Shown here: positions 1-64,000 of the stretch, one piece after another | How positions within the stretch are numbered: position 1 is the stretch's first letter | Layout: the number at the start of each line of letters is the position of its first letter | Assembly: GCA_029861865.1 (NCBI GenBank) | Contig: JAOTYL010000001.1 | Coordinates: 498,536-562,535, forward strand | Direction: 5' to 3' | From: Myxococcales bacterium | Lineage (GTDB): Bacteria > Myxococcota_A > Polyangia > Polyangiales > Houyiibacteriaceae | DNA: 64,000 nt | Program-made: the position numbers and the translations under genes | Notes under the pieces: generated by a model | What the model saw: only the letters and a program-made list of their open reading frames with translations | Databases searched by the model: none | Told to the model about the DNA's origin: nothing

Positions 1-689
1 ATCGCGATGGCTGCGGCGACCGATGCGTTCAGCGAATCCATGGGACCCTCCTGAGGAATGTGAACCACGATATCGCACCGTTGTCGAACCATCCGACGCA
101 GCCCCTTTCCCTCGGAGCCAATCACCAGCACCCGTCCACCGTGGGCAGGCTCGAGGTCGCGGATGCCGATATCCGCCGCCGCATCGAGGCCGATGATTTC
201 CATCCCGGTCTCATGCAACGAGAGGAGGGTTCGCTGGAGGTTGGTGACGCGGGCGATCGCGGCGTGCTCGGTCGCTCCCGCCGAGGCCCGTACGACCGCC
301 GGGGTGATGCCCGCCGCGCGGTGCTTGGGAATCACCAGCCCGTCGAGGCCCAACGTGACCGCGCTTCGGATGATGGCGCCAAGATTCTGTGGATCGGTCA
401 CTTCATCGAGGGCAATGAGAAGCGGGTAGTGACCCGAACGCGCGACTAGCTCCTCGACTTCGAAAAACACATAGGGATCCGCCAGCGCCATGACACCTTG
501 GTGACGCGCGCCCTCGGTGAGCCGATCGAGGTCGGCACGCGGCTTGGTACTGATTGGAACGCCACTCGCTTGCGCGGCCTCAGTTACGTCCGGAAAACGA
601 TTTTCGGACTCCATGATCACGTGGTGGATCTTGGCGTTGCCCCGTAGCGCTTCGAGCACCGGGCGCCGGCCTGCGAGGACGCGACTCAT
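1..689 (-). CDS. rlmB: SpoU/TrmH-family rRNA 2'-O-ribose methyltransferase (RlmB-like); 3' end cut by window edge
   Basis: My own minus-strand translation from ATG 689..687 gives MSRVLAGRRPVLEALRGN...LDEVTDPQNLGAIIRSA...VLVIGSEGKGLRRMVRQRCDIVVHIPQEGPMDSLNASVAAAIA. These are SpoU methylase motifs. The ORF is missing from the track because no stop lies inside the window. Its ATG overlaps the pyrF stop (ATGA). Confidence 0.8.
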   Translation of the reverse strand, partial: MSRVLAGRRPVLEALRGNAKIHHVIMESENRFPDVTEAAQASGVPISTKPRADLDRLTEGARHQGVMALADPYVFFEVEELVARSGHYPLLIALDEVTDPQNLGAIIRSAVTLGLDGLVIPKHRAAGITPAVVRASAGATEHAAIARVTNLQRTLLSLHETGMEIIGLDAAADIGIRDLEPAHGGRVLVIGSEGKGLRRMVRQRCDIVVHIPQEGPMDSLNASVAAAIA

Positions 690-1396
690 GTTCGAAGTGC
701 CAACCCTACTTCTCGCGCCAAAGCCGATGCCGCCGCCGTGACGTCAGTCGCGTCGCGAACCGGCCTTCCGACGACAAGCATATTGGACCCTGACGCGATC
801 GCCGCCGCGGGTGACATGACCCGCCTTTGATCATCGGCGGCAGCGCCTGTCGGACGGATGCCTGGTGTTACCAAGAACGCCTCATCGCCGAGCGAAGCGC
901 GAAGCGCAGCGCATTCTTGTGCGGAAGTGACGAACCCACGAAGACCAGCGTCCCACGCAAGTTTTGCAAGTCTGGTGACCGATGGCTCTACGCCATCGGA
1001 GAAGCCGATGCCTCGCAGGGAGGGTTCGTCCAAGCTGGTGAGAATCGTCACCGCGAGTAACTGCATCGACCCCGCCGACTCACTCGCCGCGACAAGCGCG
1101 TCCTTTCCGGCCGAGCTGTGAACCGTGAGATAGTCGACGCCCATGGCTGCAGCTCGGGCGGCCGATCGGCCCATGGTTGCCGGGATGTCGTGCATTTTCA
1201 GGTCGAGGAAGCACTTCGCTCCCGCGTCGAGCACGACCTCGACAGCGGGTGGACCAACCCCGGTGAAGAGCTCGAGGCCTACCTTGAAAACCCCGATGTG
1301 ATCGCGCGTCTGCTCGACGAGCCGCCTTGCTGCCTCGAGGTCCGGCACGTCGAGCGCAAGCGCGATGTGAGACGCTAGGTCCTGTTTAGCCATCAT
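686..1396 (-). CDS. pyrF: Orotidine 5'-phosphate decarboxylase
   Basis: 236-aa ORF with FLDLKMHDIPATM and LVVGRPV motifs typical of OMP decarboxylase. Confidence 0.9.
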   Translation of the reverse strand: MMAKQDLASHIALALDVPDLEAARRLVEQTRDHIGVFKVGLELFTGVGPPAVEVVLDAGAKCFLDLKMHDIPATMGRSAARAAAMGVDYLTVHSSAGKDALVAASESAGSMQLLAVTILTSLDEPSLRGIGFSDGVEPSVTRLAKLAWDAGLRGFVTSAQECAALRASLGDEAFLVTPGIRPTGAAADDQRRVMSPAAAIASGSNMLVVGRPVRDATDVTAAASALAREVGLALRT

Positions 1397-1422
1397 TCAC
1401 CGGAGCTACGCTACGGTGCGGG

Positions 1423-2157
1423 CTAGAGGCTGTCCAGCCCAGCAAGTGGATCGTCGGTATCCGCTTTGCGTGGCTTCGACCGGCCGCGCCGTGTTCCGGC
1501 CGGCTTGTTCGGTGATGCAGCCCTTCGTGCTGCCGCGGCGGCCTGTGCTTCGCGCTGGGCTTTCTCCGCTAGACGTGCCTTTTCCGCCTCCGCCTCTGCG
1601 CGTTTTTGAGCCTCCAACTCGGCTGCTTCCCGAGCAGCTTCCGCTTCGCGCGCTGCTCGCTCGGCTTCCATCTTGGCTGCGAGGGCTTCCGCCTCTTGCT
1701 GCTCGACGGCCGGCTTGTAGATCCCGAAGTACGAGCCGCCTAGCGCCACGGCAACGAGCACCACGGCTGCCGCCACCAGTCCGGGGTGGACCCCTTTGCG
1801 CTGTTGTGCGCTGATCGCCGCGATCTCTTTCTCGTGCGCCAGCATGCGCTGATGCTCGTCGGCCTTCTCTCTAGCCTCTTGTTCCAATCGTACACGCAGC
1901 TCGGCTTCTTTGCGCTCGCGAAGGGCTTGCTCCTCTTCCTCGCGGGTCCTCCGCTCCTCGGCAGCGCGAGACTCTTCTTGAGCGCGGAGTCGCGCCTCTT
2001 CCTCTTCTTGCTTTCGGCGAGCCTCCTCCGCCAAGCGCTCGCGCTCGGCTGCCTCGCGTTCGAGCCGCTCCTCCTCCTCCTCACGAACCCGGTCTTCTTC
2101 GAGGTTCATGAGCTCTCGAAGGTTGAAGAGAACGGAAGACTCTTTTTCCTCGGACAT
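1423..2157 (-). CDS. Hypothetical single-pass membrane protein with Glu/Arg/Ala-rich coiled-coil segments on both sides of the TM helix
   Basis: ORF 1423..2235. I prefer ATG 2157 (MSEEKESSVLFNLRELMNLEEDR...) because the codons upstream of it are AT-rich and look non-coding. TM helix GLVAAAVVLVAVALGGSYFGIY; basic C-terminal tail. No enzymatic motif seen. Confidence 0.6.
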   Translation of the reverse strand: MSEEKESSVLFNLRELMNLEEDRVREEEEERLEREAAERERLAEEARRKQEEEEARLRAQEESRAAEERRTREEEEQALRERKEAELRVRLEQEAREKADEHQRMLAHEKEIAAISAQQRKGVHPGLVAAAVVLVAVALGGSYFGIYKPAVEQQEAEALAAKMEAERAAREAEAAREAAELEAQKRAEAEAEKARLAEKAQREAQAAAAARRAASPNKPAGTRRGRSKPRKADTDDPLAGLDSL

Positions 2158-2167
2158 GATGATACTT

Positions 2168-2197
2168 ATATTACACTTTTCCGCTGTATTCGGACAA
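2168..2197 (-). promoter_or_regulatory. Candidate sigma70-type promoter (TTGTCC-N18-TAATAT), 10 nt upstream of ATG 2157; near-leaderless
   Basis: Read on the minus strand: cccTTGTCCgaatacagcggaaaagtgTAATATaagtatcatcATG. No purine-rich SD lies between the -10 and the ATG. The block is AT-rich in a GC-rich genome. Confidence 0.3.
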
Positions 2198-2330
2198 GGG
2201 GCCAGCTGACCTTTTCGAGATGAAGACGCTAGCAATCGGCTCGGGCGCCTGTCAAACGAACGGTTTTCTCCGATTTCCGCTCCCGTCGGAATGTCCGGGC
2301 CCGAGCGCGGCCACTCCGCGGGTTTGTGAT

Positions 2331-2360
2331 TTGGTTTACAGCATATTTTACCGTTATTAT
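2331..2360 (+). promoter_or_regulatory. Candidate sigma70-type promoter (TTGGTT-N18-TATTAT), 7 nt upstream of ATG 2368; leaderless-type
   Basis: Sequence is TTGGTTtacagcatattttaccgtTATTATtggaaccATG. No SD is present, and the AT-rich block is atypical for this genome. Confidence 0.3.
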
Positions 2361-2367
2361 TGGAACC

Positions 2368-4116
2368 ATGTCAGGGCTCGAAAACTTCCTCCACTACCTC
2401 GAAAGAGGGGATGTCAGCGAAATTGTCTTTCAAAGCGGGGCGACCGCCGCGGCCAAGCGAAAAGGCCGGCTTCAGCCGGTTACTCGAGAGCCGCTGACCG
2501 CTCAGCACATTCTCAAGTTGGTCGAACAGACGCCTTTGCAGGACCTCGTCCCCCAGGAGGACGGCGCCAGTGCACCAACAGCGACACATATCAACGGAAA
2601 CAAGTACGTTGCGACTGTCGCTCGCTCAGGACAGATGCTGTTGTTGCGGGTCTGGCTTCCCGACCGCCTGTCGGACCCCGTGCCGGTGGCACCGCCCGAT
2701 CCACAGCTCGAACCCGAGTCGACCAAGGTGCCGATCGGAGCGATGCGTCCCGCCAACGGTCAGTGGACGTCGGCGAGACCCCCCGGGCTTCTGCTCGAGT
2801 CGTCGCAAGCTCCACCAGAGATACGCTCCGCGCCGCCGGCTCCACGCATCCCTTCTCATCGCCCGCCGCCGGTTGCGATCAAGTACCCGAACGCTCGGAG
2901 CGTGATTCCGAGACATTCGTATCGCCCGCCACCCGAAGCCTCCCCGTTGGCCGAGTTCGTGCCGGCGGACGTGCCGGCATCGGCGCCTCCCGCGCTCCGT
3001 AAATTGTTGGTGGAGGCTCGCACTGAATCCGCGAGCGATGTTCACATCATGTCTGGGGAACCGGTGCGCTTTCGATGCAATGGCTCGCTGGTTGCGCGAG
3101 GTGCTCCGTTAGATGACGACGAAGCTCGCTCTCTGCTGGCGCCCTTGCTCAACGAGCGCAATGCGCACCAGTTCGAGGAGCTCGGGTACGCGGACTTCGC
3201 CTGCCAGATCGAGGGCGCTGGTCGCTTTCGAGTAAACGCCAACAAACAGCGGAGTGGAATCAAGGGGTGCTTTCGACTGATCATGAACGAGCCCCCAACC
3301 GTCGAGTCTCTCAGTTTGCCGCAGGAGTTACGGCAGATGCTCGACTACCATCAGGGGCTGGTCGTGGTGTCCGGTCCGAGCGGCGCAGGCAAGACGACGA
3401 CACTCGCGGCACTCGTCGACCTGTTCAATGCGGAACGCTCGGTTCACGTCATTACGGTCGAGGACCCTGTCGAGATCATCCATCCGATCAAGAAGGCGAT
3501 CATCAGCCAGCGTGAGGTCGGTTCACATACCAAGAGCTTCCACGCGGCGCTGAAGGGATCCCTACGCGAGGACCCCGATGTCATCGCCATCGGTGAGCTA
3601 CGGGACTGTGAGACGGTCGAGAAAGCGCTCGAGGCGTCGGAGACGGGGCACTTGGTGTTCGCCACGATGAGCACACCTTCGGGCGCGACCACGATCGACC
3701 GTCTGATCGACATGTTTCCACCCGACGATCAATCCCAGGTGCGTGCAACGCTGGCGGGCGCGCTCAAGTTCGTGGTGAGCCAGCGTCTGGTTCCGAAAAA
3801 GGACGGGCACGGCCGCGTGGTTGCAGTCGAGCTCTTGACCGGAAACATGGCGTTGTGGTCACTCATCCGCGACGACAAGCTGTTTCAGTTGCCGAGCCTC
3901 CTTCAGCGCGGCCGCGCATTTGGGATGATCCGCATCGAAGACTCGCTCAACGAGCTGCTCGCCGCCGGCGTGATCACCGAGGAGGTCGCGAAGGCCTACG
4001 CCGACGATCCCCGGGTCATCGGGGCAGGGGCGCCCGTGCCCCAGCCCACCCCGCAAGATCAAGAACGCGCTCGAAAAGGCACCCGCCGCAACCTGTTTTC
4101 CAGGAAGGACAAGTGA
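2368..4116 (+). CDS. PilT-family (T2SSE) ATPase paralog with an extra degenerate N-domain, a Pro-rich linker and an altered His box
   Basis: Walker A GPSGAGKTTT; Walker B/Asp box EDPDVIAIGELRD; His-box region GHLVFATMSTPSGATTIDRL (Ser where the PilT in this window has His). I prefer ATG 2368 (MSGLENFL...) over the track start at 2326. Confidence 0.85.
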   Translation: MSGLENFLHYLERGDVSEIVFQSGATAAAKRKGRLQPVTREPLTAQHILKLVEQTPLQDLVPQEDGASAPTATHINGNKYVATVARSGQMLLLRVWLPDRLSDPVPVAPPDPQLEPESTKVPIGAMRPANGQWTSARPPGLLLESSQAPPEIRSAPPAPRIPSHRPPPVAIKYPNARSVIPRHSYRPPPEASPLAEFVPADVPASAPPALRKLLVEARTESASDVHIMSGEPVRFRCNGSLVARGAPLDDDEARSLLAPLLNERNAHQFEELGYADFACQIEGAGRFRVNANKQRSGIKGCFRLIMNEPPTVESLSLPQELRQMLDYHQGLVVVSGPSGAGKTTTLAALVDLFNAERSVHVITVEDPVEIIHPIKKAIISQREVGSHTKSFHAALKGSLREDPDVIAIGELRDCETVEKALEASETGHLVFATMSTPSGATTIDRLIDMFPPDDQSQVRATLAGALKFVVSQRLVPKKDGHGRVVAVELLTGNMALWSLIRDDKLFQLPSLLQRGRAFGMIRIEDSLNELLAAGVITEEVAKAYADDPRVIGAGAPVPQPTPQDQERARKGTRRNLFSRKDK

Positions 4117-4119
4117 ATC

Positions 4120-5196
4120 ATGCCAGCGCTCGATCGATACTTTGATGTGCTTCTCGACCGCGATGGGTCCGATCTCCACCTCTCGGTAGGCTATCCACCC
4201 ACGATTCGCGTAAAGGGACAGCTGGTCGCAATCGCGCGTCAGCCGCTGGATCGTCCGACCATCACTCGTCTCATGGACGAGCTGCTGGACCAAGATCGGC
4301 TCGAGTACTTTCACGCGTATCACGATCTCGACTTCGCATACGGCTACGAGGACAAGGCGCGCTTTCGCGCAAACTATCTCTACAAGACGACGGGACCGGG
4401 CGCCGTCTTTCGAACCATTCCGCGCGAGATTCTGACGACCGAGCAGTTGGGCCTGCCCGAGGCCGTCGTAGGCCTCGCGGATAGGAGAGCGGGCTTGGTG
4501 CTCGTAACCGGACCGACGGGTAGCGGAAAGAGTACGACGCTTGCCGCCATGCTCGACTACATCAACCGTAAACGCGAGGGACACATCCTCACGATCGAAG
4601 ATCCAGTCGAGTTCGTGCATCGACCGCGCAAATGCCAGATCACCCACCGCGAGGTCGGAGTGCACACACCGAGCTTCGCCGACGCGATTCGAAGCGCTGG
4701 TCGGGAGAACGCGGACGTCATCCTCGTAGGCGAGCTACGAGGGCGTGAGACCATGAAGATGGCCCTTCAGCTAGCTAGCTTCGGGGTGTTGATCTTCGCG
4801 ACGGTTCACACCAACTCGGCGCCCGCAACGATCGACCGTTTCGTCAACGCCTTCCCGGCAAGTCAACAGCCTCAGATTCGAGGTATGCTCGCAGAATCTC
4901 TGGCGGGTATCGTCGCACAGCAACTCCTAAGGAGAGCGGACGGAAGCGGGCGTATCGCGGCCCAGGAGATCCTCATCGGCACGTCGGGGGTATCCTCTGC
5001 AATTCGCGAGGCCAAGACGACCATGCTGCAAAGCTTGATCCAAAGCGGTGGGAGCTACGGGATGCAGAGCATCGACGCAGTCCTCGCCCGACTGGTCGCC
5101 GAGGGCAAGGTGACCGCACAGGACGCCGTCGAGAAAGCCGCCGACAAGGAGACTTTCGCAAGGATCCCAGCGGTAGCAAAGGCACTCGCGGGCTAA
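4120..5196 (+). CDS. PilT/PilU-family ATPase paralog
   Basis: 358 aa. GSDLHLSVGYPPTIRVKG N-domain, Walker A GPTGSGKSTT, ENADVILVGELRG, His box FATVHTNSAPATIDRF. The ATG lies 3 nt after the previous stop. Confidence 0.85.
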   Translation: MPALDRYFDVLLDRDGSDLHLSVGYPPTIRVKGQLVAIARQPLDRPTITRLMDELLDQDRLEYFHAYHDLDFAYGYEDKARFRANYLYKTTGPGAVFRTIPREILTTEQLGLPEAVVGLADRRAGLVLVTGPTGSGKSTTLAAMLDYINRKREGHILTIEDPVEFVHRPRKCQITHREVGVHTPSFADAIRSAGRENADVILVGELRGRETMKMALQLASFGVLIFATVHTNSAPATIDRFVNAFPASQQPQIRGMLAESLAGIVAQQLLRRADGSGRIAAQEILIGTSGVSSAIREAKTTMLQSLIQSGGSYGMQSIDAVLARLVAEGKVTAQDAVEKAADKETFARIPAVAKALAG

Positions 5197-5269
5197 GCAC
5201 TCACGCTGCGTCAACCGGTGACTCGGGCCGCCGCAGTGCCGGCGTCAGTGTCAGCGTTCTCGCGAAGTA

Positions 5270-5437
5270 GGTGACCCGGGCTGTGGCGCGCGGCATGTCC
5301 TCGAACGCGAGTTCCGCAGGCGCCGATCCATCACTCCGAGTCATACACTCGAGAGGGAGTCCACAATGCTGCCCAACATCCCCGCCGAGGATGTCTGAGC
5401 GGGCGAGGGCGTGCCGTGCGCCACAGCCCGGGTCACC
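5270..5437. repeat. 168-bp element bounded by 26-bp inverted repeats (25/26 match), in a convergent intergenic region
   Basis: Left arm 5270-5295 is ggtgacccgggctgtggcgcgcggca. The reverse complement of 5412-5437 is ggtgacccgggctgtggcgcacggca. A further 9-bp pairing joins 5295-5303 to 5386-5394. Confidence 0.7.
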
Positions 5438-5449
5438 GGTATCTGACCG

Positions 5450-7285
5450 CTACTTCACGTCGAAGTTGTAGCGCGCGCCCATTCTCGGGGCGCCGAACGG
5501 CGGGAACCGTACGCTGGCGATCTGTTGGCCCATGCACGTTTGAAAACCGGCGCCGCCTCCCCGTACCGTGGCGCCTAGAACCGAGCCGTTGCCTGCGATT
5601 GCAAGGTCGACTTTCACGTTGCCGAGCTGAGTGCCGCTCTTGACCTCGGGGATCACGCACTTGCTATAGAAGCGGTTGAGGTTGCGATTCATCACGCTGG
5701 CGACCTGGGCGCCGGTGAGCCGACCCTCTCCGCCGCCTTGTGAGGCGTCTCCGATTTCAACCGCCCGGCTCATCGCCTCGTCGTAACTCGCGAACCCGCC
5801 CTGGCTCCGCGGAGCGGCGGCGGAGCCGGAGCCCCTCCTACGGCGCCGAATAGGTCGATCCGGCAGCAGGCCCGCCTCGCCGGTCGGGATGTCCCCGAGC
5901 TTGAAAAGGTCGTCGAGCTCGGTCGAAGACGCCTCCCGGACGTCACTCGAGCGCGACATCAAGAAGCCGCCGACCGACAGCGCGATGACCCCGACGAGAG
6001 AAGCGGCAATCAGCCATTTCGCGGCCGCCGAGCGCTTCTCCGATCTCCGTGCGTGGACCCGTGCGGCGTGGGCTGCCGCCACCTCGTCTTGATGCTCCCG
6101 TTGCAGGATGAACTCGCGGAACTCCGGCCACTCGCGGAGAGGCCTTCGTTCGTTGCTATCCGTGTTGAGCGTCGGGTCGTCTCCCGAAAACCCACCGACG
6201 TTCAGTCGCTCGATGAGCTCGCGCGCGTTGAATGGCCCGTGGTCCATCTTGTCGCGGGCCACCATCCAACGCTGCTTCGTATCCGACGAGAGCTCCTCCA
6301 GGATGGTCTTGAGGTCCGGTCTTGGTGGCGGCGGCGGAGCCAATGGCGCTTGCGGAAGAAGCGAAAACACAGGGATGTCGATGTCCGGTGGTGGCAAGAC
6401 GGAGCTGAGATCGATGTCGAGAGTCACCCCTTCCGAGGGCGGCGGCGGCATCGAGTTGGCCACCTGTACGAAAGGCGTCAGCGCAGTACGCACGGCTTCG
6501 GGCGAGTCGAAGCGGTCTTTCGGGTCGTGCGCGAGGCACCGGAACAGAATGCCGTCCAGCTCGGGCGGGATGTCTTGTCGCAGGTGTGACGGCGCGACAA
6601 ACCCCTTGCCCGGCGAGCGCGTCGTCAGCAGCTCGTAGAGAATCGCGCCAACGCCGAAGACATCGCTCCGAGCCGTCGCTGGTTTGCCTTCTTTGACCTC
6701 TGGGGCGAGGCACGCTTGGTCGCTATCTTGGAACGCGCTCGGACCCACCGCCTCGAGGAGAACCTGTCCGACGCCAAAGTCGCGCACCTTCACTTGGCCC
6801 TCACGCGTGACCCACACCGCGCTCGGGCGAAGGGTTCCATGCGGGCCTTTGTCGTGCGCGTAGCTCAGCGCGCTACACAGATGCGCGACGACGTTGTAAA
6901 TCCCGCGCAGCGAAAGAGGCTCATCTTGGCGGTCGCGTTCCTGGATGAACTCGGACAGCGGAGTCCCGTCGATCCACTCTCCCGCGATGAAGTGCTCTCC
7001 CTTTTCCGTGCAGCCCACACCGAACATCTTGGCGATGTTGTTATGGGATAGGGCGGCCGCCATCCGGCATGCCTCCCGAAAATCAGAAGCGGCTTGCGGT
7101 GGCACTAGGTCCGGCCGAAGCACGTGGACGAGAATGTCTCGCTTGGTCTGGCGATCCTTCGCCGACCACACCACGGCCTGCGGGTCTTCGTCGACCCGAT
7201 CGACGACCTCGAACCTTCCCCCTACCACGGCTCCCGGCTGTAAACCCGAGAGCTCGGGCGCTGTCGATGCGATCCCCTCAGGCAT
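5450..7285 (-). CDS. Hanks-type pseudokinase with GYF-like region, TM helix and AgmX/PglI-like (TonB-C-like) C-terminal domain
   Basis: The kinase fold is recognisable (DFG, APE, DPKDRF). The Gly loop is absent (VDEDPQA), the beta3 Lys is replaced (ILVHVL), and HRDLKPxN reads PHGTLRPSAV. TM helix WLIAASLVGVIALSVGGFLM. Tail: FYSKCV...GNVKVDLAIAGNGSV...FQTCM...VRFPPF. Confidence 0.8.
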   Translation of the reverse strand: MPEGIASTAPELSGLQPGAVVGGRFEVVDRVDEDPQAVVWSAKDRQTKRDILVHVLRPDLVPPQAASDFREACRMAAALSHNNIAKMFGVGCTEKGEHFIAGEWIDGTPLSEFIQERDRQDEPLSLRGIYNVVAHLCSALSYAHDKGPHGTLRPSAVWVTREGQVKVRDFGVGQVLLEAVGPSAFQDSDQACLAPEVKEGKPATARSDVFGVGAILYELLTTRSPGKGFVAPSHLRQDIPPELDGILFRCLAHDPKDRFDSPEAVRTALTPFVQVANSMPPPPSEGVTLDIDLSSVLPPPDIDIPVFSLLPQAPLAPPPPPRPDLKTILEELSSDTKQRWMVARDKMDHGPFNARELIERLNVGGFSGDDPTLNTDSNERRPLREWPEFREFILQREHQDEVAAAHAARVHARRSEKRSAAAKWLIAASLVGVIALSVGGFLMSRSSDVREASSTELDDLFKLGDIPTGEAGLLPDRPIRRRRRGSGSAAAPRSQGGFASYDEAMSRAVEIGDASQGGGEGRLTGAQVASVMNRNLNRFYSKCVIPEVKSGTQLGNVKVDLAIAGNGSVLGATVRGGGAGFQTCMGQQIASVRFPPFGAPRMGARYNFDVK

Positions 7286-7321
7286 CTACCGTTCCAACAT
7301 AGACGACGCGCGGGCCGGGAT

Positions 7322-8998
7322 TCAACTTCGCGGGGCCGCTCCCTCATTTTCGGCGAGCTCGACACTGAGCTCTCGCTCGCGCAAAACCGCACCGGCCATC
7401 GAGTCGATGATCTCCTTTGCCCGCGCCTCTGGCACGTCGACCAACGAGTGCGTGTTGCGCACCCGTATGCGGCCGATTTCTCTACGTTTCAGGCCGGTGC
7501 GTTCTTGCAGCAAGCGCCCCAACTCCGAGGCCTTCAAGTCGTCGCTCTTGCCCACGTTGACATACAGCGTCGCCGTCGGCGGTGCCTTGGCCTCGGTGAC
7601 CCCCTCATCTGAGTCCTTCGGGGGCTTGGGCGGTGTCGTCGCTCGTCGGCCGCGTCGCCGCTGTTTGGCCGCGACTTCGTCGATCTCTTCACTGCCCGAA
7701 CCGAAAAACGCACCGAGAAGCCCCGCAAGCATTCGCTCTGCGTCTGGATGTGTGATGAGACGACGCGCCAGGGCAAGCGATCGTTCGTCGGGCGGATTTG
7801 GATAGGCGAGGTCGATCATCGCAATTCGATCGGCTTCCCGTCGCGTCTTCGCCTCGCCCGCGCTCGGTAGCGTCCGCTCGACCGGTAGGATTCCGTACTG
7901 GAGCCGCAGATAGTAGAGAATCCCTAGCTCGTTGGGGCCGACCAGTGAGATTGCGGTGCCCGTGCGTCCGGCACGCCCCGTGCGGCCGGTGCGGTGAACG
8001 TACTGCTCCACGTTCTCGGGCAAGTGGAAGTTGATCACGTGGGTAAGATGAGATACGTCGATTCCGCGTGCCGCCACGTCGGTGGCGACCAAGAATCGGA
8101 CCTCGTTTCGCCGGGTTTGCGCGAGCACCTTCTCCCTCTCTCGCTGCGGGCGGTCGCCGTTCAACCATTCGGCATTGAACCCAGCCCGCTTCAACGCTGC
8201 GGAGACCTCCTCCGTCTCCGCCTTGGTGTTACAGAAGATCAATGCGCTTTCCGGGTTTTCGATCTCCAAAATCGAGATCAGGTTCCCGACACGTCCCATC
8301 CCGCTGAGCATGTAAACGAAATGCTCGATCCCCAACGCTCCAACGTGATCGCCAGACAGCCCGAGGAAAATCGGGTCGCGCATGTGCCTTTCGGCCACAC
8401 GCTTGATCGCGCGGTCGACCGTCGCCGAAAAAAGTAGGGTTTGGCGATTGCTCGGAAGCCTTTCGATGATCGCGTTGAGCTCCTTGGCGAACCCCATCGA
8501 CAGCATTTCGTCTGCCTCGTCGAGCACCAACACGCGAAGGCGGGAAGCCGTGATGGTGCCGCGCTTGAGGTGATCCAGCACGCGGCCAGGGGTCCCGCTG
8601 ATGACCCGCGCGCCCTTCTTGAGTGCGCTCACTTGGCGTTCCATCGAAGCGCCCCCGTAAACGGCGACGGTGTCGATGCTGCGGTGCGCCCCGAGCTTCT
8701 CAATCTCGCGTGCGCTTTGGAGCGCCAACTCACGTGTTGGAGCAAGAACGAGCGCCTGCTCATCCCCGTCGATCGACATGAGTTTGTCGACGAGCGGGAT
8801 CCCAAACGCGCCGGTCTTTCCCGTTCCGGTGCGAGCCTGGACGATGACGTCGTTTCCGTCGACGATCATTGAGTAGGAATCACGTTGAACCGGAGTAGGC
8901 GTTTCCCAGCCGAGGTCGCCCAAAGCTTTGAGCACGTCGTCATGCAAGCCAAGGTCTTCGAAGGTCTGGGGGTCGTCCGCGGCGGGCGCCTCGTTCAT
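7322..8998 (-). CDS. DEAD-box ATP-dependent RNA helicase with DbpA-like C-terminal RNA-binding domain
   Basis: Q motif TPTPVQ, AQTGTGKT-like ARTGTGKTGAF, DEADEM, SAT, HRTGRTGRAG. I chose start ATG 8998 (MNEAPAADD...FEDLGL), which overlaps the upstream stop (ATGA). Confidence 0.9.
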   Translation of the reverse strand: MNEAPAADDPQTFEDLGLHDDVLKALGDLGWETPTPVQRDSYSMIVDGNDVIVQARTGTGKTGAFGIPLVDKLMSIDGDEQALVLAPTRELALQSAREIEKLGAHRSIDTVAVYGGASMERQVSALKKGARVISGTPGRVLDHLKRGTITASRLRVLVLDEADEMLSMGFAKELNAIIERLPSNRQTLLFSATVDRAIKRVAERHMRDPIFLGLSGDHVGALGIEHFVYMLSGMGRVGNLISILEIENPESALIFCNTKAETEEVSAALKRAGFNAEWLNGDRPQREREKVLAQTRRNEVRFLVATDVAARGIDVSHLTHVINFHLPENVEQYVHRTGRTGRAGRTGTAISLVGPNELGILYYLRLQYGILPVERTLPSAGEAKTRREADRIAMIDLAYPNPPDERSLALARRLITHPDAERMLAGLLGAFFGSGSEEIDEVAAKQRRRGRRATTPPKPPKDSDEGVTEAKAPPTATLYVNVGKSDDLKASELGRLLQERTGLKRREIGRIRVRNTHSLVDVPEARAKEIIDSMAGAVLRERELSVELAENEGAAPRS

Positions 8999-9438
8999 GG
9001 AGCGGGTTCCGTTTCGTTGGTGGGTGTCGAGCCCAGGATCTCCGCCACTTGGTTCGCAAGCGGAGCGTCCTCGCGCATGTATCGTTGAAGGTTGAGCTCG
9101 ACTCGATGGCGGTACTTGTTGAGGAGGTGCACTTTGTCTTCGTCGCATCGATTGCGGAGCGCGTTTAGGCGGAGGTCCCAGGCTTCGAGCTTCTCCCGAA
9201 GTGCGGCCGCATCGACGACATTACTCGAAAGGTAGTCGAGGCGCACTTGGTCGACCTCTTCGTGGAGGATTCGGAGACCGTCGGCGCAATTCGCGTCGAA
9301 GCTGTCGTCGGTTTCAGGCCAGAACACCTGCGGAATGACGGACGCGAAGCCTACGACGACCAGATAGGAGAACGCGATCGCGTAGATGCCTATCACAAAC
9401 CTGCGGCCGAAACGGCCCCGCTCTTCTCTTGGCGGCAA
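8995..9438 (-). CDS. Hypothetical N-terminally anchored membrane protein
   Basis: 147-aa ORF with TM helix FVIGIYAIAFSYLVVVGFASVI. High-GC third positions. Translationally coupled to the helicase. Confidence 0.5.
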   Translation of the reverse strand: MPPREERGRFGRRFVIGIYAIAFSYLVVVGFASVIPQVFWPETDDSFDANCADGLRILHEEVDQVRLDYLSSNVVDAAALREKLEAWDLRLNALRNRCDEDKVHLLNKYRHRVELNLQRYMREDAPLANQVAEILGSTPTNETEPAP

Positions 9439-9504
9439 AGAATCTCCTCATGAACTCGAGCTCGCGTAAAAGCGGTCTGTTTGTACAGACCCCCAAGAGA
9501 TCGG

Positions 9505-9645
9505 TCAAGACGGCGGGTCTTGGCCCCGCTCTCGCTTCTCCCGTCGCTTCCCCCAGTAGAACAGCCCGGCCCCCACGCCCACGGTGAGGGCCACGACCGC
9601 TCCGCACATGACGTACCAGAGCAGATAGGTGAGGCCGCTGCCCAT
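9505..9645 (-). CDS. Possible 46-aa single-TM micro-protein
   Basis: My own translation: MGSGLTYLLWYVMCGAVVALTVGVGAGLFYWGKRREKRERGQDPPS. It begins 5 nt after the response-regulator stop and is GC3-rich. Below the ORF-track size cutoff. Confidence 0.3.
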   Translation of the reverse strand: MGSGLTYLLWYVMCGAVVALTVGVGAGLFYWGKRREKRERGQDPPS

Positions 9646-9649
9646 TTGC

Positions 9650-10357
9650 TCAACAGACGAGCTTGTAGCCCACCCCGTACACCGTGAGGATATGAACCGG
9701 ACGGTCGGGCTTGGGCTCGATCTTTCGGCGCAGCTTAACGATGAAGTTATCGACCGTGCGATTGTTTGGGCCGGCTTCGAGTCCCCAGATCTTCTCGAGG
9801 ATTTCGTCGCGAGACACTGGCTCGCCCTCTCGCTCCCACAAGAACTTCAGGAGCTCGACCTCGTAGAACGACAAGTGCATGGTATTCATGCCGCTCGTCA
9901 GCGTCTGCGATCCCGTTTCGACGTTGACGTCGCCGATCCGTATCTCGCTCTGGGAGGGTCGAATCGGGCGCCCGGATCGCCGGAAGAGCGCACGGATTCG
10001 AGCGACCAGCTCTCCAATCGAGAAAGGCTTCGTCACGTAGTCGTCCGCCCCGGCCTCGAGACCGCGGATCTTGTCCGACTCCTGGCTTCGGGCGGTCAGC
10101 ATGAGGATCGGAACGAGAGGATCGTTGCGGCGGATCGTTTGGCACACCAGGTAGCCGTTCATGTCCGGCAGCATGAGGTCCAAAATGACACAGTCGATGT
10201 CTTCCGAGGCCGCCAGCTCGACGGCCTTTTCGCCCTTGGCCGTATGCACGACTCGGTATCCCTCGAACCGCAGTGAATCCGAGAGGCCTAGCGCGAGTGC
10301 GGGGTCATCCTCGACGAGCAGAATGCCGCGTCCATCCTCCGACATCAGGAGCACCAT
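9650..10357 (-). CDS. OmpR-family response regulator
   Basis: Receiver domain (ILLVEDD...DLMLPDMNG...LTA...KPF) plus winged-helix output (LSFYEVELLKFL...RTVDNFIVKLRRKIE...YGVGYKL). Start moved to MVLLMSEDG, downstream of the kinase stop. Confidence 0.9.
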   Translation of the reverse strand: MVLLMSEDGRGILLVEDDPALALGLSDSLRFEGYRVVHTAKGEKAVELAASEDIDCVILDLMLPDMNGYLVCQTIRRNDPLVPILMLTARSQESDKIRGLEAGADDYVTKPFSIGELVARIRALFRRSGRPIRPSQSEIRIGDVNVETGSQTLTSGMNTMHLSFYEVELLKFLWEREGEPVSRDEILEKIWGLEAGPNNRTVDNFIVKLRRKIEPKPDRPVHILTVYGVGYKLVC

Positions 10358-10385
10358 AACACCATCCGCGAGTCGAGGCCGCCAG

Positions 10386-11939
10386 CTAGGCAGCGGCTCT
10401 CTCGGGCCCGGCGATCGGCACCGAAAAACCGACCACGGCGCCGCCTCCTTGGGCATTGCGGGCCCAGGCACGCCCACCATGAGCCTGCGCGATGTGCTGG
10501 ACGAGCGATAGGCCTATACCCGAGCCTCGCGTAGGAACTTCGTGTGTTCCTCGATAGAACCTCTCGAAGACGTGCCTTATCGCGTGCTTGGGGATGCCCG
10601 GGCCATGGTCCCGCACGGCCACGTCCACGGTCGAGCGGCGGGGGGTCAGCTCGAGGTCGACTGGAGTCTGGCCGCCGTATTTGACGGCGTTGTCGAGCAG
10701 GTTGATGATCGCCAGCGCAATGGCCTCCTGGTCGATCAGCACCGGCGGGAGCCGGCCCGGGGTCAGCAGCCGGACCTCCACCCCATCCTGCTCGCCGCGG
10801 TAGCGGAAGGCATCGAGAGCACGCTTAACCGCCTCGCCCAGATCGCCGCGTTTGAGTCGATACGGGCCTCTGCCGCCCTCGAGCGCCGAGAAGTCGAGAA
10901 CGTTGTCGATCAGCGACGTGAGCCTTTCGGATTCGCGGCAAATGATGTCCAAGTACTCGAGCCTTCGCTGGTCACTGGGCACGCGATCGGACCTCAACAT
11001 GTCGGCGAACATTCTCACGACCGAAAGCGGGGTTTTCAGCTCGTGTGACACGTTGGCCATCAGCTCGCTCTTCAACTGGTTGAGGCGGCGCTCCTTTTCG
11101 GCTGCATAGATGAAGAAAATCGCGCTTAGCAAAATGATTGCAAACGACATGACGGGAAGCGCAACCTCTCCGCGCAGGCGCGAACGACCTTGCGCCTGGA
11201 GCAAGGCAGCTTGGCGAGGAGCGACCTGTAGGCGCCAACGATAGAGCGTCGTCGGGAAGCGGTGATCGACGGTGAACACGCCGGCTTCGGTCAGGTCCGG
11301 ACCAAAGACGCGTTGATTGCTTTCGTTCACGATGTTGTAGAGCGGCGCGCTGATATCGGAAACAAACATCTTCGGAAACACTTCGTTCACGAGGTATTCC
11401 GTGTCGTGGTAAGCGACCACGTACGTCACCTGACCGTCCTCGGTCGCGTATGCCTTGTATGAGATCAGGTAGCTGACGTCCTCGACGCTTTCGTGGAGGT
11501 GGCGAAGCTCGTCGCTCTCGAGATCTCCAAGGTCCATCGATCCGACCAAGTACTGCCTGAAGACCCGCAGAAAACCGCGCCTCTTCTTGCGATCCTGGGT
11601 GCTAGCCCATTGCAGTACATCCCCATCGAGGTTCACCATCAAAACCGCTTTCACGCTTGGTGTTCGTGCCTCGGCCGGAGGAAGCCAGCGTGCATCGATC
11701 GTACTCGAGTCATTCGGGTCGACGAGCGAGAGGACGATGCTGTCTGCAAAGATGACGTAGTTCTCGATTCGTTCGACCCGTTGCTGTGCTACCGATAAGA
11801 GCGATTGGACGATTGCGCTCTCTCCAAGCTGCGCGTATTCCCGCGCCGAGGAAAACGTGTAGTACCCGAGGATCGCCGCCGCGATTAGAATCGCGGGCAC
11901 CAGGAAAACGTATACGGCGCGAAAACGACTCCCTTCCAT
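10386..11939 (-). CDS. Sensor histidine kinase with two TM helices and a periplasmic domain
   Basis: H box MANVSHELKTPLS; N box LLDNAVKY; G boxes DHGPGI and GSGIGLS. Confidence 0.9.
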   Translation of the reverse strand: MEGSRFRAVYVFLVPAILIAAAILGYYTFSSAREYAQLGESAIVQSLLSVAQQRVERIENYVIFADSIVLSLVDPNDSSTIDARWLPPAEARTPSVKAVLMVNLDGDVLQWASTQDRKKRRGFLRVFRQYLVGSMDLGDLESDELRHLHESVEDVSYLISYKAYATEDGQVTYVVAYHDTEYLVNEVFPKMFVSDISAPLYNIVNESNQRVFGPDLTEAGVFTVDHRFPTTLYRWRLQVAPRQAALLQAQGRSRLRGEVALPVMSFAIILLSAIFFIYAAEKERRLNQLKSELMANVSHELKTPLSVVRMFADMLRSDRVPSDQRRLEYLDIICRESERLTSLIDNVLDFSALEGGRGPYRLKRGDLGEAVKRALDAFRYRGEQDGVEVRLLTPGRLPPVLIDQEAIALAIINLLDNAVKYGGQTPVDLELTPRRSTVDVAVRDHGPGIPKHAIRHVFERFYRGTHEVPTRGSGIGLSLVQHIAQAHGGRAWARNAQGGGAVVGFSVPIAGPERAAA

Positions 11940-12949
11940 TACTCACGCTCGGCTCGGAGCGGTCGCGTCATCAGATCCCCCACCGCTTCCAAGGCTGGTT
12001 TGTCCTCGTACAGCATCGCGTACACCTCGTCTGCGATCGGCATTTCGACTCCGACCTTTTCGGACAAAGCCTTGGCGCTCTTGGTGGTACGGACACCCTC
12101 TGCCACCATCTGCATGCTTCCGAGTATCTCTTCGAGAGATTTGCCCCGACCGATCTGCAGCCCGACGTTGCGGTTGCGGGATAGGTCACCGGTGCATGTC
12201 AGCACGAGATCTCCCATGCCTGCGAGCCCAGCAAGCGTCAGCGGGTTCGCGCCCTTGGCCAGCGCAAGGCGTGAGATCTCCGCGAGGCCGCGTGTAATCA
12301 AACCCGCGCGGGTGTTGTGACCGAAGCCAAGCCCGTCCGCGATCCCGGCGGCGATGGCGACCACGTTCTTCAGTGCGCCACCGAGCTCGACGCCTACGAC
12401 GTCCTCAGTGCTGTAGACACGAAACCGCTCGGTCGTTATTGCTTCTTGTGCGGTTGCTACCATGTCTTGGTTGCGCCCCGCCACGCAGACCGCGGTGGGG
12501 ATCCCCTCCGCGACCTCCTTCGCGAAGCTTGGTCCCCCGAGATACGTGAGCTGGGGATGCAGGGACTCGGACAAGAGGTCTTCAAACATCTCGGAAACGA
12601 GCATCAGGGTTTCGTTCTCGATGCCTTTGATCGCGCTGACGATCGGCACGCCGCTTCCTAAGAACGGAGCCGCATCGGTCAGAACGTGCCTCAATCCATG
12701 TGTCGGGATGACCCATACCACGAGATCGCTTCCGTCGAGCGCGTACTCGAGGTCAGCGGTTGCTTCGAGGGTATCAGGCAGCGTGAAGCCCGGCAGATAG
12801 GCTTGATTCTCGCGGTCTGTTTCGATTGCCTCCGCCATCGCCGGGCGTCGCGCCCAGAGGCGGGTGGTGTATCCCTTGTCTGCCAGCAACTTCGCAAGCG
12901 CAGTGCCCCACGAGCCCGCACCAAGAACCGTCGTTTTCAGCACGCCCAT
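11939..12949 (-). CDS. gpsA: NAD(P)H-dependent glycerol-3-phosphate dehydrogenase
   Basis: GAGSWGTALA Rossmann motif and LKNVVAIAAGI. Length of 336 aa is typical of GpsA. Confidence 0.9.
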   Translation of the reverse strand: MGVLKTTVLGAGSWGTALAKLLADKGYTTRLWARRPAMAEAIETDRENQAYLPGFTLPDTLEATADLEYALDGSDLVVWVIPTHGLRHVLTDAAPFLGSGVPIVSAIKGIENETLMLVSEMFEDLLSESLHPQLTYLGGPSFAKEVAEGIPTAVCVAGRNQDMVATAQEAITTERFRVYSTEDVVGVELGGALKNVVAIAAGIADGLGFGHNTRAGLITRGLAEISRLALAKGANPLTLAGLAGMGDLVLTCTGDLSRNRNVGLQIGRGKSLEEILGSMQMVAEGVRTTKSAKALSEKVGVEMPIADEVYAMLYEDKPALEAVGDLMTRPLRAERE

Positions 12950-13018
12950 GCCCGGAGCCTAACACGGAGGCGCTCACGTGGGGGGCGGCGGGGTGTGCCG
13001 CTGCGGGCGAGCGTCTTG

Positions 13019-15460
13019 TTACGGGCTCGGCTGGACGCTTCCGCTTTCGCCCTTTTCAGGACGCGGGTCGGCGAGGTCTAGCTTTAGCGCATCCGGATCA
13101 AGGAGTGCGTTGGCGAGAACGGCGTCCATCTTGGAGACCGGCACGAACTCGAGCGTCTCGCGAACCTCCTCCGGGACCTCCTCGAGGTCGGCGGTGTTTC
13201 TCTCCGGAAGAATGACCCGCTTGATGCCCGCGCGGTGTGCGGCAAGGACCTTCTCCTTGACCCCACCCACGGGAAGCACGCGGCCGCGCAAGGTGATCTC
13301 GCCCGTCATGGCGACATCGTGCCGCACGTGGATCCCCGTTAGCAGAGACACGATCGCGGTCATCATGGTCACGCCGGCGCTCGGCCCGTCTTTCGGCATT
13401 GCACCTGCGGGAATGTGGATGTGGATGTCGCTCGTCTCGAGGAAGTCCTCCGCAATGCCAAACGCCTTTGCACGCGTACGCACGTAGCTCATGGCCGTCT
13501 GTGCTGACTCTTTCATGACGTCGCCCAGCTGGCCGGTCAGCTGAAGCTTGCCTGTGCCGTGCATCTTCGTGCATTCGATGAAGAGGATCTCCCCGCCGAC
13601 GGCGGTCCAAGCGAGCCCTGTCGCCACCCCTGTTTCGGTGGTGCGTTCGGCGACTTCCGAGGTGAACCTCGCCGGCCCTAGGTAGGGCCGGAGCGATTCT
13701 TCGTCCGAAACCGTCCAGGGGCCCTCTTCGCCTTCGGCCACCTTCACTGCGACGCCGCGAATGACACTCGCGATTTGGCGTTCGAGGTTACGGACCCCGG
13801 CTTCACGGGTGTAGTGGTCAATGATCGACTCGATCGCTGGATCTTCGAGGGTGACGGTCGCCGCTTCGATGCCGTGCTCCCGCAGCTGCTTGGGCACGAG
13901 ATGCACGCGCGCGATATCGAGCTTTTCTCGCCGGGTGTAGCCGGGAATTTCGATGATCTCCATCCTGTCCTTGAGAGGAGCTGGAATGGTGTCGCCGACA
14001 TTGGCAGTGGCGATGAACATGACCTTCGATAGATCGTATGGAATCTCGAGGTAGTGATCGCTAAACGTGTCGTTCTGCTCGGGGTCTAGGACCTCGAGTA
14101 GGGCCGCAGCGGGATCACCGCGGAAGTCGTGTCCGATCTTGTCGATTTCGTCGAGCATGAACACGGGGTTGATCCGGGTGGCCTTCTTCATCCCTTGAAT
14201 GATCTGGCCAGGAAGGGCGCCGACATAGGTCCGACGGTGACCGCGGATCGCGGCCTCGTCGTGCACACCGCCCAGGCTGATACGGTGAAACTTCCGCCCG
14301 AGGGCACGCGCGACCGAGCGGCCAAGAGAGGTCTTACCGACACCGGGCGGCCCGATGAGGCACAGGATCGGCCCTTTCTTGTCGGTCTTGAGCTTCCGGA
14401 CGGCAAGGTATTCGACGATTCGCTTCTTGACCTTCTGAAGGCCCGAGTGGTCTTCATCGAGGACCTTGCGAACCGCCGCGATGTCCATGTTGTCGGTGGT
14501 CTGCTTCGTCCACGGAATATCGAGAATCCAGTCGATATAGGTGCGGACCACGGTGTACTCGGCTGACCCGACCTGCATCTGCCGAAGGCGCTTGAGTTGC
14601 TTTCGCGAGACTTTGTCAGCCTCGCTCGGCATGTCCGCCTTGGTGATGCGCTCTTCGAGGACGTCGAGATCGCCTTGGTCGCCTTCCTCTTCACCGAGCT
14701 CTTCTTTGATCGCCTTCAGCTGCTGGCGGAGCACGTACTCCCGCTGGTTCTTGCCCATCTCCTCTTTGATCTGAGAGTTGATGCGCTCGCGCATTTTGAG
14801 GATCTCGAGCTGGCGGGTGAGGAGCCGTAGAACTTTGCGAATTCGTTCTTTCGGGTCGAGCGTTTCGAGGAGCTGCGATTTTTCGTCGACCGGAGCGTCG
14901 AGATTGGCTGCCACGAGATCGGCGAGCTGGCCTCGCTCTTGGATCGAGTCGATCAGAGACCCCGCCTCTCGCGGGAGCTCTGGCATGAGCTGGATCACCT
15001 GTTTGGCGATGTCCCGAAGGCTCATTGCCAGCGCTTCACTCTCGACATCCTCAGCCGGGACCTCCGGGAGGCGCGTCACCCGTGCCTTGATGTAGGGCTC
15101 CTTGGTGACCACCTGTTCGAGGCGAATCCGGACGAGACCTTGCAGAATCAGGCTGTAGTTGCCCGAGCTGTGCTTGAGCGCCTTGAGAACACGGGCAGCC
15201 ACGCCCACCGGGTAAAGATCGTCTTGACCGGGGTCATCGGTGGAGGGGTCCCGCTGCGCGACGATCGCGATGATGGGCTGATCGAGGTTTTCGATGTCCT
15301 CGACCAGCGCCACGGACTTCTCGCGGCCGACGTCAAAAGGCGCCACGGCCGCCGGAAAAAGAACCGCGTTGCGGATCGGCAAAACGGGGAGCTCGTCACC
15401 GAACTCGATTTCTCCAGTATCGGGAGGCGGCATCGATGTGATGGTTTCGTCGTCGCTCAT
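13019..15460 (-). CDS. lon: ATP-dependent Lon protease
   Basis: 813 aa. LON N-domain, AAA+ Walker [10 protein letters not shown], and the protease motif [11 protein letters not shown] containing the catalytic Ser. Confidence 0.95.
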
Positions 15461-15700
15461 GCGATTGTTCTACTCCAACTCGGCGAGAACCCAAGTTTTT
15501 CCAAGTACTGTGGCGAACATAGCCACGGGCCATTTCCCTGGCAAGGGTTCCTCCAGTAGGGACATGTGGCCAAGCCCGGCAGGTGTCCAGCCCGGCCGTT
15601 GATCCGCTCTACGCGCGAAATAGGCTCACTTCCCATGCATCTTGGGCGATCGCGGGCCCCACGTGGGCGACCCCGACCTCGTGTGCCGGAGATCCGCGTA

Positions 15701-16654
15701 CTAAAGGCAGACGCGATTGCGACCCGTGCGCTTGGCCTCGAAGAGCTTTTCGTCGGCAGCTTTGAAAACATCCTCGGCTTCTTCGTAGTGTGCTTGCCAT
15801 TCGGCGACGCCCACGCTGACCGTGACCTCGACGCGTGTCCCCTCGAACTCGAATCGAGTGTCCCGAACGAGTCGGTTGATCTTCCCTGCGAGCTCGCCGG
15901 CGCCTTCGAGATTGACCTCTGGAGTGATCAGCGCAAACTCCTCGCCACCGATCCGTGCGATCACGTCGTTTAGACGCAGGCGTCCGAGGGTCACCGCGCC
16001 GAGCTGCCTGAGAATGGCATCGCCCGCCAAGTGGCCGAATTTGTCATTGATGCGCTTGAAGTGGTCGATGTCGAACATCAGGAGCGAGAATGTGCGCTTG
16101 TAGCGCTTAGCTCGCGCAACTTCTTTGTCGAGCATTTCGTCGAAGTACCGCTTGTTGTGCAGCTGGGTGAGGCCATCGGTTGTCATCAACCGATAAATCT
16201 CTTCGTGGTACTGCACCTCGATGTCGTCCCCGACGATGAACTTCATGATGGTGCGACCCACTTTCAGCTGGTCGCCGTGTCGAAGCCGGCCCTCGTCTTC
16301 GACGATGTCATCGTTCACGTAGGTGCCGTTGGTCGACTCGAGGTCCCGAACGCGGAACTCGCCGTCGTGGAACCGGATCTGGCAATGTTTGCGAGAGATG
16401 CTCTCCTGGTCGATCGGAATTTCGCAATTCGGGGAGCGCCCGATGATCAAGGGTTCAGTGCTGACCTGGACGCGACGCCCGATATCTTGGCCGTAGATGA
16501 CGATCAACAATCCGCTGTCGCTCGTCTTCTTTGAAGCGCGAGCAGCAGTTGCCTCGGTCAGGACCGTCTGGCTCGGGTTGGTCGTCTGATCCTTGAACTG
16601 CACTCCTCCACTATACCGCGGCGCGGCAGCGGGCGTTAAATCCAGGGCCTTCAT
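15701..16654 (-). CDS. FHA-domain diguanylate cyclase (FHA-GGDEF)
   Basis: FHA: LIIGRSPNCEIPIDQESISRKHCQI...STNGTYVN. GGDEF: active site GGEEF with an RLND I-site at canonical spacing. Start moved to ATG 16654 (MKALDL...) so the gene does not run across the divergent gene. Confidence 0.85.
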   Translation of the reverse strand: MKALDLTPAAAPRYSGGVQFKDQTTNPSQTVLTEATAARASKKTSDSGLLIVIYGQDIGRRVQVSTEPLIIGRSPNCEIPIDQESISRKHCQIRFHDGEFRVRDLESTNGTYVNDDIVEDEGRLRHGDQLKVGRTIMKFIVGDDIEVQYHEEIYRLMTTDGLTQLHNKRYFDEMLDKEVARAKRYKRTFSLLMFDIDHFKRINDKFGHLAGDAILRQLGAVTLGRLRLNDVIARIGGEEFALITPEVNLEGAGELAGKINRLVRDTRFEFEGTRVEVTVSVGVAEWQAHYEEAEDVFKAADEKLFEAKRTGRNRVCL

Positions 16655-16726
16655 TTCAGTGAGAACGGACTCCCGGAGGAGTTGGGTTTGTTGACCCCGG
16701 GTGGGGGGGTCTCTTAGCGTAAGTGC

Positions 16727-17926
16727 GTGCGCGACTTCGTTTCTCACCCCTGGCTCTGGGGATTGGGCATCCTCGCCGTCATTTTGGGCACCCCACTGGC
16801 GTTGCTTGCGAGCCCCCCTTCGGCTCACCGAACCTCGACCCAGCTAGCCAACGCGGTGACCCCGCCCTTCGCGGACGTCGACGTTGAGCGAGCGCGACCG
16901 ATGGGAAAGCAACTGGTGGTCCCAAGGCGTGACGGAACGCGGGCGGTGCTCACGGTCGACTCCGACTTACAGACGTACATCCAGGATCTCTTTCGCAAGT
17001 ACGATGTGCCTGCCGGAGGGCTGGTCGCGATCGAGCCGCGCACCGGACGCGTGCTCGCGTACGTGGGGTACGAGGCAGGGAAGGGTGAGAGCATGGACGT
17101 CGTTACCGACCCAGCGCCACCGGCGGCTTCGATCTTCAAGATCATCACCGCCTCTGCACTCCTCGACGCTGGCGTGAAATCGTCGACCTCGGTTTGCTAT
17201 GGCGGCGGAATGCGCAGCCTCGGCTCGGCCGACCTCGTCGACAGCCCTAAGCGTGACCGCTGGTGCGCGACTCTTGCCGACGCGCTCGGGTACTCGATCA
17301 ACGCCATTTTCGCGAAGCTTGCAGACCGACACCTCAACGAAGCGCGGATGACTCGGTACGTATCGGCGTTCGGGTTCGGTCAACGCTTGCCATTCGATTT
17401 GCCAACGGCGCCGAGCCCTGCAGATGTGCCCCAGAGCCGGTTAGAACGCGCCCGGATGGCGGCTGGTTTTTGGCACAGCCAGCTCTCGCCGCTCCACGGG
17501 GCCTTGCTGGCCTCGACGATCGCGAACGACGGGGGCATGCCCTACGCGGCCATCGTCGCTCGAATCGAAAGCTCGAGCGGAAAGACTCTCTACCAACACT
17601 CGCCACAGAAGTTCCGCCAAGTCGTCCCACGCATGACCGCCAGGGAGGCAGGCGAAATGATGACGCGTACGGTCACGCACGGAACCGCAAAGAAGGCCTT
17701 CTGGGACTCGAAAGGGCGACCCTTCCTTCCCGGCATCGCCGTTGCCGGCAAGACCGGTACGCTGAGCCGAAACAATCCGTATCGCCGATACACATGGTGG
17801 GTCGGGTACGCCCCCGTCGACGATCCAAAGATCGCCGTCGCGAGCCTGGTGGTGAACGAACCCAAGTGGCGCATCAAGGCAAGCTACGTGGCACGAGAAG
17901 CGCTCCGGGAATACCTGGTCAAGTAG
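16727..17926 (+). CDS. Penicillin-binding protein, transpeptidase-domain family (short, N-terminal anchor)
   Basis: SxxK (ASIFK), SxN (YSIN) and KTGT motifs. N-terminal hydrophobic helix. GTG start. Confidence 0.8.
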   Translation: MRDFVSHPWLWGLGILAVILGTPLALLASPPSAHRTSTQLANAVTPPFADVDVERARPMGKQLVVPRRDGTRAVLTVDSDLQTYIQDLFRKYDVPAGGLVAIEPRTGRVLAYVGYEAGKGESMDVVTDPAPPAASIFKIITASALLDAGVKSSTSVCYGGGMRSLGSADLVDSPKRDRWCATLADALGYSINAIFAKLADRHLNEARMTRYVSAFGFGQRLPFDLPTAPSPADVPQSRLERARMAAGFWHSQLSPLHGALLASTIANDGGMPYAAIVARIESSSGKTLYQHSPQKFRQVVPRMTAREAGEMMTRTVTHGTAKKAFWDSKGRPFLPGIAVAGKTGTLSRNNPYRRYTWWVGYAPVDDPKIAVASLVVNEPKWRIKASYVAREALREYLVK

Positions 17927-17932
17927 CTGCGG

Positions 17933-18745
17933 TTACTCCAAATCTTCGAGCCAGTCACCATTGTCGAACCACTCCCTCCGGAGCTCCGTCAGAATGCCGG
18001 TGCCTTCGAAGGCATCGATGAAGTTGTCGATGAGGTTGTAGAACTTCGAGTCCTTTGCGGATACGGCGATCCCGATCGGCTCGACTGAAAGCGGCTCTGC
18101 CAGCGTGACGAGGCCGGAGTCAGGGTTGCGGAGGACGGCGAGGGCGCATGCCGGCATGTCAGCGATCATGGCATCGGCCTCCCCGCTCAGCACCTTCTCT
18201 ACTCCCATCTTGTAGTTGTCGATCGGGATGAATTTGGCCTTCGGCATGTACCGCTTGATGAATGCCGAGCTAGTCGAGTTCGCCAACGCGACGAAGGTGA
18301 CCTTGCGATTGTTGATGTCATCGACGGTTTCGGCTTTGGCGAGCGCCTTCGATGTCGTCAGGAGCGACTTGCCGGAGATCAAGTACGGACCGACAAACAA
18401 GAAGTCTTTGGTGCGCTCCGCAGTGATATCCACTCCCGACATCACGATGTCCACCTTGCCCTTTTTCAAAGCGCCCAGCAGTTGACCAAAACGCATCTCG
18501 ATGATCTTGAGCTCGAGGCCGAGCGCCTGGGCAAGCCCCTCGGCGAGGTCGACTTCCAGCCCCATCATCTCCCCGTCCTTGTCCTTGGCGTTGAGCGGAG
18601 GTTGGTCGGCGGTCATTCCCACGCGCAGCTCGCCACTCTTGAGGACGCGATCGAGGACGGGGGACTGTGCCGTTGCGGGGGCTGACGAGATCAGCGATGC
18701 AACGGTCAAGAGAGCAAAGATCATCAATTGAGAACGGAGGAGCAT
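17933..18745 (-). CDS. Periplasmic solute-binding protein (family 3, amino-acid ABC type)
   Basis: Signal peptide MLLRSQLMIFALLTVASLISSAPATA. LRVGMTADQPPLNAKD and GKVDIVMSGVDIT are typical of the SBP_bac_3 family. Confidence 0.85.
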   Translation of the reverse strand: MLLRSQLMIFALLTVASLISSAPATAQSPVLDRVLKSGELRVGMTADQPPLNAKDKDGEMMGLEVDLAEGLAQALGLELKIIEMRFGQLLGALKKGKVDIVMSGVDITAERTKDFLFVGPYLISGKSLLTTSKALAKAETVDDINNRKVTFVALANSTSSAFIKRYMPKAKFIPIDNYKMGVEKVLSGEADAMIADMPACALAVLRNPDSGLVTLAEPLSVEPIGIAVSAKDSKFYNLIDNFIDAFEGTGILTELRREWFDNGDWLEDLE

Positions 18746-18814
18746 CGGATGCCTTTCGTGGATGGTGGTGGGCGCGGAGCCTACCGAACCCAGTCCGCCG
18801 TTGCAACACGCGTT

Positions 18815-18874
18815 GTCAGTGTCAGTGCCAGTGTCACTGTCAGTGTCAGTGTCAGTGTCAGTGCCAGCGTCAGC
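18815..18874. repeat. Hexanucleotide microsatellite, 10 units of GTCAGT and variants
   Basis: Sequence: gtcagt gtcagt gccagt gtcact gtcagt gtcagt gtcagt gtcagt gccagc gtcagc. On the minus strand it starts immediately after the TAG stop of the gene at 18874..19527, and it lies 70-130 nt upstream of ATG 18745. Confidence 0.9.
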
Positions 18875-19527
18875 TAATTCAGCCGTGCTCTTGCGGCGTC
18901 GTCGAGGGCTCTTCCGACAGCCCCTTCACTGAAGCCGACGATCACTTCGTTACCGACCTTGATCGTCGGCACGGTTCGTCGTGGATTCAAGCTGAGGTAC
19001 TCGGCTCTTGCGCTTGCGTTCTTGTCTACGTCGTACTCGACGAAGGAGATGCGCTGCTCTTCGAAGTAGCGGCGGGCCTTGTTGCACACGCCGCACCAGG
19101 TGGTCGAGTACATGACTACCGGAACGCGACGCCGGGCGTTGGCGATTTCCCAGTCCTTGGGAGCCCTGTCTCGGGCTTGCGGTCCCGATCCCTGAGTCGG
19201 CTGACTTCCAGCTCCGCTGTTCGGCGCCTGCAGAGCCGCGGGATCGAGTTTGAGAAGAGCTTGGATCCGTTCTTCGCGGCTCATCTCCTCGTTCCGCAAG
19301 ATGTTTCTGAACGTGATCACCTCCGTTTCGGAGCGCGCGATCGAATCGGCCGGCCTCTGCGCCACCTCTTCCTCTTCGGCAGGAGTCGGCGTTTCGGCAG
19401 GGGCCGGGTCGGTCGCTTGCTGGTCAGCTAGCTCGTCGATCCGCGCCAGCACTTGGTCACACCCGCCGAGCGCTCCGAGAACGACGATCGCCATCACCCT
19501 CGACCAAGCTCTCGTTCCGGTCAGCAT
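18874..19527 (-). CDS. Glutaredoxin-like domain lipoprotein
   Basis: Lipobox-like VLGALGGC. C-terminal Grx fold VVMYSTTWCGVCNKARRYF...TVPTIKVG. Confidence 0.75.
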   Translation of the reverse strand: MLTGTRAWSRVMAIVVLGALGGCDQVLARIDELADQQATDPAPAETPTPAEEEEVAQRPADSIARSETEVITFRNILRNEEMSREERIQALLKLDPAALQAPNSGAGSQPTQGSGPQARDRAPKDWEIANARRRVPVVMYSTTWCGVCNKARRYFEEQRISFVEYDVDKNASARAEYLSLNPRRTVPTIKVGNEVIVGFSEGAVGRALDDAARARLN

Positions 19528-19561
19528 GCTCGACGTCCTTCGGTAGGTTGCGCGTTGGCGC

Positions 19562-20305
19562 TCAGTCCCTCTTGCGCACGATGAACGTATTCATGCCTTC
19601 TTCGTGTTCGAACGTCGTGCGGTAGCTCTGGGCTTCACCTCGGGATTCGAAGGGGCCTATGCGAACGCGCCAGTGTGTCCCCCGCCCCTCGACGGAGCCG
19701 CTGGTCACATAAGCGGCGTGGCCTCGCTTGCGAAGGGCGTCGGCAAACACCTGCGCCTCCTGCGGATCGCGATAACTCACGACTTGTAAGGTGTAGAGGC
19801 CCTCGCGACCTGCTGGCGAGCTCGTGGTTCGATCGGGAACTGTCGCTGCAACGAGCGGGTCGCGAACGGCGGCCATCTCGACGACCTCGCGGTCAGGCCC
19901 GGCCGTAACCGCAGCCGGCAGTCCCGCCGCGATTCTCGAACGGGGAGGTGGGCTTGTGAGCGGGTCGAGGTGCGCCAGCTCCGCTGCGGCGGCCGCCATT
20001 GCTGCCGCAACTTCCGGCCGAGTTTCGGTCACCAACGTCGTGGGAAAGCTGAGGGTTTTTGGATCGAGGGCGGGATCGGCGCGCTCTCCTTTGGAAGCCT
20101 CTGTCGCCTCGGGAACGCCGGTGAGCGCCAGCGTTTGCAACGGGTCCTCCACCTTCGGTTCGCCGTCGTTAGGCAGCGCTGCGATCGCGGCGACTACGAT
20201 CCCAATCGCGGCGATCAAGCCCACTCCCGAGAGCACCAACACCCGATTTCCATCATCTGATGATCGCTCTTCGATCCGTTCGAGATCGCGCATTGCAGTA
20301 TCCAT
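19562..20305 (-). CDS. SPOR-domain (peptidoglycan-binding) membrane protein
   Basis: N-terminal TM helix. C-terminal YTLQVVSYRDPQEAQVFADALRKRGHAAYV...WRVRIGPFESRGEA. Confidence 0.8.
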   Translation of the reverse strand: MDTAMRDLERIEERSSDDGNRVLVLSGVGLIAAIGIVVAAIAALPNDGEPKVEDPLQTLALTGVPEATEASKGERADPALDPKTLSFPTTLVTETRPEVAAAMAAAAAELAHLDPLTSPPPRSRIAAGLPAAVTAGPDREVVEMAAVRDPLVAATVPDRTTSSPAGREGLYTLQVVSYRDPQEAQVFADALRKRGHAAYVTSGSVEGRGTHWRVRIGPFESRGEAQSYRTTFEHEEGMNTFIVRKRD

Positions 20306-20468
20306 CTCGTGTCTCGCCTCGTCCCTCTCACTGGTTTACGAGACTTCCTCGGAAGCGGCCAAAAAACGGCACTTTGGAGCGCGCGAGAGCGCGTGCAGGG
20401 CCGGGGGTCACGTGGTAGCTTCGCGCCGGCGCTGCGTTCAGGGGAGCAGCGCATGGGAGCACTAGTTC

Positions 20469-23063
20469 ATGGCAGAATCTCCGCAAAAGCAGCCGGTCAC
20501 GCTCGAAGACGAGATGCGGCGCTCGTACCTCGACTACGCGATGAGCGTCATCATCGGGCGCGCGATTCCTGACGTTCGGGACGGCCTCAAGCCGGTCCAT
20601 CGGCGGATTCTTTACTCCATGCACGAGCAGAAGGTGCATTGGAACCAATCGTACAAGAAGAGCGCACGCATCGTCGGTGACGTCCTGGGCAAGTACCATC
20701 CACACGGCGACACCGCGGTTTACGACGCCCTGGTTCGGATGGCGCAGGATTTCTCCATGCGATACCCGTTGGTCGATGGCCAGGGGAACTTCGGCTCCGT
20801 CGACGGCGACCCACCCGCGGCGATGCGCTACACCGAGGTCCGAATGCACAGGCTCGCCTCCGAGCTGCTCGCCGACATCGAAAAAGAAACCGTAGACTTC
20901 GGGCCAAACTTCGACGACTCCGAAAGTGAGCCTCTCGTCCTTCCAAGCCGGGTTCCCAATCTCCTGATCAACGGCTCAGGCGGCATCGCCGTTGGGATGG
21001 CGACCAACATCCCTCCGCACAACCTCCGCGAAGTCGTCGACGCCACCATTCGTCTCATGGCCGATCCCGAGCTCACGATCGACGCCCTGATGCACGACGA
21101 CCCCGAATCCGGCCGCGAGGGTGTCAAGGGGCCCGACTTCCCGACTGCCGGGTACATCTATGGCACGTCGGGGATTCGGCTGGGCTACCGCACCGGGCGA
21201 GGTCGAATCGTGATGCGAGCACGGGCCTCGATCGAGCCGCTCCCGGGCAAGACCGACCGCGAGATGATCGTCATCACCGAGATCCCCTACCAGGTGAACA
21301 AGGCGGAGCTTCTGAAGAAAATCGCCGACCTCGTCCGTGACAAGCGCCTCGAGGGGATCAGCGACATCCGCGACGAATCCGACCGCGACGGGCTGCGGAT
21401 GGTCATCGAGCTCAAGCGCGATGCCCACGGCGAAATCGTCCTCAACAATCTCTACCAGATGACCGCGCTCCAGAGCACGTTCGGCTACAACTGCCTGGCG
21501 ATCGTCAAGCAACGGCCCGAGGTGCTCGACCTCAAAACGACCTTGCTTCGCTTCATCGACCATCGTCGCGAGGTCGTTCTCCGGCGGACACGGTACGACG
21601 TCGAACAGGCTCGCGCGCAACGGGAGCTCGTCGAGGGCCTCGGCATGGCGGTTACCGACGTCGACCTGGTCGTCGGCACCATCCGGTCGTCGAAGGATCC
21701 CGACGAGGCACGGGTCCGCTTGATGAAGATCGCCCTGACAGGCCTCGAAGAGTTCGTCCGGCGTGCGGGCCGCCCCGACGAGGAGATCGAGGCTGCCAAA
21801 GAGCGCGGTGAGTACTTCCTTTCCGAACGCCAGGCCAAGGCGATTCTCGAGATGCGACTCTCGCGACTCACCGGCCTCGAACGGGAGAAGCTCGCCACCG
21901 AGTACGGCAGCCTGTGCGACCTGATCGGCAAGCTAGAAGCGATCCTTGGCAGCAGCGAACTTCTCGACGAGGTGATCGTCGGGGAGCTCGACGAGATCCG
22001 TGAGCGCTACGGCGACGCCCGACGCACTGAGATCGTCGAGGCGGAGGGCGACATCTCGATCGAAGATCTGGTTCCCGACGAAGAGGTGGTCGTGACCGTA
22101 TCGCACGCGGGATACATCAAGCGCGTGCCGCTGAGCGAGTACCGTGCGCAAGGGCGTGGCGGCAAGGGCCTTCGCGCGATGGACACCCGCGACCAGGACT
22201 TCGTCAGCTGGGTGTTCGTCGTCAATGCCCACGCCCACGTCCTGTTCTTGAGCGACAAGGGCAAGGCCTACCTCAAGAAGGTGTACCAGATTCCCGAGAC
22301 CGGCCGCGCCGCCCGGGGCAGAGCCGTGGTGAACCTGGTCGGCATGGAGCCTGACGAGCGGGTCGCAGCCATCCTTCCGATTCGTGAGTTCGTCGAGGAT
22401 GGGTATCTCTTGACCTGCACGCGCCGCGGCCGGGTGAAGCGCACCAACCTGAACGCCTACGAGAACATCCGCCAGACCGGGATCATCGGAGTCGCGATCG
22501 GGGAGGGTGACGGGCTGCTGACGGCGCGTATCGTCACGCCTGGCCAGAGTGTGCTCATCGGAACCTCTCACGGGATGAGCATTCGCTTTCCGATCGAGGA
22601 CGTGCGCGCGATGGGCCGCGACTCGATGGGAGTCAAAGGCATCGATCTTCGAAAGGGCGATTTCGTGATCGGGATGGACGTCATCGAGAACGAAGAGGCC
22701 GAGCAGGTCCTGACCGTGAGCGCGAACGGTTACGGAAAGCGCACCCCTGTGGCGGAATGGCGAGCCCAAAACCGAGGAGGCAAGGGGATCATCGCGATGG
22801 ACACATCCGAGCGGAACGGGGCACTGGTCAAGCTCAGGCTCGTCTCGCCGGACGACCAATTGATGGTCATTACCAACGGCGGGCAGGTGATTCGCACGCG
22901 CGTCTCCGAAATTCGGGAGACCGGCCGCAACACCCAGGGGGTACGGGTGATCCGGCTCCGCGAGGGCGAGCAGGTGGTCGATGTGGAGCCGGTGGCCGAG
23001 GGCGAGGATGACGAGGGCGAAGAACTCATGGAAAATGGCCCTTCTGAGCCCGGAAACGTGTAA
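20469..23063 (+). CDS. gyrA: DNA gyrase subunit A
   Basis: [28 protein letters not shown] and HPHGD, with the active-site AAMRYTE region and C-terminal beta-pinwheel repeats. Confidence 0.97.
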
Positions 23064-23128
23064 TCCGGGGAACAAACCGCTATCCTGATCTGGGCGAAGC
23101 GAGAGGCTTTACCGGGGGGTAGGCGAGT

Positions 23129-25291
23129 GTGAGTAAAGGACCCGTCATTGGGATCGACTTGGGAACGACCAATTCCGTGGTTGCCATTGCAGACCAGTCG
23201 GGCGCCCGGGTGCTTGCGGACAGTGACGGTTCGAAACTCATCCCGTCGGTGGTGTCCTTCCATCCGAGTGGCGACGTGCTGGTGGGCACCGCGGCAAAGG
23301 AGCGGCGGTTGCTCGACGCGGCCAACACGGTTTCGTCTGTCAAGCGACTGATCGGTCGTCCGTTCACTAGCTACGAGGTCAAGCAGGCACGAGAACGCTT
23401 CGCTTTCGAGCTTTCCGAAGGCCCCAGCGGCGGTGTCTTGGTTTCGGCGCGCGGAGAGACATACACGCTCAGTGAAATCAGCGCCTTCGTGCTTCGACAC
23501 GTGCGCAAAGTCGCTGAAGACGCCCTCGGCAAGGAATGCGAGCATGCGGTCGTCACCGTACCCGCGAACTTCAACGAGCTTCAACGAAGTGCAACCAAAG
23601 CCGCTGGGCGCGTGGCCGGCCTCGAGGTATTGCGCATCTTGAACGAGCCGACTGCAGCAGCGCTCGCCTATGGCTACAACAAGACATCAAACGAGCGGGT
23701 GGCGGTTTACGATCTTGGGGGCGGCACTTTCGACATCACGATTCTGCAGCTCGCGGGAGATGTGTTCGAGGTTCTCGCCACCGCGGGCGACACGTTTCTC
23801 GGTGGCGACGACGTCGATAATCTCATCGCCGATGACATGGCCGCTCGATTCCTCGAGTCGCAGCGCTACGATGCGCGCCAGGATCGGCAGGCTTTCGAGC
23901 GCCTTCGTGCTGCGGCCGAGTGGGCCAAATGCCAGCTTTCGGACAAGGCCAACATCCAGCTTTGCATCGAAGAGCTTGCGTACGGGGATGGCGGTGCCGC
24001 CCTCAACCTCGACTATGCGCTGAGCCGTGAGCGTCTCGAACAGATGGTGCAACCTTTGATCGGGCGTAGCTTCGACGTCTGTGAAGACGCCATGAAGGCC
24101 GCAGGGATGCGTCCGACGCAGCTCGACAACGTGATCTTGGTGGGTGGCTCGACCCGCATCCCGTTGCTTCAACGAATGGTGGCTGAGTACTTCGGCCGCA
24201 AGCCGCAGGCGAGCATCGACCCCGACTTGGTGGTCGCGCAGGGGGCTGCGCTTCAAGCCAAGGCGCTGTCGCTACCAGGGCGGAAGCCGTCTGCTGCACT
24301 CGGACGCGTTTCGTTGAAAAAGGTCGTTCAGCCAGACGTCGATACGCCCTTCAGCGACGACTTCGAGGACGAGGTCACGAACATCGGCGACCGGCCGCCG
24401 GTGCCACCACCACCGGTCGCGCGAAGTGCCCGCAAGGCGACGTTGCCAGGCCAGGCGCCTCCGCCCCCGCCGATTCACCTCAAGAAGGCCGAAAAGCTAG
24501 CCGAAGATGCCTTGGTTGATACTCCCACGCGTTCCCGTGAGGAGCCCTTCGAGGACATGCGAACACGGGTCGCGGAGACCGTCGATCCACTCGATTTTCA
24601 ACCGACGCGAACGGCGGACGCTTCGGGTCTCTTGATGGGGCTCGGCGAAAACACGGCGACGCGCGGCGGACCGGTCGACGACGAACCGTCGGGCCTGGCG
24701 GTGGAGCTCGGAGACGATGCGTTCGGCACACCTTCCGAGGTGCCTTCCGATGAGCCCAAGTCGCCTCCTCCGCCTCTCGAGTTGCCAAGCTCTGCGCCTC
24801 GCGTCCTCGAAGCCGCGCTCGACGAGGAGGTATCGACGGTCACCGGTGCCCTTCCGGTCCCGGACGGACCTTCGGCGCCCCTACTGCTCGACGTCACACC
24901 GCTTTCACTCGGGGTCGAAACCGTCGACGGCTATTGCGAGCACATCATCCGCCGCAACTCTGCGATCCCGGCCGGTCAAACCAAGATGTTCACGACCGCG
25001 CGCGACAAGCAGGAGACGGTGGTCGTCCGGATTTGCCAGGGCGAGTCGCGGCAGATCGCAGGTAACCAGCTACTCGGCGAGGTGGTGCTCGATGGGTTAC
25101 GGCCGGCCGCACGCGGCAAGGTGCAGATCGCAGTACGGTTCATGATCGATGCCGACGGCACGTTGAAAGTTCGGGCGCAAGACGTCGGGACGGGCCAGCA
25201 GCAGCAGATCGCGATCAAGCTGATCGGTGAGCTGCCGGATGAACAGATCAGGACGCTCCGCGAGCGCCATAAGGCAAAGATGGGGGCATAG
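23129..25291 (+). CDS. Atypical Hsp70-family protein with a long disordered insert at the NBD-SBD junction and no helical lid
   Basis: NBD motifs [27 protein letters not shown]. The linker [11 protein letters not shown] appears only at about residue 605, after a Pro/acidic-rich stretch. The protein ends shortly after the beta-sandwich. GTG start. Confidence 0.9.
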
Positions 25292-25294
25292 GCC

Positions 25295-25780
25295 GTGCCT
25301 GACCCCCCGGAAGCCCTAGACTATTACAGGCTCCTCGGCATCATTCGAGCCGCGACGCCCGACCAGATCCGCTCCGCATTCCATCGCTTCGCCCGGGAGC
25401 ATCATCCAGACACCTTTGTCGATGCGCCTGCGGCCGTACGCGATCAGCATACCGAGCTTTACCAACTGGGAAGTGAAGCTTACCAGGTGCTGCTCGATCC
25501 CGTGAAGCGCAAGATCTACGACGAGGGGCTCGCGCAGGGCCGCCTGCGATACTCGGCCGACCGGGCCGAAGAGACACGACGCACGGTGCGCCCACCGGGC
25601 GGCGTGGCGCTCAATTCGAGCAAGGCGCGGGTATTCTTCTCTCGCGCTCACAAAGCCATGAAGGCAGAGGACTGGCCTCAGGCGAAGCTCAATCTTCAAA
25701 TGGCGCTCCAAAGCGAACCCAACAACGAGGCCCTCAAGAGCAAGCTCGAGGAGGTTCTCGAACGAATGAAGTCCCGCTAA
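25295..25780 (+). CDS. J-domain protein (DnaJ-like co-chaperone, short)
   Basis: DYYRLLGI...AFHRFAREHHPD (HPD motif). Starts 4 nt after the Hsp70 stop. C-terminal TPR-like helix pair. Confidence 0.85.
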   Translation: MPDPPEALDYYRLLGIIRAATPDQIRSAFHRFAREHHPDTFVDAPAAVRDQHTELYQLGSEAYQVLLDPVKRKIYDEGLAQGRLRYSADRAEETRRTVRPPGGVALNSSKARVFFSRAHKAMKAEDWPQAKLNLQMALQSEPNNEALKSKLEEVLERMKSR

Positions 25781-25828
25781 AGGCGGAGCCCTGCGTTCCG
25801 CGACTCGTAGCCTGCGAAAACCCAGCGG

Positions 25829-26428
25829 TTGGCAATCGAGATTTCGCGTCCTAGGTACGGCGAGATGGCGATTCCTGTTGCAGTGTTTCCCGGATTCTCG
25901 GCTGGCGACCTTTCGACGTTCTTCCTTCGACGTCACTTGCAGGGCGCGGGCTATCGCGTGCACCGTTGGCGACTGGGCATCAACCGGGGGAACGTCCCTG
26001 CGCTGGTCCCGAAGGTCGTCGCGCGCACGGAGGCGCGTTTTCAGCGCCACGAGGAGCCAGTGGCTCTGGTTGGCTGGAGCCTCGGCGGGGTGCTTGCACG
26101 AGAGGTTGCTCGCGAGCGACCTGACCTGGTGAAATGCATCGTCACGCTAGGGACGCCGGTGGTCGGTGGCCCGAAGTACACGAGCACAGCGCCGTTTTAC
26201 GAGAAAGTGTTGAACGTCGACCTCGACGCGCTCGAACGGACTGCATCGACCACTACAACGAGCATTGCCGTCACAAGTCCCGTTCCCGAAGCACGCCGAG
26301 TGCATTGCAACTTCGAGCTCGAGTTGTTTCGTCACCAGACAGCCGTGCAGGAACCCGGCCAAGTAGGAGGAGATCGACGGCGACCGCTCGCAGCAGCGAG
26401 AGGGCTGGCCCGCCCCCGTGCAGGGTGA
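25829..26428 (+). CDS. Alpha/beta-hydrolase-fold protein; the 3' third is possibly degraded
   Basis: Nucleophile elbow GWSLGG, then VTLGTPVVGGPKY. After about 26230 the annotated frame loses the GC3 bias and reads as low complexity (TASTTTTSIAVTS...). An alternative start is ATG 25865. Confidence 0.55.
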   Translation: MAIEISRPRYGEMAIPVAVFPGFSAGDLSTFFLRRHLQGAGYRVHRWRLGINRGNVPALVPKVVARTEARFQRHEEPVALVGWSLGGVLAREVARERPDLVKCIVTLGTPVVGGPKYTSTAPFYEKVLNVDLDALERTASTTTTSIAVTSPVPEARRVHCNFELELFRHQTAVQEPGQVGGDRRRPLAAARGLARPRAG

Positions 26429-26554
26429 GGCACCGGCTCCCCGCTGGAAGGCGGAAAATCGACACAGCTGAACGGCGCGGGCGCTTTGTTAGTCTCGGTC
26501 AAACGTCGAGCGCTCGCTGGCTCCTAGGACTTTCCGGGCTATGGTTGCGGCGTT

Positions 26555-27148
26555 ATGGGACGCACGTCGGCGATCCAGCGTCGCACTAAGGAGACCGAAA
26601 TCTCCATCGAGCTCGATCTCGATGGCAGTGGCCAATACCAAGTCGAGACCCCGATCGGGTTTTTGACGCACATGGTGGAGCAGCTCGCCAAGCACGGCCT
26701 GTTCGACCTCAAGGTGCGCGCCGTCGGCGACACCCACATCGATGGGCACCACACCACCGAAGACCTCGCGATCTCCCTCGGTCAGGCCGTCGCCGAAGCG
26801 CTCGGCGACAAGGCCGGGATCCGCCGCTACGGCTCGGCCACGCTTCCGATGGACGAGGCCTGCGTGACGTGCGCGCTCGACCTGTCGGGGCGCCCTTTTT
26901 TCGTGTGGGCCGTCTCGTTGCCAAAGGCGAAAATCGGCGATTTCGACTCGGAGCTCGCCGAGGTGTTCTTCGAGGGCTTCGTGCGCGGAAGCCAGTGCAA
27001 TCTGCACATGCGCCAGCACGCGGGAGACAATCTCCACCACGTCATCGAGATCAGCTTCAAGGCCTTTGCACGTGCGCTTCGGGAAGCGACCGAGGTCGAC
27101 CCGCGGGTACGCGGTGTGCCGTCGACCAAGGGCACATTGACCGAATGA
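26555..27148 (+). CDS. hisB: Imidazoleglycerol-phosphate dehydratase
   Basis: RKTKETEISIELDLDG and HHTTED...HH motifs. 197 aa. Confidence 0.95.
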   Translation: MGRTSAIQRRTKETEISIELDLDGSGQYQVETPIGFLTHMVEQLAKHGLFDLKVRAVGDTHIDGHHTTEDLAISLGQAVAEALGDKAGIRRYGSATLPMDEACVTCALDLSGRPFFVWAVSLPKAKIGDFDSELAEVFFEGFVRGSQCNLHMRQHAGDNLHHVIEISFKAFARALREATEVDPRVRGVPSTKGTLTE

Positions 27149-27774
27149 CTACCGGCCGCGTCGCCATCGTCGATTTGGGCCTTGGGAACCTCCACAGCGT
27201 GGCCAAGGCCTTCGAGCGCGCGGGCGCTAAGCCCGTGCTGAGCGCCGACCCGGATGTTCTGCTGCGCGCCGACCGTCTCGTGATGCCCGGGCAAGGTGCA
27301 TTCAGAGAGTGCTCACATGCGCTGGCAGGCGAGGTCGGCGAGGCGGTGCGCGCCTGGATCGATAGCGGCCGTCCGTACCTGGGTATCTGCCTCGGGATGC
27401 AAGCGCTGTTCGAGTCGAGTGAAGAGGCTCCAGGAGAGCCGGGGCTGGGCATCTTCCCGGGGAGCGTGCGGCGATTCTCAGTCGATCTTCGCGACGAGGG
27501 CGGCATGCGATTGAAGGTTCCTCACATCGGATGGAATCAAATCGCCAGCAAGCATCCCGTGTTCGAAGACGGCGCGTGGTACTACTTCGTGCATAGTTAT
27601 TACTGCGTCCCCGAGGACGAGGCCCTCGTGGTTGCGACGACCGATTACGGCGGACGTTTCTGCTCCGCGATCGCTCGCGACAACGTGCTCGCTTGCCAAT
27701 TCCACCCCGAAAAGAGCCAACACGCCGGAGTCCGCGTGATCGGGCACTTCCTCGGAGACGTTTCGTGGAGTTGA
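27145..27774 (+). CDS. hisH: Imidazole glycerol phosphate synthase, glutamine amidotransferase subunit
   Basis: VAIVDLGLGNLHSV, GICLGMQ (catalytic Cys), FHPEKS. The ATG at 27145 overlaps the hisB stop (ATGA). Confidence 0.93.
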   Translation: MTTGRVAIVDLGLGNLHSVAKAFERAGAKPVLSADPDVLLRADRLVMPGQGAFRECSHALAGEVGEAVRAWIDSGRPYLGICLGMQALFESSEEAPGEPGLGIFPGSVRRFSVDLRDEGGMRLKVPHIGWNQIASKHPVFEDGAWYYFVHSYYCVPEDEALVVATTDYGGRFCSAIARDNVLACQFHPEKSQHAGVRVIGHFLGDVSWS

Positions 27775-28484
27775 TCCCCGCCATCGATTTGCTCGACGGC
27801 AAAGCCGTTCGGCTGCAGCAGGGACGGTACGACGAAGTCACCGTCTACGACGACGATCCGGTGGCTGCCGCGAAGAAGTTCGAGCAGCAGGGAGCCGAGA
27901 GGCTTCACGTCGTGGATCTCGAGGGTGCACGCACAGGGAGACCCGCACATGTCCCTTTGATTCAAAGCATCCTTCGAGAGACGAGCCTTCAGGTTCAAAT
28001 CGGCGGCGGAATCCGAAACGAGGACGTGGCGGCCCAATGGATCGACGCGGGGGCGGCGCGAGTCGTCTTGGGGACCATCGTGGTCAAGGCACCCGATGAG
28101 GCGCGTACCATTTGCGCCCGCCACCCCAATGCCGTGATCGTGGCGCTCGATGCGCGCGATGAAAAGGTTGCGGTCGAAGGGTGGCAAGAGCAGAGCGCGC
28201 AAGGCGTTTCTGAGCTCGCCACCGAAGTCGATCGATGGAAGATCGCCAGCATCCTCTACACCAACATTCATAGAGATGGGACGCGTGAGGGGCCGGACGT
28301 CGAAGGAACGGCGCGGCTGCAAGGTCAGGTCGGCACCACCGTGATCGCCTCGGGCGGCATCGGGGAGCTCGAGCACCTTCGTGCGCTGTCCGTGGCAGGA
28401 GTCCGGGCGGCAGTATGTGGCCGAGCGCTCTATTCTGGGGCGTTTACTTTGTCTGAAGCCTTGGGGGCGTTAGAGGGAATGTGA
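27765..28484 (+). CDS. hisA: 1-(5-phosphoribosyl)-5-[(5-phosphoribosylamino)methylideneamino]imidazole-4-carboxamide isomerase
   Basis: [18 protein letters not shown] and VIASGGIG. Start is GTG 27765 or TTG 27771, overlapping the hisH 3' end. Confidence 0.9.
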
Positions 28485-29260
28485 TGCTTGCGAAGCGAAT
28501 CATTCCGTGTCTGGACGTCAAGGGCGGACGCGTCGTCAAAGGCGTCAACTTCGTCGGCCTCCGGGATGCAGGCGACCCCGTCGAGTCCGCAGAGCGTTAT
28601 AGCGACGGAGGCGCCGACGAGATCACATTTCTCGACATCACTGCGTCACATGAAGAACGGCGAACTTTGTTCGAGCTCGTCGACCGCGCGGCTTCGACCA
28701 TCGCAGTTCCATTGACCGTGGGCGGCGGGGTCCGGGAGCGCCGAGACGTGAAGGAATTGCTCCACGCAGGCGCGGACAAGGTTTCGATCAACAGTGCTGC
28801 CGTGGCCAATCCGTCTTTCGTCGGGGAGATGGCGGAGGCATACGGCTCGCAGGCCATCGTGGTGGCGATTGACGCCAAGCGAGCCCCTGGCGCTCCGGAC
28901 AAATGGACCGTCTATACGCATGGCGGGAGGCGTGATACGGGCCTCGACGCGATCGCCTGGGCCAAGCAGGTGGCCGATCTGGGCGCAGGCGAGATTCTTC
29001 TGACCAGCATGGACCGCGACGGGACACGAGATGGCTATGATCTGGTGTTAACTCGGGCAGTTGTGGACGCTGTGCCCATTCCGGTGGTCGCCTCCGGAGG
29101 CGTCGGGACCCTGCAGCACGTGCATGAGGGTCTGGCCTTCGCGGGGGCCGATGCGGCGCTTGCGGCTTCTATCTTTCACGATGGTCATTACACTGTGGCC
29201 GAGGTCAAGCGCTACCTGCTCGACCAAGGGGTATGTGTACGTCCGCCTGAGGCAGACTGA
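28481..29260 (+). CDS. hisF: Imidazole glycerol phosphate synthase, cyclase subunit
   Basis: [17 protein letters not shown] and VVASGGVG. Start overlaps the hisA stop. Confidence 0.95.
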
Positions 29261-29269
29261 GGGGAAGCG

Positions 29270-31108
29270 ATGAGCATCGACGTGGGCGTGGGGCAACTGG
29301 TGGATGAGCTAGAGCAACGCGGTGATCGTCTTCCCTTCGAGATCGGCGCGTTCGTCGCACTCGAGGCGTGTGAGGGCCTGTTGCAGCAGGCGGTCAAGCT
29401 CGAGGCCGACGACGTGCGAGTGACCGCCGAGGGCTCGGTCGTCGTCGCCGCGTCAGCTGAGCGGGCGGAGCCCGATGAAGCGGCGCGATCGTTGTTGCTG
29501 GTGCTCTCTCGGCTTCTCGTCGCTGCCGGGCCTGGGGTGCCACCGCACTTGCTGCAATTGGTCCGCGAGAGCGTGACCGGTGAAGCGCAGCGGGACCTGC
29601 GTCACTTACACGACGCGATCGAGGCTTCGTTGATCCCCATCAACCGTGGTGCGTCGCGTCGCGTGCTCGCCCGCTTGGTGCGCGAAAGCGACAGGCCTCC
29701 CGTCTATGTAGAAGCGGCGATCGACCCCCAGGAGCTCGACGCCGAGCTCGACGAGCTGTTGCGCGACCCTGCATCTCGCTCGCTCGAGCCGGAACCGGGA
29801 AGCGTGCCTTTGCCCGTCGATGAAGAGCCGGTGACGGCGAAGATTACCGTGCCGAGGGCCGTGCTCGAGGCGGAGACGGCGGTATTGTCGGAGACAGCGA
29901 CAGAGACAGTGGCGGCGTCAGAGACAGCGACAGGGTCAGCGTCCGTGACAGAGTCGGTGGGGCGGGCTGAGGCCGAGACGGGGACCTTGGTGGTTTCGGA
30001 GGAGGTGAAGGTGACTTCGGAGCGGCCGCCATCGCCGAGGGCTCGTGTCGGGGCGGCTGCGGCTGACCCAGTGCCGACTACGCAGCCGCACGACGAGGCT
30101 GTCACCGCCACGATTCGAGTTCGCTTTCCCGAGACTGAGCCTGAGTCGGCTGAAGTGCCCATCGGTGAAGCGGACACCTCGTCCGGACATACGACTGCTG
30201 CCGCGCCCACGGATTCAGAGCAGCAGGCGCTGAGTCCGGCTTCGTCTGCGGTGATCGAATCGGCGACGGCAACGACCCAGCTCTGGGCCACCACGCCACC
30301 CGTGCAAGACACGCGCGAGTCGGCGGTTCCTCATGAGCACCTCGGAGCACGAGAGTCGTCGACCGGACGGGAGGCCACAGTCCCGGCAAGCCGATCTTCG
30401 GTGCCGCAGCCCCCCAAGCAGTGGGCGCAGCTTGGGCCTTGGTTGCTGGTCCTGGGGGCGGCCATCGGCGTGTACGCGCTTTGGACGACGGGCGTCCTCG
30501 ATCGCTTTGCCCGGTCGGGACAGCCCGCAGCGTCGGAGGCAACACCGCAAACCGGCGCCATCGAGGTCACAGTAGACCCGGCAGACTCTCAGATATTTCT
30601 CTTCGTCGGCCGAGGCCCAGCGGTCGCTGAGGGGTTGTCGCTTGCCGGGCCGCATGAGTTCGTGGTTTTCGATCGCGGCCTCGAGCCTTCCAGGGCCGTC
30701 GTGCCGGAAAACGCGACATGGGCGACCACCGAAGATGGTGCGAGCTACGAGCTGGCCGTTCAGGCTCGGCCGCTCGATGGCCTCAGCGATCCTCGTGCCC
30801 TAGGCGCTTCGCTGACCACGTCCTCGCCATCAGGCGAGCCGCGGGGGAGTGTCCGAGTGATCACCAACCCACCGGGAGCCAAGGTCTACCGGTTCGTCGG
30901 GATCGGGCCCAGTGTGGAGATCCCCAACGCATCGATCCACGAGGGGCAGGAGGTATTGGTCTACCATCCTGAGCACTCCGCGCGGCGGTCGGTCATCGGC
31001 CCGAGCGACTGGCGCGTCGCCCCAGGCCAGACCGATCACAGGGCAAGCCTCGAAGTGGCGCTACCCCCGCTCCCGTCAGCCGGACCCTCGGATCCGCCCG
31101 AGAACTGA
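29270..31108 (+). CDS. Hypothetical single-pass membrane protein with two C-terminal PEGA-like domains
   Basis: TM helix LGPWLLVLGAAIGVYALW. PEGA-like segments GAIEVTVDPADSQIFLFVGRG and GSVRVITNPPGAKVYRFVGIG. Low-complexity SETATETVAASETATGSASVTESV. The N-terminal ~150 aa are unassigned. Confidence 0.65.
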   Translation: MSIDVGVGQLVDELEQRGDRLPFEIGAFVALEACEGLLQQAVKLEADDVRVTAEGSVVVAASAERAEPDEAARSLLLVLSRLLVAAGPGVPPHLLQLVRESVTGEAQRDLRHLHDAIEASLIPINRGASRRVLARLVRESDRPPVYVEAAIDPQELDAELDELLRDPASRSLEPEPGSVPLPVDEEPVTAKITVPRAVLEAETAVLSETATETVAASETATGSASVTESVGRAEAETGTLVVSEEVKVTSERPPSPRARVGAAAADPVPTTQPHDEAVTATIRVRFPETEPESAEVPIGEADTSSGHTTAAAPTDSEQQALSPASSAVIESATATTQLWATTPPVQDTRESAVPHEHLGARESSTGREATVPASRSSVPQPPKQWAQLGPWLLVLGAAIGVYALWTTGVLDRFARSGQPAASEATPQTGAIEVTVDPADSQIFLFVGRGPAVAEGLSLAGPHEFVVFDRGLEPSRAVVPENATWATTEDGASYELAVQARPLDGLSDPRALGASLTTSSPSGEPRGSVRVITNPPGAKVYRFVGIGPSVEIPNASIHEGQEVLVYHPEHSARRSVIGPSDWRVAPGQTDHRASLEVALPPLPSAGPSDPPEN

Positions 31109-32464
31109 CTCGACTTCGCTTCGGATCGCTTCAAGCCGGGTCTGCGACTCGGCTTCGAAACGCAACACCAAGACCGGCTGCGTGTTCGACGCACGGACCA
31201 GCCCCCAGCCCCCCTCGAACTTGATTCGAGCACCGTCGATGTCGACGAGATCGTGAGTCGATCGGTAGTGTTCGATGATGCCTCGGACGACGTCGAACTT
31301 GAGCCCGTCTTCACATGGAACCCGAATTTCGGGTGTCGTGAAAGTCTCGGGCACGTCGCTCAGCATCTGATGAATAGGCGTGCTGGTGTGCGAGACGATC
31401 TCGAGAATCCGAAGCGCCGCGTAGATCGCGTCGTCAAAACCGTAGTATCGGTCTGCGAAGAAGATGTGCCCGCTCATCTCGCCGGCGAGCAGCGCGCCCT
31501 CTTCTTTCATCTTGGTCTTGATCAGGGAATGTCCGGTCTTCCAGAGGAGGCCGCGGCCGCCGTGTGCCTCGATGTCGTCGTACATCGTCTGCGAACATTT
31601 GACTTCACCGATGATCGTCGCACCGGGGTGCTCCGCAAGTAGCGCCCGTGAGAGGATGATCATCAGCCGGTCCCCCCAGATGATATCGCCGCGCGAATCG
31701 ATCACTCCTAGGCGGTCCGCGTCGCCGTCGAAGGCGAAGCCAAGCTCGAGCTCGTCGGAGAGCACCCGTTCTCTGAGCATTTCTAGGGTCTCGGGATCGG
31801 TAGGATCGGCATGATGCACCGGAAAGTTGCCGTCCATCTCGCACAACATCGCGACCGGCTCGAGGCCGAGGGCATTCATCGTCTCGATGCCCAACGGGCC
31901 GCCCGCTCCATTGCCTGCATCCAGGGCAAACCGGATGTGGCGGCGGCCGAGGCGGATGCCGTCCTTTGCATTTTGCACGTACGCAGGTGTTGGGTCGACG
32001 TGCTCGATCGTCCCTCCAGTCTTGCGGTGGAACTCCCTGGTCTCCATGATCCGACGCAGCTCGGCGATGTCGCCGCCGTATAACGGCGCCTTGCCCACCA
32101 TCATCTTGAATCCGTTCTCTTCGGGCGGATTGTGACTACCGGTGATGTGGATGCCCCCATCGAGGTCGCGATTGTGCACCGCGAAGTAGAGCAGTGGCGT
32201 CGGCCCAACCCCGATGTCGGTCAGTTGCAACCCCGTCTCGACGAGCCCACCGCAGAGCGCCTTGTGCAATCTCGGAGAGCTCAAACGGCAGTCACGCCCA
32301 ACTGCGATGCGTCGTAGCCCGCGACCGGAGAAGAAGGTGCCGAGACTCAGGCCGAGCAGGCGAACGAGCTCGTCTTCGAAATCTCGCTCTGCGTGCCCTC
32401 GAATGTCGTATTCGCGAAAGACGTGCGGATTCACTGGCTCACCTACGGGGGTCTTTTCGCTCAC
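31076..32464 (-). CDS. Phosphomannomutase/phosphoglucomutase (alpha-D-phosphohexomutase)
   Basis: Active-site loop ITGSHNPPEENGFK, Mg site FDGDADR, and GEMSGH. Start may be GTG 32434 rather than ATG 32464. Confidence 0.9.
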   Translation of the reverse strand: MSEKTPVGEPVNPHVFREYDIRGHAERDFEDELVRLLGLSLGTFFSGRGLRRIAVGRDCRLSSPRLHKALCGGLVETGLQLTDIGVGPTPLLYFAVHNRDLDGGIHITGSHNPPEENGFKMMVGKAPLYGGDIAELRRIMETREFHRKTGGTIEHVDPTPAYVQNAKDGIRLGRRHIRFALDAGNGAGGPLGIETMNALGLEPVAMLCEMDGNFPVHHADPTDPETLEMLRERVLSDELELGFAFDGDADRLGVIDSRGDIIWGDRLMIILSRALLAEHPGATIIGEVKCSQTMYDDIEAHGGRGLLWKTGHSLIKTKMKEEGALLAGEMSGHIFFADRYYGFDDAIYAALRILEIVSHTSTPIHQMLSDVPETFTTPEIRVPCEDGLKFDVVRGIIEHYRSTHDLVDIDGARIKFEGGWGLVRASNTQPVLVLRFEAESQTRLEAIRSEVESVLGRIRGSG

Positions 32465-33515
32465 GCAGCTTGGCGACCACCTCGCGGACGTCTTGGGCGC
32501 GGCTGCGCGGCACGATCAGAAGCGCATCGCCAGAGTCCACGACCACCAAGTCATCGACTCCTATGAGCGCGATCAGCTTCCCCGACGATGCGTGGACGTA
32601 GTTGCGATGAGCGTCGACGCACACCCCATCTTCTGGGAGCACATTTGCATGCTCATCTTGTGCGGCGAGCTCCCAGGCCGAAGTCCAGCTCCCGAGATCC
32701 GACCAAAGAAACGAACCCGGCACCACACTGACGGCGTCGACTTTTTCCATGATTCCGTGGTCGATGCTGACCGCTGGTAGGTCGGCGTAGGTCGCGCGCA
32801 CGGCGCTTGCTTCGTCTCCGGAGCGCGCGGCTTCGTCGTAGCGCTTGAGCTCGTTGCCGAGGCCAGGAAGATGTTGGTCGATGGCCTCGAGGATCCGGGA
32901 TGCGAGAAAGAAGAACATCCCGCTGTTCCAGAGAAACCTATCGGACGCGACGAACTGCTCTGCCCTCTGGCGGTTGGGTTTCTCGACGAACCGGCGTGCG
33001 CGAAACACCCCCGGGTCGAGCTCACCGCCGACTTCGATGTAGCCGTAGCCGGTTTCGGCGCGGGTGGGGCGGATCCCGATGGTGACGTAGTCCCCATGGG
33101 TTGCTGCTTCGAGCCCGCGGCGAAGACTATCCGCGTATCCGTCGCTCTCGCTGATGTAGTGATCGGCGGGGAGCACCGCCATGATCGCGTCCTGGTTCTG
33201 GCGCATGATGTGGCTTGCGGCCCAACCGATACAGGGAGCGGTATTACGGCCGACCGGCTCCGCGAGGATCTGTCTGGCCTCGAGCTCGGGCAGCTCCTTC
33301 TCGACCAAGTGACGCTGGCTTTCAGCGGTCACGACCCAGGTGCGGCTCGGGGGGAGCACCTCCCAGACCCGCTCGGCTGTGGCCCGAAGCAACGTCCGGT
33401 CATCGGGTCCGAGAGAGAGGAACTGTTTCGGGCGCGACTTTCGGGAAAGAGGCCAGAACCGTGTCCCTGACCCTCCCGCCATGATCACCGCGTGTGCTTT
33501 GTCGAGTTCCGTCAT
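32439..33515 (-). CDS. Mannose-1-phosphate guanylyltransferase
   Basis: VIMAGGSGTRFWPLSR and GYGYIE motifs. 358 aa, with no PMI/cupin tail. Confidence 0.88.
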   Translation of the reverse strand: MTELDKAHAVIMAGGSGTRFWPLSRKSRPKQFLSLGPDDRTLLRATAERVWEVLPPSRTWVVTAESQRHLVEKELPELEARQILAEPVGRNTAPCIGWAASHIMRQNQDAIMAVLPADHYISESDGYADSLRRGLEAATHGDYVTIGIRPTRAETGYGYIEVGGELDPGVFRARRFVEKPNRQRAEQFVASDRFLWNSGMFFFLASRILEAIDQHLPGLGNELKRYDEAARSGDEASAVRATYADLPAVSIDHGIMEKVDAVSVVPGSFLWSDLGSWTSAWELAAQDEHANVLPEDGVCVDAHRNYVHASSGKLIALIGVDDLVVVDSGDALLIVPRSRAQDVREVVAKLRERKDPRR

Positions 33516-33530
33516 GGTTGGCGGTCGGTT

Positions 33531-34355
33531 CTAGCGCGTCACTAGATACAGTCCGAGGGGCAGGAGATAGAAGGCGAACATCCACATGCGCCCCACGAAT
33601 ATGACTCGGCGAAGAATAACAAGCGCCACGTACCCCGTCACCAGTGCCGTTGCGCCGCCGATCCACACCGAGCCCTCTAGCGACCCGAGCTCTGCTGAGG
33701 TGCCCGCTTCGAAGCTGGCTGCGCCGATGATGGCGGGAATCGAGATGAGAAACGAAAATCGGAAGGCCTCGGAGCCACGGGCACCCAAGAGCATGGCCGT
33801 CGCGATCGTCACGCCGCTCCGGCTCACCCCCGGGAGGACCGCCAGGCCCTGCGCGAGGCCCACGACGATCGCCATCCACCAGGCCACCTCGGCGCGCCCA
33901 CCGTTCGCGAGGCCGCTCGCCAGCAAGAAAGCCGCGGACACCAGGAACCCGAGGCCGATGAGGCGCAGGTTTTCGGTGAACTCCTCGGCCGTGTGTAGCA
34001 GCGCCACACCGAGGACCATCGTGATGACGGTCGCGATCAGGATCGCCGTCAGAGTGCGGCCCCCTGCCGTCGAGCGCAGTCTGCCCGGATGGCGGGTCGA
34101 ATGCACGAATTCTCTCAGCAGTAAGGCCACGTCCTGCCTGAGGAATAGGATGGTCGCCAGGAGCGTCCCCAAATGAAGAAATACCGTGAGCGCCAGGGGG
34201 TTCTCGCGTACCCCGAGAACCGCGGCGCCGACGGCAACGTGCCCACTGCTCGACACTGGAAGAAACTCGGTCAGGCCCTGAAGCGCGCCCAGTGCGGCCG
34301 CGGTGATCGCGTCGATCCCCTCCGACACAGTGCCAGGCCATAGCGGCTGTTTCAC
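33531..34355 (-). CDS. uppP: Undecaprenyl-diphosphate phosphatase
   Basis: GLTEFLPVSSSGH and PGVSRSG motifs. A polytopic membrane protein. Confidence 0.92.
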   Translation of the reverse strand: MKQPLWPGTVSEGIDAITAAALGALQGLTEFLPVSSSGHVAVGAAVLGVRENPLALTVFLHLGTLLATILFLRQDVALLLREFVHSTRHPGRLRSTAGGRTLTAILIATVITMVLGVALLHTAEEFTENLRLIGLGFLVSAAFLLASGLANGGRAEVAWWMAIVVGLAQGLAVLPGVSRSGVTIATAMLLGARGSEAFRFSFLISIPAIIGAASFEAGTSAELGSLEGSVWIGGATALVTGYVALVILRRVIFVGRMWMFAFYLLPLGLYLVTR

Positions 34356-34440
34356 CCCACTGCAAGGCGTGATGACGGCGACTTCACCGCATGTGAGCGT
34401 GGCTGTTTCGGTCCGGTTCGATTAGGATTCGGCGGGCCTT

Positions 34441-35859
34441 ATGCGAGAGACTTGGAACGCGGCGCGGGTCGGCCTAATGGTGGTCCTTGGGCTGATCGTG
34501 ACCTATGCGGTCTATCGCTACGTCGACGAACGGGCGTCGACCGAATCGGGCTATGGGGTCCACGCCTATTTCGACGACGTGCAGGGGCTCATCGCCAAGT
34601 CCCGTGTCTTGGTTGCGGGCATTCCAGTCGGTTACATCTCGACGATCCGACTCGAGGGCGACAAGGCTCGGGTCGACCTCCGGATCGAGGGTGGGGTAAC
34701 CCTCTACGACGATGCCTCGGTGACCATGCGAAGCCTCTCTCTTCTTGGAGAGCGTGTTCTCGTCATCAACCCTGGCACGATTGGGCTCCCCGAGATTCCT
34801 GACGGGGGAGAGATCCGTGTTGCCTCCGAGGGTGTTCAGACCGACGACATCCTGGTGACCGTGAACGACATTGCACAAAGCGTCCGGCGGATCACGACCC
34901 AGATGGAACGCGCCTTCGGTAGCGACGAGGCGGGAGAACGAATGGAGAGCGCCCTCCGCAACCTGAGCGACGCGCTCGAGAACATCAAGGTGGTTACCGA
35001 CGAGGCAGGCCCACGAATCATCAACATCATGGAAAACGTCGAGATGGCGACCGGCGATCTCAACGACATCATCCAGAAACGCAAAGGCGACATCGACCGT
35101 GGGGTGGCGGAAGTCGACGACACGATCGCATCGATTCACCGGGCCGCCGATCAGCTCAACGCGGTGCTCGAGGACGTGAAAGAGGTGTCCGGCCGAACGG
35201 CCCGGGGCGAGGGAACCTTAGGTCGCCTGACGCAGGACGAGGCGCTAATCGACGAAGTGGAGGGAGTCGCCGAGGGTCTCAACAATTTCGTTGGGGGGTT
35301 GAATCGCCTTCGCACGATCGTGGAGCTCAAGAGCGAGTACTACGCTCTGGGGAGCGCGTTTAAGACTTACTTTTCGATCTACCTGAAGCCCAGGGAAGGG
35401 CGGTACTTCTTGTTTCAGGTCGTCGACGATCCGCGCGGGAGTGTCAGCATAAGCGACACGATCGTTCGTCAGAGCCCGCCCCCTTTGTTTGAGCCGAACG
35501 AATTTCGAAGGACCGAGATCACCCGCACCAATCGCCTCAGGTTCTCGGCCGAGTTCGGCAAGACGATTTCGTTTGCCACCTTTCGCTTCGGTATCATCGA
35601 ATCGACGGGCGGCCTGGGCTTGGACCTCGACTTTCTCAAGAATCGGCTGGAGTTCAACGTCGACCTGTTCGATCTCGGGCGCTTTGCATGGCCGCGGCTT
35701 CGCGTTCGCGCGGGGTATGAAGTTCTGCGGCGCTTCTGGCTCTTGGCTGGGGTCGACAACATCATCAACGGAGGGCGGGACTACTTTTTCGGACTCCAGT
35801 TACGCTTCGACGACGAGGATCTGAAGCCACTGATCCCGCTCGGGGCGGTTGCGCTTTGA
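34441..35859 (+). CDS. MlaD/MCE-domain protein with a long C-terminal extension
   Basis: N-terminal TM helix, then an MCE fold (YFDDVQGLIAKSRVLVAGIPVGYISTIRLEGDKARVDLRI), a helical region and a beta-rich tail. No MlaE/MlaF genes are adjacent. Confidence 0.75.
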   Translation: MRETWNAARVGLMVVLGLIVTYAVYRYVDERASTESGYGVHAYFDDVQGLIAKSRVLVAGIPVGYISTIRLEGDKARVDLRIEGGVTLYDDASVTMRSLSLLGERVLVINPGTIGLPEIPDGGEIRVASEGVQTDDILVTVNDIAQSVRRITTQMERAFGSDEAGERMESALRNLSDALENIKVVTDEAGPRIINIMENVEMATGDLNDIIQKRKGDIDRGVAEVDDTIASIHRAADQLNAVLEDVKEVSGRTARGEGTLGRLTQDEALIDEVEGVAEGLNNFVGGLNRLRTIVELKSEYYALGSAFKTYFSIYLKPREGRYFLFQVVDDPRGSVSISDTIVRQSPPPLFEPNEFRRTEITRTNRLRFSAEFGKTISFATFRFGIIESTGGLGLDLDFLKNRLEFNVDLFDLGRFAWPRLRVRAGYEVLRRFWLLAGVDNIINGGRDYFFGLQLRFDDEDLKPLIPLGAVAL

Positions 35860-36704
35860 AGAGGGTCATCGAAGGGGCCGGAGCGGTCGCGAAGTCGCCC
35901 GTCGGTTTCGCTCGCGGGTTGTCTTATGCGTTCCAAGGCGTGCGCTTCGTGTACTTTCAGCATCCGAGCCTGGTGCGATACTGGCTGTTTCCGATCCTGA
36001 TCACCGCGGTCGCTTTGTTTGGGGTGTTCTATGGCGCGGGGAGCTACTACGACGCCCTCGGGGATGCGCTGTGGTCCTGGCTGCCGGATAGTTGGGGCCA
36101 GGCTACAGGTTGGGTTGGGGCACTGCTTGCCGCGCTTCGTTGGGTGATCGATTTGCTCCTGGGCTTGCTCCTCGCGGTTCTCGGTCTGGTGCTCGTGGTG
36201 ATTCTCTCGAGCATCGTTGCCGCCCCTTTCAATGATGCACTGAGCGAAGCTGTGGAGCACATTCTGACCGGCGAGCCCGCCCCGCCGTTTTCATTCAAGA
36301 GAATGGTCGCTGACATCGTGCGAACAGTTCGGCTCGAGTTGCTCAAAGTGCTGATCTACGTCGCGGTCGTTGGCCCCTTGTTCCTCGCTTCGTTCCTGGT
36401 GCCTGGGATCGGCCAGATCATCTCGCTGGTTGGCTTCGCGCTTACGGCCATCTACCTCGGCGTCGACTACGTGGACTGGCCCGCCGCCCGCCGCGACTGG
36501 TCCGTCGCTGACCGCGTGGGCTTCGTTCGTCGGCGATTGGCCGCAGTGGCAGGCTTTGGGACTGGGGTTTGGGTGCTCTTGTTCGTGCCCCTCGTGAACC
36601 TTTTCTTCATGCCCGCGGCGGTGGCAGGAGGCACGATGCTGTTCATCGCCTCCACGCCCCCGCGCACTGAGAAAAGGGGACAGTCCCCTTTTCGTGAGGG
36701 TTAA
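35856..36704 (+). CDS. EI24/CysZ-like integral membrane protein
   Basis: Multiple TM helices and an AAPFNDALSEAVE segment, as in the CysZ/EI24 family. TTG start overlaps the previous stop. Confidence 0.6.
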   Translation: MKRVIEGAGAVAKSPVGFARGLSYAFQGVRFVYFQHPSLVRYWLFPILITAVALFGVFYGAGSYYDALGDALWSWLPDSWGQATGWVGALLAALRWVIDLLLGLLLAVLGLVLVVILSSIVAAPFNDALSEAVEHILTGEPAPPFSFKRMVADIVRTVRLELLKVLIYVAVVGPLFLASFLVPGIGQIISLVGFALTAIYLGVDYVDWPAARRDWSVADRVGFVRRRLAAVAGFGTGVWVLLFVPLVNLFFMPAAVAGGTMLFIASTPPRTEKRGQSPFREG

Positions 36705-36750
36705 GGCGTAAAGTTTTGGGGCAATTGGCGCGGGTGCTACCCTGAATTCC

Positions 36751-37596
36751 ATGGGGTTTTTGGTTTCACAGCGTTCATCGTACGGGACGTTCCTGGTTGC
36801 CGCAGCTCTGCTGGTCGGCGGAGGCGTCTATGCTGACAAGGGAAGCGCCAGCAACAGGTCGCCTAGCGCGCTCGAAGCGTCGATGGGTGAGATTCAATGG
36901 GGTTGGTCGCCAAAGCAGGTGTATCGCCATCTGAAGAAGAACATCGAAGAGTCCTACAGAGAGCCGATCTCGAAGACCACCGATGCGATCGAAGAAGATC
37001 GACTGCGCCACAAGATGGCCGAGGAGATCCGGGAAATCCGTGATTCCCACTTCGAGTTCGACGGTACGCCGAGCGCGTACGATTCTGGCTATCTAAAGGG
37101 TGAGTTCACACAGCGGAATGGGGAGTCTTTGTTGCGAGTGCGCACCAAGAACACCCAGGATTACTTCTTCTTCATCAACGATCGCCTCTGGAAGCGCTAC
37201 CGGGCATTCGACGCTTCGGTATTCGAAGGGGCGACCTTCGAGCAGTTCGGAAAGGCGCTTCAACAGCGCTATGGCAAAGCCAAAAAGAAGAGCGGGGTCT
37301 TCATGCCCGGCACAGAACCGACGCGGTGGTACGAGTGGAAGGAACCCCGAGTGCTCGCCCGCGCGATCGACAACAACGAGTTTTACGGCTTCTATTGTCT
37401 CGTCCTCGAAAACCCAAAGACCGTCGCCCGCCTCGGTAAGCTGCGCAAGAACAGGCCTGCGGAGGGTGATGCCGACGACTCGGTGGTGAACCTGGTGGCT
37501 GAGGATGACGGTGACGACCAGAATGCCGACATCGCGGACCGGATCAGCGGCGAAATCCGCCGCCACGAGACTCCGAAAGTGGACGAGAAGAAGTAG
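36751..37596 (+). CDS. Hypothetical secreted protein
   Basis: 281-aa ORF with an N-terminal hydrophobic signal-like segment and an acidic C-terminal tail. No motif recognised. Confidence 0.5.
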   Translation: MGFLVSQRSSYGTFLVAAALLVGGGVYADKGSASNRSPSALEASMGEIQWGWSPKQVYRHLKKNIEESYREPISKTTDAIEEDRLRHKMAEEIREIRDSHFEFDGTPSAYDSGYLKGEFTQRNGESLLRVRTKNTQDYFFFINDRLWKRYRAFDASVFEGATFEQFGKALQQRYGKAKKKSGVFMPGTEPTRWYEWKEPRVLARAIDNNEFYGFYCLVLENPKTVARLGKLRKNRPAEGDADDSVVNLVAEDDGDDQNADIADRISGEIRRHETPKVDEKK

Positions 37597-37673
37597 GGGC
37601 TAACGTAGGGTCGGGTGGGGTTTACAGCTCCCCCCGTCCTTCGCTAACTTGATCGATCCCGAAGGGGGCCGGG

Positions 37674-38477
37674 TTGCGCTACCGTCTGCGATTTCTACTC
37701 CAAGAGTTTGACCTCGACCGAGACACGGTCATCGTAGGCCGAGACACGACCTGCAGCGTGACCATCGACGACCCGATGATGTCGCGTCAGCACGTGCGCA
37801 TCGACCTCTCTGGAGCCGAGCCGATGCTCGAGGACTTACACAGTCGGAATGGCACGGTGCTCAACGGGAGGCCTCTCATAGGCCAGGTCAAGCTTCAGGA
37901 TGGCGACCGGATCCGAATGGGCACTCAGGAGCTCGTGTTCCTCGCCCTCGGGCGAGAGACCACCGTACAACGGACGACCGGCGCGTTGAGGTTTTGTCCG
38001 GGGTGTGCGATTCCTTTTCCAAGCTCCAGCCCTTCATGCCCGCATTGCGGCGCCGTCTCGACCGAGCAGGGCGTCACGACGGCGGTGCGGGACGTGGCGG
38101 CCTCTGGATGGACCTTTCATCTGCTCTCCCAAGTGGTAGAGCGGGCGATCGACCAGAACCGATTGGCCGATGCCGAGCGCATGATGGCTCGTGGCGTCGC
38201 CGAGCTCGAGGAACAGCTCGAAGAGGGAGTCGAAGTCGAGCCGAGCCGTGTTCTACGCGTGGCGGAGTGTGCGGCGCGCCTCGGCTGTGCCCTTCGTACC
38301 GCCCGATGGCTCGACGTCAGTTCGAGGCTCTATGATCGGGTATTCGAGCCGCCATCGACCGAAATCCTGGCGCTGGTCGATCAGTTGCCAAACGACCCGC
38401 ATTTGAGCGATGCGATTGCGACGCTGCGCCGGGCTGCCGGTGGATCGACGGAACATCCGAGCCGTCGCGCCGTCTAG
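37674..38477 (+). CDS. FHA domain / C4 zinc-ribbon / helical-domain protein (paralog A)
   Basis: FHA: VIVGRDTTCSVTIDDPMMSRQHVRI...SRNGTVLNG. Zinc ribbon: CPGC-X10-CPHC. C-terminal helical region with an AERM motif. TTG start. Confidence 0.8.
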   Translation: MRYRLRFLLQEFDLDRDTVIVGRDTTCSVTIDDPMMSRQHVRIDLSGAEPMLEDLHSRNGTVLNGRPLIGQVKLQDGDRIRMGTQELVFLALGRETTVQRTTGALRFCPGCAIPFPSSSPSCPHCGAVSTEQGVTTAVRDVAASGWTFHLLSQVVERAIDQNRLADAERMMARGVAELEEQLEEGVEVEPSRVLRVAECAARLGCALRTARWLDVSSRLYDRVFEPPSTEILALVDQLPNDPHLSDAIATLRRAAGGSTEHPSRRAV

Positions 38478-38504
38478 CGCCCTTCGGGGTAGCTCGTTTC
38501 GCCC

Positions 38505-39425
38505 CTAGTGAGCCGCGACGACCTGCTCGAGGCCCTCGAGCCGCCGCACGAGGAACCGCTCGGACGCGCCATAGTCGGAGGACTGGCCCTGGATGGTCGA
38601 AAGGTAGTGTCGAAGGTGCTGTGGCTTCGAGTAGTGCGTCGTCCGAACCAGACTGTGGAGTGCTTCGATCGTTTCGGCGCTCATCAGTCGTCCGGTGGCC
38701 GTGTGGATACGGAACACCCAATCGATCCATTTCGTGTCGCGCAAACCTTTCGATAGCTGTAGCGCGTAGTTCGTCGCGCCCGAAAACAGCGCATCCGGAT
38801 CATCTCTTTCGGAATCACTGAGCGGTCGATCTTTCAGAGCGCGCTCGAGAAGCACTTCGAGGTGGGGAAGCAGCATTCGCTCCGCTTCTTCGTAACGGCC
38901 CATGGCAATCGCCTTGCTCGCAATTCCGCCGATCACATCGAGCGCCCTTGCGGTTCGTGTGTCCTCAGCGCCCCAGGCGTGCGAGGACGAGTCGACTCTG
39001 TTGCCCTCGACTAGAGTCTTGCCAGCGGTGGAGCTCAAGCGCTTGCCGCATTCACCGCAACGCCGCTTTGCGACCCCGCTGATCGCGCCACACGACTCGC
39101 ATACGATGTACCCAGCGGTCTCCTTGGTGCCTTCTTTGAGCTTCGCTGCATCGATCAGCACCAGCTCCTGCGAGCCAATGTAGACGCGGTCCATGTGCGC
39201 CAACCGGCGCGGGCCGTTTATCCGGACTCCATTGACCGCGACCCCGTTGCGGCTTCCGAGATCTTCGACGACGACCGTCTCCGGTCCGACGTGAAGGAGG
39301 GCGTGGCGTCGCGACACCAAGCCGTCGGCCAGCGCTAGGTTGCAGGACGAGCTTCGACCAATGGCAAACTCCCCGAGAGGCATCTCGAGATTGGTCGACT
39401 GATATCGCAATCGAAAGCGCGGCAC
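38505..39425 (-). CDS. FHA domain / C4 zinc-ribbon / helical-domain protein (paralog B)
   Basis: FHA: FAIGRSSSCNLALADGLVSRRHALL...SRNGVAVNG. Zinc ribbon: CESC-X10-CGEC. AERM motif. I prefer GTG 39425 (PRFRLRY...), which parallels paralog A (RYRLRF...). The track start is 39458. Confidence 0.8.
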   Translation of the reverse strand: MPRFRLRYQSTNLEMPLGEFAIGRSSSCNLALADGLVSRRHALLHVGPETVVVEDLGSRNGVAVNGVRINGPRRLAHMDRVYIGSQELVLIDAAKLKEGTKETAGYIVCESCGAISGVAKRRCGECGKRLSSTAGKTLVEGNRVDSSSHAWGAEDTRTARALDVIGGIASKAIAMGRYEEAERMLLPHLEVLLERALKDRPLSDSERDDPDALFSGATNYALQLSKGLRDTKWIDWVFRIHTATGRLMSAETIEALHSLVRTTHYSKPQHLRHYLSTIQGQSSDYGASERFLVRRLEGLEQVVAAH

Positions 39426-39512
39426 CCCACAAACAGAATAACATCCCGCCGGACCCAACGTCGAGTCATGTGCAGTCGAAAGCCCCCGGGACCTAAGCGG
39501 AAATTCGATTCG

Positions 39513-40637
39513 TCAGAAGGACGCGATCTCGTGGAGACCGGCCACCGCGCCAAGGCCCTTCTCGAGGTTGCCCTGGGTGACTAGGGTCGCGCCCATGAGG
39601 CGCGAGAGCTCTGTCAGGTCGCGTCGATACGCCGAGAACGCGTTCGTGCGCTGCCCGAGGACTCCTGCCGACTGGTCCGGGTTCGTCAGAATCACGTAGT
39701 TACTCGCATTTTGGCGAAGGTCTTGGCCTGTGTAGATCTGCTTCTCGAACGGCCGGCTCCCCCGATTGACTCGGACTTGGAACTTGGTCGTCGTGGCATC
39801 GATGGAGTCGGGCATATCGACGTACACCAACCCACAGCGAAACCCGCCTTCGCCTAGAGTAGGAACACAACCCGTCGGGCTGGTGGTGATCGCGGTTTCA
39901 TCCTGTGCGGCTTCGGTGAGCTCGGCCCGACGTGCATCGGGAAGGACTCGGCCGGCGATCTTGTCAAACCCGTCCCACAGCTCGTCGATCTGCCGCGCGT
40001 ACAAGAAGAGCGCGTTCACGGTCTCGCGGCTGAACTTGGTGTAACGAAGCCCGGCGAAATCTGCCGCGGTGAAAGGCGTGGGAAGAGCGCGGAGCTTCTC
40101 AATCGCTTCATAGTCGACGCTCGGGCCTTCTCCCGGCCGAGACTTCGCCGCAGTCGAGGCTCGGTCGAGGAGTCGTTTCGCTTCCGCGACCTGGTCAGCA
40201 GCAATGCGTACGCCCTCGTATACGGCCTTGCCGTCACGAACTGCCTGGTTGTATTCGCGGCGATTGATCGTGACCGCCGTCGACAGAACGCCCAATAAGA
40301 TGCCGACCAGTGCTGCGGCGCCCCCCGTGAGCAGCATGAGCTTTCGCGCGCGTCGCCCCCTGCCTTCGTGCGCGGTCGCCACGGCCTGTTCGTCCACGAC
40401 GATGCGGACTTCTTGTGGCGTCGTCGCTCCGGCCGCAGTCGTGCCTCTGAACGGCCCCGACCTTTTCGCAGCGCGTCCCCCGACGAAGCCCGGCGGTGGC
40501 GCGACACCTCCGAGAGCCGGAGGGGGTGGCGCTACGCTTCCTTCCCCGACGTCTGGCGGCGGCGGTTGCGCGGTCGCTCGGCCTAGTCTCTCTCGGATAT
40601 CGCGGGCTTTTTTGGGTTTTTGTAGTTCGTCTGACAT
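39513..40637 (-). CDS. Hypothetical single-pass membrane protein (Pro-rich cytoplasmic N-terminus, ~230-aa external domain)
   Basis: 374-aa ORF. PPPPDVGEGSVAPPPPALGGVAPPPG segment; TM helix LMLLTGGAAALVGILLGVLSTAV. No family motif recognised. Confidence 0.55.
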   Translation of the reverse strand: MSDELQKPKKARDIRERLGRATAQPPPPDVGEGSVAPPPPALGGVAPPPGFVGGRAAKRSGPFRGTTAAGATTPQEVRIVVDEQAVATAHEGRGRRARKLMLLTGGAAALVGILLGVLSTAVTINRREYNQAVRDGKAVYEGVRIAADQVAEAKRLLDRASTAAKSRPGEGPSVDYEAIEKLRALPTPFTAADFAGLRYTKFSRETVNALFLYARQIDELWDGFDKIAGRVLPDARRAELTEAAQDETAITTSPTGCVPTLGEGGFRCGLVYVDMPDSIDATTTKFQVRVNRGSRPFEKQIYTGQDLRQNASNYVILTNPDQSAGVLGQRTNAFSAYRRDLTELSRLMGATLVTQGNLEKGLGAVAGLHEIASF

Positions 40638-40725
40638 TTCAGCCTCTCCAAATTTATCCGGGCATGGCCGATCGTGTCAAGGAAGGGCGCGTTTTGCTTG
40701 CTCCTGGTAGGCTTTTCCACCCCCG

Positions 40726-41622
40726 ATGATGCCACCCGCGGTCGAAGAACGCCGATTTGTGTCGTTTGATGGCACCGAAATCGCCTATCAGGCGGTCGGT
40801 GAGGGTCGCCCGATTCTACTCTGCAACGGGCTCGCGGGTAGTTGGAAGGCCTGGAGCCACCAGATCCAATACTTCCGCGACCGCTATCGGCTTCTGAGCT
40901 GGGACTACCGGGGGCTCTATCAATCGGGTCGTCCGAGCGACCCAAGCGCCATGGCTGTCGCGGACCACGCGCGCGACGGTGTTCAGCTGCTCAGAGAGGA
41001 AGGAATCGAACGGATCGCGATCGTCGGGTGGTCGATGGGCGTCCAAGTGGCGCTCGAAATGTTTCGACTTGCACCCGACAAGGTCGCCTCTCTTGCGTTG
41101 GTCAACGGGCTAGCAGGACGTCCGTGGGACTATGTGTTCAATCTCAATGTGGTGGGGCGCTTGCTCCCGCCGTTTCTGCGCGGCCTGCGCTCGGCACCTC
41201 GAGCGATCGAGGCGATCATCGGCCAAGCCTCGCGTTTCCCTGATGCCGGAGAGTGGATCAAACGGATCGGGCTCGCCGCGAGGACGCTCGACGAGGGGGT
41301 CTTCGCCGCCCTGGTCGAAGACTTTGGGACGCTCGATATGAGATCCTATATCAGTTTGCTAGAGCGAGTGGGTGAGCACGACGCGTGGGATCTCCTACCC
41401 CAGGTCGACGTGCCTACGTTGCTGATCACTGGATCGCGCGACGCGTTCACACCGAGATCAGCCGCGGAGAGGATGGTGAGGCGCATCCGCAGCTCCGAGC
41501 TGATGGTGATCCCGGGGGCAACGCACTACGCAGCTTTCGAGTACCCGGAGATGCTCAACCTGAGGCTCGAGAAGTTTCTCCGGGAACGAGGCTATGAGGC
41601 CGTGCCCCCACGGGCCGGTTGA
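40726..41622 (+). CDS. Alpha/beta hydrolase
   Basis: ILLCNGLAGS, nucleophile elbow GWSMGV, and C-terminal GATHYAAFE (His). Confidence 0.8.
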   Translation: MMPPAVEERRFVSFDGTEIAYQAVGEGRPILLCNGLAGSWKAWSHQIQYFRDRYRLLSWDYRGLYQSGRPSDPSAMAVADHARDGVQLLREEGIERIAIVGWSMGVQVALEMFRLAPDKVASLALVNGLAGRPWDYVFNLNVVGRLLPPFLRGLRSAPRAIEAIIGQASRFPDAGEWIKRIGLAARTLDEGVFAALVEDFGTLDMRSYISLLERVGEHDAWDLLPQVDVPTLLITGSRDAFTPRSAAERMVRRIRSSELMVIPGATHYAAFEYPEMLNLRLEKFLRERGYEAVPPRAG

Positions 41623-41656
41623 CGCGCTCTCACCCAGCCGCTAGCGGTGAGGACCG

Positions 41657-42241
41657 ATGATTCTCGTCATCGATAACTACGATTCCTTTACCTACAACCT
41701 CGTGCAGTACTTGGGCGAGCTTGGGGCAGAGGTCGTGGTTCGTCGAAACGATGCGGTGACCGTTTCGGAGGTCGAAAAGCTCGCTCCAAGCGGTGTCTTG
41801 ATCAGCCCGGGGCCCGGGAGGCCCGAGGAAGCGGGTGTGAGCCTCGACATCATCGAGCACTTGGGAAGCGGGACTCCGATCTTTGGGGTTTGCCTCGGGC
41901 ACCAAAGCATCGCGCAGTGTTTTGGCGCCTCGGTCGTGCGCGCGGACCGACTGATGCACGGGCGAACCTCCGAGATCATCCACAAGAAACGAGGGGTGTT
42001 CAAAGGGCTTCCAAGCCCGCTCACCGCGACTCGGTACCATTCGTTGATCGTCAAGCGAGACACCATCCCGAAGGAGCTCGAGATCTCCGCATGGACCGAG
42101 GAGAACGAGGTGATGGGCTTGCGACATTTGGAGCTTCCGATCGAGGGCGTCCAGTTTCATCCCGAGTCCTTTCTCACCGAGCATGGTCACCAATTGATTC
42201 GCAACTGGCTGTCGGGGCTCTCCGCGGGTGGTTCACCATGA
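41657..42241 (+). CDS. trpG: Anthranilate/aminodeoxychorismate synthase component II (glutamine amidotransferase)
   Basis: [30 protein letters not shown]. Confidence 0.9.
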
Positions 42242-43254
42242 TCACACACGCGATCAAAGAGCTCGTAGCTGGGCACGATCTTTCTCAGGGCGATGTCGAA
42301 AGCGCCATGGACGCGATTCTGAGCGGCCATGCGACGCCAGCACAGATCGCCGCGTTCGTCGTCGGCCTACGCATCAAGGGCGAATCCGCCCTCGAGATTG
42401 CGGCCGCAGCCCGTGCGATGCGCAAGCATTGCGAACAGATCCGACCGAAAGTCACCGGTCCGCTTCTGGATACGTGCGGTACCGGCGGTGACGGTCTCCA
42501 CACCTTCAACATTTCGACCGCCGCCGCGATCGTTGCTGCGGCAAGCGGCGTGAGCGTAGCCAAGCACGGCAATCGCGCGGTGTCTTCCAAAGCCGGAAGC
42601 GCCGATGTGCTCGAGGCCCTTGGGGTGCGTATCGACCTCTCTCCGGTACAGGTGGAACGGTCCATCGAAGAGGTGGGCATCGGTTTCTTGTTCGCCCCGA
42701 GTCATCACGCTGCGATGAAGCACGCAGCTCCCGTGCGTCGTGAGCTCGGACTCCGCACCATCTTCAATCTGCTGGGTCCTTTGTCGAACCCCGCCTCTGC
42801 GACCCATCAGATCGTGGGCGTCTACGACCCAGCCCACACCGAGCAACTCGCTTGGGCGCTCGGGGCGCTCGGCCTGACCGCGGCATGGGTAGTGCACGGC
42901 TATGGTGGTCTCGACGAGATCTCTCCGGCTGGGCCCACTCGCGTGGCCGAGCTCATCGAAGGCGAGGTCCGCACGACAGAGCTCAGTCCGGCGGACTTCG
43001 GGCTTCCAGAGGTGCCCCTCGAAGCGCTCCGCGGGGGCGATCCCGAATACAATGCGGCGATCGTCCGAGAAGTTCTTTCGGGCGAGGAAGGTCCTGCAAG
43101 AGTTGCGGTCTTGCTCAATGCAGCCGGCGCCCTTTGCGTGGCTGGCGTGGCCGAAGACCCCCACACGGCAGCCGAACGGGCTGCTGAGGCGATCGACAGT
43201 GGGGCAGCACGGGCAACCTTGAAGCGTTGGGCGGAGTTCACGCGAAACCCATGA
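42238..43254 (+). CDS. trpD: Anthranilate phosphoribosyltransferase
   Basis: DTCGTGGDG and [21 protein letters not shown]. The ATG at 42238 overlaps the trpG stop (ATGA). Confidence 0.92.
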
Positions 43255-44048
43255 GTGATTACCTCTCCGAGATCCTAGCTCGAACCCGTCGCGAGAACCT
43301 GCGACGCCGAAAGCACGTCAAGGCGATGCGGCCGCTCGTGCGAGAGCCCCAGCCAGAGCGCTCGGAACGCGGCATCGCAGCGCTTCGTCGCGCGGCTGGT
43401 GGGCCTCCATCCGTCATCGCAGAGGTCAAGTTTCGAAGCCCGAGCGCAGGTGCCATTCGAAGGTGGGCTCCAGGGGAAGGGGTCCGTGTCGCTCGTGCCT
43501 ACGAACGCGGCGGCGCGTCCGTCATCAGCGTCCTTGCGGATGCGCCCGACTTCGGTGGGTCTCCGCTGCTCGTAAGACGAATCTCGGAGTCGGTCTCGGT
43601 CCCGGTGCTTTTCAAAGGCTTCGTCATCGACCCCGTTCAGGTGGACTTGGCTTTCGATGTTGGCGCCTCGCTCGTCTTGCTGCTGGTTCGTGCGCTCGGC
43701 GACAAAGCGCTCCAGTCTTTAATCGCCCATGTCCGCGCGCTCGGCATGGAACCGGTCCTCGAAGCAGCGAACGATGAGGAAGTCGACCGAGCCGTTGCGT
43801 CGAGCGTGACCGTCATCGGGGTCAACGCCAGGGATCTACAGACCTTCCAGGTCGACTTGCCCATGGCTCACCAGTGTGTGGCGCGGATTCCCCCAGATCG
43901 CGTTGCCGTGTTCATGAGCGGGGTGCGCACCAGCGACGACTTCCGGCAGGTCGCTCAGGGCCGCGCCGATGCCGTGCTGATCGGCGAGAGCCTCATGCGG
44001 GCCGAGGATCCCGGTGTTCGTCTGTCTGAGCTCTTGCGCTCAGCCTGA
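43251..44048 (+). CDS. trpC: Indole-3-glycerol phosphate synthase
   Basis: VIAEVKFRSPSAG, ISVLAD, IGVNARDL, GESLMR. The ATG at 43251 overlaps the trpD stop (ATGA). Confidence 0.92.
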   Translation: MSDYLSEILARTRRENLRRRKHVKAMRPLVREPQPERSERGIAALRRAAGGPPSVIAEVKFRSPSAGAIRRWAPGEGVRVARAYERGGASVISVLADAPDFGGSPLLVRRISESVSVPVLFKGFVIDPVQVDLAFDVGASLVLLLVRALGDKALQSLIAHVRALGMEPVLEAANDEEVDRAVASSVTVIGVNARDLQTFQVDLPMAHQCVARIPPDRVAVFMSGVRTSDDFRQVAQGRADAVLIGESLMRAEDPGVRLSELLRSA

Positions 44049-45708
44049 TGGTTTCGTGCTCCAGCGGCAGTGTAACCCGAAAACAAGTGCCCGGGCCTGG
44101 ACGGTCCACGATCTCGATCCGCGCCTTGTGCTGGTCGACGACTTGCTTCACGAGCGCTAGTCCGAGCCCAACACCGTGGCTCCGCCCCGAATAAAACATG
44201 TCGAAGAGTCGCCCTCGCTGTGCATCGTCGATCCCGCGACCTTCGTCGGCTACCTCTAAAAACGCCCGACCCGAATCGTCACGACCGGCGCGCACCTCGA
44301 CCGTCCCGCGGTGGGGTGATGCTTGGACCGCGTTTTTCACCAAGTTCCACACGACTTGCCGCAGCCTATCGGGATCAACCGTAGCAATGATCGGTTCTTC
44401 GGGGAGTCGCTCTTCGATGCACAAGCCGTTGCTCTGAGTCGCTTCACCGCGCGCGACGACCACGACGTCACTGACGAGAGTACGTAGGTCCTGGGGCTCC
44501 GTGTGAATCTGGCTCGGACGACCGACCTGCAGCATCTTGGTGACCAGTGCGTCCAGCCGATCGACTTCCGAGATCACGATCCCCAGCAAGCGTCGGTCCT
44601 CGGGGCCGAGCGCGTTTCCTTCGCGTACTATGTCCACCGATCCCGAAATCGAGCTGAGGGGGTTTCTAATTTCGTGTGCGAGCCCAGTGGCGAGCTGCCC
44701 GAGGACCGCGAGCCGTTGCGCCTGCTCGGCTTGTTCCTTGAGGTCCTTAATTTCGGTCAGGTCTTGGAACACGAGCAGCAGCCCCGACGAGTTGCCTTCG
44801 GCGTCGACCAGCGCGCTCATCATGTACCCCATCGGGAATTCGGTGCCGTCGGCGCGCCTCCCAGGCGCTTCCGCGCGCCTCGGGGGCTCGCTCGCTCTCT
44901 TCTTTTCGTAGCCTGGCAGCACGACCGACAATGGCCGACTCACGAGCGTGCCGGCACCGTCGCGAAGAATGTCGCGAGCTGCGCGGTTGATGCCAATGAT
45001 GCGCCCTTCCTCGTCAGCGGTGATGAGCCCCGAGGCGATCGAGCGAACGATGTCGTCGTTGAGCCTGGCAAGACGCGCGGCGCTTTGCTCTGCCTCTATG
45101 AGTTGCGCGCCGACCATTTGGACTCGTCGGGCGAGGTTGGTCGCAAGGAGCGCGACCGCCGAGATGCCCACCATGTTCCACAGGAGCGCAAAGATGAAGT
45201 CTTTCGAGTCCAGGATGTACTGGCTCAAGGGCTGGTCAGGCGGCGGCGGTAACCAGCCGACGTTGAGTGCAAGGCCCTGAAGGAGGTAGCAAGCCAGGCA
45301 GGTTGCCGCTGTGATGTAAGCCGCGTTTGCACCGAGGGTGAGCGCCGCAGTCAGGATCTCAGCGCCGTACAGAAACGAAAAAATGCTCCCCGCTCCTCCG
45401 GTGAGGTAGACCAACCCGGTGATCAGAAGCACGTCGAGGCCGGTGACCGCCATGGCGACGGCATGCTCCTGCCGCCCGCGCAGCAACCAAACCCCGAAGA
45501 GAATCGACGACCCGTAGATTATCGAAATTAGGATCAGCAAGAAGGTTGGCGTGAACTGGCCATACCGTATGGCATCCAGCGCCAGATACATCGTTGTGCC
45601 GAGGAGAATTGTCGCGATGAACAAGCGACCCCCGAGGACCCACTGAACCCGTCTGTGCGGGTGGGGTTCCTCGCGCTCACCGGTCGACCTGTGCGGTGGC
45701 TGGATCAC
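43993..45708 (-). CDS. PilS-like sensor histidine kinase (polytopic N-terminus, PAS, HisKA, HATPase)
   Basis: About 6 N-terminal TM helices. H box LAHEIRNPLSSISGS; N box NLVKNAVQA; DEGRGI; GLGLALV. GTG start overlaps the pilC stop (GTGA). The 3' end overlaps trpC by 56 nt. Confidence 0.85.
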   Translation of the reverse strand: MIQPPHRSTGEREEPHPHRRVQWVLGGRLFIATILLGTTMYLALDAIRYGQFTPTFLLILISIIYGSSILFGVWLLRGRQEHAVAMAVTGLDVLLITGLVYLTGGAGSIFSFLYGAEILTAALTLGANAAYITAATCLACYLLQGLALNVGWLPPPPDQPLSQYILDSKDFIFALLWNMVGISAVALLATNLARRVQMVGAQLIEAEQSAARLARLNDDIVRSIASGLITADEEGRIIGINRAARDILRDGAGTLVSRPLSVVLPGYEKKRASEPPRRAEAPGRRADGTEFPMGYMMSALVDAEGNSSGLLLVFQDLTEIKDLKEQAEQAQRLAVLGQLATGLAHEIRNPLSSISGSVDIVREGNALGPEDRRLLGIVISEVDRLDALVTKMLQVGRPSQIHTEPQDLRTLVSDVVVVARGEATQSNGLCIEERLPEEPIIATVDPDRLRQVVWNLVKNAVQASPHRGTVEVRAGRDDSGRAFLEVADEGRGIDDAQRGRLFDMFYSGRSHGVGLGLALVKQVVDQHKARIEIVDRPGPGTCFRVTLPLEHETIRLSARAQTDEHRDPRPA

Positions 45709-46916
45709 TCAGCGTTTACTTTACCCGCGATCGAGAAGATCGGCAGGTACATCGCGATCAGGATGGTGCCCACGATTCCTCCGATGAAAACCATCATCAG
45801 GGGCTCGAGCAGCGAGGTGAGGGCTGCGACCGCAACGTCGACCTCGTCCTCGTAGAAGTCTGCGATCTTGTTGAGCATAGTATCGAGCGCGCCGGTCTGC
45901 TCACCGACGCCGATCATCTGCACGACCATTGGCGGAAACACGTTGGTCTCCATGAGCGGCTCGGCCATGGTCCGGCCCTCGCGGATCTTGTTCGACGTCA
46001 CCTGGATTGCGGCCTCCACAACCACATTGCCCGCCGACTTCTTCACGACATCGAGCGAATCGAGGATGGGAACGCCCGCTGAGAGCAGCGTTCCCAGGGT
46101 CCGCGTGAACCGGGCGACCGAAATCTTCCGTATTACCGGGCCCATGATGGGCATGATGAGCAAGGTCCTGTGGAAGAAGTGTTTGCCCGCCGGCTGCCTG
46201 TAGACCCACGTGACGCCAAACACGATCGCCCCAACGCCCAGGATGATCCAAACGATGTTGCTCAGGAAGCCTTCGGAGGCGGAAATCACCAACTGCGTCA
46301 GCGCAGGAAGCGAGTCTTCACCCCCAAACTCCGCGAACATGCCCTTGAAGCTCGGAATGACCCACGCCAGCATCACGACTACGACGATGACTGCGACCAA
46401 GAAGATCGCAATCGGGTAGACCATCGCCCCGCGAACCTGCCGGGCGAGCTTGACCCGCTTCTCGATGTAGAGCGCTAGACGGTTGAGAATCGTATCCAGG
46501 ATACCGCCCATCTCACCGGCGCGTACGAGGTTGACGAACAGCTCATCGAACAGCTTTGGGTGGCGAGCCAAACCCTCGGAGAACGTTCCACCTTGCTCGA
46601 CGTAGTCTTTGACGTCTTTGAGGATCGTATTGAGATTCTTGTTCTCGCCTCGGCTCGACAGGATGTCCAAGCACTGGACCAACGGAAGGCCGGCGTCGAT
46701 CATCGTCGCGAACTGGCGCGTGAAGATGACGAGCTCCTTCGGGGTGACACCGGTGCCGAGGGAGAGCTTGAGCGCTCGGCCCTTCTTTTTGATCTTCACC
46801 GGGTTCAACTGGCGCGCGCGCAGCCGTGTCTGCACGGCTTCCTTGCTGTCCGCCTCGATGATCCCGGTCTGAACCTCACCCGCGCGAGTGCGCGCTTCGT
46901 ATACCCACTCGGCCAT
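45705..46916 (-). CDS. pilC: Type IV pilus platform protein PilC (GspF family)
   Basis: 403 aa with two T2SSF repeats (FTRQFATMIDAGLPL... and FTRTLGTLLSAGVPIL...) and a conserved VGEQTGALD motif. Confidence 0.92.
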   Translation of the reverse strand: MAEWVYEARTRAGEVQTGIIEADSKEAVQTRLRARQLNPVKIKKKGRALKLSLGTGVTPKELVIFTRQFATMIDAGLPLVQCLDILSSRGENKNLNTILKDVKDYVEQGGTFSEGLARHPKLFDELFVNLVRAGEMGGILDTILNRLALYIEKRVKLARQVRGAMVYPIAIFLVAVIVVVVMLAWVIPSFKGMFAEFGGEDSLPALTQLVISASEGFLSNIVWIILGVGAIVFGVTWVYRQPAGKHFFHRTLLIMPIMGPVIRKISVARFTRTLGTLLSAGVPILDSLDVVKKSAGNVVVEAAIQVTSNKIREGRTMAEPLMETNVFPPMVVQMIGVGEQTGALDTMLNKIADFYEDEVDVAVAALTSLLEPLMMVFIGGIVGTILIAMYLPIFSIAGKVNAE

Positions 46917-46951
46917 GTAATCTCCGCCCGATCCCCAGCGGGCCTCTCAAA

Positions 46952-46981
46952 ATCCTAGCCGATCAGTGATCACGGGGTCAA
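46952..46981 (-). promoter_or_regulatory. Candidate sigma70-type promoter for pilC (TTGACC-N18-TAGGAT) with an embedded GTGATCAC palindrome
   Basis: Minus strand reads ctttTTGACCccgtgatcactgatcggcTAGGATtttgagagg...ggcggagattacATG. Confidence 0.3.
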
Positions 46982-47022
46982 AAGCCGAGCGCAATTCCGC
47001 TCTGACTGGCATCCCCTAGGGC

Positions 47023-48618
47023 CTAGTTGCGATAGGGATTTTGGATGTCGATATCAACCGGCTCAGGCTTGGGCTTCGGGGGTGCTGGGGCTGGTCTTGG
47101 CGCTGCCTGCCCGCCTGAGGTCGGCTCTGAGGTCGTCGCGCTGGGCTCTGGCTGAGGCCTCGGGCGCGCGCGTTTCCGCCGCGGCCGCCGAACCGGTTTG
47201 ACTGTAGATCCAGTCGACGGTTTGACCTCGGCTGGGGACCCCTGAACGACGTTCGGTGGCCGTTCGGCCGGTGCCCTGGTTTCTTCCTTGGCCGGCTCGG
47301 CTTGAGGCGCAAGGGGCTGGACGGCCTGCGCGGGAGGCTCGGTGGTGTTGGGTGCAGGCGATGCACCGAGGAGCTGCCAGACCAGGAAGGCCGCATACAT
47401 GAACACGAGCGCAGCGAGCAGCATGACGAACCACTTCAACAGGGGAGAGTCGGCGGCCGCGCGCACGATGACGGGCGTACCGTCGGTCAACATGCCCGAC
47501 ACGCTTCCATCGGGTGATAGTGTCTCGGCGCGACTGTAGGTTTGACTCGCCTGCGCAATCCCTTCACGCGGCATGGGGACCTGAGATTCGGCGAACTCGG
47601 TGCGCCCGAGCATCTCGATGGCATCTCGTACCCGCTGTCGTTCTTCTTGAAGCTTCTCTGCGTCGAGTGCCCGAACGACTTCGGCAACATCGCGCGTCTT
47701 GGCGATACCAGTTCTACCGGCGCCTGCGTCGAGCGCCTCCGCGAACTCATCTGCGCTCTGGAATCTCTCAGCGGGATCGCGGCTCAAGGCCTTCATCACG
47801 ATCTCGTCGTAGTGAGCCACGTCACCCGACAGCCTTGAAGGTGGAATGATCTCGTCGTTCAGGAGCCTGTTCAAGGTGGCGGCGTTGGTGTCCCCCTTGA
47901 ACAAGCGTCTCCCGGTGAGTGACTCCCATAGAATGATCCCGACGCTGAACAGGTCTGAACGTTGGTCGGTCTCATTCGATGAGGCCTGCTCCGGCGCCAT
48001 GTAGGAGAGCTTCCCTTTGAACTGGCCAGCGCGGGTAGATGCCATCCGAACGTCCGCCTTGGCGACACCGAAGTCGGTCAATCGTGCAATACCGTCGGTT
48101 CCGATGAGGATGTTGTGCGGCGAGACGTCGCGATGGACGAGCTTGAGTTGATTTCCATTCTCGTCGGTGAGGCGGTGCGCAGCAGCAAGCCCCTGAAGCG
48201 TGTCGACCAGCACTCTACATACGAACGGCTGGGGCAGCCGCTCTCCCTTCTTGGCAGCGCGTCCTAGGAGCGCGCCCAAGTGATTGCCCTCGATGTATTC
48301 CATGACGAGGAAGTAGCCATCGCCAGGGCTGTCACTGATGTCGAGCGTTGGAACGACGTTCATGTGACGAATCCTCGCAGCGAGTCGCGCCTCATCGAGG
48401 AACATAGAGATGAACTCCTGTTCGTAGGCTAGGTGCGGGTGCAGGACCTTGATCGCGACGAGCCGTTCGAACCCGGCCACCCCCTGTGCCCGCGCCACGT
48501 AAACGGATGCCATGCCACCCGACGCAAGCTGCGTCAGGATCTCGTATCGTCCAAGCTGCCGACCAGCCACCGGTCGCGAAATGCGATCGCCTTCCGGTAT
48601 GCCGGCAGGCGCGTTCAT
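47023..48618 (-). CDS. Ser/Thr protein kinase (Hanks type, catalytic motifs intact) with TM helix and Pro/basic-rich tail
   Basis: Gly loop LASGGMASVY, VAIKVL, HRDVSPHNIL, DFGVAK, YMAPE. TM helix WFVMLLAALVFMYAAFLVW. Confidence 0.9.
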   Translation of the reverse strand: MNAPAGIPEGDRISRPVAGRQLGRYEILTQLASGGMASVYVARAQGVAGFERLVAIKVLHPHLAYEQEFISMFLDEARLAARIRHMNVVPTLDISDSPGDGYFLVMEYIEGNHLGALLGRAAKKGERLPQPFVCRVLVDTLQGLAAAHRLTDENGNQLKLVHRDVSPHNILIGTDGIARLTDFGVAKADVRMASTRAGQFKGKLSYMAPEQASSNETDQRSDLFSVGIILWESLTGRRLFKGDTNAATLNRLLNDEIIPPSRLSGDVAHYDEIVMKALSRDPAERFQSADEFAEALDAGAGRTGIAKTRDVAEVVRALDAEKLQEERQRVRDAIEMLGRTEFAESQVPMPREGIAQASQTYSRAETLSPDGSVSGMLTDGTPVIVRAAADSPLLKWFVMLLAALVFMYAAFLVWQLLGASPAPNTTEPPAQAVQPLAPQAEPAKEETRAPAERPPNVVQGSPAEVKPSTGSTVKPVRRPRRKRARPRPQPEPSATTSEPTSGGQAAPRPAPAPPKPKPEPVDIDIQNPYRN

Positions 48619-49598
48619 CAGAAACGACCCTTGAGCGTGAAGGCTCCGCCTCTCTTCGTGACTCCGACCGCAGGCTCAACACGCCTTTTGGCCACTTCTC
48701 GGGACTCATTCTTCCAGTTGGTGAAGACCCCCAAGACCGCCGTCGTCGCTGCCATCCCAGCGGTGACACCGATCAAGATGTTCGTTCGTCGCTCCTTGCT
48801 CCGACCGTCTTCGAGAAGCGCCTGAGCCTCCTCAGCAGGAGTCGGTGAGCCGCTGGCATTGATACCGGGGGAATTGGCCGTGCGGGCAGCAGTCTCGTAA
48901 GCACTAAGACCGTTGTTCGCGTTGAGGCCGGACCAGATGGTGACTGCTCCGAGTGCCACGGTCGCGCCGAGCGAGCTGAAGAAGACTGAGCGTGGAATTG
49001 GCGGAGGAGGCGGCGGAAGCGGCGCAGCGAACTTGACCGTCTTCGTCGAACCCTGCTTCCCGCGCACCACTGCGGACGTCTCGCCAGCCTCGAAAGCGGC
49101 TTTGAGCGAGTGCTCTACCTCGGCAGAAACGAAAAACGTATCGTGCTGGATCAGCGCGCCGTCGAGCTCGAGGGTGCATTCCGTCGCGCACTGTGCTTTC
49201 ACTAGGACCGCGGTCGGCTTGACCGCTTCGATGACCGAGCTCGCAGGCTTCTTGGAATTTTGGTCCGTCGGGTAACGATCGCGAAGTACGAGTGCGAGGT
49301 TTGCGGCGCGGATCGTGTTGCCCGCTTTGTCATGCGCACGAACAGCCTGAAGTAGCGCGGTCGAGGTCGGCACCAATCGGTTCGCACGCTCGAACCAGTG
49401 AGCTGCGAGCTCGTATCTTTCCGCGAGGTACGCCGACGTGCCCTGGTCGTAGGCATCCGCCGCTTCGGCGCGATCGTCGACCGAGACGTCTTGCCCACCG
49501 CCCGGCACCAACTGGGCTTCGGCCACAACGGAAAACATCAAAGAGAGTGTTAGGGCGATAGAGGCCGCCCATCGCTGCTCGTAAGCCATGCTGGTCAT
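48618..49598 (-). CDS. Hypothetical secreted/membrane protein (signal peptide, TPR-like helices, PEGA-like beta segment, poly-Pro, C-terminal TM helices)
   Basis: 326-aa ORF. Signal peptide AASIALTLSLMFSVVAEA. Stop and kinase start overlap by 1 nt (TGATG). Confidence 0.55.
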   Translation of the reverse strand: MTSMAYEQRWAASIALTLSLMFSVVAEAQLVPGGGQDVSVDDRAEAADAYDQGTSAYLAERYELAAHWFERANRLVPTSTALLQAVRAHDKAGNTIRAANLALVLRDRYPTDQNSKKPASSVIEAVKPTAVLVKAQCATECTLELDGALIQHDTFFVSAEVEHSLKAAFEAGETSAVVRGKQGSTKTVKFAAPLPPPPPPIPRSVFFSSLGATVALGAVTIWSGLNANNGLSAYETAARTANSPGINASGSPTPAEEAQALLEDGRSKERRTNILIGVTAGMAATTAVLGVFTNWKNESREVAKRRVEPAVGVTKRGGAFTLKGRF

Positions 49599-49617
49599 TC
49601 GGTAAATCCCGCCTTAA

Positions 49618-49656
49618 CGATAATAAAAATATGACGAGAAGCCGAATCCGTCGTCA
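49618..49656 (-). terminator. Weak candidate intrinsic terminator/attenuator after pilT
   Basis: Minus-strand RNA: UGACGA-(13-nt loop)-UCGUCA followed by UAUUUUUAUUAU. The 5' arm includes the pilT stop codon. The stem is only 6 bp. Confidence 0.3.
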
Positions 49657-50772
49657 ACGGTGGCCCTGCTTGTAGCCCTTCTGGTCTAAATTGCTGAGCA
49701 TTTGCCGGAACTCGTCTTGCTCGGGGGAGCGGATCTCCGCGAGCTCCCGATCGAGAATCCCATGCGCAACCAGGTGCAGCAGCGACTGGTTCATCGTCTG
49801 CATGCCCGAGCTCTCCTGACCGGTCTGCATGATGCCGTACATCTGGTGGATCTTGTCCTCACGGATGAGATTCCGAATGGCCGCGTTCGGGATCAACGCC
49901 TCGCAGGCCATGGCTCGGCCGGGCCCGTCGCATCGCGGCAGCAGCATTTGACTCAACACGCCTTGAAGCACGAAAGACAGCTGTGCGCGAATCTGGCTCT
50001 GCTGGCCCGAGGGGAAGACGTCGATGATACGGTTGATCGACTGGGCGGCGGTGTTGGTGTGCAACGTGGCGAACACCAAGTGGCCGGTTTCAGAAATGGT
50101 GAGGGCGGCCTCGATCGTCTCGAGATCGCGCATCTCGCCGATGAGAACGACGTCGGGATCCTGTCGGAGGACGTATTTGAGCGCATCTTTGAAGCCCGTC
50201 GTATCGGAACCCACCTCGCGCTGATTCACGATGCAGAGCTTGTTGGAGTGTAGGAACTCGATCGGATCCTCGACTGTAACGATGTGATGGCGGTGCTCAG
50301 TGTTGATCTTGTCTATCATCGAGGCGAGCGTGGTCGATTTGCCGGAACCGGTGGGACCGGTCACCAGTACTAGGCCGCGGGGTCGCGTGCAGAGCTCTTC
50401 GACGACGGGAGGCACCCCCAATTTGGACAACGGCCGGATTTGAAACGGAATCGCACGAAACGCTCCTGTCACCGCACCACGCTGCAAGAAGACGTTTGCA
50501 CGAAAACGCGACAAGGACTTGACGCCGAACGAAAAGTCGATTTCGTGCCCTTTTTCGAAGCGTAAGCGTTGATCTTCCGTCATCACCTCATAACAGAGCG
50601 CCTTGCTCTCGCGTGGTTTCAGCGGAGGCGTCCTTAGAGGCACCAGCTGGCCATCGATGCGCAACTGCGGCGGAGAGCCCGTCGTGATGTGCAGATCGGA
50701 AGCGCCGCGCTCGACCATGAGCCTGAGTAACTGACGCAAAGTAAGAGAAGGAGCCGGTTGTGGTGCAGCCAT
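49654..50772 (-). CDS. pilT: Type IV pilus retraction ATPase PilT (canonical)
   Basis: GPTGSGKSTT, DPDVVLIGEMRDLETI, ETGHLVFATLHTNTAAQSINRI, AIRNLIREDKIHQM. Confidence 0.95.
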   Translation of the reverse strand: MAAPQPAPSLTLRQLLRLMVERGASDLHITTGSPPQLRIDGQLVPLRTPPLKPRESKALCYEVMTEDQRLRFEKGHEIDFSFGVKSLSRFRANVFLQRGAVTGAFRAIPFQIRPLSKLGVPPVVEELCTRPRGLVLVTGPTGSGKSTTLASMIDKINTEHRHHIVTVEDPIEFLHSNKLCIVNQREVGSDTTGFKDALKYVLRQDPDVVLIGEMRDLETIEAALTISETGHLVFATLHTNTAAQSINRIIDVFPSGQQSQIRAQLSFVLQGVLSQMLLPRCDGPGRAMACEALIPNAAIRNLIREDKIHQMYGIMQTGQESSGMQTMNQSLLHLVAHGILDRELAEIRSPEQDEFRQMLSNLDQKGYKQGHR

Positions 50773-50804
50773 GCGCTCAGCATATCAGAGCCCGAGGCCA
50801 TCGC

Positions 50805-52322
50805 CTAAACGGTGCGCCGCGCCCACAGGCCACGTCGGAGCCAGTCCTGGCGTCGATACGGTGAACCCACGATCTGCGCCGCGGAGACTGCGGACAAGAA
50901 CGCGCCCTCGAAGCCCAGACCGGGCGCTACTTGATCATTGCAAAGGAAGATCCCGCGCAGAGGCGTCCGTGTGGTCAGCGCACACACGCCAAGGGCTCGC
51001 CGCGTCGGGTACTCGTACACAGCTGGCATCGTGTGCGGACCACGAGCCCATGGGTCACTGCACGGAAGTTCGGTGTTGCCCTGCCATACGCTCGGAGGCA
51101 AACCATCGTGAGGACTGTCGATCCAAATCAAGTGCTCTTCGAGAAAAGGAACGACCGAACGAAGGGCGTCGAGGGCTTCCCCGCGCAAGAACCTCAGAGG
51201 CGACGAGCCAGCGTCGACGAGGTGCTCTTCGACGAGTCGACACAGCGTGAGTAAGATCTTGTCTTCCTCGACCGTACGGGATTGAAGAAGGAAGGACTTG
51301 TTGCTCGCGTCCGGTGCGCAGATCAAGCCAAGGGGCTCGAGCGCGTCTGGAACCCCACGGCGCGCCACGAGAAAGTGCACCGAGGACCGATAGGCGCGAG
51401 TACGCGGCTCCCCCACGCGCTCGAACAGCGAGGCCAACGAGGCGCGCTCGGAGACGAGCTGCAAAAGCTCCCCGATCGGCGTTCCGTGAACGATTTGGGT
51501 ACAGCCGATTTCCTCGTCGGAGCGCGCCAGACGAATGATGTACCCTCGCCGGCCTTCGTGGCCGATGCTCATCGCGCCATCGCGAGGACGCACGTCGCTG
51601 CCCCAGGACCGGATGCGCGAGAAGAGAGCTTGCTGAAGCCAAGAGCTTCCTCCCGAGAGCTGTGTGACGTCTCCGAATAGATGACCGTAGAGCCGCGCCC
51701 GGCTCGCATCCGAGTGCTGCTGGGCCAACAGCCCCGACAGATGCGAAAGGATTTCTTCGAATGCGATTCGGAGCGGATGCCTCGTTGGAAGTTGGCTCCA
51801 AGACGCCCAGCCCTGTCCCTGACGGTCGAAGCGCTGCCCCGTCGTCGCCAAAGAGAACCGCTGCCGTTCGACGAAGGTCTCGGGCGGCCATGTCAAGTTG
51901 CGTCCCACGAGGGCGTCCAGCTCCTCACGGACCTCACCAAGCGTTCGAGTGATGTCCATCGCTTGACGCTGCACCTCTGGGGCCTCGCGAGCGAGCTCAC
52001 CGGTCCACCGGTCGTCGTCGTAGAGAATGATGCGCCGATCAGGCAGGAGAAGCTGGAAGGATCGTTTTCTGTCGGGCATACGCTGGCGAATGTCTTGCTT
52101 GATCGCGAGCTCATCGAACGCGTCTTGGACCGCGGGGCTCGTGATGCCGGTCATGGTAAGCCCGTAGCGTTCGACCTCGACCTCACCCAACACATACGAC
52201 GGCGAAAGGACATTTTGACCCAGAACCAAAACGCGGAGACCGCGGCGTGCAAGCAGGGCGGCGCAAACGACCGGCCCGAGGTGCGTGCCAAGAATGACGA
52301 CGTCGTAGAAGCTCGTCGGCAC
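50805..52322 (-). CDS. Phytoene-desaturase-like (CrtI/amine-oxidase fold) protein with a degenerate dinucleotide-binding motif
   Basis: N-terminus YDVVILGTHLGPVVCAALLARRGLRVLVLGQ, where GxGxxG reads G-T-H-L-G-P. C-terminal GIFLCNDQVAPGLGFEGAFLSAVSAA resembles the FAD-fold closing motif. Confidence 0.55.
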   Translation of the reverse strand: MPTSFYDVVILGTHLGPVVCAALLARRGLRVLVLGQNVLSPSYVLGEVEVERYGLTMTGITSPAVQDAFDELAIKQDIRQRMPDRKRSFQLLLPDRRIILYDDDRWTGELAREAPEVQRQAMDITRTLGEVREELDALVGRNLTWPPETFVERQRFSLATTGQRFDRQGQGWASWSQLPTRHPLRIAFEEILSHLSGLLAQQHSDASRARLYGHLFGDVTQLSGGSSWLQQALFSRIRSWGSDVRPRDGAMSIGHEGRRGYIIRLARSDEEIGCTQIVHGTPIGELLQLVSERASLASLFERVGEPRTRAYRSSVHFLVARRGVPDALEPLGLICAPDASNKSFLLQSRTVEEDKILLTLCRLVEEHLVDAGSSPLRFLRGEALDALRSVVPFLEEHLIWIDSPHDGLPPSVWQGNTELPCSDPWARGPHTMPAVYEYPTRRALGVCALTTRTPLRGIFLCNDQVAPGLGFEGAFLSAVSAAQIVGSPYRRQDWLRRGLWARRTV

Positions 52323-52325
52323 GTC

Positions 52326-52964
52326 TTAGACTTCCGGAACCGACAGAGCTTTCGATGGATCCGTGTGAGCAGCTTTCATCTTCAGCGGGTTGAGCTCGAT
52401 GTCGCCGATGGCGATCCGATGGATGACCCCCGGCAGTAGCTGGTGCTCTTGGGACTGGATTCGCGCGTGCAGCGTTTCCGGGGTGTCGTCGGGGAGAACT
52501 GGCACCGCCGCCTGCGCGACGATGGGCCCCGTGTCTACACCATCGTCGACGATGTGCACCGTGCAACCGCTTATCCGCACGCCAGCTTCGAGGGCGTCTT
52601 TGGGCCCGTCATGACCGGGAAATGAGGGCAGCAACGCCGGGTGCACGTTGATGATTCGTCCCGGGAATCGTTCGAGAAAGGAAGGGCCGAGGATCTTCAT
52701 GAAGCCCGCGAGCACGACGAGCTCGGGACTCAGGGACGCGACCTGGTTGGCGAGCTCGATGTTCCATTGGTCTCGGTCGCCGCCCTTCTTCAAGGAGACG
52801 ACCCGCGTCGGGATCCCGCGTGCGTCCGCGAACTCGAGCGCTGCGGCACTTCGTCTGTCCGACACGACACCAACGATCCGCGCCTTGCACCTGCCGTCGT
52901 CGATCGCTCGACAGATCGCCCTGAGATTCGAACCGCGACCAGAAGCGAGAACCACCGTGTTCAT
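52326..52964 (-). CDS. purN: Phosphoribosylglycinamide formyltransferase
   Basis: VLASGRGSNL, NVHPALLP, HIVDDGVDTGPI. Confidence 0.93.
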   Translation of the reverse strand: MNTVVLASGRGSNLRAICRAIDDGRCKARIVGVVSDRRSAAALEFADARGIPTRVVSLKKGGDRDQWNIELANQVASLSPELVVLAGFMKILGPSFLERFPGRIINVHPALLPSFPGHDGPKDALEAGVRISGCTVHIVDDGVDTGPIVAQAAVPVLPDDTPETLHARIQSQEHQLLPGVIHRIAIGDIELNPLKMKAAHTDPSKALSVPEV

Positions 52965-52972
52965 GAGCGCCC

Positions 52973-53998
52973 CTAAGCCGAGAACGTGACCCCTCCGCCG
53001 TCGATCACTTCACCGATCGATAATGCACGTTCGCCGCTCTCATTGAGCGCTCCAAGCAACCGGTCCGCTTTCTTGCGGTCGACGATCACTGTGAAGCCGA
53101 TTCCCATGTTGAAGGTCCGCCGCATCTCGGTGTCGGCGATGCCGCCCCGTTTTTGGATCAGATCGAAAATCGGGTTTGGTTTCCAGGAGCTCGGGTCGAG
53201 ACGGATGCCGAGACCCTCCGGCAGGACTCGGGGAAGATTCTCCAGCAGCCCACCGCCAGTGATGTGACACATCGCGTGAACGTCGTGCTCGAGCGCGACC
53301 GTAGAGGCAGTCACGTAGATTCTGGTGGGCTCGAGCAAGACTCGCCCGAGCGCGCCTACTGGTTCGACGATCTCGTCAAGAGAGAGAGGTGGTTCCCCTT
53401 CCACCAAGACGCGTCGCGCGAGCGAGTATCCATTCGAGTGCAATCCCGAAGAGGCTAGGCCGATGACAATGTCTCCAGCTTTCACCGACGCCCCGTCGAT
53501 TATGTTCTTTCGGCTGACGACGCCCACCGCGAACCCCGCGAGATCGTATTCACCGGACGCATAGAACCCAGGCAGCTCGGCGGTTTCTCCGCCGAGAAGT
53601 GCGCATCCAGCCTGGCGGCATCCCTCGGCAATGCCGCGGACTACGGCCTCCGCCTGGTCGACGTCGAGCTTTGAGGTCGCGAAATAGTCCAAAAAGAAGA
53701 GGGGGCGCGCTCCCACGGTGATGATGTCGTTCACGCACATCGCCACGAGATCGATGCCGATTGAATCATGCCGCCCAAGCTGAAACGCCAGCTTGAGCTT
53801 CGTCCCCACGCCATCGGTGCCCGACACCAACACGGGATCGTCGATGTCCTCAGGGATTGTGCAGAGCCCAGCAAAGCCGCCTATCGCGCCCAGTACGTGT
53901 GGAGTCGCCGTGGCTTTCGCGAGCGGCTTGATTCGCTCGACGAGCTCTTCTCCGGCTTCGATATCGACGCCCGCTTCGCGGTAGGTCAACCCCGCCAT
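52973..53998 (-). CDS. purM: Phosphoribosylformylglycinamidine cyclo-ligase
   Basis: Start moved to ATG 53998 (MAGLTYREAGVDIEAG...). Motifs DGVGTKL and GGETAE. Confidence 0.95.
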   Translation of the reverse strand: MAGLTYREAGVDIEAGEELVERIKPLAKATATPHVLGAIGGFAGLCTIPEDIDDPVLVSGTDGVGTKLKLAFQLGRHDSIGIDLVAMCVNDIITVGARPLFFLDYFATSKLDVDQAEAVVRGIAEGCRQAGCALLGGETAELPGFYASGEYDLAGFAVGVVSRKNIIDGASVKAGDIVIGLASSGLHSNGYSLARRVLVEGEPPLSLDEIVEPVGALGRVLLEPTRIYVTASTVALEHDVHAMCHITGGGLLENLPRVLPEGLGIRLDPSSWKPNPIFDLIQKRGGIADTEMRRTFNMGIGFTVIVDRKKADRLLGALNESGERALSIGEVIDGGGVTFSA

Positions 53999-54025
53999 GC
54001 GGCGGAAGCTAGGCGATCGGTTGGT

Positions 54026-54057
54026 ATCGGTCAACGAGCGGCAATCCGTTGACCGAT
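54026..54057. promoter_or_regulatory. Perfect 11-bp inverted repeat (ATCGGTCAACG-N10-CGTTGACCGAT) in the purM/amidase divergent region
   Basis: Read directly: 54026-54036 atcggtcaacg; 54047-54057 cgttgaccgat. Confidence 0.4.
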
Positions 54058-54117
54058 CGAGGCTCGTCGCGTAAACACGCGGACATTCGAGGCGGGGCGA
54101 AGACACACACACTCTGG

Positions 54118-55266
54118 ATGTTGGCGCTGCTGTGGCTAAGCGGTTCCTGCGACAGCGCGCCGTCTTCACAGCCCGAAGCAGATTTGCCGGCTCCGTTTCC
54201 CGAGCTCGAGGAGCGCTCGAAGCCCGGAGGCCCAAAGGCACACCTCCAGCGCATCGACATCTATGGGACCCAGCGGCACAACACCGCCGGCGCCCGAGTC
54301 GTTCTGACCTTCGAGGGGGCGCCGCTTTTTCGCCAAAAACAGATGTCGCCCGAGGGGGTTCTGCCCGCGCGGATTGCGATCGAGCTGGTCGACACCGATT
54401 GGGGGGAGTCAGTGCCAGTCTCGCAAGCGGTGGGGCGCGGGGGCGTGGAGCGCGTTCGGCTCGCTACGCCGAATCCTCGAGTCGTCATCGACCTTCAGCG
54501 TGACGCCAAGGGTCGAGTCTTCTACTTGACCGACCCCTACCGGATCGTGATCGATGTGAGTGCGCATGGGGCGCGGCTTACGAGGAAGCGCCGCCCGGTT
54601 GTGGTTCTAGATCCAGGCCATGGCGGTGACGAGCCTGGCGCTGCGAACGACGAATACGACCTCGTCGAGGCGAAGGTCGCACTCGAAATTTCGAAGCTGA
54701 CCGCAGATCGCATCCGCGCCATCATGCCGCGCGCACGGGTGTTTCTCACGCGCGAAGATGACACAGGGCTTTCGCTCGAGGCGCGATGCGCGCTTGCGAA
54801 CGCGATGGAGGCGGATGTCTTTGCATCGATACATTTGAACGCGGGCTCAGAAGACGTTCGCAAGGGTGGCGTTACGACTTTCGTCCTCGATACGACGAAC
54901 AATCGCCAAGCGCTGCGTCTTGCCGCGCGGGAAAACGGAACGAGGGTTGCAGAGGTGAGCGGGATACAGACCCTGCTTGCCCGGCTTCACCGACGGGGCC
55001 AAACCAACGAATCGCTTCGGCTCGCTCGCAAGATTCAGCGCACGACGCTGAGCCGCGGTCGCGTCGTTCTCCCGCGATTGGCCGATCGTGGTGTTCGCCG
55101 ATCGATGTTCTACGTGCTCGTTGGCGCGAGGATGCCCGCGGTCTTGGTGGAAGCCTCGTTTCTCACCTACGAGCCAGAGGCGCGCGCACTCACGACACGT
55201 TACTACAGACGCGCGCTGGCCGACGGTATCGCCTCAGGCATCGCTTCCTACCTGCGGTCACGATAG
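54118..55266 (+). CDS. N-acetylmuramoyl-L-alanine amidase (AMIN + Amidase_3, AmiC-like)
   Basis: Signal peptide MLALLWLSGSC. VVVLDPGHGG, SIHLNA, and the VLVEASFLT region are typical of Amidase_3. The track start at 54049 (TTG) was not preferred. Confidence 0.85.
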   Translation: MLALLWLSGSCDSAPSSQPEADLPAPFPELEERSKPGGPKAHLQRIDIYGTQRHNTAGARVVLTFEGAPLFRQKQMSPEGVLPARIAIELVDTDWGESVPVSQAVGRGGVERVRLATPNPRVVIDLQRDAKGRVFYLTDPYRIVIDVSAHGARLTRKRRPVVVLDPGHGGDEPGAANDEYDLVEAKVALEISKLTADRIRAIMPRARVFLTREDDTGLSLEARCALANAMEADVFASIHLNAGSEDVRKGGVTTFVLDTTNNRQALRLAARENGTRVAEVSGIQTLLARLHRRGQTNESLRLARKIQRTTLSRGRVVLPRLADRGVRRSMFYVLVGARMPAVLVEASFLTYEPEARALTTRYYRRALADGIASGIASYLRSR

Positions 55267-55305
55267 CTTGCCCAGGCCCCGACGTACGGTCATACTCGTC
55301 GATCG

Positions 55306-57996
55306 TTGTCCGAAGGATCCAGTCCGGTGGTCGATCTAGGTGGCCTCGCCCCAACGCTCGGCAAGACGTGTAGTGGTTATCTCGGTGGATACCGCCGGGC
55401 GTTCGAGGACGCGGTGCGCCGTGGGGACCCGGGGGTTCTCACGGCCCGCTCTCATGCGCGAGCGCTCGATGGTCTCCTGAACGCTTTGTACTGCGCCTCG
55501 GACGCTGCGACCCAGGCCCTGGGGCAGAGTCCACGCGGTCGCGGGGCGCTCGTTGCCGTAGGTGGCTACGGCCGTTCTACGCTCGGTCTGAATAGCGATG
55601 TAGACGTCGTCTTCCTTTGCGACGATTCTTCCGACCCATTCGTCGGGGCGCTCGCGGAAGGATTGCTTTATCCTCTTTGGGATCTGGGGGTCGACATCGG
55701 TCACGCGGTCCGAAGCGTCGACGAGACCTTGCGCTTGGCACGCGAAGACATCCGCACAACCACGACCTTGATCGACTTCCGACGCATCGCAGGAAGCGGC
55801 TCCCTTCTCGACGACTTAGAGCGTGGCGCCCGTCAGCAGGTGTTCGAGCCGCACCTGGTCGAGTTCCTCGAGGCCCTCGAGCAAGACACGGCGAGCCGAC
55901 ACCGTCGTTTTGGGGGCAGTCTCTATCTCCTCGAGCCGGACGTGAAGCAGGGCCGCGGCGGTCTGCGCGACTTGGACGTGGCGGAATGGGCAGCGCGCGC
56001 CCGTTGGGGTGCTCGAAACGAGCAAGACTACGTGCGAACCGGGGCGTTGCTTGCGCGGGAAGTGCGTGAGCTCGAGGACGCGCGCGAGATGCTTTGGCGC
56101 GTGCGGAACGTGCTGCACCTTCGGGCGGGCCGCCAACAAGACCGGCTCACGTTCGGCGACCAGGAAGATGTGGCGCAGGAGCTCGGGTTCGTCGATGGCG
56201 TGACCCTTGGTGTGGAGCAGTTCATGCAGGCTTACTATCGCCACGCTCGGATCGTCGCGCTCACCGCAGAGCGAATGCTCGATCGCGCCCGCCCGCGTCG
56301 CAAGGGTCGTGCGGCCACGTTTCGTAAGCTCGCCGATGGTATCTTCCTGGCGGACGACTTCATCTCGATCGAGAACCCGCACCGCCTGGAGTCAGACCCG
56401 GCGCTCGCTTTTCGTTTTTACCGGCAGGCGCTCCGACATGAGAAGCGGCCTGACCATTCCGCCCGAGATGCCATCGCTCGAATGGCGCCCAACAAGCGAT
56501 GGCGCCTTCGGCTTCAAGATTCAGAGGAGGCGACCCAGTTGTTTCTCTCCGGGTTGCGAAACGTCGACGTGGCTCCGTTTCGAACGAGCTCTACGATTGC
56601 CGAGCTTCACGACGTGGGCTTGGTCACTGCAATGATCCCGGAGTTCGAACCGTTGGTCGGTCGCGTCAATCACGACGTATTTCACGTCTACACCGCAGAC
56701 ATCCATGCGGTGAGGGCCGTGGAGCATCTGCAAGCACTGACTCGTGGCGAGAGCCGTGTTTCTTCATTGGCCGCGCGCTTGGCAGCGGAAGCACCACGTC
56801 GCCTTCCGGTTTTCTTGGCCGTATTGCTGCATTCGCTCGGACGCGTTCGTGGCAAGGATCAGGAAGCTCAGGGCGCGCGACTTGCCGAGAGCGTCGCTCT
56901 CCGTTTGGGTTTCAGCGCCATCGACGCGCAGCACATCGGCTGGCTCGTCCTCCAGCAAAAGTCGCTTTATCGCTGGGCTACGCAACGGGACATTCACGAT
57001 CCCCAGGGCCTTGCCGAGGTCGTCCGGATGGTAGGGACGCCCGAACGGCTTCGTGACCTGTTCCTATGCACCGTCGCCGTGGTTTCCACGGTGAACCCCA
57101 AAGGGATCACCTCTTGGAAGGCGCGGGCGCTCGAAGACCTGTATCTCGCGACGCTCGCCGAGCTCGAATCGAGCGACGCGCCGATCCAGACCGAAACCCG
57201 GGTGCTCGAGGTGAAGCTGCAAGCTGTCGTTGGCTTTGCGGGCGATGCGGGCCAGGAGGAGCTTCACGCGTTCATCGACGAGATGCCCGACCGTTACTTT
57301 CTCGGAAATCCGGTCGACGTGGTCCGTCGCCACGCCCGGATCGCCCGCGATCGCGATGCCGATCTCGTCACCGTGCGTGTCGGTCCGGGGCCGAGCGACG
57401 ACGTCGAAGAAATCGTAGTCGTAAGCTTAGACCGTCCGGGCCTCCTCGCCGACCTGACTGCGGTATTCGCCGCGCACGATCTCTCCGTCTTGGCTGCTCA
57501 GATCTACACGAGGCAACGTCCGAGCGGTAACGAAGTGTTCGACGTGTTTTGGGTGAAGATTGGTGAGGACACCCCAATGCCGGCTCGGCTCGCCGAGGAG
57601 CTCCGGCGAGATATCGCTCACCGCCTCACCAACCGCATCTCCGCCGAGGATCTCATCGCGCGGCGAAGCACGCCGCCGCCCTGGGCCGTACGCCCTGGGC
57701 CGCAGGTGCCGACGCACATCAGCGTCGACAACAACGCCTCGGCGAAATACACGGTCGTCGACGTGTTCACCCGGGACCGCGCAGGACTTCTTCACGAGAT
57801 CGCGCGCACGCTCCACGAGCTAGGTTTGAGCATTGCCGTCTCGAAGGTGAACACGGAGGGGCAGAGCGTTGCGGACGTCTTCTACGTGGCCGATGGAGAG
57901 GGCAAGAAGCTTCGGGACCCCGAGCAACTCAAGCGGCTCCAACGCGTCCTTTATGATCGCGTCTTGGCGCTCCACGCGCGCGCTGAGAGCCAATGA
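55306..57996 (+). CDS. glnD: [Protein-PII] uridylyltransferase/uridylyl-removing enzyme
   Basis: 896 aa. Nucleotidyltransferase region (GGYGRSTLGLNSDVDVVFL), an HD domain, and two C-terminal ACT domains. Confidence 0.93.
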   Translation: MSEGSSPVVDLGGLAPTLGKTCSGYLGGYRRAFEDAVRRGDPGVLTARSHARALDGLLNALYCASDAATQALGQSPRGRGALVAVGGYGRSTLGLNSDVDVVFLCDDSSDPFVGALAEGLLYPLWDLGVDIGHAVRSVDETLRLAREDIRTTTTLIDFRRIAGSGSLLDDLERGARQQVFEPHLVEFLEALEQDTASRHRRFGGSLYLLEPDVKQGRGGLRDLDVAEWAARARWGARNEQDYVRTGALLAREVRELEDAREMLWRVRNVLHLRAGRQQDRLTFGDQEDVAQELGFVDGVTLGVEQFMQAYYRHARIVALTAERMLDRARPRRKGRAATFRKLADGIFLADDFISIENPHRLESDPALAFRFYRQALRHEKRPDHSARDAIARMAPNKRWRLRLQDSEEATQLFLSGLRNVDVAPFRTSSTIAELHDVGLVTAMIPEFEPLVGRVNHDVFHVYTADIHAVRAVEHLQALTRGESRVSSLAARLAAEAPRRLPVFLAVLLHSLGRVRGKDQEAQGARLAESVALRLGFSAIDAQHIGWLVLQQKSLYRWATQRDIHDPQGLAEVVRMVGTPERLRDLFLCTVAVVSTVNPKGITSWKARALEDLYLATLAELESSDAPIQTETRVLEVKLQAVVGFAGDAGQEELHAFIDEMPDRYFLGNPVDVVRRHARIARDRDADLVTVRVGPGPSDDVEEIVVVSLDRPGLLADLTAVFAAHDLSVLAAQIYTRQRPSGNEVFDVFWVKIGEDTPMPARLAEELRRDIAHRLTNRISAEDLIARRSTPPPWAVRPGPQVPTHISVDNNASAKYTVVDVFTRDRAGLLHEIARTLHELGLSIAVSKVNTEGQSVADVFYVADGEGKKLRDPEQLKRLQRVLYDRVLALHARAESQ

Positions 57997-59069
57997 GGCA
58001 AAAAGAAATAGGCGATAGTGTGGGGGTGGTGGGGCGGGACAAACTCCCGGGCCGCAGGCCCGAACCTGGCGATAATGTGGGGGTGCTGGGCCGGGACAAA
58101 CCCCCGTTCGTCGTTCTTGTTCTGCTGATCGCCTGTGGTTCGAGCCACACCCCTACAGCGACGCCCAGCCCCGGCGTTGAACAGGCGAGCCGACCGCCGG
58201 CCACTCCGGAGGTGCTGCGCGGCGAGCGGCTGTTGGCCAAAGGGCAACTCGAGGAAGCGCAGGTTGCGCTCGAGGAGGCGGTCGAGAACGATCCGCAGGA
58301 CCCTCGCGCATGGTTGGATCTGGGTCTCTTGTACGAGGAGATGGGCGATCCGAGGCGGGCCGAGAAGGCATATCGCCGCTCGAGCGAAATCGACGAGAAC
58401 TTCGCAGAGCCGTACAACAACCTCGGTGTCTTGCTCCGTGAGCGCGGCCAGCTCGCCGACGCGATTCCGATGCTCGAGCGAGCCGCCGCTCTCGACCCCC
58501 GGCTTGGGCCCGCTCGCTTTAACCTAGCGCTCGCCTACGAAGACGCAGGTGAGCGCGACAAAGCCGAGAGCGAGTATCTCGCCGCGATCCAAGCGCTGCA
58601 AAACGATCCGGTTCCGCGCATCAATCTGGCGATGCTCTACCTCGACACCGACCGGCCGGATGAGGCAGCCGATCAACTCCGAGCCGCAGCGCCTTGGGTC
58701 CGCCAGGATGTGCTGCTCTCGATCGCGGTTGGGGGAGCGCTTCGACGGGCAGGGGCGCCCGAGGAAGCGGTCGAAGTGCTTCACGGTGCGCTCAAGCAGG
58801 CCCCGGATCCTCCACCGACCGAGCTCCTCGCTGAGCTCGCGCTGGCGCTATACGCAACCGATGCGGTCCCGGCGGCGGAGAAAACCATGCGCAGTGCGGT
58901 CAACCAATCACCCAAAGACCCAGCGCTCCAATACGCCCTCGGAGCCATCTTGGTGAAACGCGGCAAGCTCGACGAGGCGCGCAGACACCTGCAACGTGTC
59001 GTCAAGCTCGATCCCGATGGTCCCTATGCGGCGCGTGCGCGTGCGCAGCTCCGGTCGATCAGTCCGTAG
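57993..59069 (+). CDS. TPR-repeat lipoprotein; start uncertain
   Basis: Lipobox VLLIAC followed by multiple TPR units (AWLDLGLLYEEMGDPRRAEKAY..., PYNNLGVLLRERGQ...). Possible starts are ATG 57993 (ATGA overlap with the glnD stop) or GTG 58077/58083. Confidence 0.75.
   Translation: MRQKEIGDSVGVVGRDKLPGRRPEPGDNVGVLGRDKPPFVVLVLLIACGSSHTPTATPSPGVEQASRPPATPEVLRGERLLAKGQLEEAQVALEEAVENDPQDPRAWLDLGLLYEEMGDPRRAEKAYRRSSEIDENFAEPYNNLGVLLRERGQLADAIPMLERAAALDPRLGPARFNLALAYEDAGERDKAESEYLAAIQALQNDPVPRINLAMLYLDTDRPDEAADQLRAAAPWVRQDVLLSIAVGGALRRAGAPEEAVEVLHGALKQAPDPPPTELLAELALALYATDAVPAAEKTMRSAVNQSPKDPALQYALGAILVKRGKLDEARRHLQRVVKLDPDGPYAARARAQLRSISP
58011..58106. repeat. Direct duplication of a ~39-bp unit with a 57-bp period
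   Basis: Copy 1 at 58011-58050: ggcgatagtgtgggggtggtggggcgggacaaactcccgg. Copy 2 at 58068-58106: ggcgataatgtgggggtgctgggccgggacaaacccccg. Confidence 0.8.
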
Positions 59070-59649
59070 TGTCGCGTCGCCCGAGCCCGACGAGGAACAC
59101 CTCGTAGCTCTCGTCGCGAGTGGCCTCTGGTCGTATGACGCGAACCCTCTCGAAGGCTTCGCGCACCGCGTTTCGGGCGTCGCCGAACTCTTTCCCCTGA
59201 AAGATCTTCCCGACGAAATGACCGCCTGGCTCGAGCACCACGCTCGCCAACCCGAGCGCCCGCATGAAGAGCTCATAGCTTCGGTACTGGTCGGCGTGCC
59301 GCTGGCCGCTGGTCTTCGGTGCCATATCGCTGATCACGACGTCGAATGGCCCTCCGAGCCTCTCGGGTTCGATCGTAAAGGCATCGAGTGTCCGAATCTC
59401 TGCGTGCGGAGGCAACGCGGCTTCGGGGTCGTTCAAATCGATTCCGAGCACGCGTCCGCTCGGCCCGACACGTTCGGCAGCGTAGAGTGTCCACGAGCCT
59501 GGGCTCGCCCCGAGGTCCAGCACGCGCTGCCCCTTCTTGAAGAGACCGATGCGTCGATCGATCTCCTCGAGCTTGTAGACCGAGCGTGCGGGATAGCCCG
59601 AACGCCGTGCCCGGCGTCCGAAGTGATCCTGCTTCCTCCGCCCGGGCAG
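59059..59649 (-). CDS. rlmE: 23S rRNA U2552 2'-O-methyltransferase (RlmE/FtsJ); no canonical start codon
   Basis: ARSVYKLEEIDRRIGLFKKGQRVLDLGASPGSW...VVISDMAP...GGHFVGKIFQG. The conserved YKLEEI region lies upstream of the first GTG (59523). The only start-like codon is CTG 59649, directly after the rplC TAA. Confidence 0.75.
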   Translation of the reverse strand: MPGRRKQDHFGRRARRSGYPARSVYKLEEIDRRIGLFKKGQRVLDLGASPGSWTLYAAERVGPSGRVLGIDLNDPEAALPPHAEIRTLDAFTIEPERLGGPFDVVISDMAPKTSGQRHADQYRSYELFMRALGLASVVLEPGGHFVGKIFQGKEFGDARNAVREAFERVRVIRPEATRDESYEVFLVGLGRRDTTD

Positions 59650-60372
59650 TTAGCCCTCGTCGGTGGCGGGCGCGTTAGCAGCCGGCTCTTCTTTGGCCGG
59701 CGGCTCGGGAAGCGGGACGGGGGCCTTCTTGATCGCCCCTTTCACCGTGACGAAGGCATTTCGAGGCCCGGGAACACCTCCTTCGACGAGCACGATACTC
59801 TCATCTGCGAGCACGCGCACGACGCGAAGGTTCAAGATCGTGGCCTTCTTGTTGCCGTGTTGGCCTGGCATCTTTTGGCCGCGCAGCGTGCGACCCGGGG
59901 TCATGTTCATGCCGATCGAACCACCATGCCGCTTGTACTCGTGGGTGCCGTGCCCGACCGTGCCGGCGCCGGCGAAGTTGTGTCGCTTCATCACACCGGT
60001 GAAGCCGCGACCCTTGCTGGTTCCCGAAACGTCGACGAACTGACCCTCCTGGAAGATGTCGGCGGCGCCGAGCTTCTGGCCCACTTCGAAGCGATCGAGA
60101 AGCTCCGGGTCGATCCGAAACTCTTGAACCAGGCGCGCGGCCTCGACGCCGGCCTTCTTGAAAGCGCCTGCCGACGGCTTGGTCACGAGCTTTGCACGTC
60201 GCTCTCCGATGCCGATTCGCAGGGCCGCGTAGCCGTCTTTTTCAGGGGTGCGCTTGCCGACCACGACGCACGGCCCCGTCTTGATGGCGGTGACGCGGCG
60301 CACCTCCCCGTCATCGAGAAAGATCTGGGTATTGCCAAGCTTGGTGCCGATGAGGCCGGGGTTCGTATTCAC
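59650..60372 (-). CDS. rplC: 50S ribosomal protein L3 with a Pro/Ala/Glu-rich C-terminal extension
   Basis: GLIGTKLGNTQIF, DVSGTSKGRGFTGVMKRHNF, GSIGMNMTPGR, LVEGGVPG. 240 aa, GTG start. Confidence 0.85.
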   Translation of the reverse strand: MNTNPGLIGTKLGNTQIFLDDGEVRRVTAIKTGPCVVVGKRTPEKDGYAALRIGIGERRAKLVTKPSAGAFKKAGVEAARLVQEFRIDPELLDRFEVGQKLGAADIFQEGQFVDVSGTSKGRGFTGVMKRHNFAGAGTVGHGTHEYKRHGGSIGMNMTPGRTLRGQKMPGQHGNKKATILNLRVVRVLADESIVLVEGGVPGPRNAFVTVKGAIKKAPVPLPEPPAKEEPAANAPATDEG

Positions 60373-60399
60373 GTTGTGCTCGCCTGAAAAAGGGCCGCA

Positions 60400-60443
60400 A
60401 AGATAGTGAGGGGTCGAAGGGAGTCAAGGCGGATGCCTTCGAC
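60400..60443 (-). promoter_or_regulatory. rplC upstream region: candidate promoter TTGACT-N16-TATCTT overlapping an 8-bp-stem hairpin
   Basis: Hairpin arms gtcgaagg (60413-60420) and ccttcgac (60436-60443). The -35 hexamer (60422-60427) sits in the loop; the -10 hexamer is at 60400-60405. Confidence 0.3.
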
Positions 60444-60457
60444 GGACCCTTTGGGAA

Positions 60458-61243
60458 TTACTCGGCGATTCCGAACACGCGGAGCGCGTTTTGATAGGTC
60501 TGCTCGGCCAGCGCGTCAGGGTCTTCGCCGCGAAGCTCTGCAATGCACGCCGCGGTGTGTGCTACATAGGCGGGTTCATTGCGTTTTCCGCGCTTCGGGA
60601 CCGGCGCCAGGTAAGGGGCATCCGTCTCGATCAGCAAGGAATCAGCGGGTTGTCGGCGCGCCGCGTCCCGGACCTCGACAGCCTTCTTGAAGGTCACGAT
60701 ACCGCTGAACGAGGAAACGAAACCCAGATCGAGGGCCGCTGCGGCGAAGGCGTGATCTTCGCTGAAGCAGTGGATGATCCCACCGATATCGTTGGCCGAC
60801 TCCTCACGCAAAATCCGAAGCGTATCTGCAGGAGCGGACCGGGTGTGAATCACCAGGGGTTTGTTGAGCTCCTTGGCGACCGTGATCTGCGCGCGGAATG
60901 CGGCCTCTTGCGCCGAGTGAGAAGAATGGTCGTAGTGAAAGTCGAGCCCAGTTTCGCCGATTGCGACGACCGATGCGTCCTTCCCGACTTCACGAATCGC
61001 GTCGCCGAGCTCGGGTGTGAAGTGCTTTGCGTCGTGCGGGTGCACGCCGACCGTTGCCGTAACCCAACCGGGATGTTGGCGCGCGAGCTTCAGGGCAGAC
61101 GTCACCGACCCCACGTCATGGGCGCAACCGATCGTCGTGATGCGTCGCACCCCCGCCTCCTTCGCGCGCGTCAATACGTCATCGAGCTCTTCGTAGAGTC
61201 GCGGGTCGTCGAGGTGACAGTGGGTGTCGAACAACATGGGCAT
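60458..61243 (-). CDS. tatD: TatD-family metal-dependent hydrolase
   Basis: LFDTHCHLDD, IGETGLDFHY, VIHTR and ETDAPYL motifs. Confidence 0.9.
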   Translation of the reverse strand: MPMLFDTHCHLDDPRLYEELDDVLTRAKEAGVRRITTIGCAHDVGSVTSALKLARQHPGWVTATVGVHPHDAKHFTPELGDAIREVGKDASVVAIGETGLDFHYDHSSHSAQEAAFRAQITVAKELNKPLVIHTRSAPADTLRILREESANDIGGIIHCFSEDHAFAAAALDLGFVSSFSGIVTFKKAVEVRDAARRQPADSLLIETDAPYLAPVPKRGKRNEPAYVAHTAACIAELRGEDPDALAEQTYQNALRVFGIAE

Positions 61244-61248
61244 CGCCG

Positions 61249-62256
61249 CTATCCAGGGTGATTCGTCCGACGCACGGAAGCAAGCAATGCTCGCGCCTCG
61301 GCGCTCTGTGGCGCAAGCTGCTCCAGCGTGGCCTCGTAGACCGGCTGTTCCGTGTCGTCGCTTCGTCGTAACGCGCGTGCAAGATCGGGTAGCAGCGCGA
61401 TGAGCCTGAGCTCTCCAACGAGCTGAACGGCATACTGACGCGCTTCAATTCGCCAGCTTCGCAGGATGTTCCGGATCACGCGAACGCCAAGGGGATCGTC
61501 GAGCTTCACTAGGGCACGCGCAGCAGCGGCTCGCAAGATCGGCGAACGAAATCTACGACGCGCCAACGCCGTCAAGTCTTCGAGGGATGCCTGATCTTTG
61601 AGATCTCCAAGGCCGATCGCAGCGTCGAATGCGCGATTACCATGGAGCGCAGCCCTGAGGGTAGATGCGCCACGCGAATCGCCAAGCGCAGCAAGCGCAT
61701 TTGCGGCCGCGAACCGAACTCGGTCTGAACGGTCCTCGAGGAGCGCAGCGATTGCCTCCACCTGGCCTTTCGCATCGAGCTCTCCCATACACTCGACGGC
61801 GAGGAGCCGAACTTCTTCATCGGGGTCCTTCAACAGGATCGAAAGCCGCTCCGGGCGCGCATTGCCGATCCGTGACAACGTCCAGACCGCCGAGAAACGC
61901 ATCTCCGGTCGCTCGTCTTCGAGAAGAGCCTCGATCGCTTCGGCGGTTTCATTCGGTGCTACGCGGCCTGCTGCGAGAACGGCGGCCTGTCGCGCACCCA
62001 CATGACCGTCGTCGAACGCCTCCAGTAATCCAAAGAGCGCCTCGTGAGCGCCGAGCTCGCCGATCGCCTCATACGCGGCCTCGCGTACCGCTCCCACTGC
62101 ATCGTTTGTGAGCGTCAACAGCCCGGCGACGGCTTCCGCGCGCCGTTCGAGCGGGGGGTCGACCAGTCGCTTCGCAGCCGCGATGCGAAAGCGTGGGCCC
62201 CGCGCGTGAACATCTCGAAGGGCAGCCTCGAAGGTTGGGGTAAGTGGGGGGATCAC
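61249..62256 (-). CDS. HEAT-repeat protein
   Basis: Repeated ~30-aa helical units (VREAAYEAIGELG, VRFAAANALAALGD, EVRLLAVECMGELD). GTG start overlaps the metG stop (GTGA). Confidence 0.75.
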   Translation of the reverse strand: MIPPLTPTFEAALRDVHARGPRFRIAAAKRLVDPPLERRAEAVAGLLTLTNDAVGAVREAAYEAIGELGAHEALFGLLEAFDDGHVGARQAAVLAAGRVAPNETAEAIEALLEDERPEMRFSAVWTLSRIGNARPERLSILLKDPDEEVRLLAVECMGELDAKGQVEAIAALLEDRSDRVRFAAANALAALGDSRGASTLRAALHGNRAFDAAIGLGDLKDQASLEDLTALARRRFRSPILRAAAARALVKLDDPLGVRVIRNILRSWRIEARQYAVQLVGELRLIALLPDLARALRRSDDTEQPVYEATLEQLAPQSAEARALLASVRRTNHPG

Positions 62257-63875
62257 TTCGCGTCTGATCCGGGGGAGTCAACTGCGAGACGTTCGAGAAT
62301 CGAACGTTCCTGAGCTTCGTCGAAGCGGGGAAACAGGGGTGTGGCGGCACGTGTCTCGATCCCCGGCCTCAGCCCGCCCCACGCGCTCGGCCAAAGGTCG
62401 ACGCCTTCGGTTGGCAGCAACGGCGGCATGCCTATCTGGCCGCGGAGCTCGTTGCACTTGTTGGGCATGACCGGGAACAACATGATCGAGAGCCAACGCA
62501 GAGTCTCGAGAACCGTGTAGCAAACCTGTTCGAGGCGCTGCTTCGCGCCTTGCTTTGCGAGCCTCCACGGCTCGGTCGAGTCCACATACTTGTTGGCCGC
62601 TGAGACCAATTCCCAGGTCGTATCCAGTGCCCGGTGAAAGGCCAGCGCTTCGAGGTGTTGTGCGGCCTCGTGTGCTGCGGCCTTTGCCGTGTCGATGAGA
62701 TCACGATCGGCGTCTTCGAGGTCATCGAGGCCCGCGCTTGGAACGCGCCCATCGAGGTTCCTCTTGACGATGCTAGCGACGATCCGGTTCATCAAGTTGC
62801 CGAGGCCATTCGCGAGCTCGCCGTTGTACCGGGCCATTAGATTGCGATGGCTGAAATCGCCGTCCTGACCGAAGCCAACCTCCCGCATCAAGTAGTAGCG
62901 CAGCACGTCTGCCCCGAAAGCTTCGACCAACGGCCCCGGCGGCAAAAAGTTGCCGAGCGACTTCGACATCTTCTCGCCGTTGACGGTGAGCCAGCCGTGC
63001 GCCCAGATCTGGCTCGGCACACGAACCCCTGCGCTGAGCAAGAACGCGGGCCAGTACACTGCGTGGAAACGGAGGATGTCCTTGCCGACGATGTGCGTGA
63101 TGGTCTGAGCCGACGTCCAGAACTCGTCGTAGAGCGGCGCCTCCCCTTCGGGGGCCGGTCCTCCGAGCGCACTAACGTAGTTGGTGAGCGCGTCGAGCCA
63201 AACGTAGACGACGTGTTCTTCATCGTCGAGCACCGGGACGCCCCAACGAAAGCTGGTTCGCGAAATCGACAAATCCCGAAGTCCCTCTTTGACGAATGAC
63301 TTAACCTCGTTGAAGCGCGCATCGGGTTGCACGAAGTCTGGGTGCGCCTCGTAGTGGTTGAGCAGGGGTTTCGTGTAGTTGCTCAGTCGGAAAAAGTAGC
63401 TCCGCTCTTTGATCCGCTCGACCGGCGTTCGGTGAATAGCGCAGAGGTTGCCTTCGAGCAGCTCTTTCACCGTCTTGAAGGACTCGCAACCGACGCAGTA
63501 CCAGTCTTCGTAGTCGTCGAGGTAAATGTCGCCCCGGTCCTTCATCATCTTCCAAATCGCTTGGACGCTTTGGCGATGCTCGGCGGAGGTCGTGCGGATG
63601 AATCCGTCGTGCGCGCAGTCGAGCTCCTCCCAGGCGGAGCGAAATGGGGCTGCCATGCGGTCGACGAAGTCTTGCGGCGCCAACTGCTCTTCTCTTGCGC
63701 GCCGCTCGATCTTCAGACCGTGCTCGTCGAGGCCAGTCAGGAAGTACGTCGGATTGCCGCGAAGGCGCTGGTAACGCGACACGACGTCCGCGGCGACCGT
63801 CGAGTAAGCGTGCCCGATATGCGGTCGATCGTTGACGTAATAGATTGGCGTGGTGACGTAATATGGACGCGCCAT
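62253..63875 (-). CDS. metG: Methionine--tRNA ligase
   Basis: Start moved to ATG 63875 (MARPYYVTTPIYYVNDRPHIGHAYS). The HIGH and KMSKS (EKMSKSLGN) motifs are present. Confidence 0.95.
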   Translation of the reverse strand: MARPYYVTTPIYYVNDRPHIGHAYSTVAADVVSRYQRLRGNPTYFLTGLDEHGLKIERRAREEQLAPQDFVDRMAAPFRSAWEELDCAHDGFIRTTSAEHRQSVQAIWKMMKDRGDIYLDDYEDWYCVGCESFKTVKELLEGNLCAIHRTPVERIKERSYFFRLSNYTKPLLNHYEAHPDFVQPDARFNEVKSFVKEGLRDLSISRTSFRWGVPVLDDEEHVVYVWLDALTNYVSALGGPAPEGEAPLYDEFWTSAQTITHIVGKDILRFHAVYWPAFLLSAGVRVPSQIWAHGWLTVNGEKMSKSLGNFLPPGPLVEAFGADVLRYYLMREVGFGQDGDFSHRNLMARYNGELANGLGNLMNRIVASIVKRNLDGRVPSAGLDDLEDADRDLIDTAKAAAHEAAQHLEALAFHRALDTTWELVSAANKYVDSTEPWRLAKQGAKQRLEQVCYTVLETLRWLSIMLFPVMPNKCNELRGQIGMPPLLPTEGVDLWPSAWGGLRPGIETRAATPLFPRFDEAQERSILERLAVDSPGSDAK

Positions 63876-64000
63876 TTTGCGCCCGAGACTAGCCAAATTC
63901 GGGGGAGACGCCACTACAGTACGTCCCGGAGCCCAAACAGCAGCGAGTCGAGGGCGACCTGACGGTTGGCGTTCTGACGCATGGATTCGATGCACGCGTG

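Follow-up and report, generated by a model that had tools for sequence, protein, structure and literature searches.

Two genes for PilT-like ATPases lie in tandem on the forward strand of the analysed stretch of 64,000 nucleotides (the window). The first, P1 (2368..4116, +), is an ORF of 582 aa counted from its ATG, the second, P2 (4120..5196, +), is an ORF of PilT size (358 aa); both are intact and correspond to MXAN_6705 and MXAN_6706 of Myxococcus xanthus, respectively, to which they appear orthologous. The start methionine of P1 is shared with close homologs, a GTG at 2326 being the alternative start. An earlier note on this DNA had described two same-strand ORFs separated by 3 nt, and the junction indeed reads TGA-ATC-ATG from stop to start. 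In the final codons of P1, a Shine-Dalgarno-like sequence, AGGAAGGA, was read (4103..4110, +), 9 to 16 nt 5' of the P2 ATG at 4120. This position suggests that translation of P2 may be coupled to that of P1.

Family membership was assessed with the NCBIfam model TIGR01420 (pilT_fam, PilT/PilU), which has a curated cut-off of 319.1 bits. P1 scored 393.5 bits over residues 210-548 and P2 408.7 bits, the canonical PilT of the window reached 476.3 bits, and Pfam T2SSE matched both P1 and P2. The canonical PilT (49654-50772), which the earlier note had used as a comparator, carries the motifs ETGHLVFATLHT and AIRNLIRE as described there, but is encoded on the minus strand, where a pilS-pilC-kinase-pilT group occupies positions 43993-50772. 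Among the window ORFs examined, no pilus gene was found within ~38 kb of P1/P2, which agrees with the remark that none stands beside the pair.

The neighbouring genes provide context only. The divergent upstream gene (1423..2235, -) encodes a protein of 270 aa that is rich in Glu, Arg and Ala, has one hydrophobic segment, is coiled-coil-like by composition and found no match in a Pfam search. It is kept beside the pair in the close clade only (12 loci) and probably lies outside the P1-P2 module. The convergent downstream gene (5450..7285, -) encodes a kinase-like protein of 611 aa (Pkinase, 66 bits) whose catalytic motifs are degenerate, as had been recognized before; the AgmX/PglI-like tail also ascribed to it is weak, since the myxo_SS_tail model gave 19 bits at a cut-off of 40. 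Full-length orthologs of this protein adjoin the pair in just 10 close-clade loci. The flanking genes (coiled-coil membrane protein, pyrF, kinase-like gene, DEAD-box helicase) were considered as parts of the module and rejected, as they accompany the pair in the close clade only (~10-12 loci). Distant loci have unrelated neighbours, and kinase matches there are generic (25-28%) and found at varied positions. All-against-all clustering of the ORFs from 97 loci revealed no further conserved partner gene, the pair and generic kinases being all that recurred.

Domain organization of P1

While P2 with its 358 aa fits the two-domain architecture of ~350-370 aa (N2D + CTD), in P1 this core is preceded by a linker and, further towards the N-terminus, by an additional domain of the N2D type. 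The extension had been put at about 235 residues in the earlier note. It really comprises ~205, as pilT_fam matches from residue 210 onwards and the helix that opens the regular domain starts at residue 208. Residues 1-97 (2368..2658, +) are confidently modelled as a second PilT N-terminal (N2D-type) domain. The AF2 model of the isolated domain had a pLDDT of 84 and a pTM of 0.76, and the same residues reached a pLDDT of ~92 in the full-length model. A Foldseek search against the PDB with a 110-residue N-terminal model gave 29 matches at E <= 0.001, all 29 of them PilT, PilU or DotB chains, which aligned over ~100 columns with TM values of 0.65-0.68 on the query. Thus, model and fold search both agree with the N-domain copy that had been proposed for this region. 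The order of its secondary structure elements matches that of residues 208-305, and 27 columns are invariant across 68 homologs. At the sequence level, proof of a duplication was sought by hhalign and not obtained, because the extra domain aligned only weakly with the regular N-domain of its own protein, both in the clade of the window (E 0.003, probability 10%) and in the Myxococcus type (E 4e-4, probability 36%), even though the register was correct in both alignments. Hence, the duplication is argued from the predicted fold.

The extra domain is followed by a Pro-rich linker (residues ~98-205; 2659..2982, +), which is predicted to be disordered (pLDDT < 50 over residues 101-197) and varies in length and sequence between homologs. 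Inside this linker lies a conserved motif, SYRPPPEASPLAEFV (2917-2961, +); of 119 close homologs, 69 contain the form SYRPP[PA]EA and 74 match the looser pattern [YF]RxP. The regular PilT N-terminal domain (residues ~206-310; 2983..3297, +), delimited by pilT_fam and T2SSE coverage and by the model, has the equivalents of Arg81 and Arg83 in 100% of the family.

Catalytic motifs of P1 and P2

The motifs of P1 are, in order, GPSGAGKTTT, DPDVIAIGELRD, ETGHLVFATMST and ALWSLIRDDKLFQL, those of P2 GPTGSGKSTT, NADVILVGELRG, SFGVLIFATVHT and GVSSAIREAKTTML. All motifs quoted in the earlier note were found where it had placed them, but its label 'Walker B/Asp box' was wrong, since DPDVIAIGELRD is the Walker B region and not the Asp box. 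The Asp box is intact in both proteins (TVEDPVE in P1, TIEDPVE in P2).

In P1, the Walker A motif (3373..3402, +) has kept its Lys, and Ser stands where PilT has the Thr in contact with T221; across the P1 family, this residue (Gm position 133) is T in 46%, S in 34% and N in 18%. The His box ETGHLVFATMST (3640..3675, +) retains ETGH, and with it the Thr and the first His, while the second His is changed to Ser (codon 3670-3672). A motif search matched 118 of 120 close homologs, with Ser at this position in every match. In 80 P1 sequences from GTDB, the second-His position (H230) is S in 51%, N in 49% and His in 0%, Asn being the residue of M. xanthus and 118 relatives. T221 and H223 are kept in 100% of the P1 family, and Arg278 is mostly lost.

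P2 shows a different pattern. Its Walker A motif (4510..4539, +) is fully canonical and identical in 120 of 120 homologs, and the Thr133 equivalent is 99% conserved in the family. In the Walker B region NADVILVGELRG (4708..4743, +), the catalytic Glu is retained and the Asp following the Arg is replaced by Gly (family: G 57%, T 30%, N 7%). The His box SFGVLIFATVHT (4777..4812, +) has kept the second His, and ETGH is changed to SFGV. Within the P2 family, the T221 position is F in 88% and Y in 9% (F or Y 97%), the H223 position I or V and the E220 position S, whereas H230, T133 and R278 are 99% conserved.

Accordingly, a complete His box, comprising Thr-Gly-His and the second, phosphate-coordinating His, is absent from P1 and from P2. 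AIRNLIRE, present in the window's own PilT, is only partly retained (ALWSLIRD in P1, VSSAIREA in P2). On the other hand, the Walker A Lys, the Asp box and the catalytic Glu are conserved at 98-100% and R81, R83 and R195 at ~100% in both families, and, judged by these residues, P1 and P2 both still look like ATPases. These conserved residues and the N2D + CTD core are shared with canonical PilT (G. metallireducens PilT4, PDB 6OJX and related; P. aeruginosa 3JVV), whose hexamer chains match P1/P2 with E-values of ~1e-82 to 1e-97. What separates them from canonical PilT is the loss of H230 in P1, of T221, H223, E220 and D208 in P2, and of R124, an all-closed-conformation contact, in both.

Distribution of the gene pair and its M. 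xanthus counterpart

P1-like loci were retrieved from GTDB genomes with the pattern ETGHLVxxTMxTP. At least 96 loci among the matches listed were P1-like, all labelled Myxococcota or unresolved 'delta/Proteobacteria'. Matches of this pattern outside the Myxococcota were discarded, since TMHTP sequences from Clostridia, Bacillota, Dehalococcoidia and Abditibacterium as well as TMPTPDV sequences from Gemmatimonadales scored best as ordinary PilT. P2 was found directly 3' of P1 on the same strand in 85 of 85 informative loci among the matches listed, with a projected gap of 2 nt in the median (78 of 85 within 15 nt), and no P1 without a P2 downstream occurred among these 85 loci with downstream DNA; in the other 11 of 96 loci, the sequence ends no more than 450 nt past the P1 stop. 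The earlier note had asked whether the substitutions and the synteny hold in relatives. They do, the substitutions being essentially invariant across both families. P1-P2 is a two-gene operon that is inherited as one unit across the Myxococcota. An Anaeromyxobacteraceae pair (L103) forms a sister branch to the P1 and P2 families, and there the upstream gene retains the His and the downstream gene the Thr, a pattern that hints at co-variation. The match of S/N in P1 with G/T in P2 may reflect phylogeny alone.

The search pattern missed Myxococcus, which has HLL instead of HLV and was recovered by a protein search seeded with a Myxococcaceae MAG. In M. xanthus (GCA_013116825.1, locus L120), a protein of 570 aa, P0448, is followed after 1 nt by a PilT-like gene of 369 aa with the same motifs. 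The P1 core is 56% identical to P0448, and in the P1 and P2 trees, each family is monophyletic including M. xanthus, with matching internal clades. By these sequence comparisons, P1 and P2 are orthologs of MXAN_6705 and MXAN_6706. The pair was, thus, already catalogued in M. xanthus, of which the earlier note was unaware; both genes are reportedly listed as PilT paralogs by Clausen et al. in 2009 and are uncharacterized. The two species agree in the tandem arrangement led by the long protein, in the homologous N-terminal domain (hhalign of the P1 extra domain with the P0448 N-terminus: probability 97%, E 4e-11) and in the His-box pattern (TMNTPS in the first M. xanthus protein, SFGV...VHT and GELRT in the second). 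They differ in the second-His position, which is Ser in P1 here and Asn in Myxococcus, and in the 3' flank, where recX follows the M. xanthus pair and the convergent kinase-like gene the pair described here. As L120 does not stem from DK1622, the MXAN tags were assigned by the description in a recent paper, namely adjacent tags and a long N-terminus of the first protein (PMC13584747, J Bacteriol 2026). In the same paper, this long N-terminus was called intrinsically disordered, and all paralogs were said to have a conserved His box. On the evidence given above, both statements need correction for MXAN_6705/6706.

A possible mixed ring and its alternatives

Motors of the PilT family are regarded as homohexamers, and the symmetry of their six equivalent sites underlies the models of pilus retraction. 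In solved PilT hexamers, each nucleotide site is completed in trans: when the catalytic interface closes, the ETGH Thr of the neighbouring chain (T221, Geobacter numbering) meets H230 of the chain that holds ATP, and it also contacts the Walker A Thr (T133). McCallum et al. (2019, PMC6858323) reported T221-H230 as an inter-chain contact that occurs in the closed interface specifically and shows evolutionary coupling; that T221 acts in catalysis by shuttling a proton is their proposal and not a settled mechanism. In P. aeruginosa, H229A abolishes twitching. The His-box lesions of P1 (His) and P2 (Thr) concern exactly the two partners of this contact. This suggests that P1 and P2, either of which has lost the half of the inter-subunit catalytic contact that the other has kept, function solely in combination, in a mixed ring. 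With the His missing from P1 and the Thr from P2, three sites of an alternating (P1-P2)3 ring would be near-canonical and the other three degenerate on both faces, while a homohexamer of either protein would be defective at all six. We regard such a hexamer, encoded by the MXAN_6705/6706-type operon, as the best explanation, with a probability of about one half.

The proposed ring would be a trimer of heterodimers in which three sites work. P2-centred sites would combine the Walker A Thr, the second His and Arg278 of P2 with the ETGH loop that P1 contributes intact in trans, and they are likely to be catalytic. P1-centred sites would be altered on both faces, having Ser or Asn for the second His, often Ser or Asn for the Walker A Thr and, in most of the family, no Arg278, and facing the Ser-Phe-Gly-Val/Ile loop of P2 in trans. 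They probably bind nucleotide or serve as a static interface with poor hydrolysis. P2 has also lost H223 and the Asp that follows the Arg in the Walker B region, and if these residues act in cis, its sites are not fully canonical. The extra N-domain of P1 on its flexible linker of ~100 residues might be a tethered docking or regulatory module. A comparable logic is known from F1 (alpha3beta3) and V1 (A3B3), hexamers in which two kinds of paralogous subunits take turns around the ring and catalysis is confined to alternate interfaces; family and mechanism are different there, and the P1/P2 arrangement is deduced from sequence only.

The heteromeric reading is indirectly supported by strict operon coupling, by the lesions on both partners of the T221-H230 contact and by fused proteins with the same pattern. 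Three Eremiobacterota contigs encode a single protein whose first module is P1-like (ETGC...SSMNT) and whose second module is P2-like (ADMGN...GIMHT). The assignment of these modules to P1 and P2 is based on modest score gaps (252 vs 229-235 bits and 284 vs 244 bits), and the Thr is restored in module 2 of one of the three sequences. A further apparent P1-P2 fusion, P0193, was not used; next to it on its long-read contig (7x) is a split P1 fragment, so that the fusion is probably an assembly error. More tentatively, the pair may constitute an obligate heterohexamer, a motor of the PilT family with three nucleotide sites that are catalytic and three that are not, in which the tethered N-domain couples the ring to a partner and of which the single-chain double-PilT proteins of other phyla are covalent versions.

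Regarding the cellular role, deletion of MXAN_6706 caused a partial defect in S-motility, which was stronger than that of a MXAN_6705 deletion (PMC13584747). This phenotype links the two genes to the function of type IV pili and, by extension, suggests an auxiliary part in type IV pilus dynamics. The suggestion of the earlier note that the module may be heteromeric has gained indirect support from operon coupling, complementary lesions and fusions, whereas its view that the pair is not a second retraction motor is less secure, given the retained catalytic residues and the deletion phenotype. If the mixed ring exists, MXAN_6705/6706 would be, within the literature searched, the first PilT-like ATPase built as a heterohexamer, and three active sites could suffice. 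The conserved complementary pair would then be a natural experiment on the PilT mechanism, testing the proposed T221-H230 relay, and two M. xanthus paralogs, one of them affecting S-motility, would be given a concrete, testable role.

It is possible, though doubtful, that P1 and P2 form two separate homohexamers cooperating like PilT and PilU, one docking on the machine and the other acting through it, with the altered His boxes tuning speed or regulation. The best-studied tandem pair, PilT/PilU of Pseudomonas and Vibrio, resembles P1/P2 in the adjacency of two PilT-family genes, the departure from AIRNLIRE in the second protein and mutual functional dependence, and these proteins interact, yet are independent homohexamers with a complete His box in each (PMC6821130). 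By contrast, P1 and P2 each lack a different T221-H230 partner, and P1 carries an additional N-domain. The altered His boxes also argue against PilU identity, and PilU of M. xanthus has been assigned to MXAN_1995 (PMC13584747). Separate rings would be compatible with the catalytic residues retained in both proteins and with the unequal deletion phenotypes, which suit separable proteins, whereas a strictly obligate 1:1 complex predicts equal ones. Moreover, PilT H229A retains some function, i.e. phage susceptibility and weak twitching with PilU, so that a site does not necessarily die when its second His is lost. However, a P1 ring would be without this His and a P2 ring would face Phe instead of T221 at all six sites, there would be no account of lesions on both partners of one inter-chain contact fixed together in at least 96 loci, and the Eremiobacterota fusions suit the mixed ring better.

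It appears unlikely that P1 is a catalytically dead regulator or adaptor which binds P2, PilT or another partner, e.g. a platform protein, via the extra N-domain and linker, leaving P2 as the sole motor subunit. The restriction of this domain and of the long disordered linker to P1, the loss of the phosphate-coordinating His everywhere and of Arg278 in most sequences would fit such a role, as would the stronger MXAN_6706 phenotype with P2 as the main actor. Nevertheless, the Walker A Lys, Asp box, catalytic Glu and N-domain arginines of P1 are 100% kept, which is unexpected for a protein that does not handle nucleotides, and P2 itself is altered in the ETGH loop, which should be intact in a stand-alone motor. 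This reading overlaps with the mixed ring, in which the P1 sites are also poorly active. Decaying or strain-specific paralogs or sequencing errors, which might be suspected from the lack of adjacent pilus genes and the non-canonical motifs, are refuted by intact ORFs, many invariant positions and the conservation of substitutions, pairing and gene order in Myxococcia and Polyangia down to a core identity of ~56%.

Tandem ATPase genes and their counterparts in Myxococcus

Two PilT-like ATPases are encoded in tandem on the plus strand, the long P1 (2368-4116, 582 aa) and the PilT-sized P2 (4120-5196, 358 aa), with the junction TGA-ATC-ATG. Both scored above the curated cut-off (319.1 bits) of the NCBIfam PilT/PilU family TIGR01420 (P1 393.5 bits, P2 408.7 bits), in which the canonical PilT of the window (49654-50772) reached 476.3 bits. 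The earlier note had described two same-strand ORFs with a PilT core, as they were found here, and had used the canonical PilT as a comparator, which it is, though its location on the minus strand was omitted. While a three-way alignment confirmed each of the motifs quoted for the three proteins, DPDVIAIGELRD, labelled there as Walker B/Asp box, corresponds to the Walker B region. Intact in both proteins, the Asp box reads VEDPVE in P1 and IEDPVE in P2. A Shine-Dalgarno-like AGGAAGGA for P2 (4103-4110) lies inside the final codons of P1. It is overlapped by the basic C-terminal tail of P1 (RNLFS[KR]K[DG]x, 4087-4113), which is conserved in homologs; part of this conservation may therefore reflect the ribosome-binding site and not the protein.

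A protein search seeded from a Myxococcaceae MAG recovered relatives in Myxococcus xanthus, M. virescens, M. stipitatus, M. fulvus, Corallococcus, Archangium, Stigmatella and Cystobacter, all of which read ETGHL[L/V]xxTMNTPS. In M. xanthus (locus L120), the gene of a 570-aa protein (P0448), 56% identical to the core of P1, is followed 1 nt later by the gene of a 369-aa PilT-like protein carrying SFGVLVFATVHT and GELRT, and then by recX. In a neighbour-joining tree, the P1 and P2 families each formed a monophyletic group that included M. xanthus, and their internal clades matched. A 2026 study in J Bacteriol (PMC13584747) reported that MXAN_6705 and MXAN_6706 are adjacent and 'highly conserved across Myxococcales', that the longer N-terminus of MXAN_6705 is 'predicted to be intrinsically disordered' and that the conserved His box occurs in all paralogs; deletion of MXAN_6706 was among the paralog deletions with stronger partial S-motility defects. 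P1 and P2 are orthologous to an M. xanthus pair that matches this description, and the gene pair is therefore already catalogued. New is the complementary, trans-acting pattern of degeneracy together with the tethered extra N-domain, and the features noticed by the earlier note are undescribed; no other papers on MXAN_6705/6706 or on such a degenerate His box in PilT were found in the searched literature. A link between the pair and pilus function is probable.

In M. xanthus, recX (10923-11486 of L120) lies directly 3' of the pair. In Geobacter sulfurreducens, recA and recX flank pilT1 (PMC5065972). Neither in the window nor in most other loci was recX seen beside the pair.

Complementary substitutions and the proposed mixed ring

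Among close homologs of P1 (n = 120, 65-98% identity) the His-box motif search matched 118, and every one of these read ETGH...TMS[T/A]PS. The homologs of P2 (n = 120, 71-93% identity) have S-[F/Y]-G-[I/V/C] at the ETGH position, keep the second His and usually carry GELRG for GELRD. In 1.84 billion cluster representatives, searched exhaustively, there were dozens more clusters of less than 50% identity, consisting of long PilT-like proteins (500-1000 aa) with ETGHLVxxTM[S/N]TPS. Residues were mapped in the numbering of G. metallireducens PilT on 80 P1 and 76 P2 sequences from genome loci. At H230, the second His of the His box, the P1 family has Ser (51%) or Asn (49%) and in no case His, which is present in 99% of the P2 family. 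At T221, the Thr of ETGH, the P1 family has Thr throughout (100%) and the P2 family Phe (88%) or Tyr (9%). E220, H223 and D208 are also kept by 100% of the P1 family; in the P2 family they are replaced by Ser (99%), by Ile or Val, and by Gly, Thr or Asn, respectively. T133 (Thr 46%, Ser 34%, Asn 18%) and R278 (mostly Met, Val or Leu) vary in the P1 family, and both residues are found in 99% of the P2 family. The Walker A Lys, the Asp box, the catalytic Glu, R81, R83 and R195 are kept in both families and R124 is lost in both.

In PilT hexamers, T221 touches H230 of the next chain, a contact specific to the closed interface; the two residues are evolutionarily coupled, T221 also contacts T133 of Walker A, and a proton relay leading from the catalytic Glu over H230 to T221 of the adjacent unit and on to T133 has been proposed (McCallum et al. 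2019, PMC6858323). If P1 and P2 alternated in one ring, the intact P1 loop would complete every P2 nucleotide site and both faces of each P1 site would be degenerate, so that three sites would work in this mixed (P1-P2)3 ring. A homohexamer of P1 or of P2 would lack one partner of the T221-H230 contact at all six sites. These complementary lesions are the main argument for the mixed ring, and heteromeric assembly, which the earlier note had suggested, is the best reading of the pair; the note's interpretation is partly supported, its further claim that the pair is not a second retraction motor being unproven. The probability of the mixed ring itself is put at about 50% due to several limits. 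The M. xanthus deletions were reported to be unequal in strength, while an obligate 1:1 complex would predict otherwise. PilT H229A retains partial function, the role of T221 in the relay is a hypothesis, and two further residues absent from P2, H223 and D208, might act in cis. Moreover, the known pair PilT/PilU forms separate homohexamers, in contrast to the single ring proposed for P1 and P2.

This precedent makes it conceivable, albeit rather unlikely, that P1 and P2 are two cooperating homohexamers, each of which would then possess six incomplete sites. That P1 is a dead adaptor would fit its changes at H230 and R278 and less so its retained Walker A Lys and catalytic Glu; we consider this improbable. 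Decay of the pair, or a sequencing error, is highly implausible since the substitutions are conserved in orthologs.

Pro in place of the second His-box His (ETGHLV[IL]ATMPTPDV) was detected in PilT-like proteins of four Gemmatimonadales MAGs (L024, L078, L084, L086), three of them long (441-567 aa) and one PilT-sized (368 aa). They are not P1-like and scored best as ordinary PilT.

Extra N-terminal domain and linker of P1

A duplicated N-domain within some 235 additional residues had been claimed for P1. The region exists, but comprises approximately 205 residues. Residues 1-97 contain 27 invariant columns in 68 homologs and are predicted to fold with a pLDDT of 84 alone and of ~92 in the full-length model. 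All 29 Foldseek matches in the PDB (E <= 0.001) were PilT, PilU or DotB chains, spanning ~100 columns of the 110-residue model with a TM of 0.65-0.68 on the query. In the model, the secondary-structure elements follow one another as helix, three strands, two helices and three strands, exactly as in the regular N-domain (residues 208-305), to which the sequence similarity is weak. Residues 1-97 thus model as a PilT N-domain, in agreement with the duplication. The N-terminus of M. xanthus P0448 is a homolog of this domain (hhalign probability 97%), which is also discernible by eye in Sorangium and in the Myxococcaceae MAGs.

For residues 101-197 disorder was predicted. Within this otherwise variable linker there is a conserved short motif, SYRPPPEASPLAEFV (2917-2961), which could be a docking motif. 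SYRPP[PA]EA is shared by 69 of 119 close homologs, and M. xanthus P0448 and a few relatives possess two to three linker copies of [SA]YR[TA]PEP.

Gene neighbourhood, related pairs and fused proteins

One genome per GTDB species was scanned with a sequence pattern, which gave at least 119 loci, with at least 96 P1-like loci among the matches listed. Their sources include Sorangium cellulosum So ce56 and So0157-2, Minicystis rosea, Polyangium, Labilithrix, Kofleriaceae, Nannocystaceae, Paraliomyxa miuraensis, Sandaracinaceae and MAGs labelled Myxococcaceae. A P2-like gene follows P1 on the same strand, at a median projected gap of 2 nt, in 85 of the 85 listed loci with enough downstream DNA, none of which lacks P2; in the other 11, the sequence ends no more than 450 nt beyond the P1 stop. 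Hence, the pair is syntenic across Myxococcota loci. The flanks in the window (pyrF, a coiled-coil membrane protein, a kinase-like protein and a DEAD-box helicase) are conserved only in ~10-12 close loci, and no other recurrent partner gene was found across the loci compared. The two ATPase genes by themselves are therefore the functional unit.

As noted earlier, no pilus genes adjoin the pair; there are none within ~38 kb. About 40 kb away, a partial pilus group lies on the minus strand (43993-50772), comprising genes for a pilS-like histidine kinase (43993-45708), pilC (45705-46916), a Ser/Thr kinase (47023-48618), a 326-aa protein without Pfam match (48618-49598) and the canonical pilT. Here, a eukaryotic-type kinase is placed between pilC and pilT. 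The kinase-like neighbour of the pair (5450-7285, minus strand) reads, by eye, ILVHVL for the expected VAIK and HGTLRPSA for HRDLKPxN, with DFG and APE kept. It is therefore plausibly a pseudokinase, as had been supposed, but the match of its tail to AgmX/PglI (19 bits) is below the cut-off of 40. Only 10 closely related loci have a full-length ortholog of it next to the pair.

A tandem pair of an Anaeromyxobacteraceae MAG (L103, both genes on the minus strand, offsets 5099-7999 of the reverse-complemented locus) was sister to the P1 and P2 families in a tree without branch support. Its upstream protein keeps both His and has HEAT-like repeats in place of the extra N-domain, and the downstream protein keeps the Thr (ETGI...MHT and GEMRD). 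The two losses thus go together, although this is a single data point on an unsupported tree. L103 may represent the state before degeneration. On three contigs of Eremiobacterota MAGs, one protein of up to 1410 aa (P0514; also P0250 and P0513) contains two PilT-like modules in the operon order, preceded by a long TPR-like, acidic N-terminal region. The P1-like module (ETGC...SSMNT) keeps the Thr and has Asn for the second His, the P2-like module (ADMGN...GIMHT) has Met for the Thr and keeps the His, which gives the complementary pattern of P1 and P2. In one of the three, however, module 2 carries a Thr, and modest score differences underlie the assignment of the modules.

P0193 (L121 3887-6752) resembles the C-terminal part of P1 fused to P2. 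On its 7x long-read contig it adjoins a P1 fragment of 368 aa, and it most likely stems from a frameshift or an assembly artefact rather than from a natural fusion. Two tandem PilT-like modules were also seen in single chains of ~710-1020 aa. By motif search, both His boxes are intact in P0252, P0266, P0290 and P0291, module 1 of P0318 reads SGH...MYT, and P0305, P0339 and P0332 yielded a single His box or none. PilT dimers joined in one covalent chain thus exist in nature.

Follow-up and report, generated by a model that had tools for sequence, protein, structure and literature searches.

A predicted membrane adaptor with a degenerate kinase head, a GYF domain and a TonB/TolA-like tail in Myxococcota

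In the 64-kb stretch of DNA analysed here (the window), one gene codes for a protein that we propose is a bitopic inner-membrane adaptor without kinase activity, coupling a cytoplasmic assembly to a partner in the envelope; from sequence comparisons and structure models, we put the probability of this reading at roughly 60%. The protein has six parts, which are, in order, a degenerate Hanks-type kinase fold, a proline-rich linker, a GYF domain, a transmembrane (TM) helix, a periplasmic linker, and a C-terminal tail with two Cys (Table 1). A sequence-only reading had described the gene as a multi-domain pseudokinase, and every detail that it observed held up to open reading frame, profile, alignment, and fold checks.

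Table 1. Coordinates of the gene, its parts, and other genes discussed, in window positions
Feature	Position	Strand	Residues	Basis or remark
Whole CDS	5450..7285	(-)	611 aa	ATG start; ORF list and translation
Degenerate Hanks-type kinase domain	6476..7225	(-)	~21-270	Pfam Pkinase, PknB alignment, motif conservation
Pro-rich cytoplasmic linker	6293..6475	(-)	271-331	Composition (28% Pro)
GYF domain	6080..6292	(-)	332-402	AF2 model, Foldseek, hhalign, Pfam GYF_2
Single TM helix, WLIAASLVGVIALSVGGFLMS	5954..6016	(-)	424-444	Hydropathy; predicted N-in/C-out
Periplasmic linker	5756..5953	(-)	445-510 (~65 aa)	Invariant alignment columns
Two-Cys TonB/TolA-CTD-like domain, AgmX/PglI type	5453..5755	(-)	511-611	NF033768, AF2, fold matches
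DEAD-box RNA helicase, DbpA-type C-terminal RNA-binding domain	7322..9148	(-)		Pfam DEAD, Helicase_C, DbpA
PilT-family pair (context only)	2326..5196	(+)		TIGR01420, 393 and 409 bits; converges on the target
Long PilT paralog	2326-4116	(+)	596 aa	From GTG at 2326
Second PilT gene (PilT/PilU)	4120-5196	(+)	358 aa
Comparator active kinase	47023-48618	(-)		Motifs

A degenerate kinase head

The Hanks fold of the N-terminal domain is readily recognised, with Pfam Pkinase (PF00069) matching residues 37-265 at 66.5 bits, above the gathering score of 31.7, and with the M. tuberculosis PknB kinase domain as the closest solved structure (E 7e-27). The alignment with PknB also bears out the initial observation that four catalytic elements are lost. 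The Gly-rich loop, LGFGGMSEV in PknB, reads VDRVDEDPQAV and lacks any Gly; the beta3 Lys is replaced by His54 (ILVHVL, versus VAVKVL in PknB); and the catalytic loop reads HGTLRPSA, versus HRDVKPAN, such that the catalytic Asp is Thr and the Asn is Ala. The target keeps the DFG (VRDFGVG) and APE (LAPEV) motifs. The active kinase encoded elsewhere in the window retains all four elements, as had been claimed, with the motifs SGGMASVY, VAIKVL, and HRDVSPHN together with DFG.

Motif conservation was scored on 121 full-length sequences of the close clade, consisting of the window protein and 120 orthologs with 72-99% identity. The Gly-loop positions are D-E-D-P-Q-A across the 120 orthologs, the beta3 position is Arg (106/121) or His (11/121), H-G-T stands at HRD in 118-121 of the 121 sequences per position, and the catalytic Asn position is occupied by Val, Ile, or Ala in the 120 orthologs; because the same state recurs in all of these, the lost motifs are not sequencing errors. 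DFG (D169-F-G) is present in 120 of the 121 sequences and a Glu in the alphaC region is kept within the window's clade, so nucleotide binding by the head is possible.

We extended the motif comparison to 88 diverse relatives, counting for the catalytic loop just those that can be aligned there. Nearly all of these have H-G-x or H-A-x, and both HRD and the catalytic Asn are absent from every one of them. Across the wider family the beta3 position is mostly Arg, DFG is degenerate in many distant relatives, and where the catalytic Asp should stand there is a mix of residues (T, A, G, M, L, S, and others) rather than a conserved substitute base. In the sub-clade to which the cultured Labilithrix luteola belongs, the kinase is reduced to a C-lobe remnant with no match to Pfam Pkinase, yet the GYF domain, the TM helix, and the tail are retained; what is conserved therefore cannot be ATP chemistry. 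Judged by these comparisons, the dead-kinase signature, with HGx at HRD in nearly every family member, is ancestral, and the head is best read as a Hanks-kinase domain with an intact structure and no catalytic activity. All of the public entries that we saw are annotated as 'serine/threonine protein kinase', except for one 'hypothetical protein'; as a statement of enzymatic function, the motifs indicate that this label is almost certainly wrong.

GYF domain, membrane helix, and two-Cys tail

The cytoplasmic linker carries a conserved motif, IDLxSVLPPPDIDIP, and a PPPPP run immediately ahead of the GYF domain. A run of at least three Pro is present in the linker of 120 of the 121 close-clade sequences, and the longer motif is visible in the listed orthologs and recognisable in the Labilithrix homolog. 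Beyond this spacer, the segment WMVARDKMDHGPFNARELIERLNVGGFSGDD (residues 340-370) had been described as GYF-like from its W...GPF...L......G pattern. In the target it covers positions 1-50 of the 50-position Pfam GYF_2 profile (PF14237) with 14.6 bits (E 0.029), below the cut-off of 25.8; among 79 relatives, 16 reach E ≤ 0.01 against this profile, with 4.1e-6 as the lowest value. The AF2 model of the domain (pLDDT 89.4) is beta-beta-alpha-beta-beta plus a C-terminal helix, and its top PDB match by Foldseek is the GltJ GYF structure 7z3c (E 1.8e-3, probability 1.00, rmsd 2.2 Å over 56 columns), followed by GIGYF2, GIGYF1, and Smy2. When the family profile is aligned by hhalign to the GltJ GYF construct the probability is 91.3% (E 9.7e-7), and 7z3c is also the best PDB sequence match of the family GYF profile. 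Family, profile, and modelled-fold evidence thus confirm the segment as a GYF domain, as had been suggested. GYF domains bind proline-rich sequences (PMC11135422), and that of M. xanthus GltJ binds a proline-rich sequence of AglZ (PMC11135422, PMC11761067). Candidate ligands here are the protein's own linker, the linker of the long PilT paralog, and others.

The TM helix is the sole hydrophobic peak in the protein (mean Kyte-Doolittle 2.32 over 19 residues), and 27% of its N-terminal flank is Arg or Lys. Read from the sequence, the helix contains no His, so the SHLS-type motif of TonB and TolA is absent, and coupling to a proton-driven motor is for this reason unsupported. The periplasmic linker (6% Pro) holds a conserved motif, LDDLFKLGDIPTGEAGLLPD, and a basic RRRRRG patch. 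A single TM helix preceded by basic residues, with the invariant Cys pair beyond it, predicts a cytoplasmic head and a periplasmic tail, in agreement with the earlier call of a TM helix followed by an extracytoplasmic domain.

The two Cys of the tail, C543 and C584, are invariant across the family. The NCBIfam model NF033768 matches the target over positions 4-89 of 92 with 19.2 bits (E 9.5e-4), below its cut-off of 40; it matches 69 of 79 diverse relatives at E ≤ 0.01 (best 1.7e-11), and ten relatives checked singly score 29.6-40.9 bits, one of the ten passing the 40-bit cut-off. The model is named 'myxo_SS_tail', a name suggestive of the Cys pair as family-defining. The GltJ profile NF033761 matches the tail in 29 of the 79 relatives and the GltG profile NF033760 in 27, with the matches to both restricted to the final ~90 residues. 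The AF2 model of the tail (pLDDT 91.4) is alpha-alpha-beta-beta-alpha-beta, and the best 22 PDB fold matches are all C-terminal domains of TonB, TolA, HasB, or FusB. Family-level homology and a C-terminal position past the TM helix show that the tail is related to the AgmX/PglI type; the sequence-only reading, which had named it as the AgmX/PglI C-terminal domain, was right in kind.

Several other matches were set aside. An anti-sigma-factor reading rests on an insignificant match to NF052375 over the TM region (E 0.052), Pfam Cob_adeno_trans (E 0.006) was treated as noise, and so were Pfam matches to VirB8, Rv1476, and DUF5305, each found in single relatives. An Rfam scan of the window gave no match.

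The encoded protein appears to be an inner-membrane protein that is well conserved among uncultured myxobacteria. Its family has at least 410 clusters at 50% identity, and every named source is an uncultured Myxococcota genome, with the exception of L. luteola DSM 27648, whose homolog lies at about NZ_CP012333 10,126,361-10,127,938. Whole-gene dN/dS is 0.10-0.13 in comparisons with L001, L002, and L004; by domain, it is 0.07-0.16 for the kinase, 0.08-0.12 for the GYF domain, 0.07-0.10 for the periplasmic linker, and ~0.06 for the tail. These substitution ratios show all domains to be under purifying selection, and with dN/dS at ~0.1 in every domain a decaying gene is ruled out.

Gene neighbourhood and alternative roles

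Neighbours in the window include the helicase, a two-component pair, GpsA, Lon, the PilT genes, and pyrF. Neighbourhoods vary by sub-clade, with a DEAD helicase, a YscJ/FliF lipoprotein, DUF4332, or an ABC transporter, and no single conserved system emerges across the sub-clades; among the neighbours examined, we found no exbBD, tolQR, or TonB-dependent receptor genes, and no glt or agl genes. The most recurrent neighbour of the family is the DEAD-box helicase, a possible operon partner, which lies upstream on the same strand across a 36-bp gap, with no terminator-like site found between the two genes on the coding strand. It is upstream in all 44 close loci and, where the sequence reaches far enough upstream, in 14 of 14 distant or intermediate ones. 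Taken by clade, it is upstream in 13 of 13 loci of the Labilithrix/Polyangiaceae clade, where identity is only 25-35% and no other window neighbour is shared, and at loci L067 and L069. This recurrence would fit a two-gene operon in which the protein is coupled to the helicase, for example by tethering or regulating it at the inner membrane. We consider such a role unlikely, however, as the helicase is missing upstream at L066, L068, and L070-L073, inspection by eye revealed no clear conserved Pro-rich GYF ligand in it, and related genomes can share a gene order by descent alone, with no functional link.

On its other side the gene converges on the PilT pair, as first noticed, and 253 bp separate them. 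The long PilT paralog, which is extended at its N terminus and may actually start at the Met at residue 15, carries a Pro-rich linker of ~110 aa that includes a PPGL motif. The pair is downstream in 32 of 33 close loci (at least 58% identity), but this close clade is collinear over a ~15-kb block, most of it housekeeping and signalling genes, so the adjacency carries no specific information. At L048 the pair seemed missing, but a 100-N assembly gap lies right after the TM-coding region. The close genome L039 has 3.2 kb with two unrelated ORFs between the target and the pair, and the syntenic ortholog locus L069 keeps GpsA, the histidine kinase, the response regulator, the helicase, the target, a gene for a 253-aa unknown protein, and pyrF, with genes for a YscJ/FliF-like lipoprotein and a glutamate dehydrogenase in the position of the window's PilT pair. 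Tblastn found no PilT-like gene at any of 14 more distant loci that extend at least 2.5 kb downstream, and the called-gene tables of L070-L073 list none. The PilT linkage is confined to the window's own clade, and nothing ties the target specifically to PilT ATPases.

These observations bear on a role in which the scaffold works with the PilT pair and so connects ATPases of the type IV pilus kind with the envelope. The GYF domain could, for example, recruit the long paralog through its Pro-rich linker, a kind of sequence that GYF domains bind (PMC11135422), and the pair does stay adjacent throughout nearly all of the close clade; but convergent genes are not co-transcribed, and with an uninformative adjacency that is interrupted at L039, replaced at L069, and absent from the distant loci examined, we find this role very unlikely. 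The transmembrane scaffold of the sequence-only reading accordingly stands in part: its domains and topology agree with a non-catalytic adaptor, whereas its suggestion that the scaffold possibly works with the neighbouring ATPases fails for want of conserved linkage outside the window's clade.

The protein could instead be a TonB/TolA paralog proper, a transducer for outer-membrane transporters or for Tol-Pal with extra cytoplasmic domains. It shares the C-terminal fold of TonB and TolA, whose C-terminal domains are the best fold matches of its tail, and the same bitopic N-in topology. It differs from them in its conserved Cys pair and large cytoplasmic domains, in the lack of the His-containing SHLS-type motif, and in a short periplasmic linker unlike the Pro-rich TonB spacer; Pfam TonB_C has no match in the target and just one among the 79 relatives. 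By its Cys pair and its affinity to NF033768, the tail belongs with the myxobacterial AgmX/PglI group, and the absence of motor and receptor genes from the examined neighbours also weighs against a paralog of this kind, which we regard as decidedly improbable. Least credible, and hardly to be entertained, is an atypical active kinase with displaced residues, like WNK or CASK, whose envelope domain acts as a sensor controlling phosphorylation: DFG and APE are conserved in the clade, a beta3 Arg or His could in principle contact phosphates, and the public annotations favour a kinase, but four catalytic elements are lost together, the Gly-rich loop has become an acidic D-E-D-P-Q, the position of the catalytic base is unconserved family-wide, DFG decays in many relatives, and one clade is without the entire N-lobe.

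Proposed role and comparison with known systems

A non-catalytic transmembrane adaptor is the natural reading because the topology combines a cytoplasmic head with a periplasmic tail. The domain identities, the family-wide loss of catalytic residues, the topology signals, and the purifying selection are observed, and from them we infer a scaffold function. In such a scaffold, the pseudokinase surface would help to recruit a cytoplasmic assembly, as would the GYF domain by binding a putative proline-rich ligand; the TM helix and the ~65-residue linker would lead across the membrane to the disulfide-type tail, which would dock onto a presumed partner in the periplasm or outer membrane. Energisation, if any, might come from a motor of the TolQR, ExbBD, or AglRQS type.

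We also entertain a bolder version, which is rather doubtful, in which these proteins form a hitherto unrecognised class of envelope-spanning adaptors in Polyangia, with the dead head as a regulated docking or allosteric module that switches the periplasmic connection. An active Hanks kinase could be the partner of the head, or FHA proteins could recognise it, and the head might control whether the GYF domain is free or filled by the protein's own conserved Pro-rich motif; Ser/Thr-kinase signalling would thus toggle a GltJ/TolA-like periplasmic connection. The client in some clades could be the co-encoded DEAD-box helicase, leading to RNA remodelling at the membrane.

Whatever its clients, the GYF-TM-tail chassis exists outside glt loci, fused to a dead kinase. 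Its study could show re-use of the chassis with different cytoplasmic readers (FHA, ZnR, and pseudokinase), the protein would be a rare bacterial case of a membrane pseudokinase scaffold, and the cultured carrier L. luteola makes experiments feasible. We found no publication that describes the pseudokinase-GYF-TonB-C architecture, and nothing relevant in the literature on a bacterial GYF-pseudokinase or on a myxobacterial pseudokinase of such a type. The pseudokinase domain of M. tuberculosis MviN/MurJ is a membrane-bound, non-catalytic Hanks fold that serves as a docking platform in Ser/Thr-kinase signalling. Like the target's head, it lacks the catalytic residues and belongs to a membrane protein that also has an extracytoplasmic domain; unlike the target, it has no GYF domain, and its membrane part, extracytoplasmic domain, and lineage are different.

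The closest designs are those of GltJ (AgmX; ZnR-GYF-TM-TonB-C) and GltG (PglI; FHA-TM-TonB-C), whose TonB-C-tailed proteins link a cytoplasmic platform to the envelope in the Myxococcus gliding machine (PMC11135422, PMC11761067); our comparison with them uses NCBIfam profile matches and the 85-aa 7z3c GYF construct rather than full-length alignment. M. xanthus GltJ resembles the C-terminal two-thirds of the target, with a cytoplasmic GYF domain, a TM helix, a flexible periplasmic linker, and a two-Cys tail, and for the target's GYF domain both fold and profile comparisons rank the GltJ structure first. In place of the target's pseudokinase, GltJ has an N-terminal zinc ribbon and a linker that binds MglA. 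The Trp residues in strands 3 and 4 of the GltJ GYF domain are lacking in the target family. The best member checked against the GltJ equivalog NF033761 scores 41 bits, versus a cut-off of 450, and over the tail only, so the target is not a GltJ ortholog; glt and agl genes are likewise missing from its examined neighbours. GltG, like the target, crosses the inner membrane once and combines a cytoplasmic module connected with Ser/Thr-phosphorylation signalling, a TM helix, a long linker, and a tail of the same family (PMC11761067), but it has an FHA head and no GYF domain, whereas the target has a kinase fold and a GYF domain. The GltG TM helix contacts AglR, according to cited two-hybrid evidence and structure prediction (PMC11761067). 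By analogy, the target would be a third design, with a pseudokinase-GYF head beside the FHA head of GltG and the ZnR-GYF head of GltJ.

The gene and its degenerate kinase head

The pseudokinase gene, a 611-codon open reading frame with an ATG start, is real and strongly conserved. Searching a large protein collection brought up 843 relatives. The top 120 are full-length, share 72–99% identity with the query, and come from metagenomes and MAGs that carry the labels Myxococcota, Myxococcales or Polyangiales; where annotated, these are always called 'serine/threonine protein kinase'. With the C-terminal half as query, an exhaustive profile search gave 410 clusters (50% identity) at E ≤ 1e-3, of which 220 reach E ≤ 1e-10; most have members ~600 aa long that share this layout, and the family is both large and mis-annotated. 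Pairwise Nei-Gojobori comparisons with the three closest loci gave dN/dS values of 0.10–0.13 for the whole gene, and because the regional values are 0.06–0.16 (kinase-like domain, 0.07–0.16; GYF segment, 0.08–0.12; C-terminal domain, ~0.06), purifying selection acts on every part.

Pfam Pkinase matches aa 37–265 (66.5 bits; cut-off 31.7), and among solved structures the nearest in sequence is the Mycobacterium tuberculosis PknB kinase domain (E 7e-27). Pairwise alignment sets VDRVDEDPQAV opposite PknB LGFGGMSEV, ILVHVL opposite VAVKVL and HGTLRPSA opposite HRDVKPAN, with DFG and APE kept; since each element is replaced, the sequence-only reading was correct in listing four losses (the Gly-rich loop, β3 Lys, HRD Asp and catalytic Asn). 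The kinase that it chose as comparator does retain SGGMASVY, VAIKVL, HRDVSPHN and DFG.

The losses are fixed features and not errors. The same replacements recur throughout 120 orthologs: the Gly-rich loop positions read D-E-D-P-Q-A, the catalytic Asn position is Val, Ile or Ala, the β3 position among close orthologs is Arg (106) or His (11), and H-G-T is found in 118 to 121 of 121 sequences, counted at each of its three positions. We also surveyed 88 diverse full-length members, down to ~20% identity. Wherever the catalytic loop can be aligned, nearly all members read H-G-x or H-A-x and none reads HRD; the residue at the HRD Asp position varies freely, β3 is Arg in most, and DFG has often degenerated. 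It follows that the family inherited the dead state from its ancestor.

The cultured Labilithrix luteola belongs to a sub-clade with a reduced kinase region. Its homologue (BLASTP E 1e-35) is alignable to the target only from its aa 124 on, lacks the N-lobe, HGT and DFG, and gives no Pfam kinase match, yet it retains the GYF segment, transmembrane helix and two-Cys tail; ATP chemistry therefore cannot be the family's conserved function. In the window's clade, the acidic stretch at the place of the Gly-rich loop speaks against nucleotide binding by the head, which the retained DFG and a nearby αC Glu would still allow. Outside the myxobacteria, the closest functional analogy is the pseudokinase of the membrane protein MviN from M. 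tuberculosis. Another Ser/Thr-signalling reader lies in the same region, an FHA-GGDEF fusion (a diguanylate cyclase with a phospho-Thr-binding domain) adjoining Lon.

The linkers, GYF domain, membrane helix and tail

The Pro-rich spacer reported after the kinase-like domain is 28% proline over its 61 residues, with proline runs of at least three in 120 of 121 close-clade sequences. It contains the motif IDLxSVLPPPDIDIP, still recognisable in Labilithrix; a short, acidic, Pro-containing motif of this cytoplasmic linker, (I/V)D(L/V)xxS(V/L)(L/M)PPxD, is conserved from the window's clade to that genus. The linker is a candidate intramolecular GYF ligand, and the short motif may be such a ligand or may serve in docking.

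The W...GPF...L......G segment that follows had been described as GYF-like. Alone, it stays below the Pfam GYF_2 cut-off of 25.8 bits (14.6 bits, E 0.029), but the match covers the whole of the 50-position profile, and GYF_2 is found at E ≤ 0.01 in 16 of 79 diverse relatives (best E 4.1e-6). A profile of 53 family GYF segments has as its top match among all PDB sequences 7z3c_A (E 0.06), titled 'Adventurous gliding motility protein X', that is, the Myxococcus xanthus gliding protein GltJ; hhalign of this profile against the 85-aa 7z3c construct gives 91.3% probability (E 9.7e-7, 59 columns). An AlphaFold2 model of aa 332–402 (pLDDT 89.4) has the order β-β-α-β-β-α, and in a Foldseek search of the PDB it comes closest to the GltJ GYF solution structure (E 1.8e-3, probability 1.00, rmsd 2.2 Å over 56 columns, 25% identity), followed by the GYF domains of GIGYF2, GIGYF1 and Smy2. 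Because the matches in relatives, both profile comparisons and the predicted structure agree, we assign the segment as a GYF domain of the GltJ type. The GltJ GYF domain binds a proline-rich sequence of AglZ, and bacterial GYF proteins mostly combine GYF with a membrane module in one protein (PMC11135422).

A single transmembrane helix after the GYF domain, as proposed earlier, is found at aa 424–444, the only hydrophobic segment (mean Kyte-Doolittle 2.32 over 19 residues); its N-terminal flank is 27% Arg+Lys, and this basic flank fits a predicted N-in/C-out topology. The ~65-residue periplasmic linker that follows carries a basic patch and a motif that is strictly conserved, LDDLFKLGDIPTGEAGLLPD.

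The last ~100 residues include two cysteines, C543 and C584, which are invariant across the diverse family. Assignment of this tail to the AgmX/PglI type, as in the sequence-only reading, is borne out: NCBIfam NF033768 ('AgmX/PglI C-terminal domain') matches the protein over profile positions 4–89 of 92 (19.2 bits, E 9.5e-4; cut-off 40) and 69 of 79 relatives at E ≤ 0.01 (best E 1.7e-11), and the GltJ and GltG models match 29 and 27 of the 79. Ten members inspected individually score 29.6–40.9 bits with NF033768, and their GltJ and GltG matches involve no more than the last ~90 residues on either side. When the AlphaFold2 model of aa 500–611 (pLDDT 91.4) is compared with PDB folds, each of the 22 best matches is a C-terminal domain from TolA, TonB, HasB or FusB, with modest E-values (≥0.017), probabilities up to 0.97, and an rmsd of 2.2 Å over 63 columns to 6i97_D; the best PDB sequence match of the family profile is the TonB homologue 7zc8 (E 0.069). 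The tail thus belongs, as a divergent representative, to the AgmX/PglI branch that myxobacteria have of the TonB-C fold. We rejected a canonical TonB or TolA, as Pfam TonB_C matches only 1 of 79 relatives, the helix has no His and hence no SHLS-type motif, and the periplasmic linker is only 6% Pro.

Gene neighborhoods and the PilT pair

Features of the window and of the compared loci; window genes from Lon to PyrF are in local order along target transcription
Feature	Location	Strand	Remark
Lon	13019-15460		
GpsA, histidine kinase, OmpR-type regulator			between Lon and DEAD-box helicase
DEAD-box helicase with DbpA domain	7322-9148		directly upstream of target, 36-bp gap
Target	5450-7285	-	
Pro-rich linker	6293-6475	-	protein aa 271-331, kinase-like domain to GYF
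PilT/PilU	4120-5196	+	
Long PilT paralog	2326-4116	+	beyond PilT/PilU
Protein of unknown function	1423-2235		
PyrF			end of local order
Inverted repeat arms	5270-5308; 5399-5437		
FHA-GGDEF fusion	15701-16828	-	
PilS-like, PilC-type and Hanks kinase genes	43993-48618	-	adjoining
Comparator Hanks kinase	47023-48618	-	
Insertion in L039 (close locus)	10874-14057		3.2 kb
YscJ/FliF-family lipoprotein, L067	2575-3081		directly downstream
YscJ/FliF-family lipoprotein, L068	3141-3905		directly downstream, 4-bp overlap
YscJ/FliF-family lipoprotein, L069	10206-11072		directly downstream
YscJ/FliF-family lipoprotein, L070	8848-9618		directly downstream
YscJ/FliF-family lipoprotein, L071	11047-11847		~2 kb downstream
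DUF4332 (HHH-like), L066	735-1214		directly upstream
DUF4332 (HHH-like), L073	358-840		directly upstream, abuts pseudokinase start codon
L. luteola DSM 27648 homologue, L058	9236-10813 (NZ_CP012333 ~10,126,361-10,127,938)		C-lobe remnant, GYF, TM, two-Cys tail

The gene does converge on the pair of PilT paralogs, as noted earlier. A scan over one genome per species gave 65 loci. Among the 50 close loci (≥58% identity), the helicase is upstream in 44 of 44 and PilT downstream in 32 of 33, the sole exception being an assembly gap; because the whole ~15-kb block is collinear there, this synteny is uninformative on the PilT pair in particular. In one close genome (L039), an insertion even separates the homologue from the pair, with two unrelated ORFs (340 and 328 aa, the second repeat-rich by eye) to which no search gave an identity.

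Loci outside the window's clade are decisive. L069 (38% identity) keeps GpsA, the histidine kinase, the response regulator, the DEAD-box gene, the homologue, an unknown protein and PyrF, and has genes for a YscJ/FliF-like lipoprotein and glutamate dehydrogenase at the place of the PilT pair. Among more distant loci, the 14 that extend at least 2.5 kb downstream all lack a PilT-like gene, as do four additional loci, and the suggestion that the protein works with the neighboring ATPases is not upheld.

No neighbor is universal as a partner. The helicase gene immediately precedes the homologue in 13 of 13 Labilithrix/Polyangiaceae-clade loci, whose other neighbors all differ from the window's, and in L067 and L069. 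The YscJ/FliF-family (PF01514) lipoprotein gene lies downstream in sister clades at 36–48% identity (L067–L071), with none in the window or L001–L065, and its product is a candidate periplasmic partner. The DUF4332 genes of L066 and L073 come from another sub-clade, ~28% identical to the target. L. luteola, as a cultured carrier, is a possible experimental entry point; its homologue follows a DEAD-box helicase gene and precedes ORFs that read, by eye from their translations, as methyltransferase/NUDIX, Ku and LigD-like.

Several other features of these regions deserve mention. In the long PilT paralog (listed as 596 aa), an additional ~100 aa at the N-terminus precede a ~110-aa proline-rich linker with a PPGL motif and then a complete PilT core; such a linker beside a GYF gene is suggestive, and the link is not supported by comparative genomics. 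Type IV pilus genes, encoding a PilS-like histidine kinase (6TM_PilS, PAS, HisKA) and a PilC-type T2SSF protein beside the active Hanks kinase, are thus ~40 kb away from the PilT pair and do not adjoin it. A 39-nt inverted repeat (87% complementary, 90-nt spacer) fills much of the 253-bp gap between the PilT/PilU and target stops; its 20-mer core has no other copy in the window, and Rfam gives no match. Possible identities are a bidirectional terminator, a long hairpin and a small mobile element. An 11-kb record titled 'uncultured Coxiellaceae bacterium' (L002, CAXMND010000174.1) is collinear with the Myxococcota block at 81–94% protein identity and is probably mis-binned or mislabelled.

Comparison with the gliding-motility connectors

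The protein combines a cytoplasmic kinase fold that has lost its catalytic residues with a GYF domain of the GltJ type, a single transmembrane helix and a periplasmic TonB-C-like two-Cys domain, all conserved under selection, bearing out the architecture first described. The earlier idea of a transmembrane scaffold holds, and the PilT partnership does not. We infer an adaptor role, in which the protein would act non-enzymatically to link an assembly in the cytoplasm with a partner in the periplasm or outer membrane, much as proposed for the cytoplasm-to-envelope connectors GltG and GltJ (PMC11135422, PMC11761067). Coupling to a motor of the TolQR/ExbBD/AglRQS type would be possible by analogy, without support in the present data. 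The architecture is neat and its parts individually known; no partner emerges, and function is inferential.

GltG carries an FHA head, GltJ a ZnR-GYF head and this family a pseudokinase-GYF head, so that all three would present a module for protein recognition at the cytoplasmic end of one shared chassis. We rejected a GltJ ortholog, as the protein lacks ZnR and glt context and scores far below the equivalog cut-off. Literature searches found no paper on a pseudokinase-GYF-TonB-C architecture. The protein is best seen as a new combination of known domains, in which a dead Hanks-kinase head sits on a GltJ-like GYF-TM-tail chassis.
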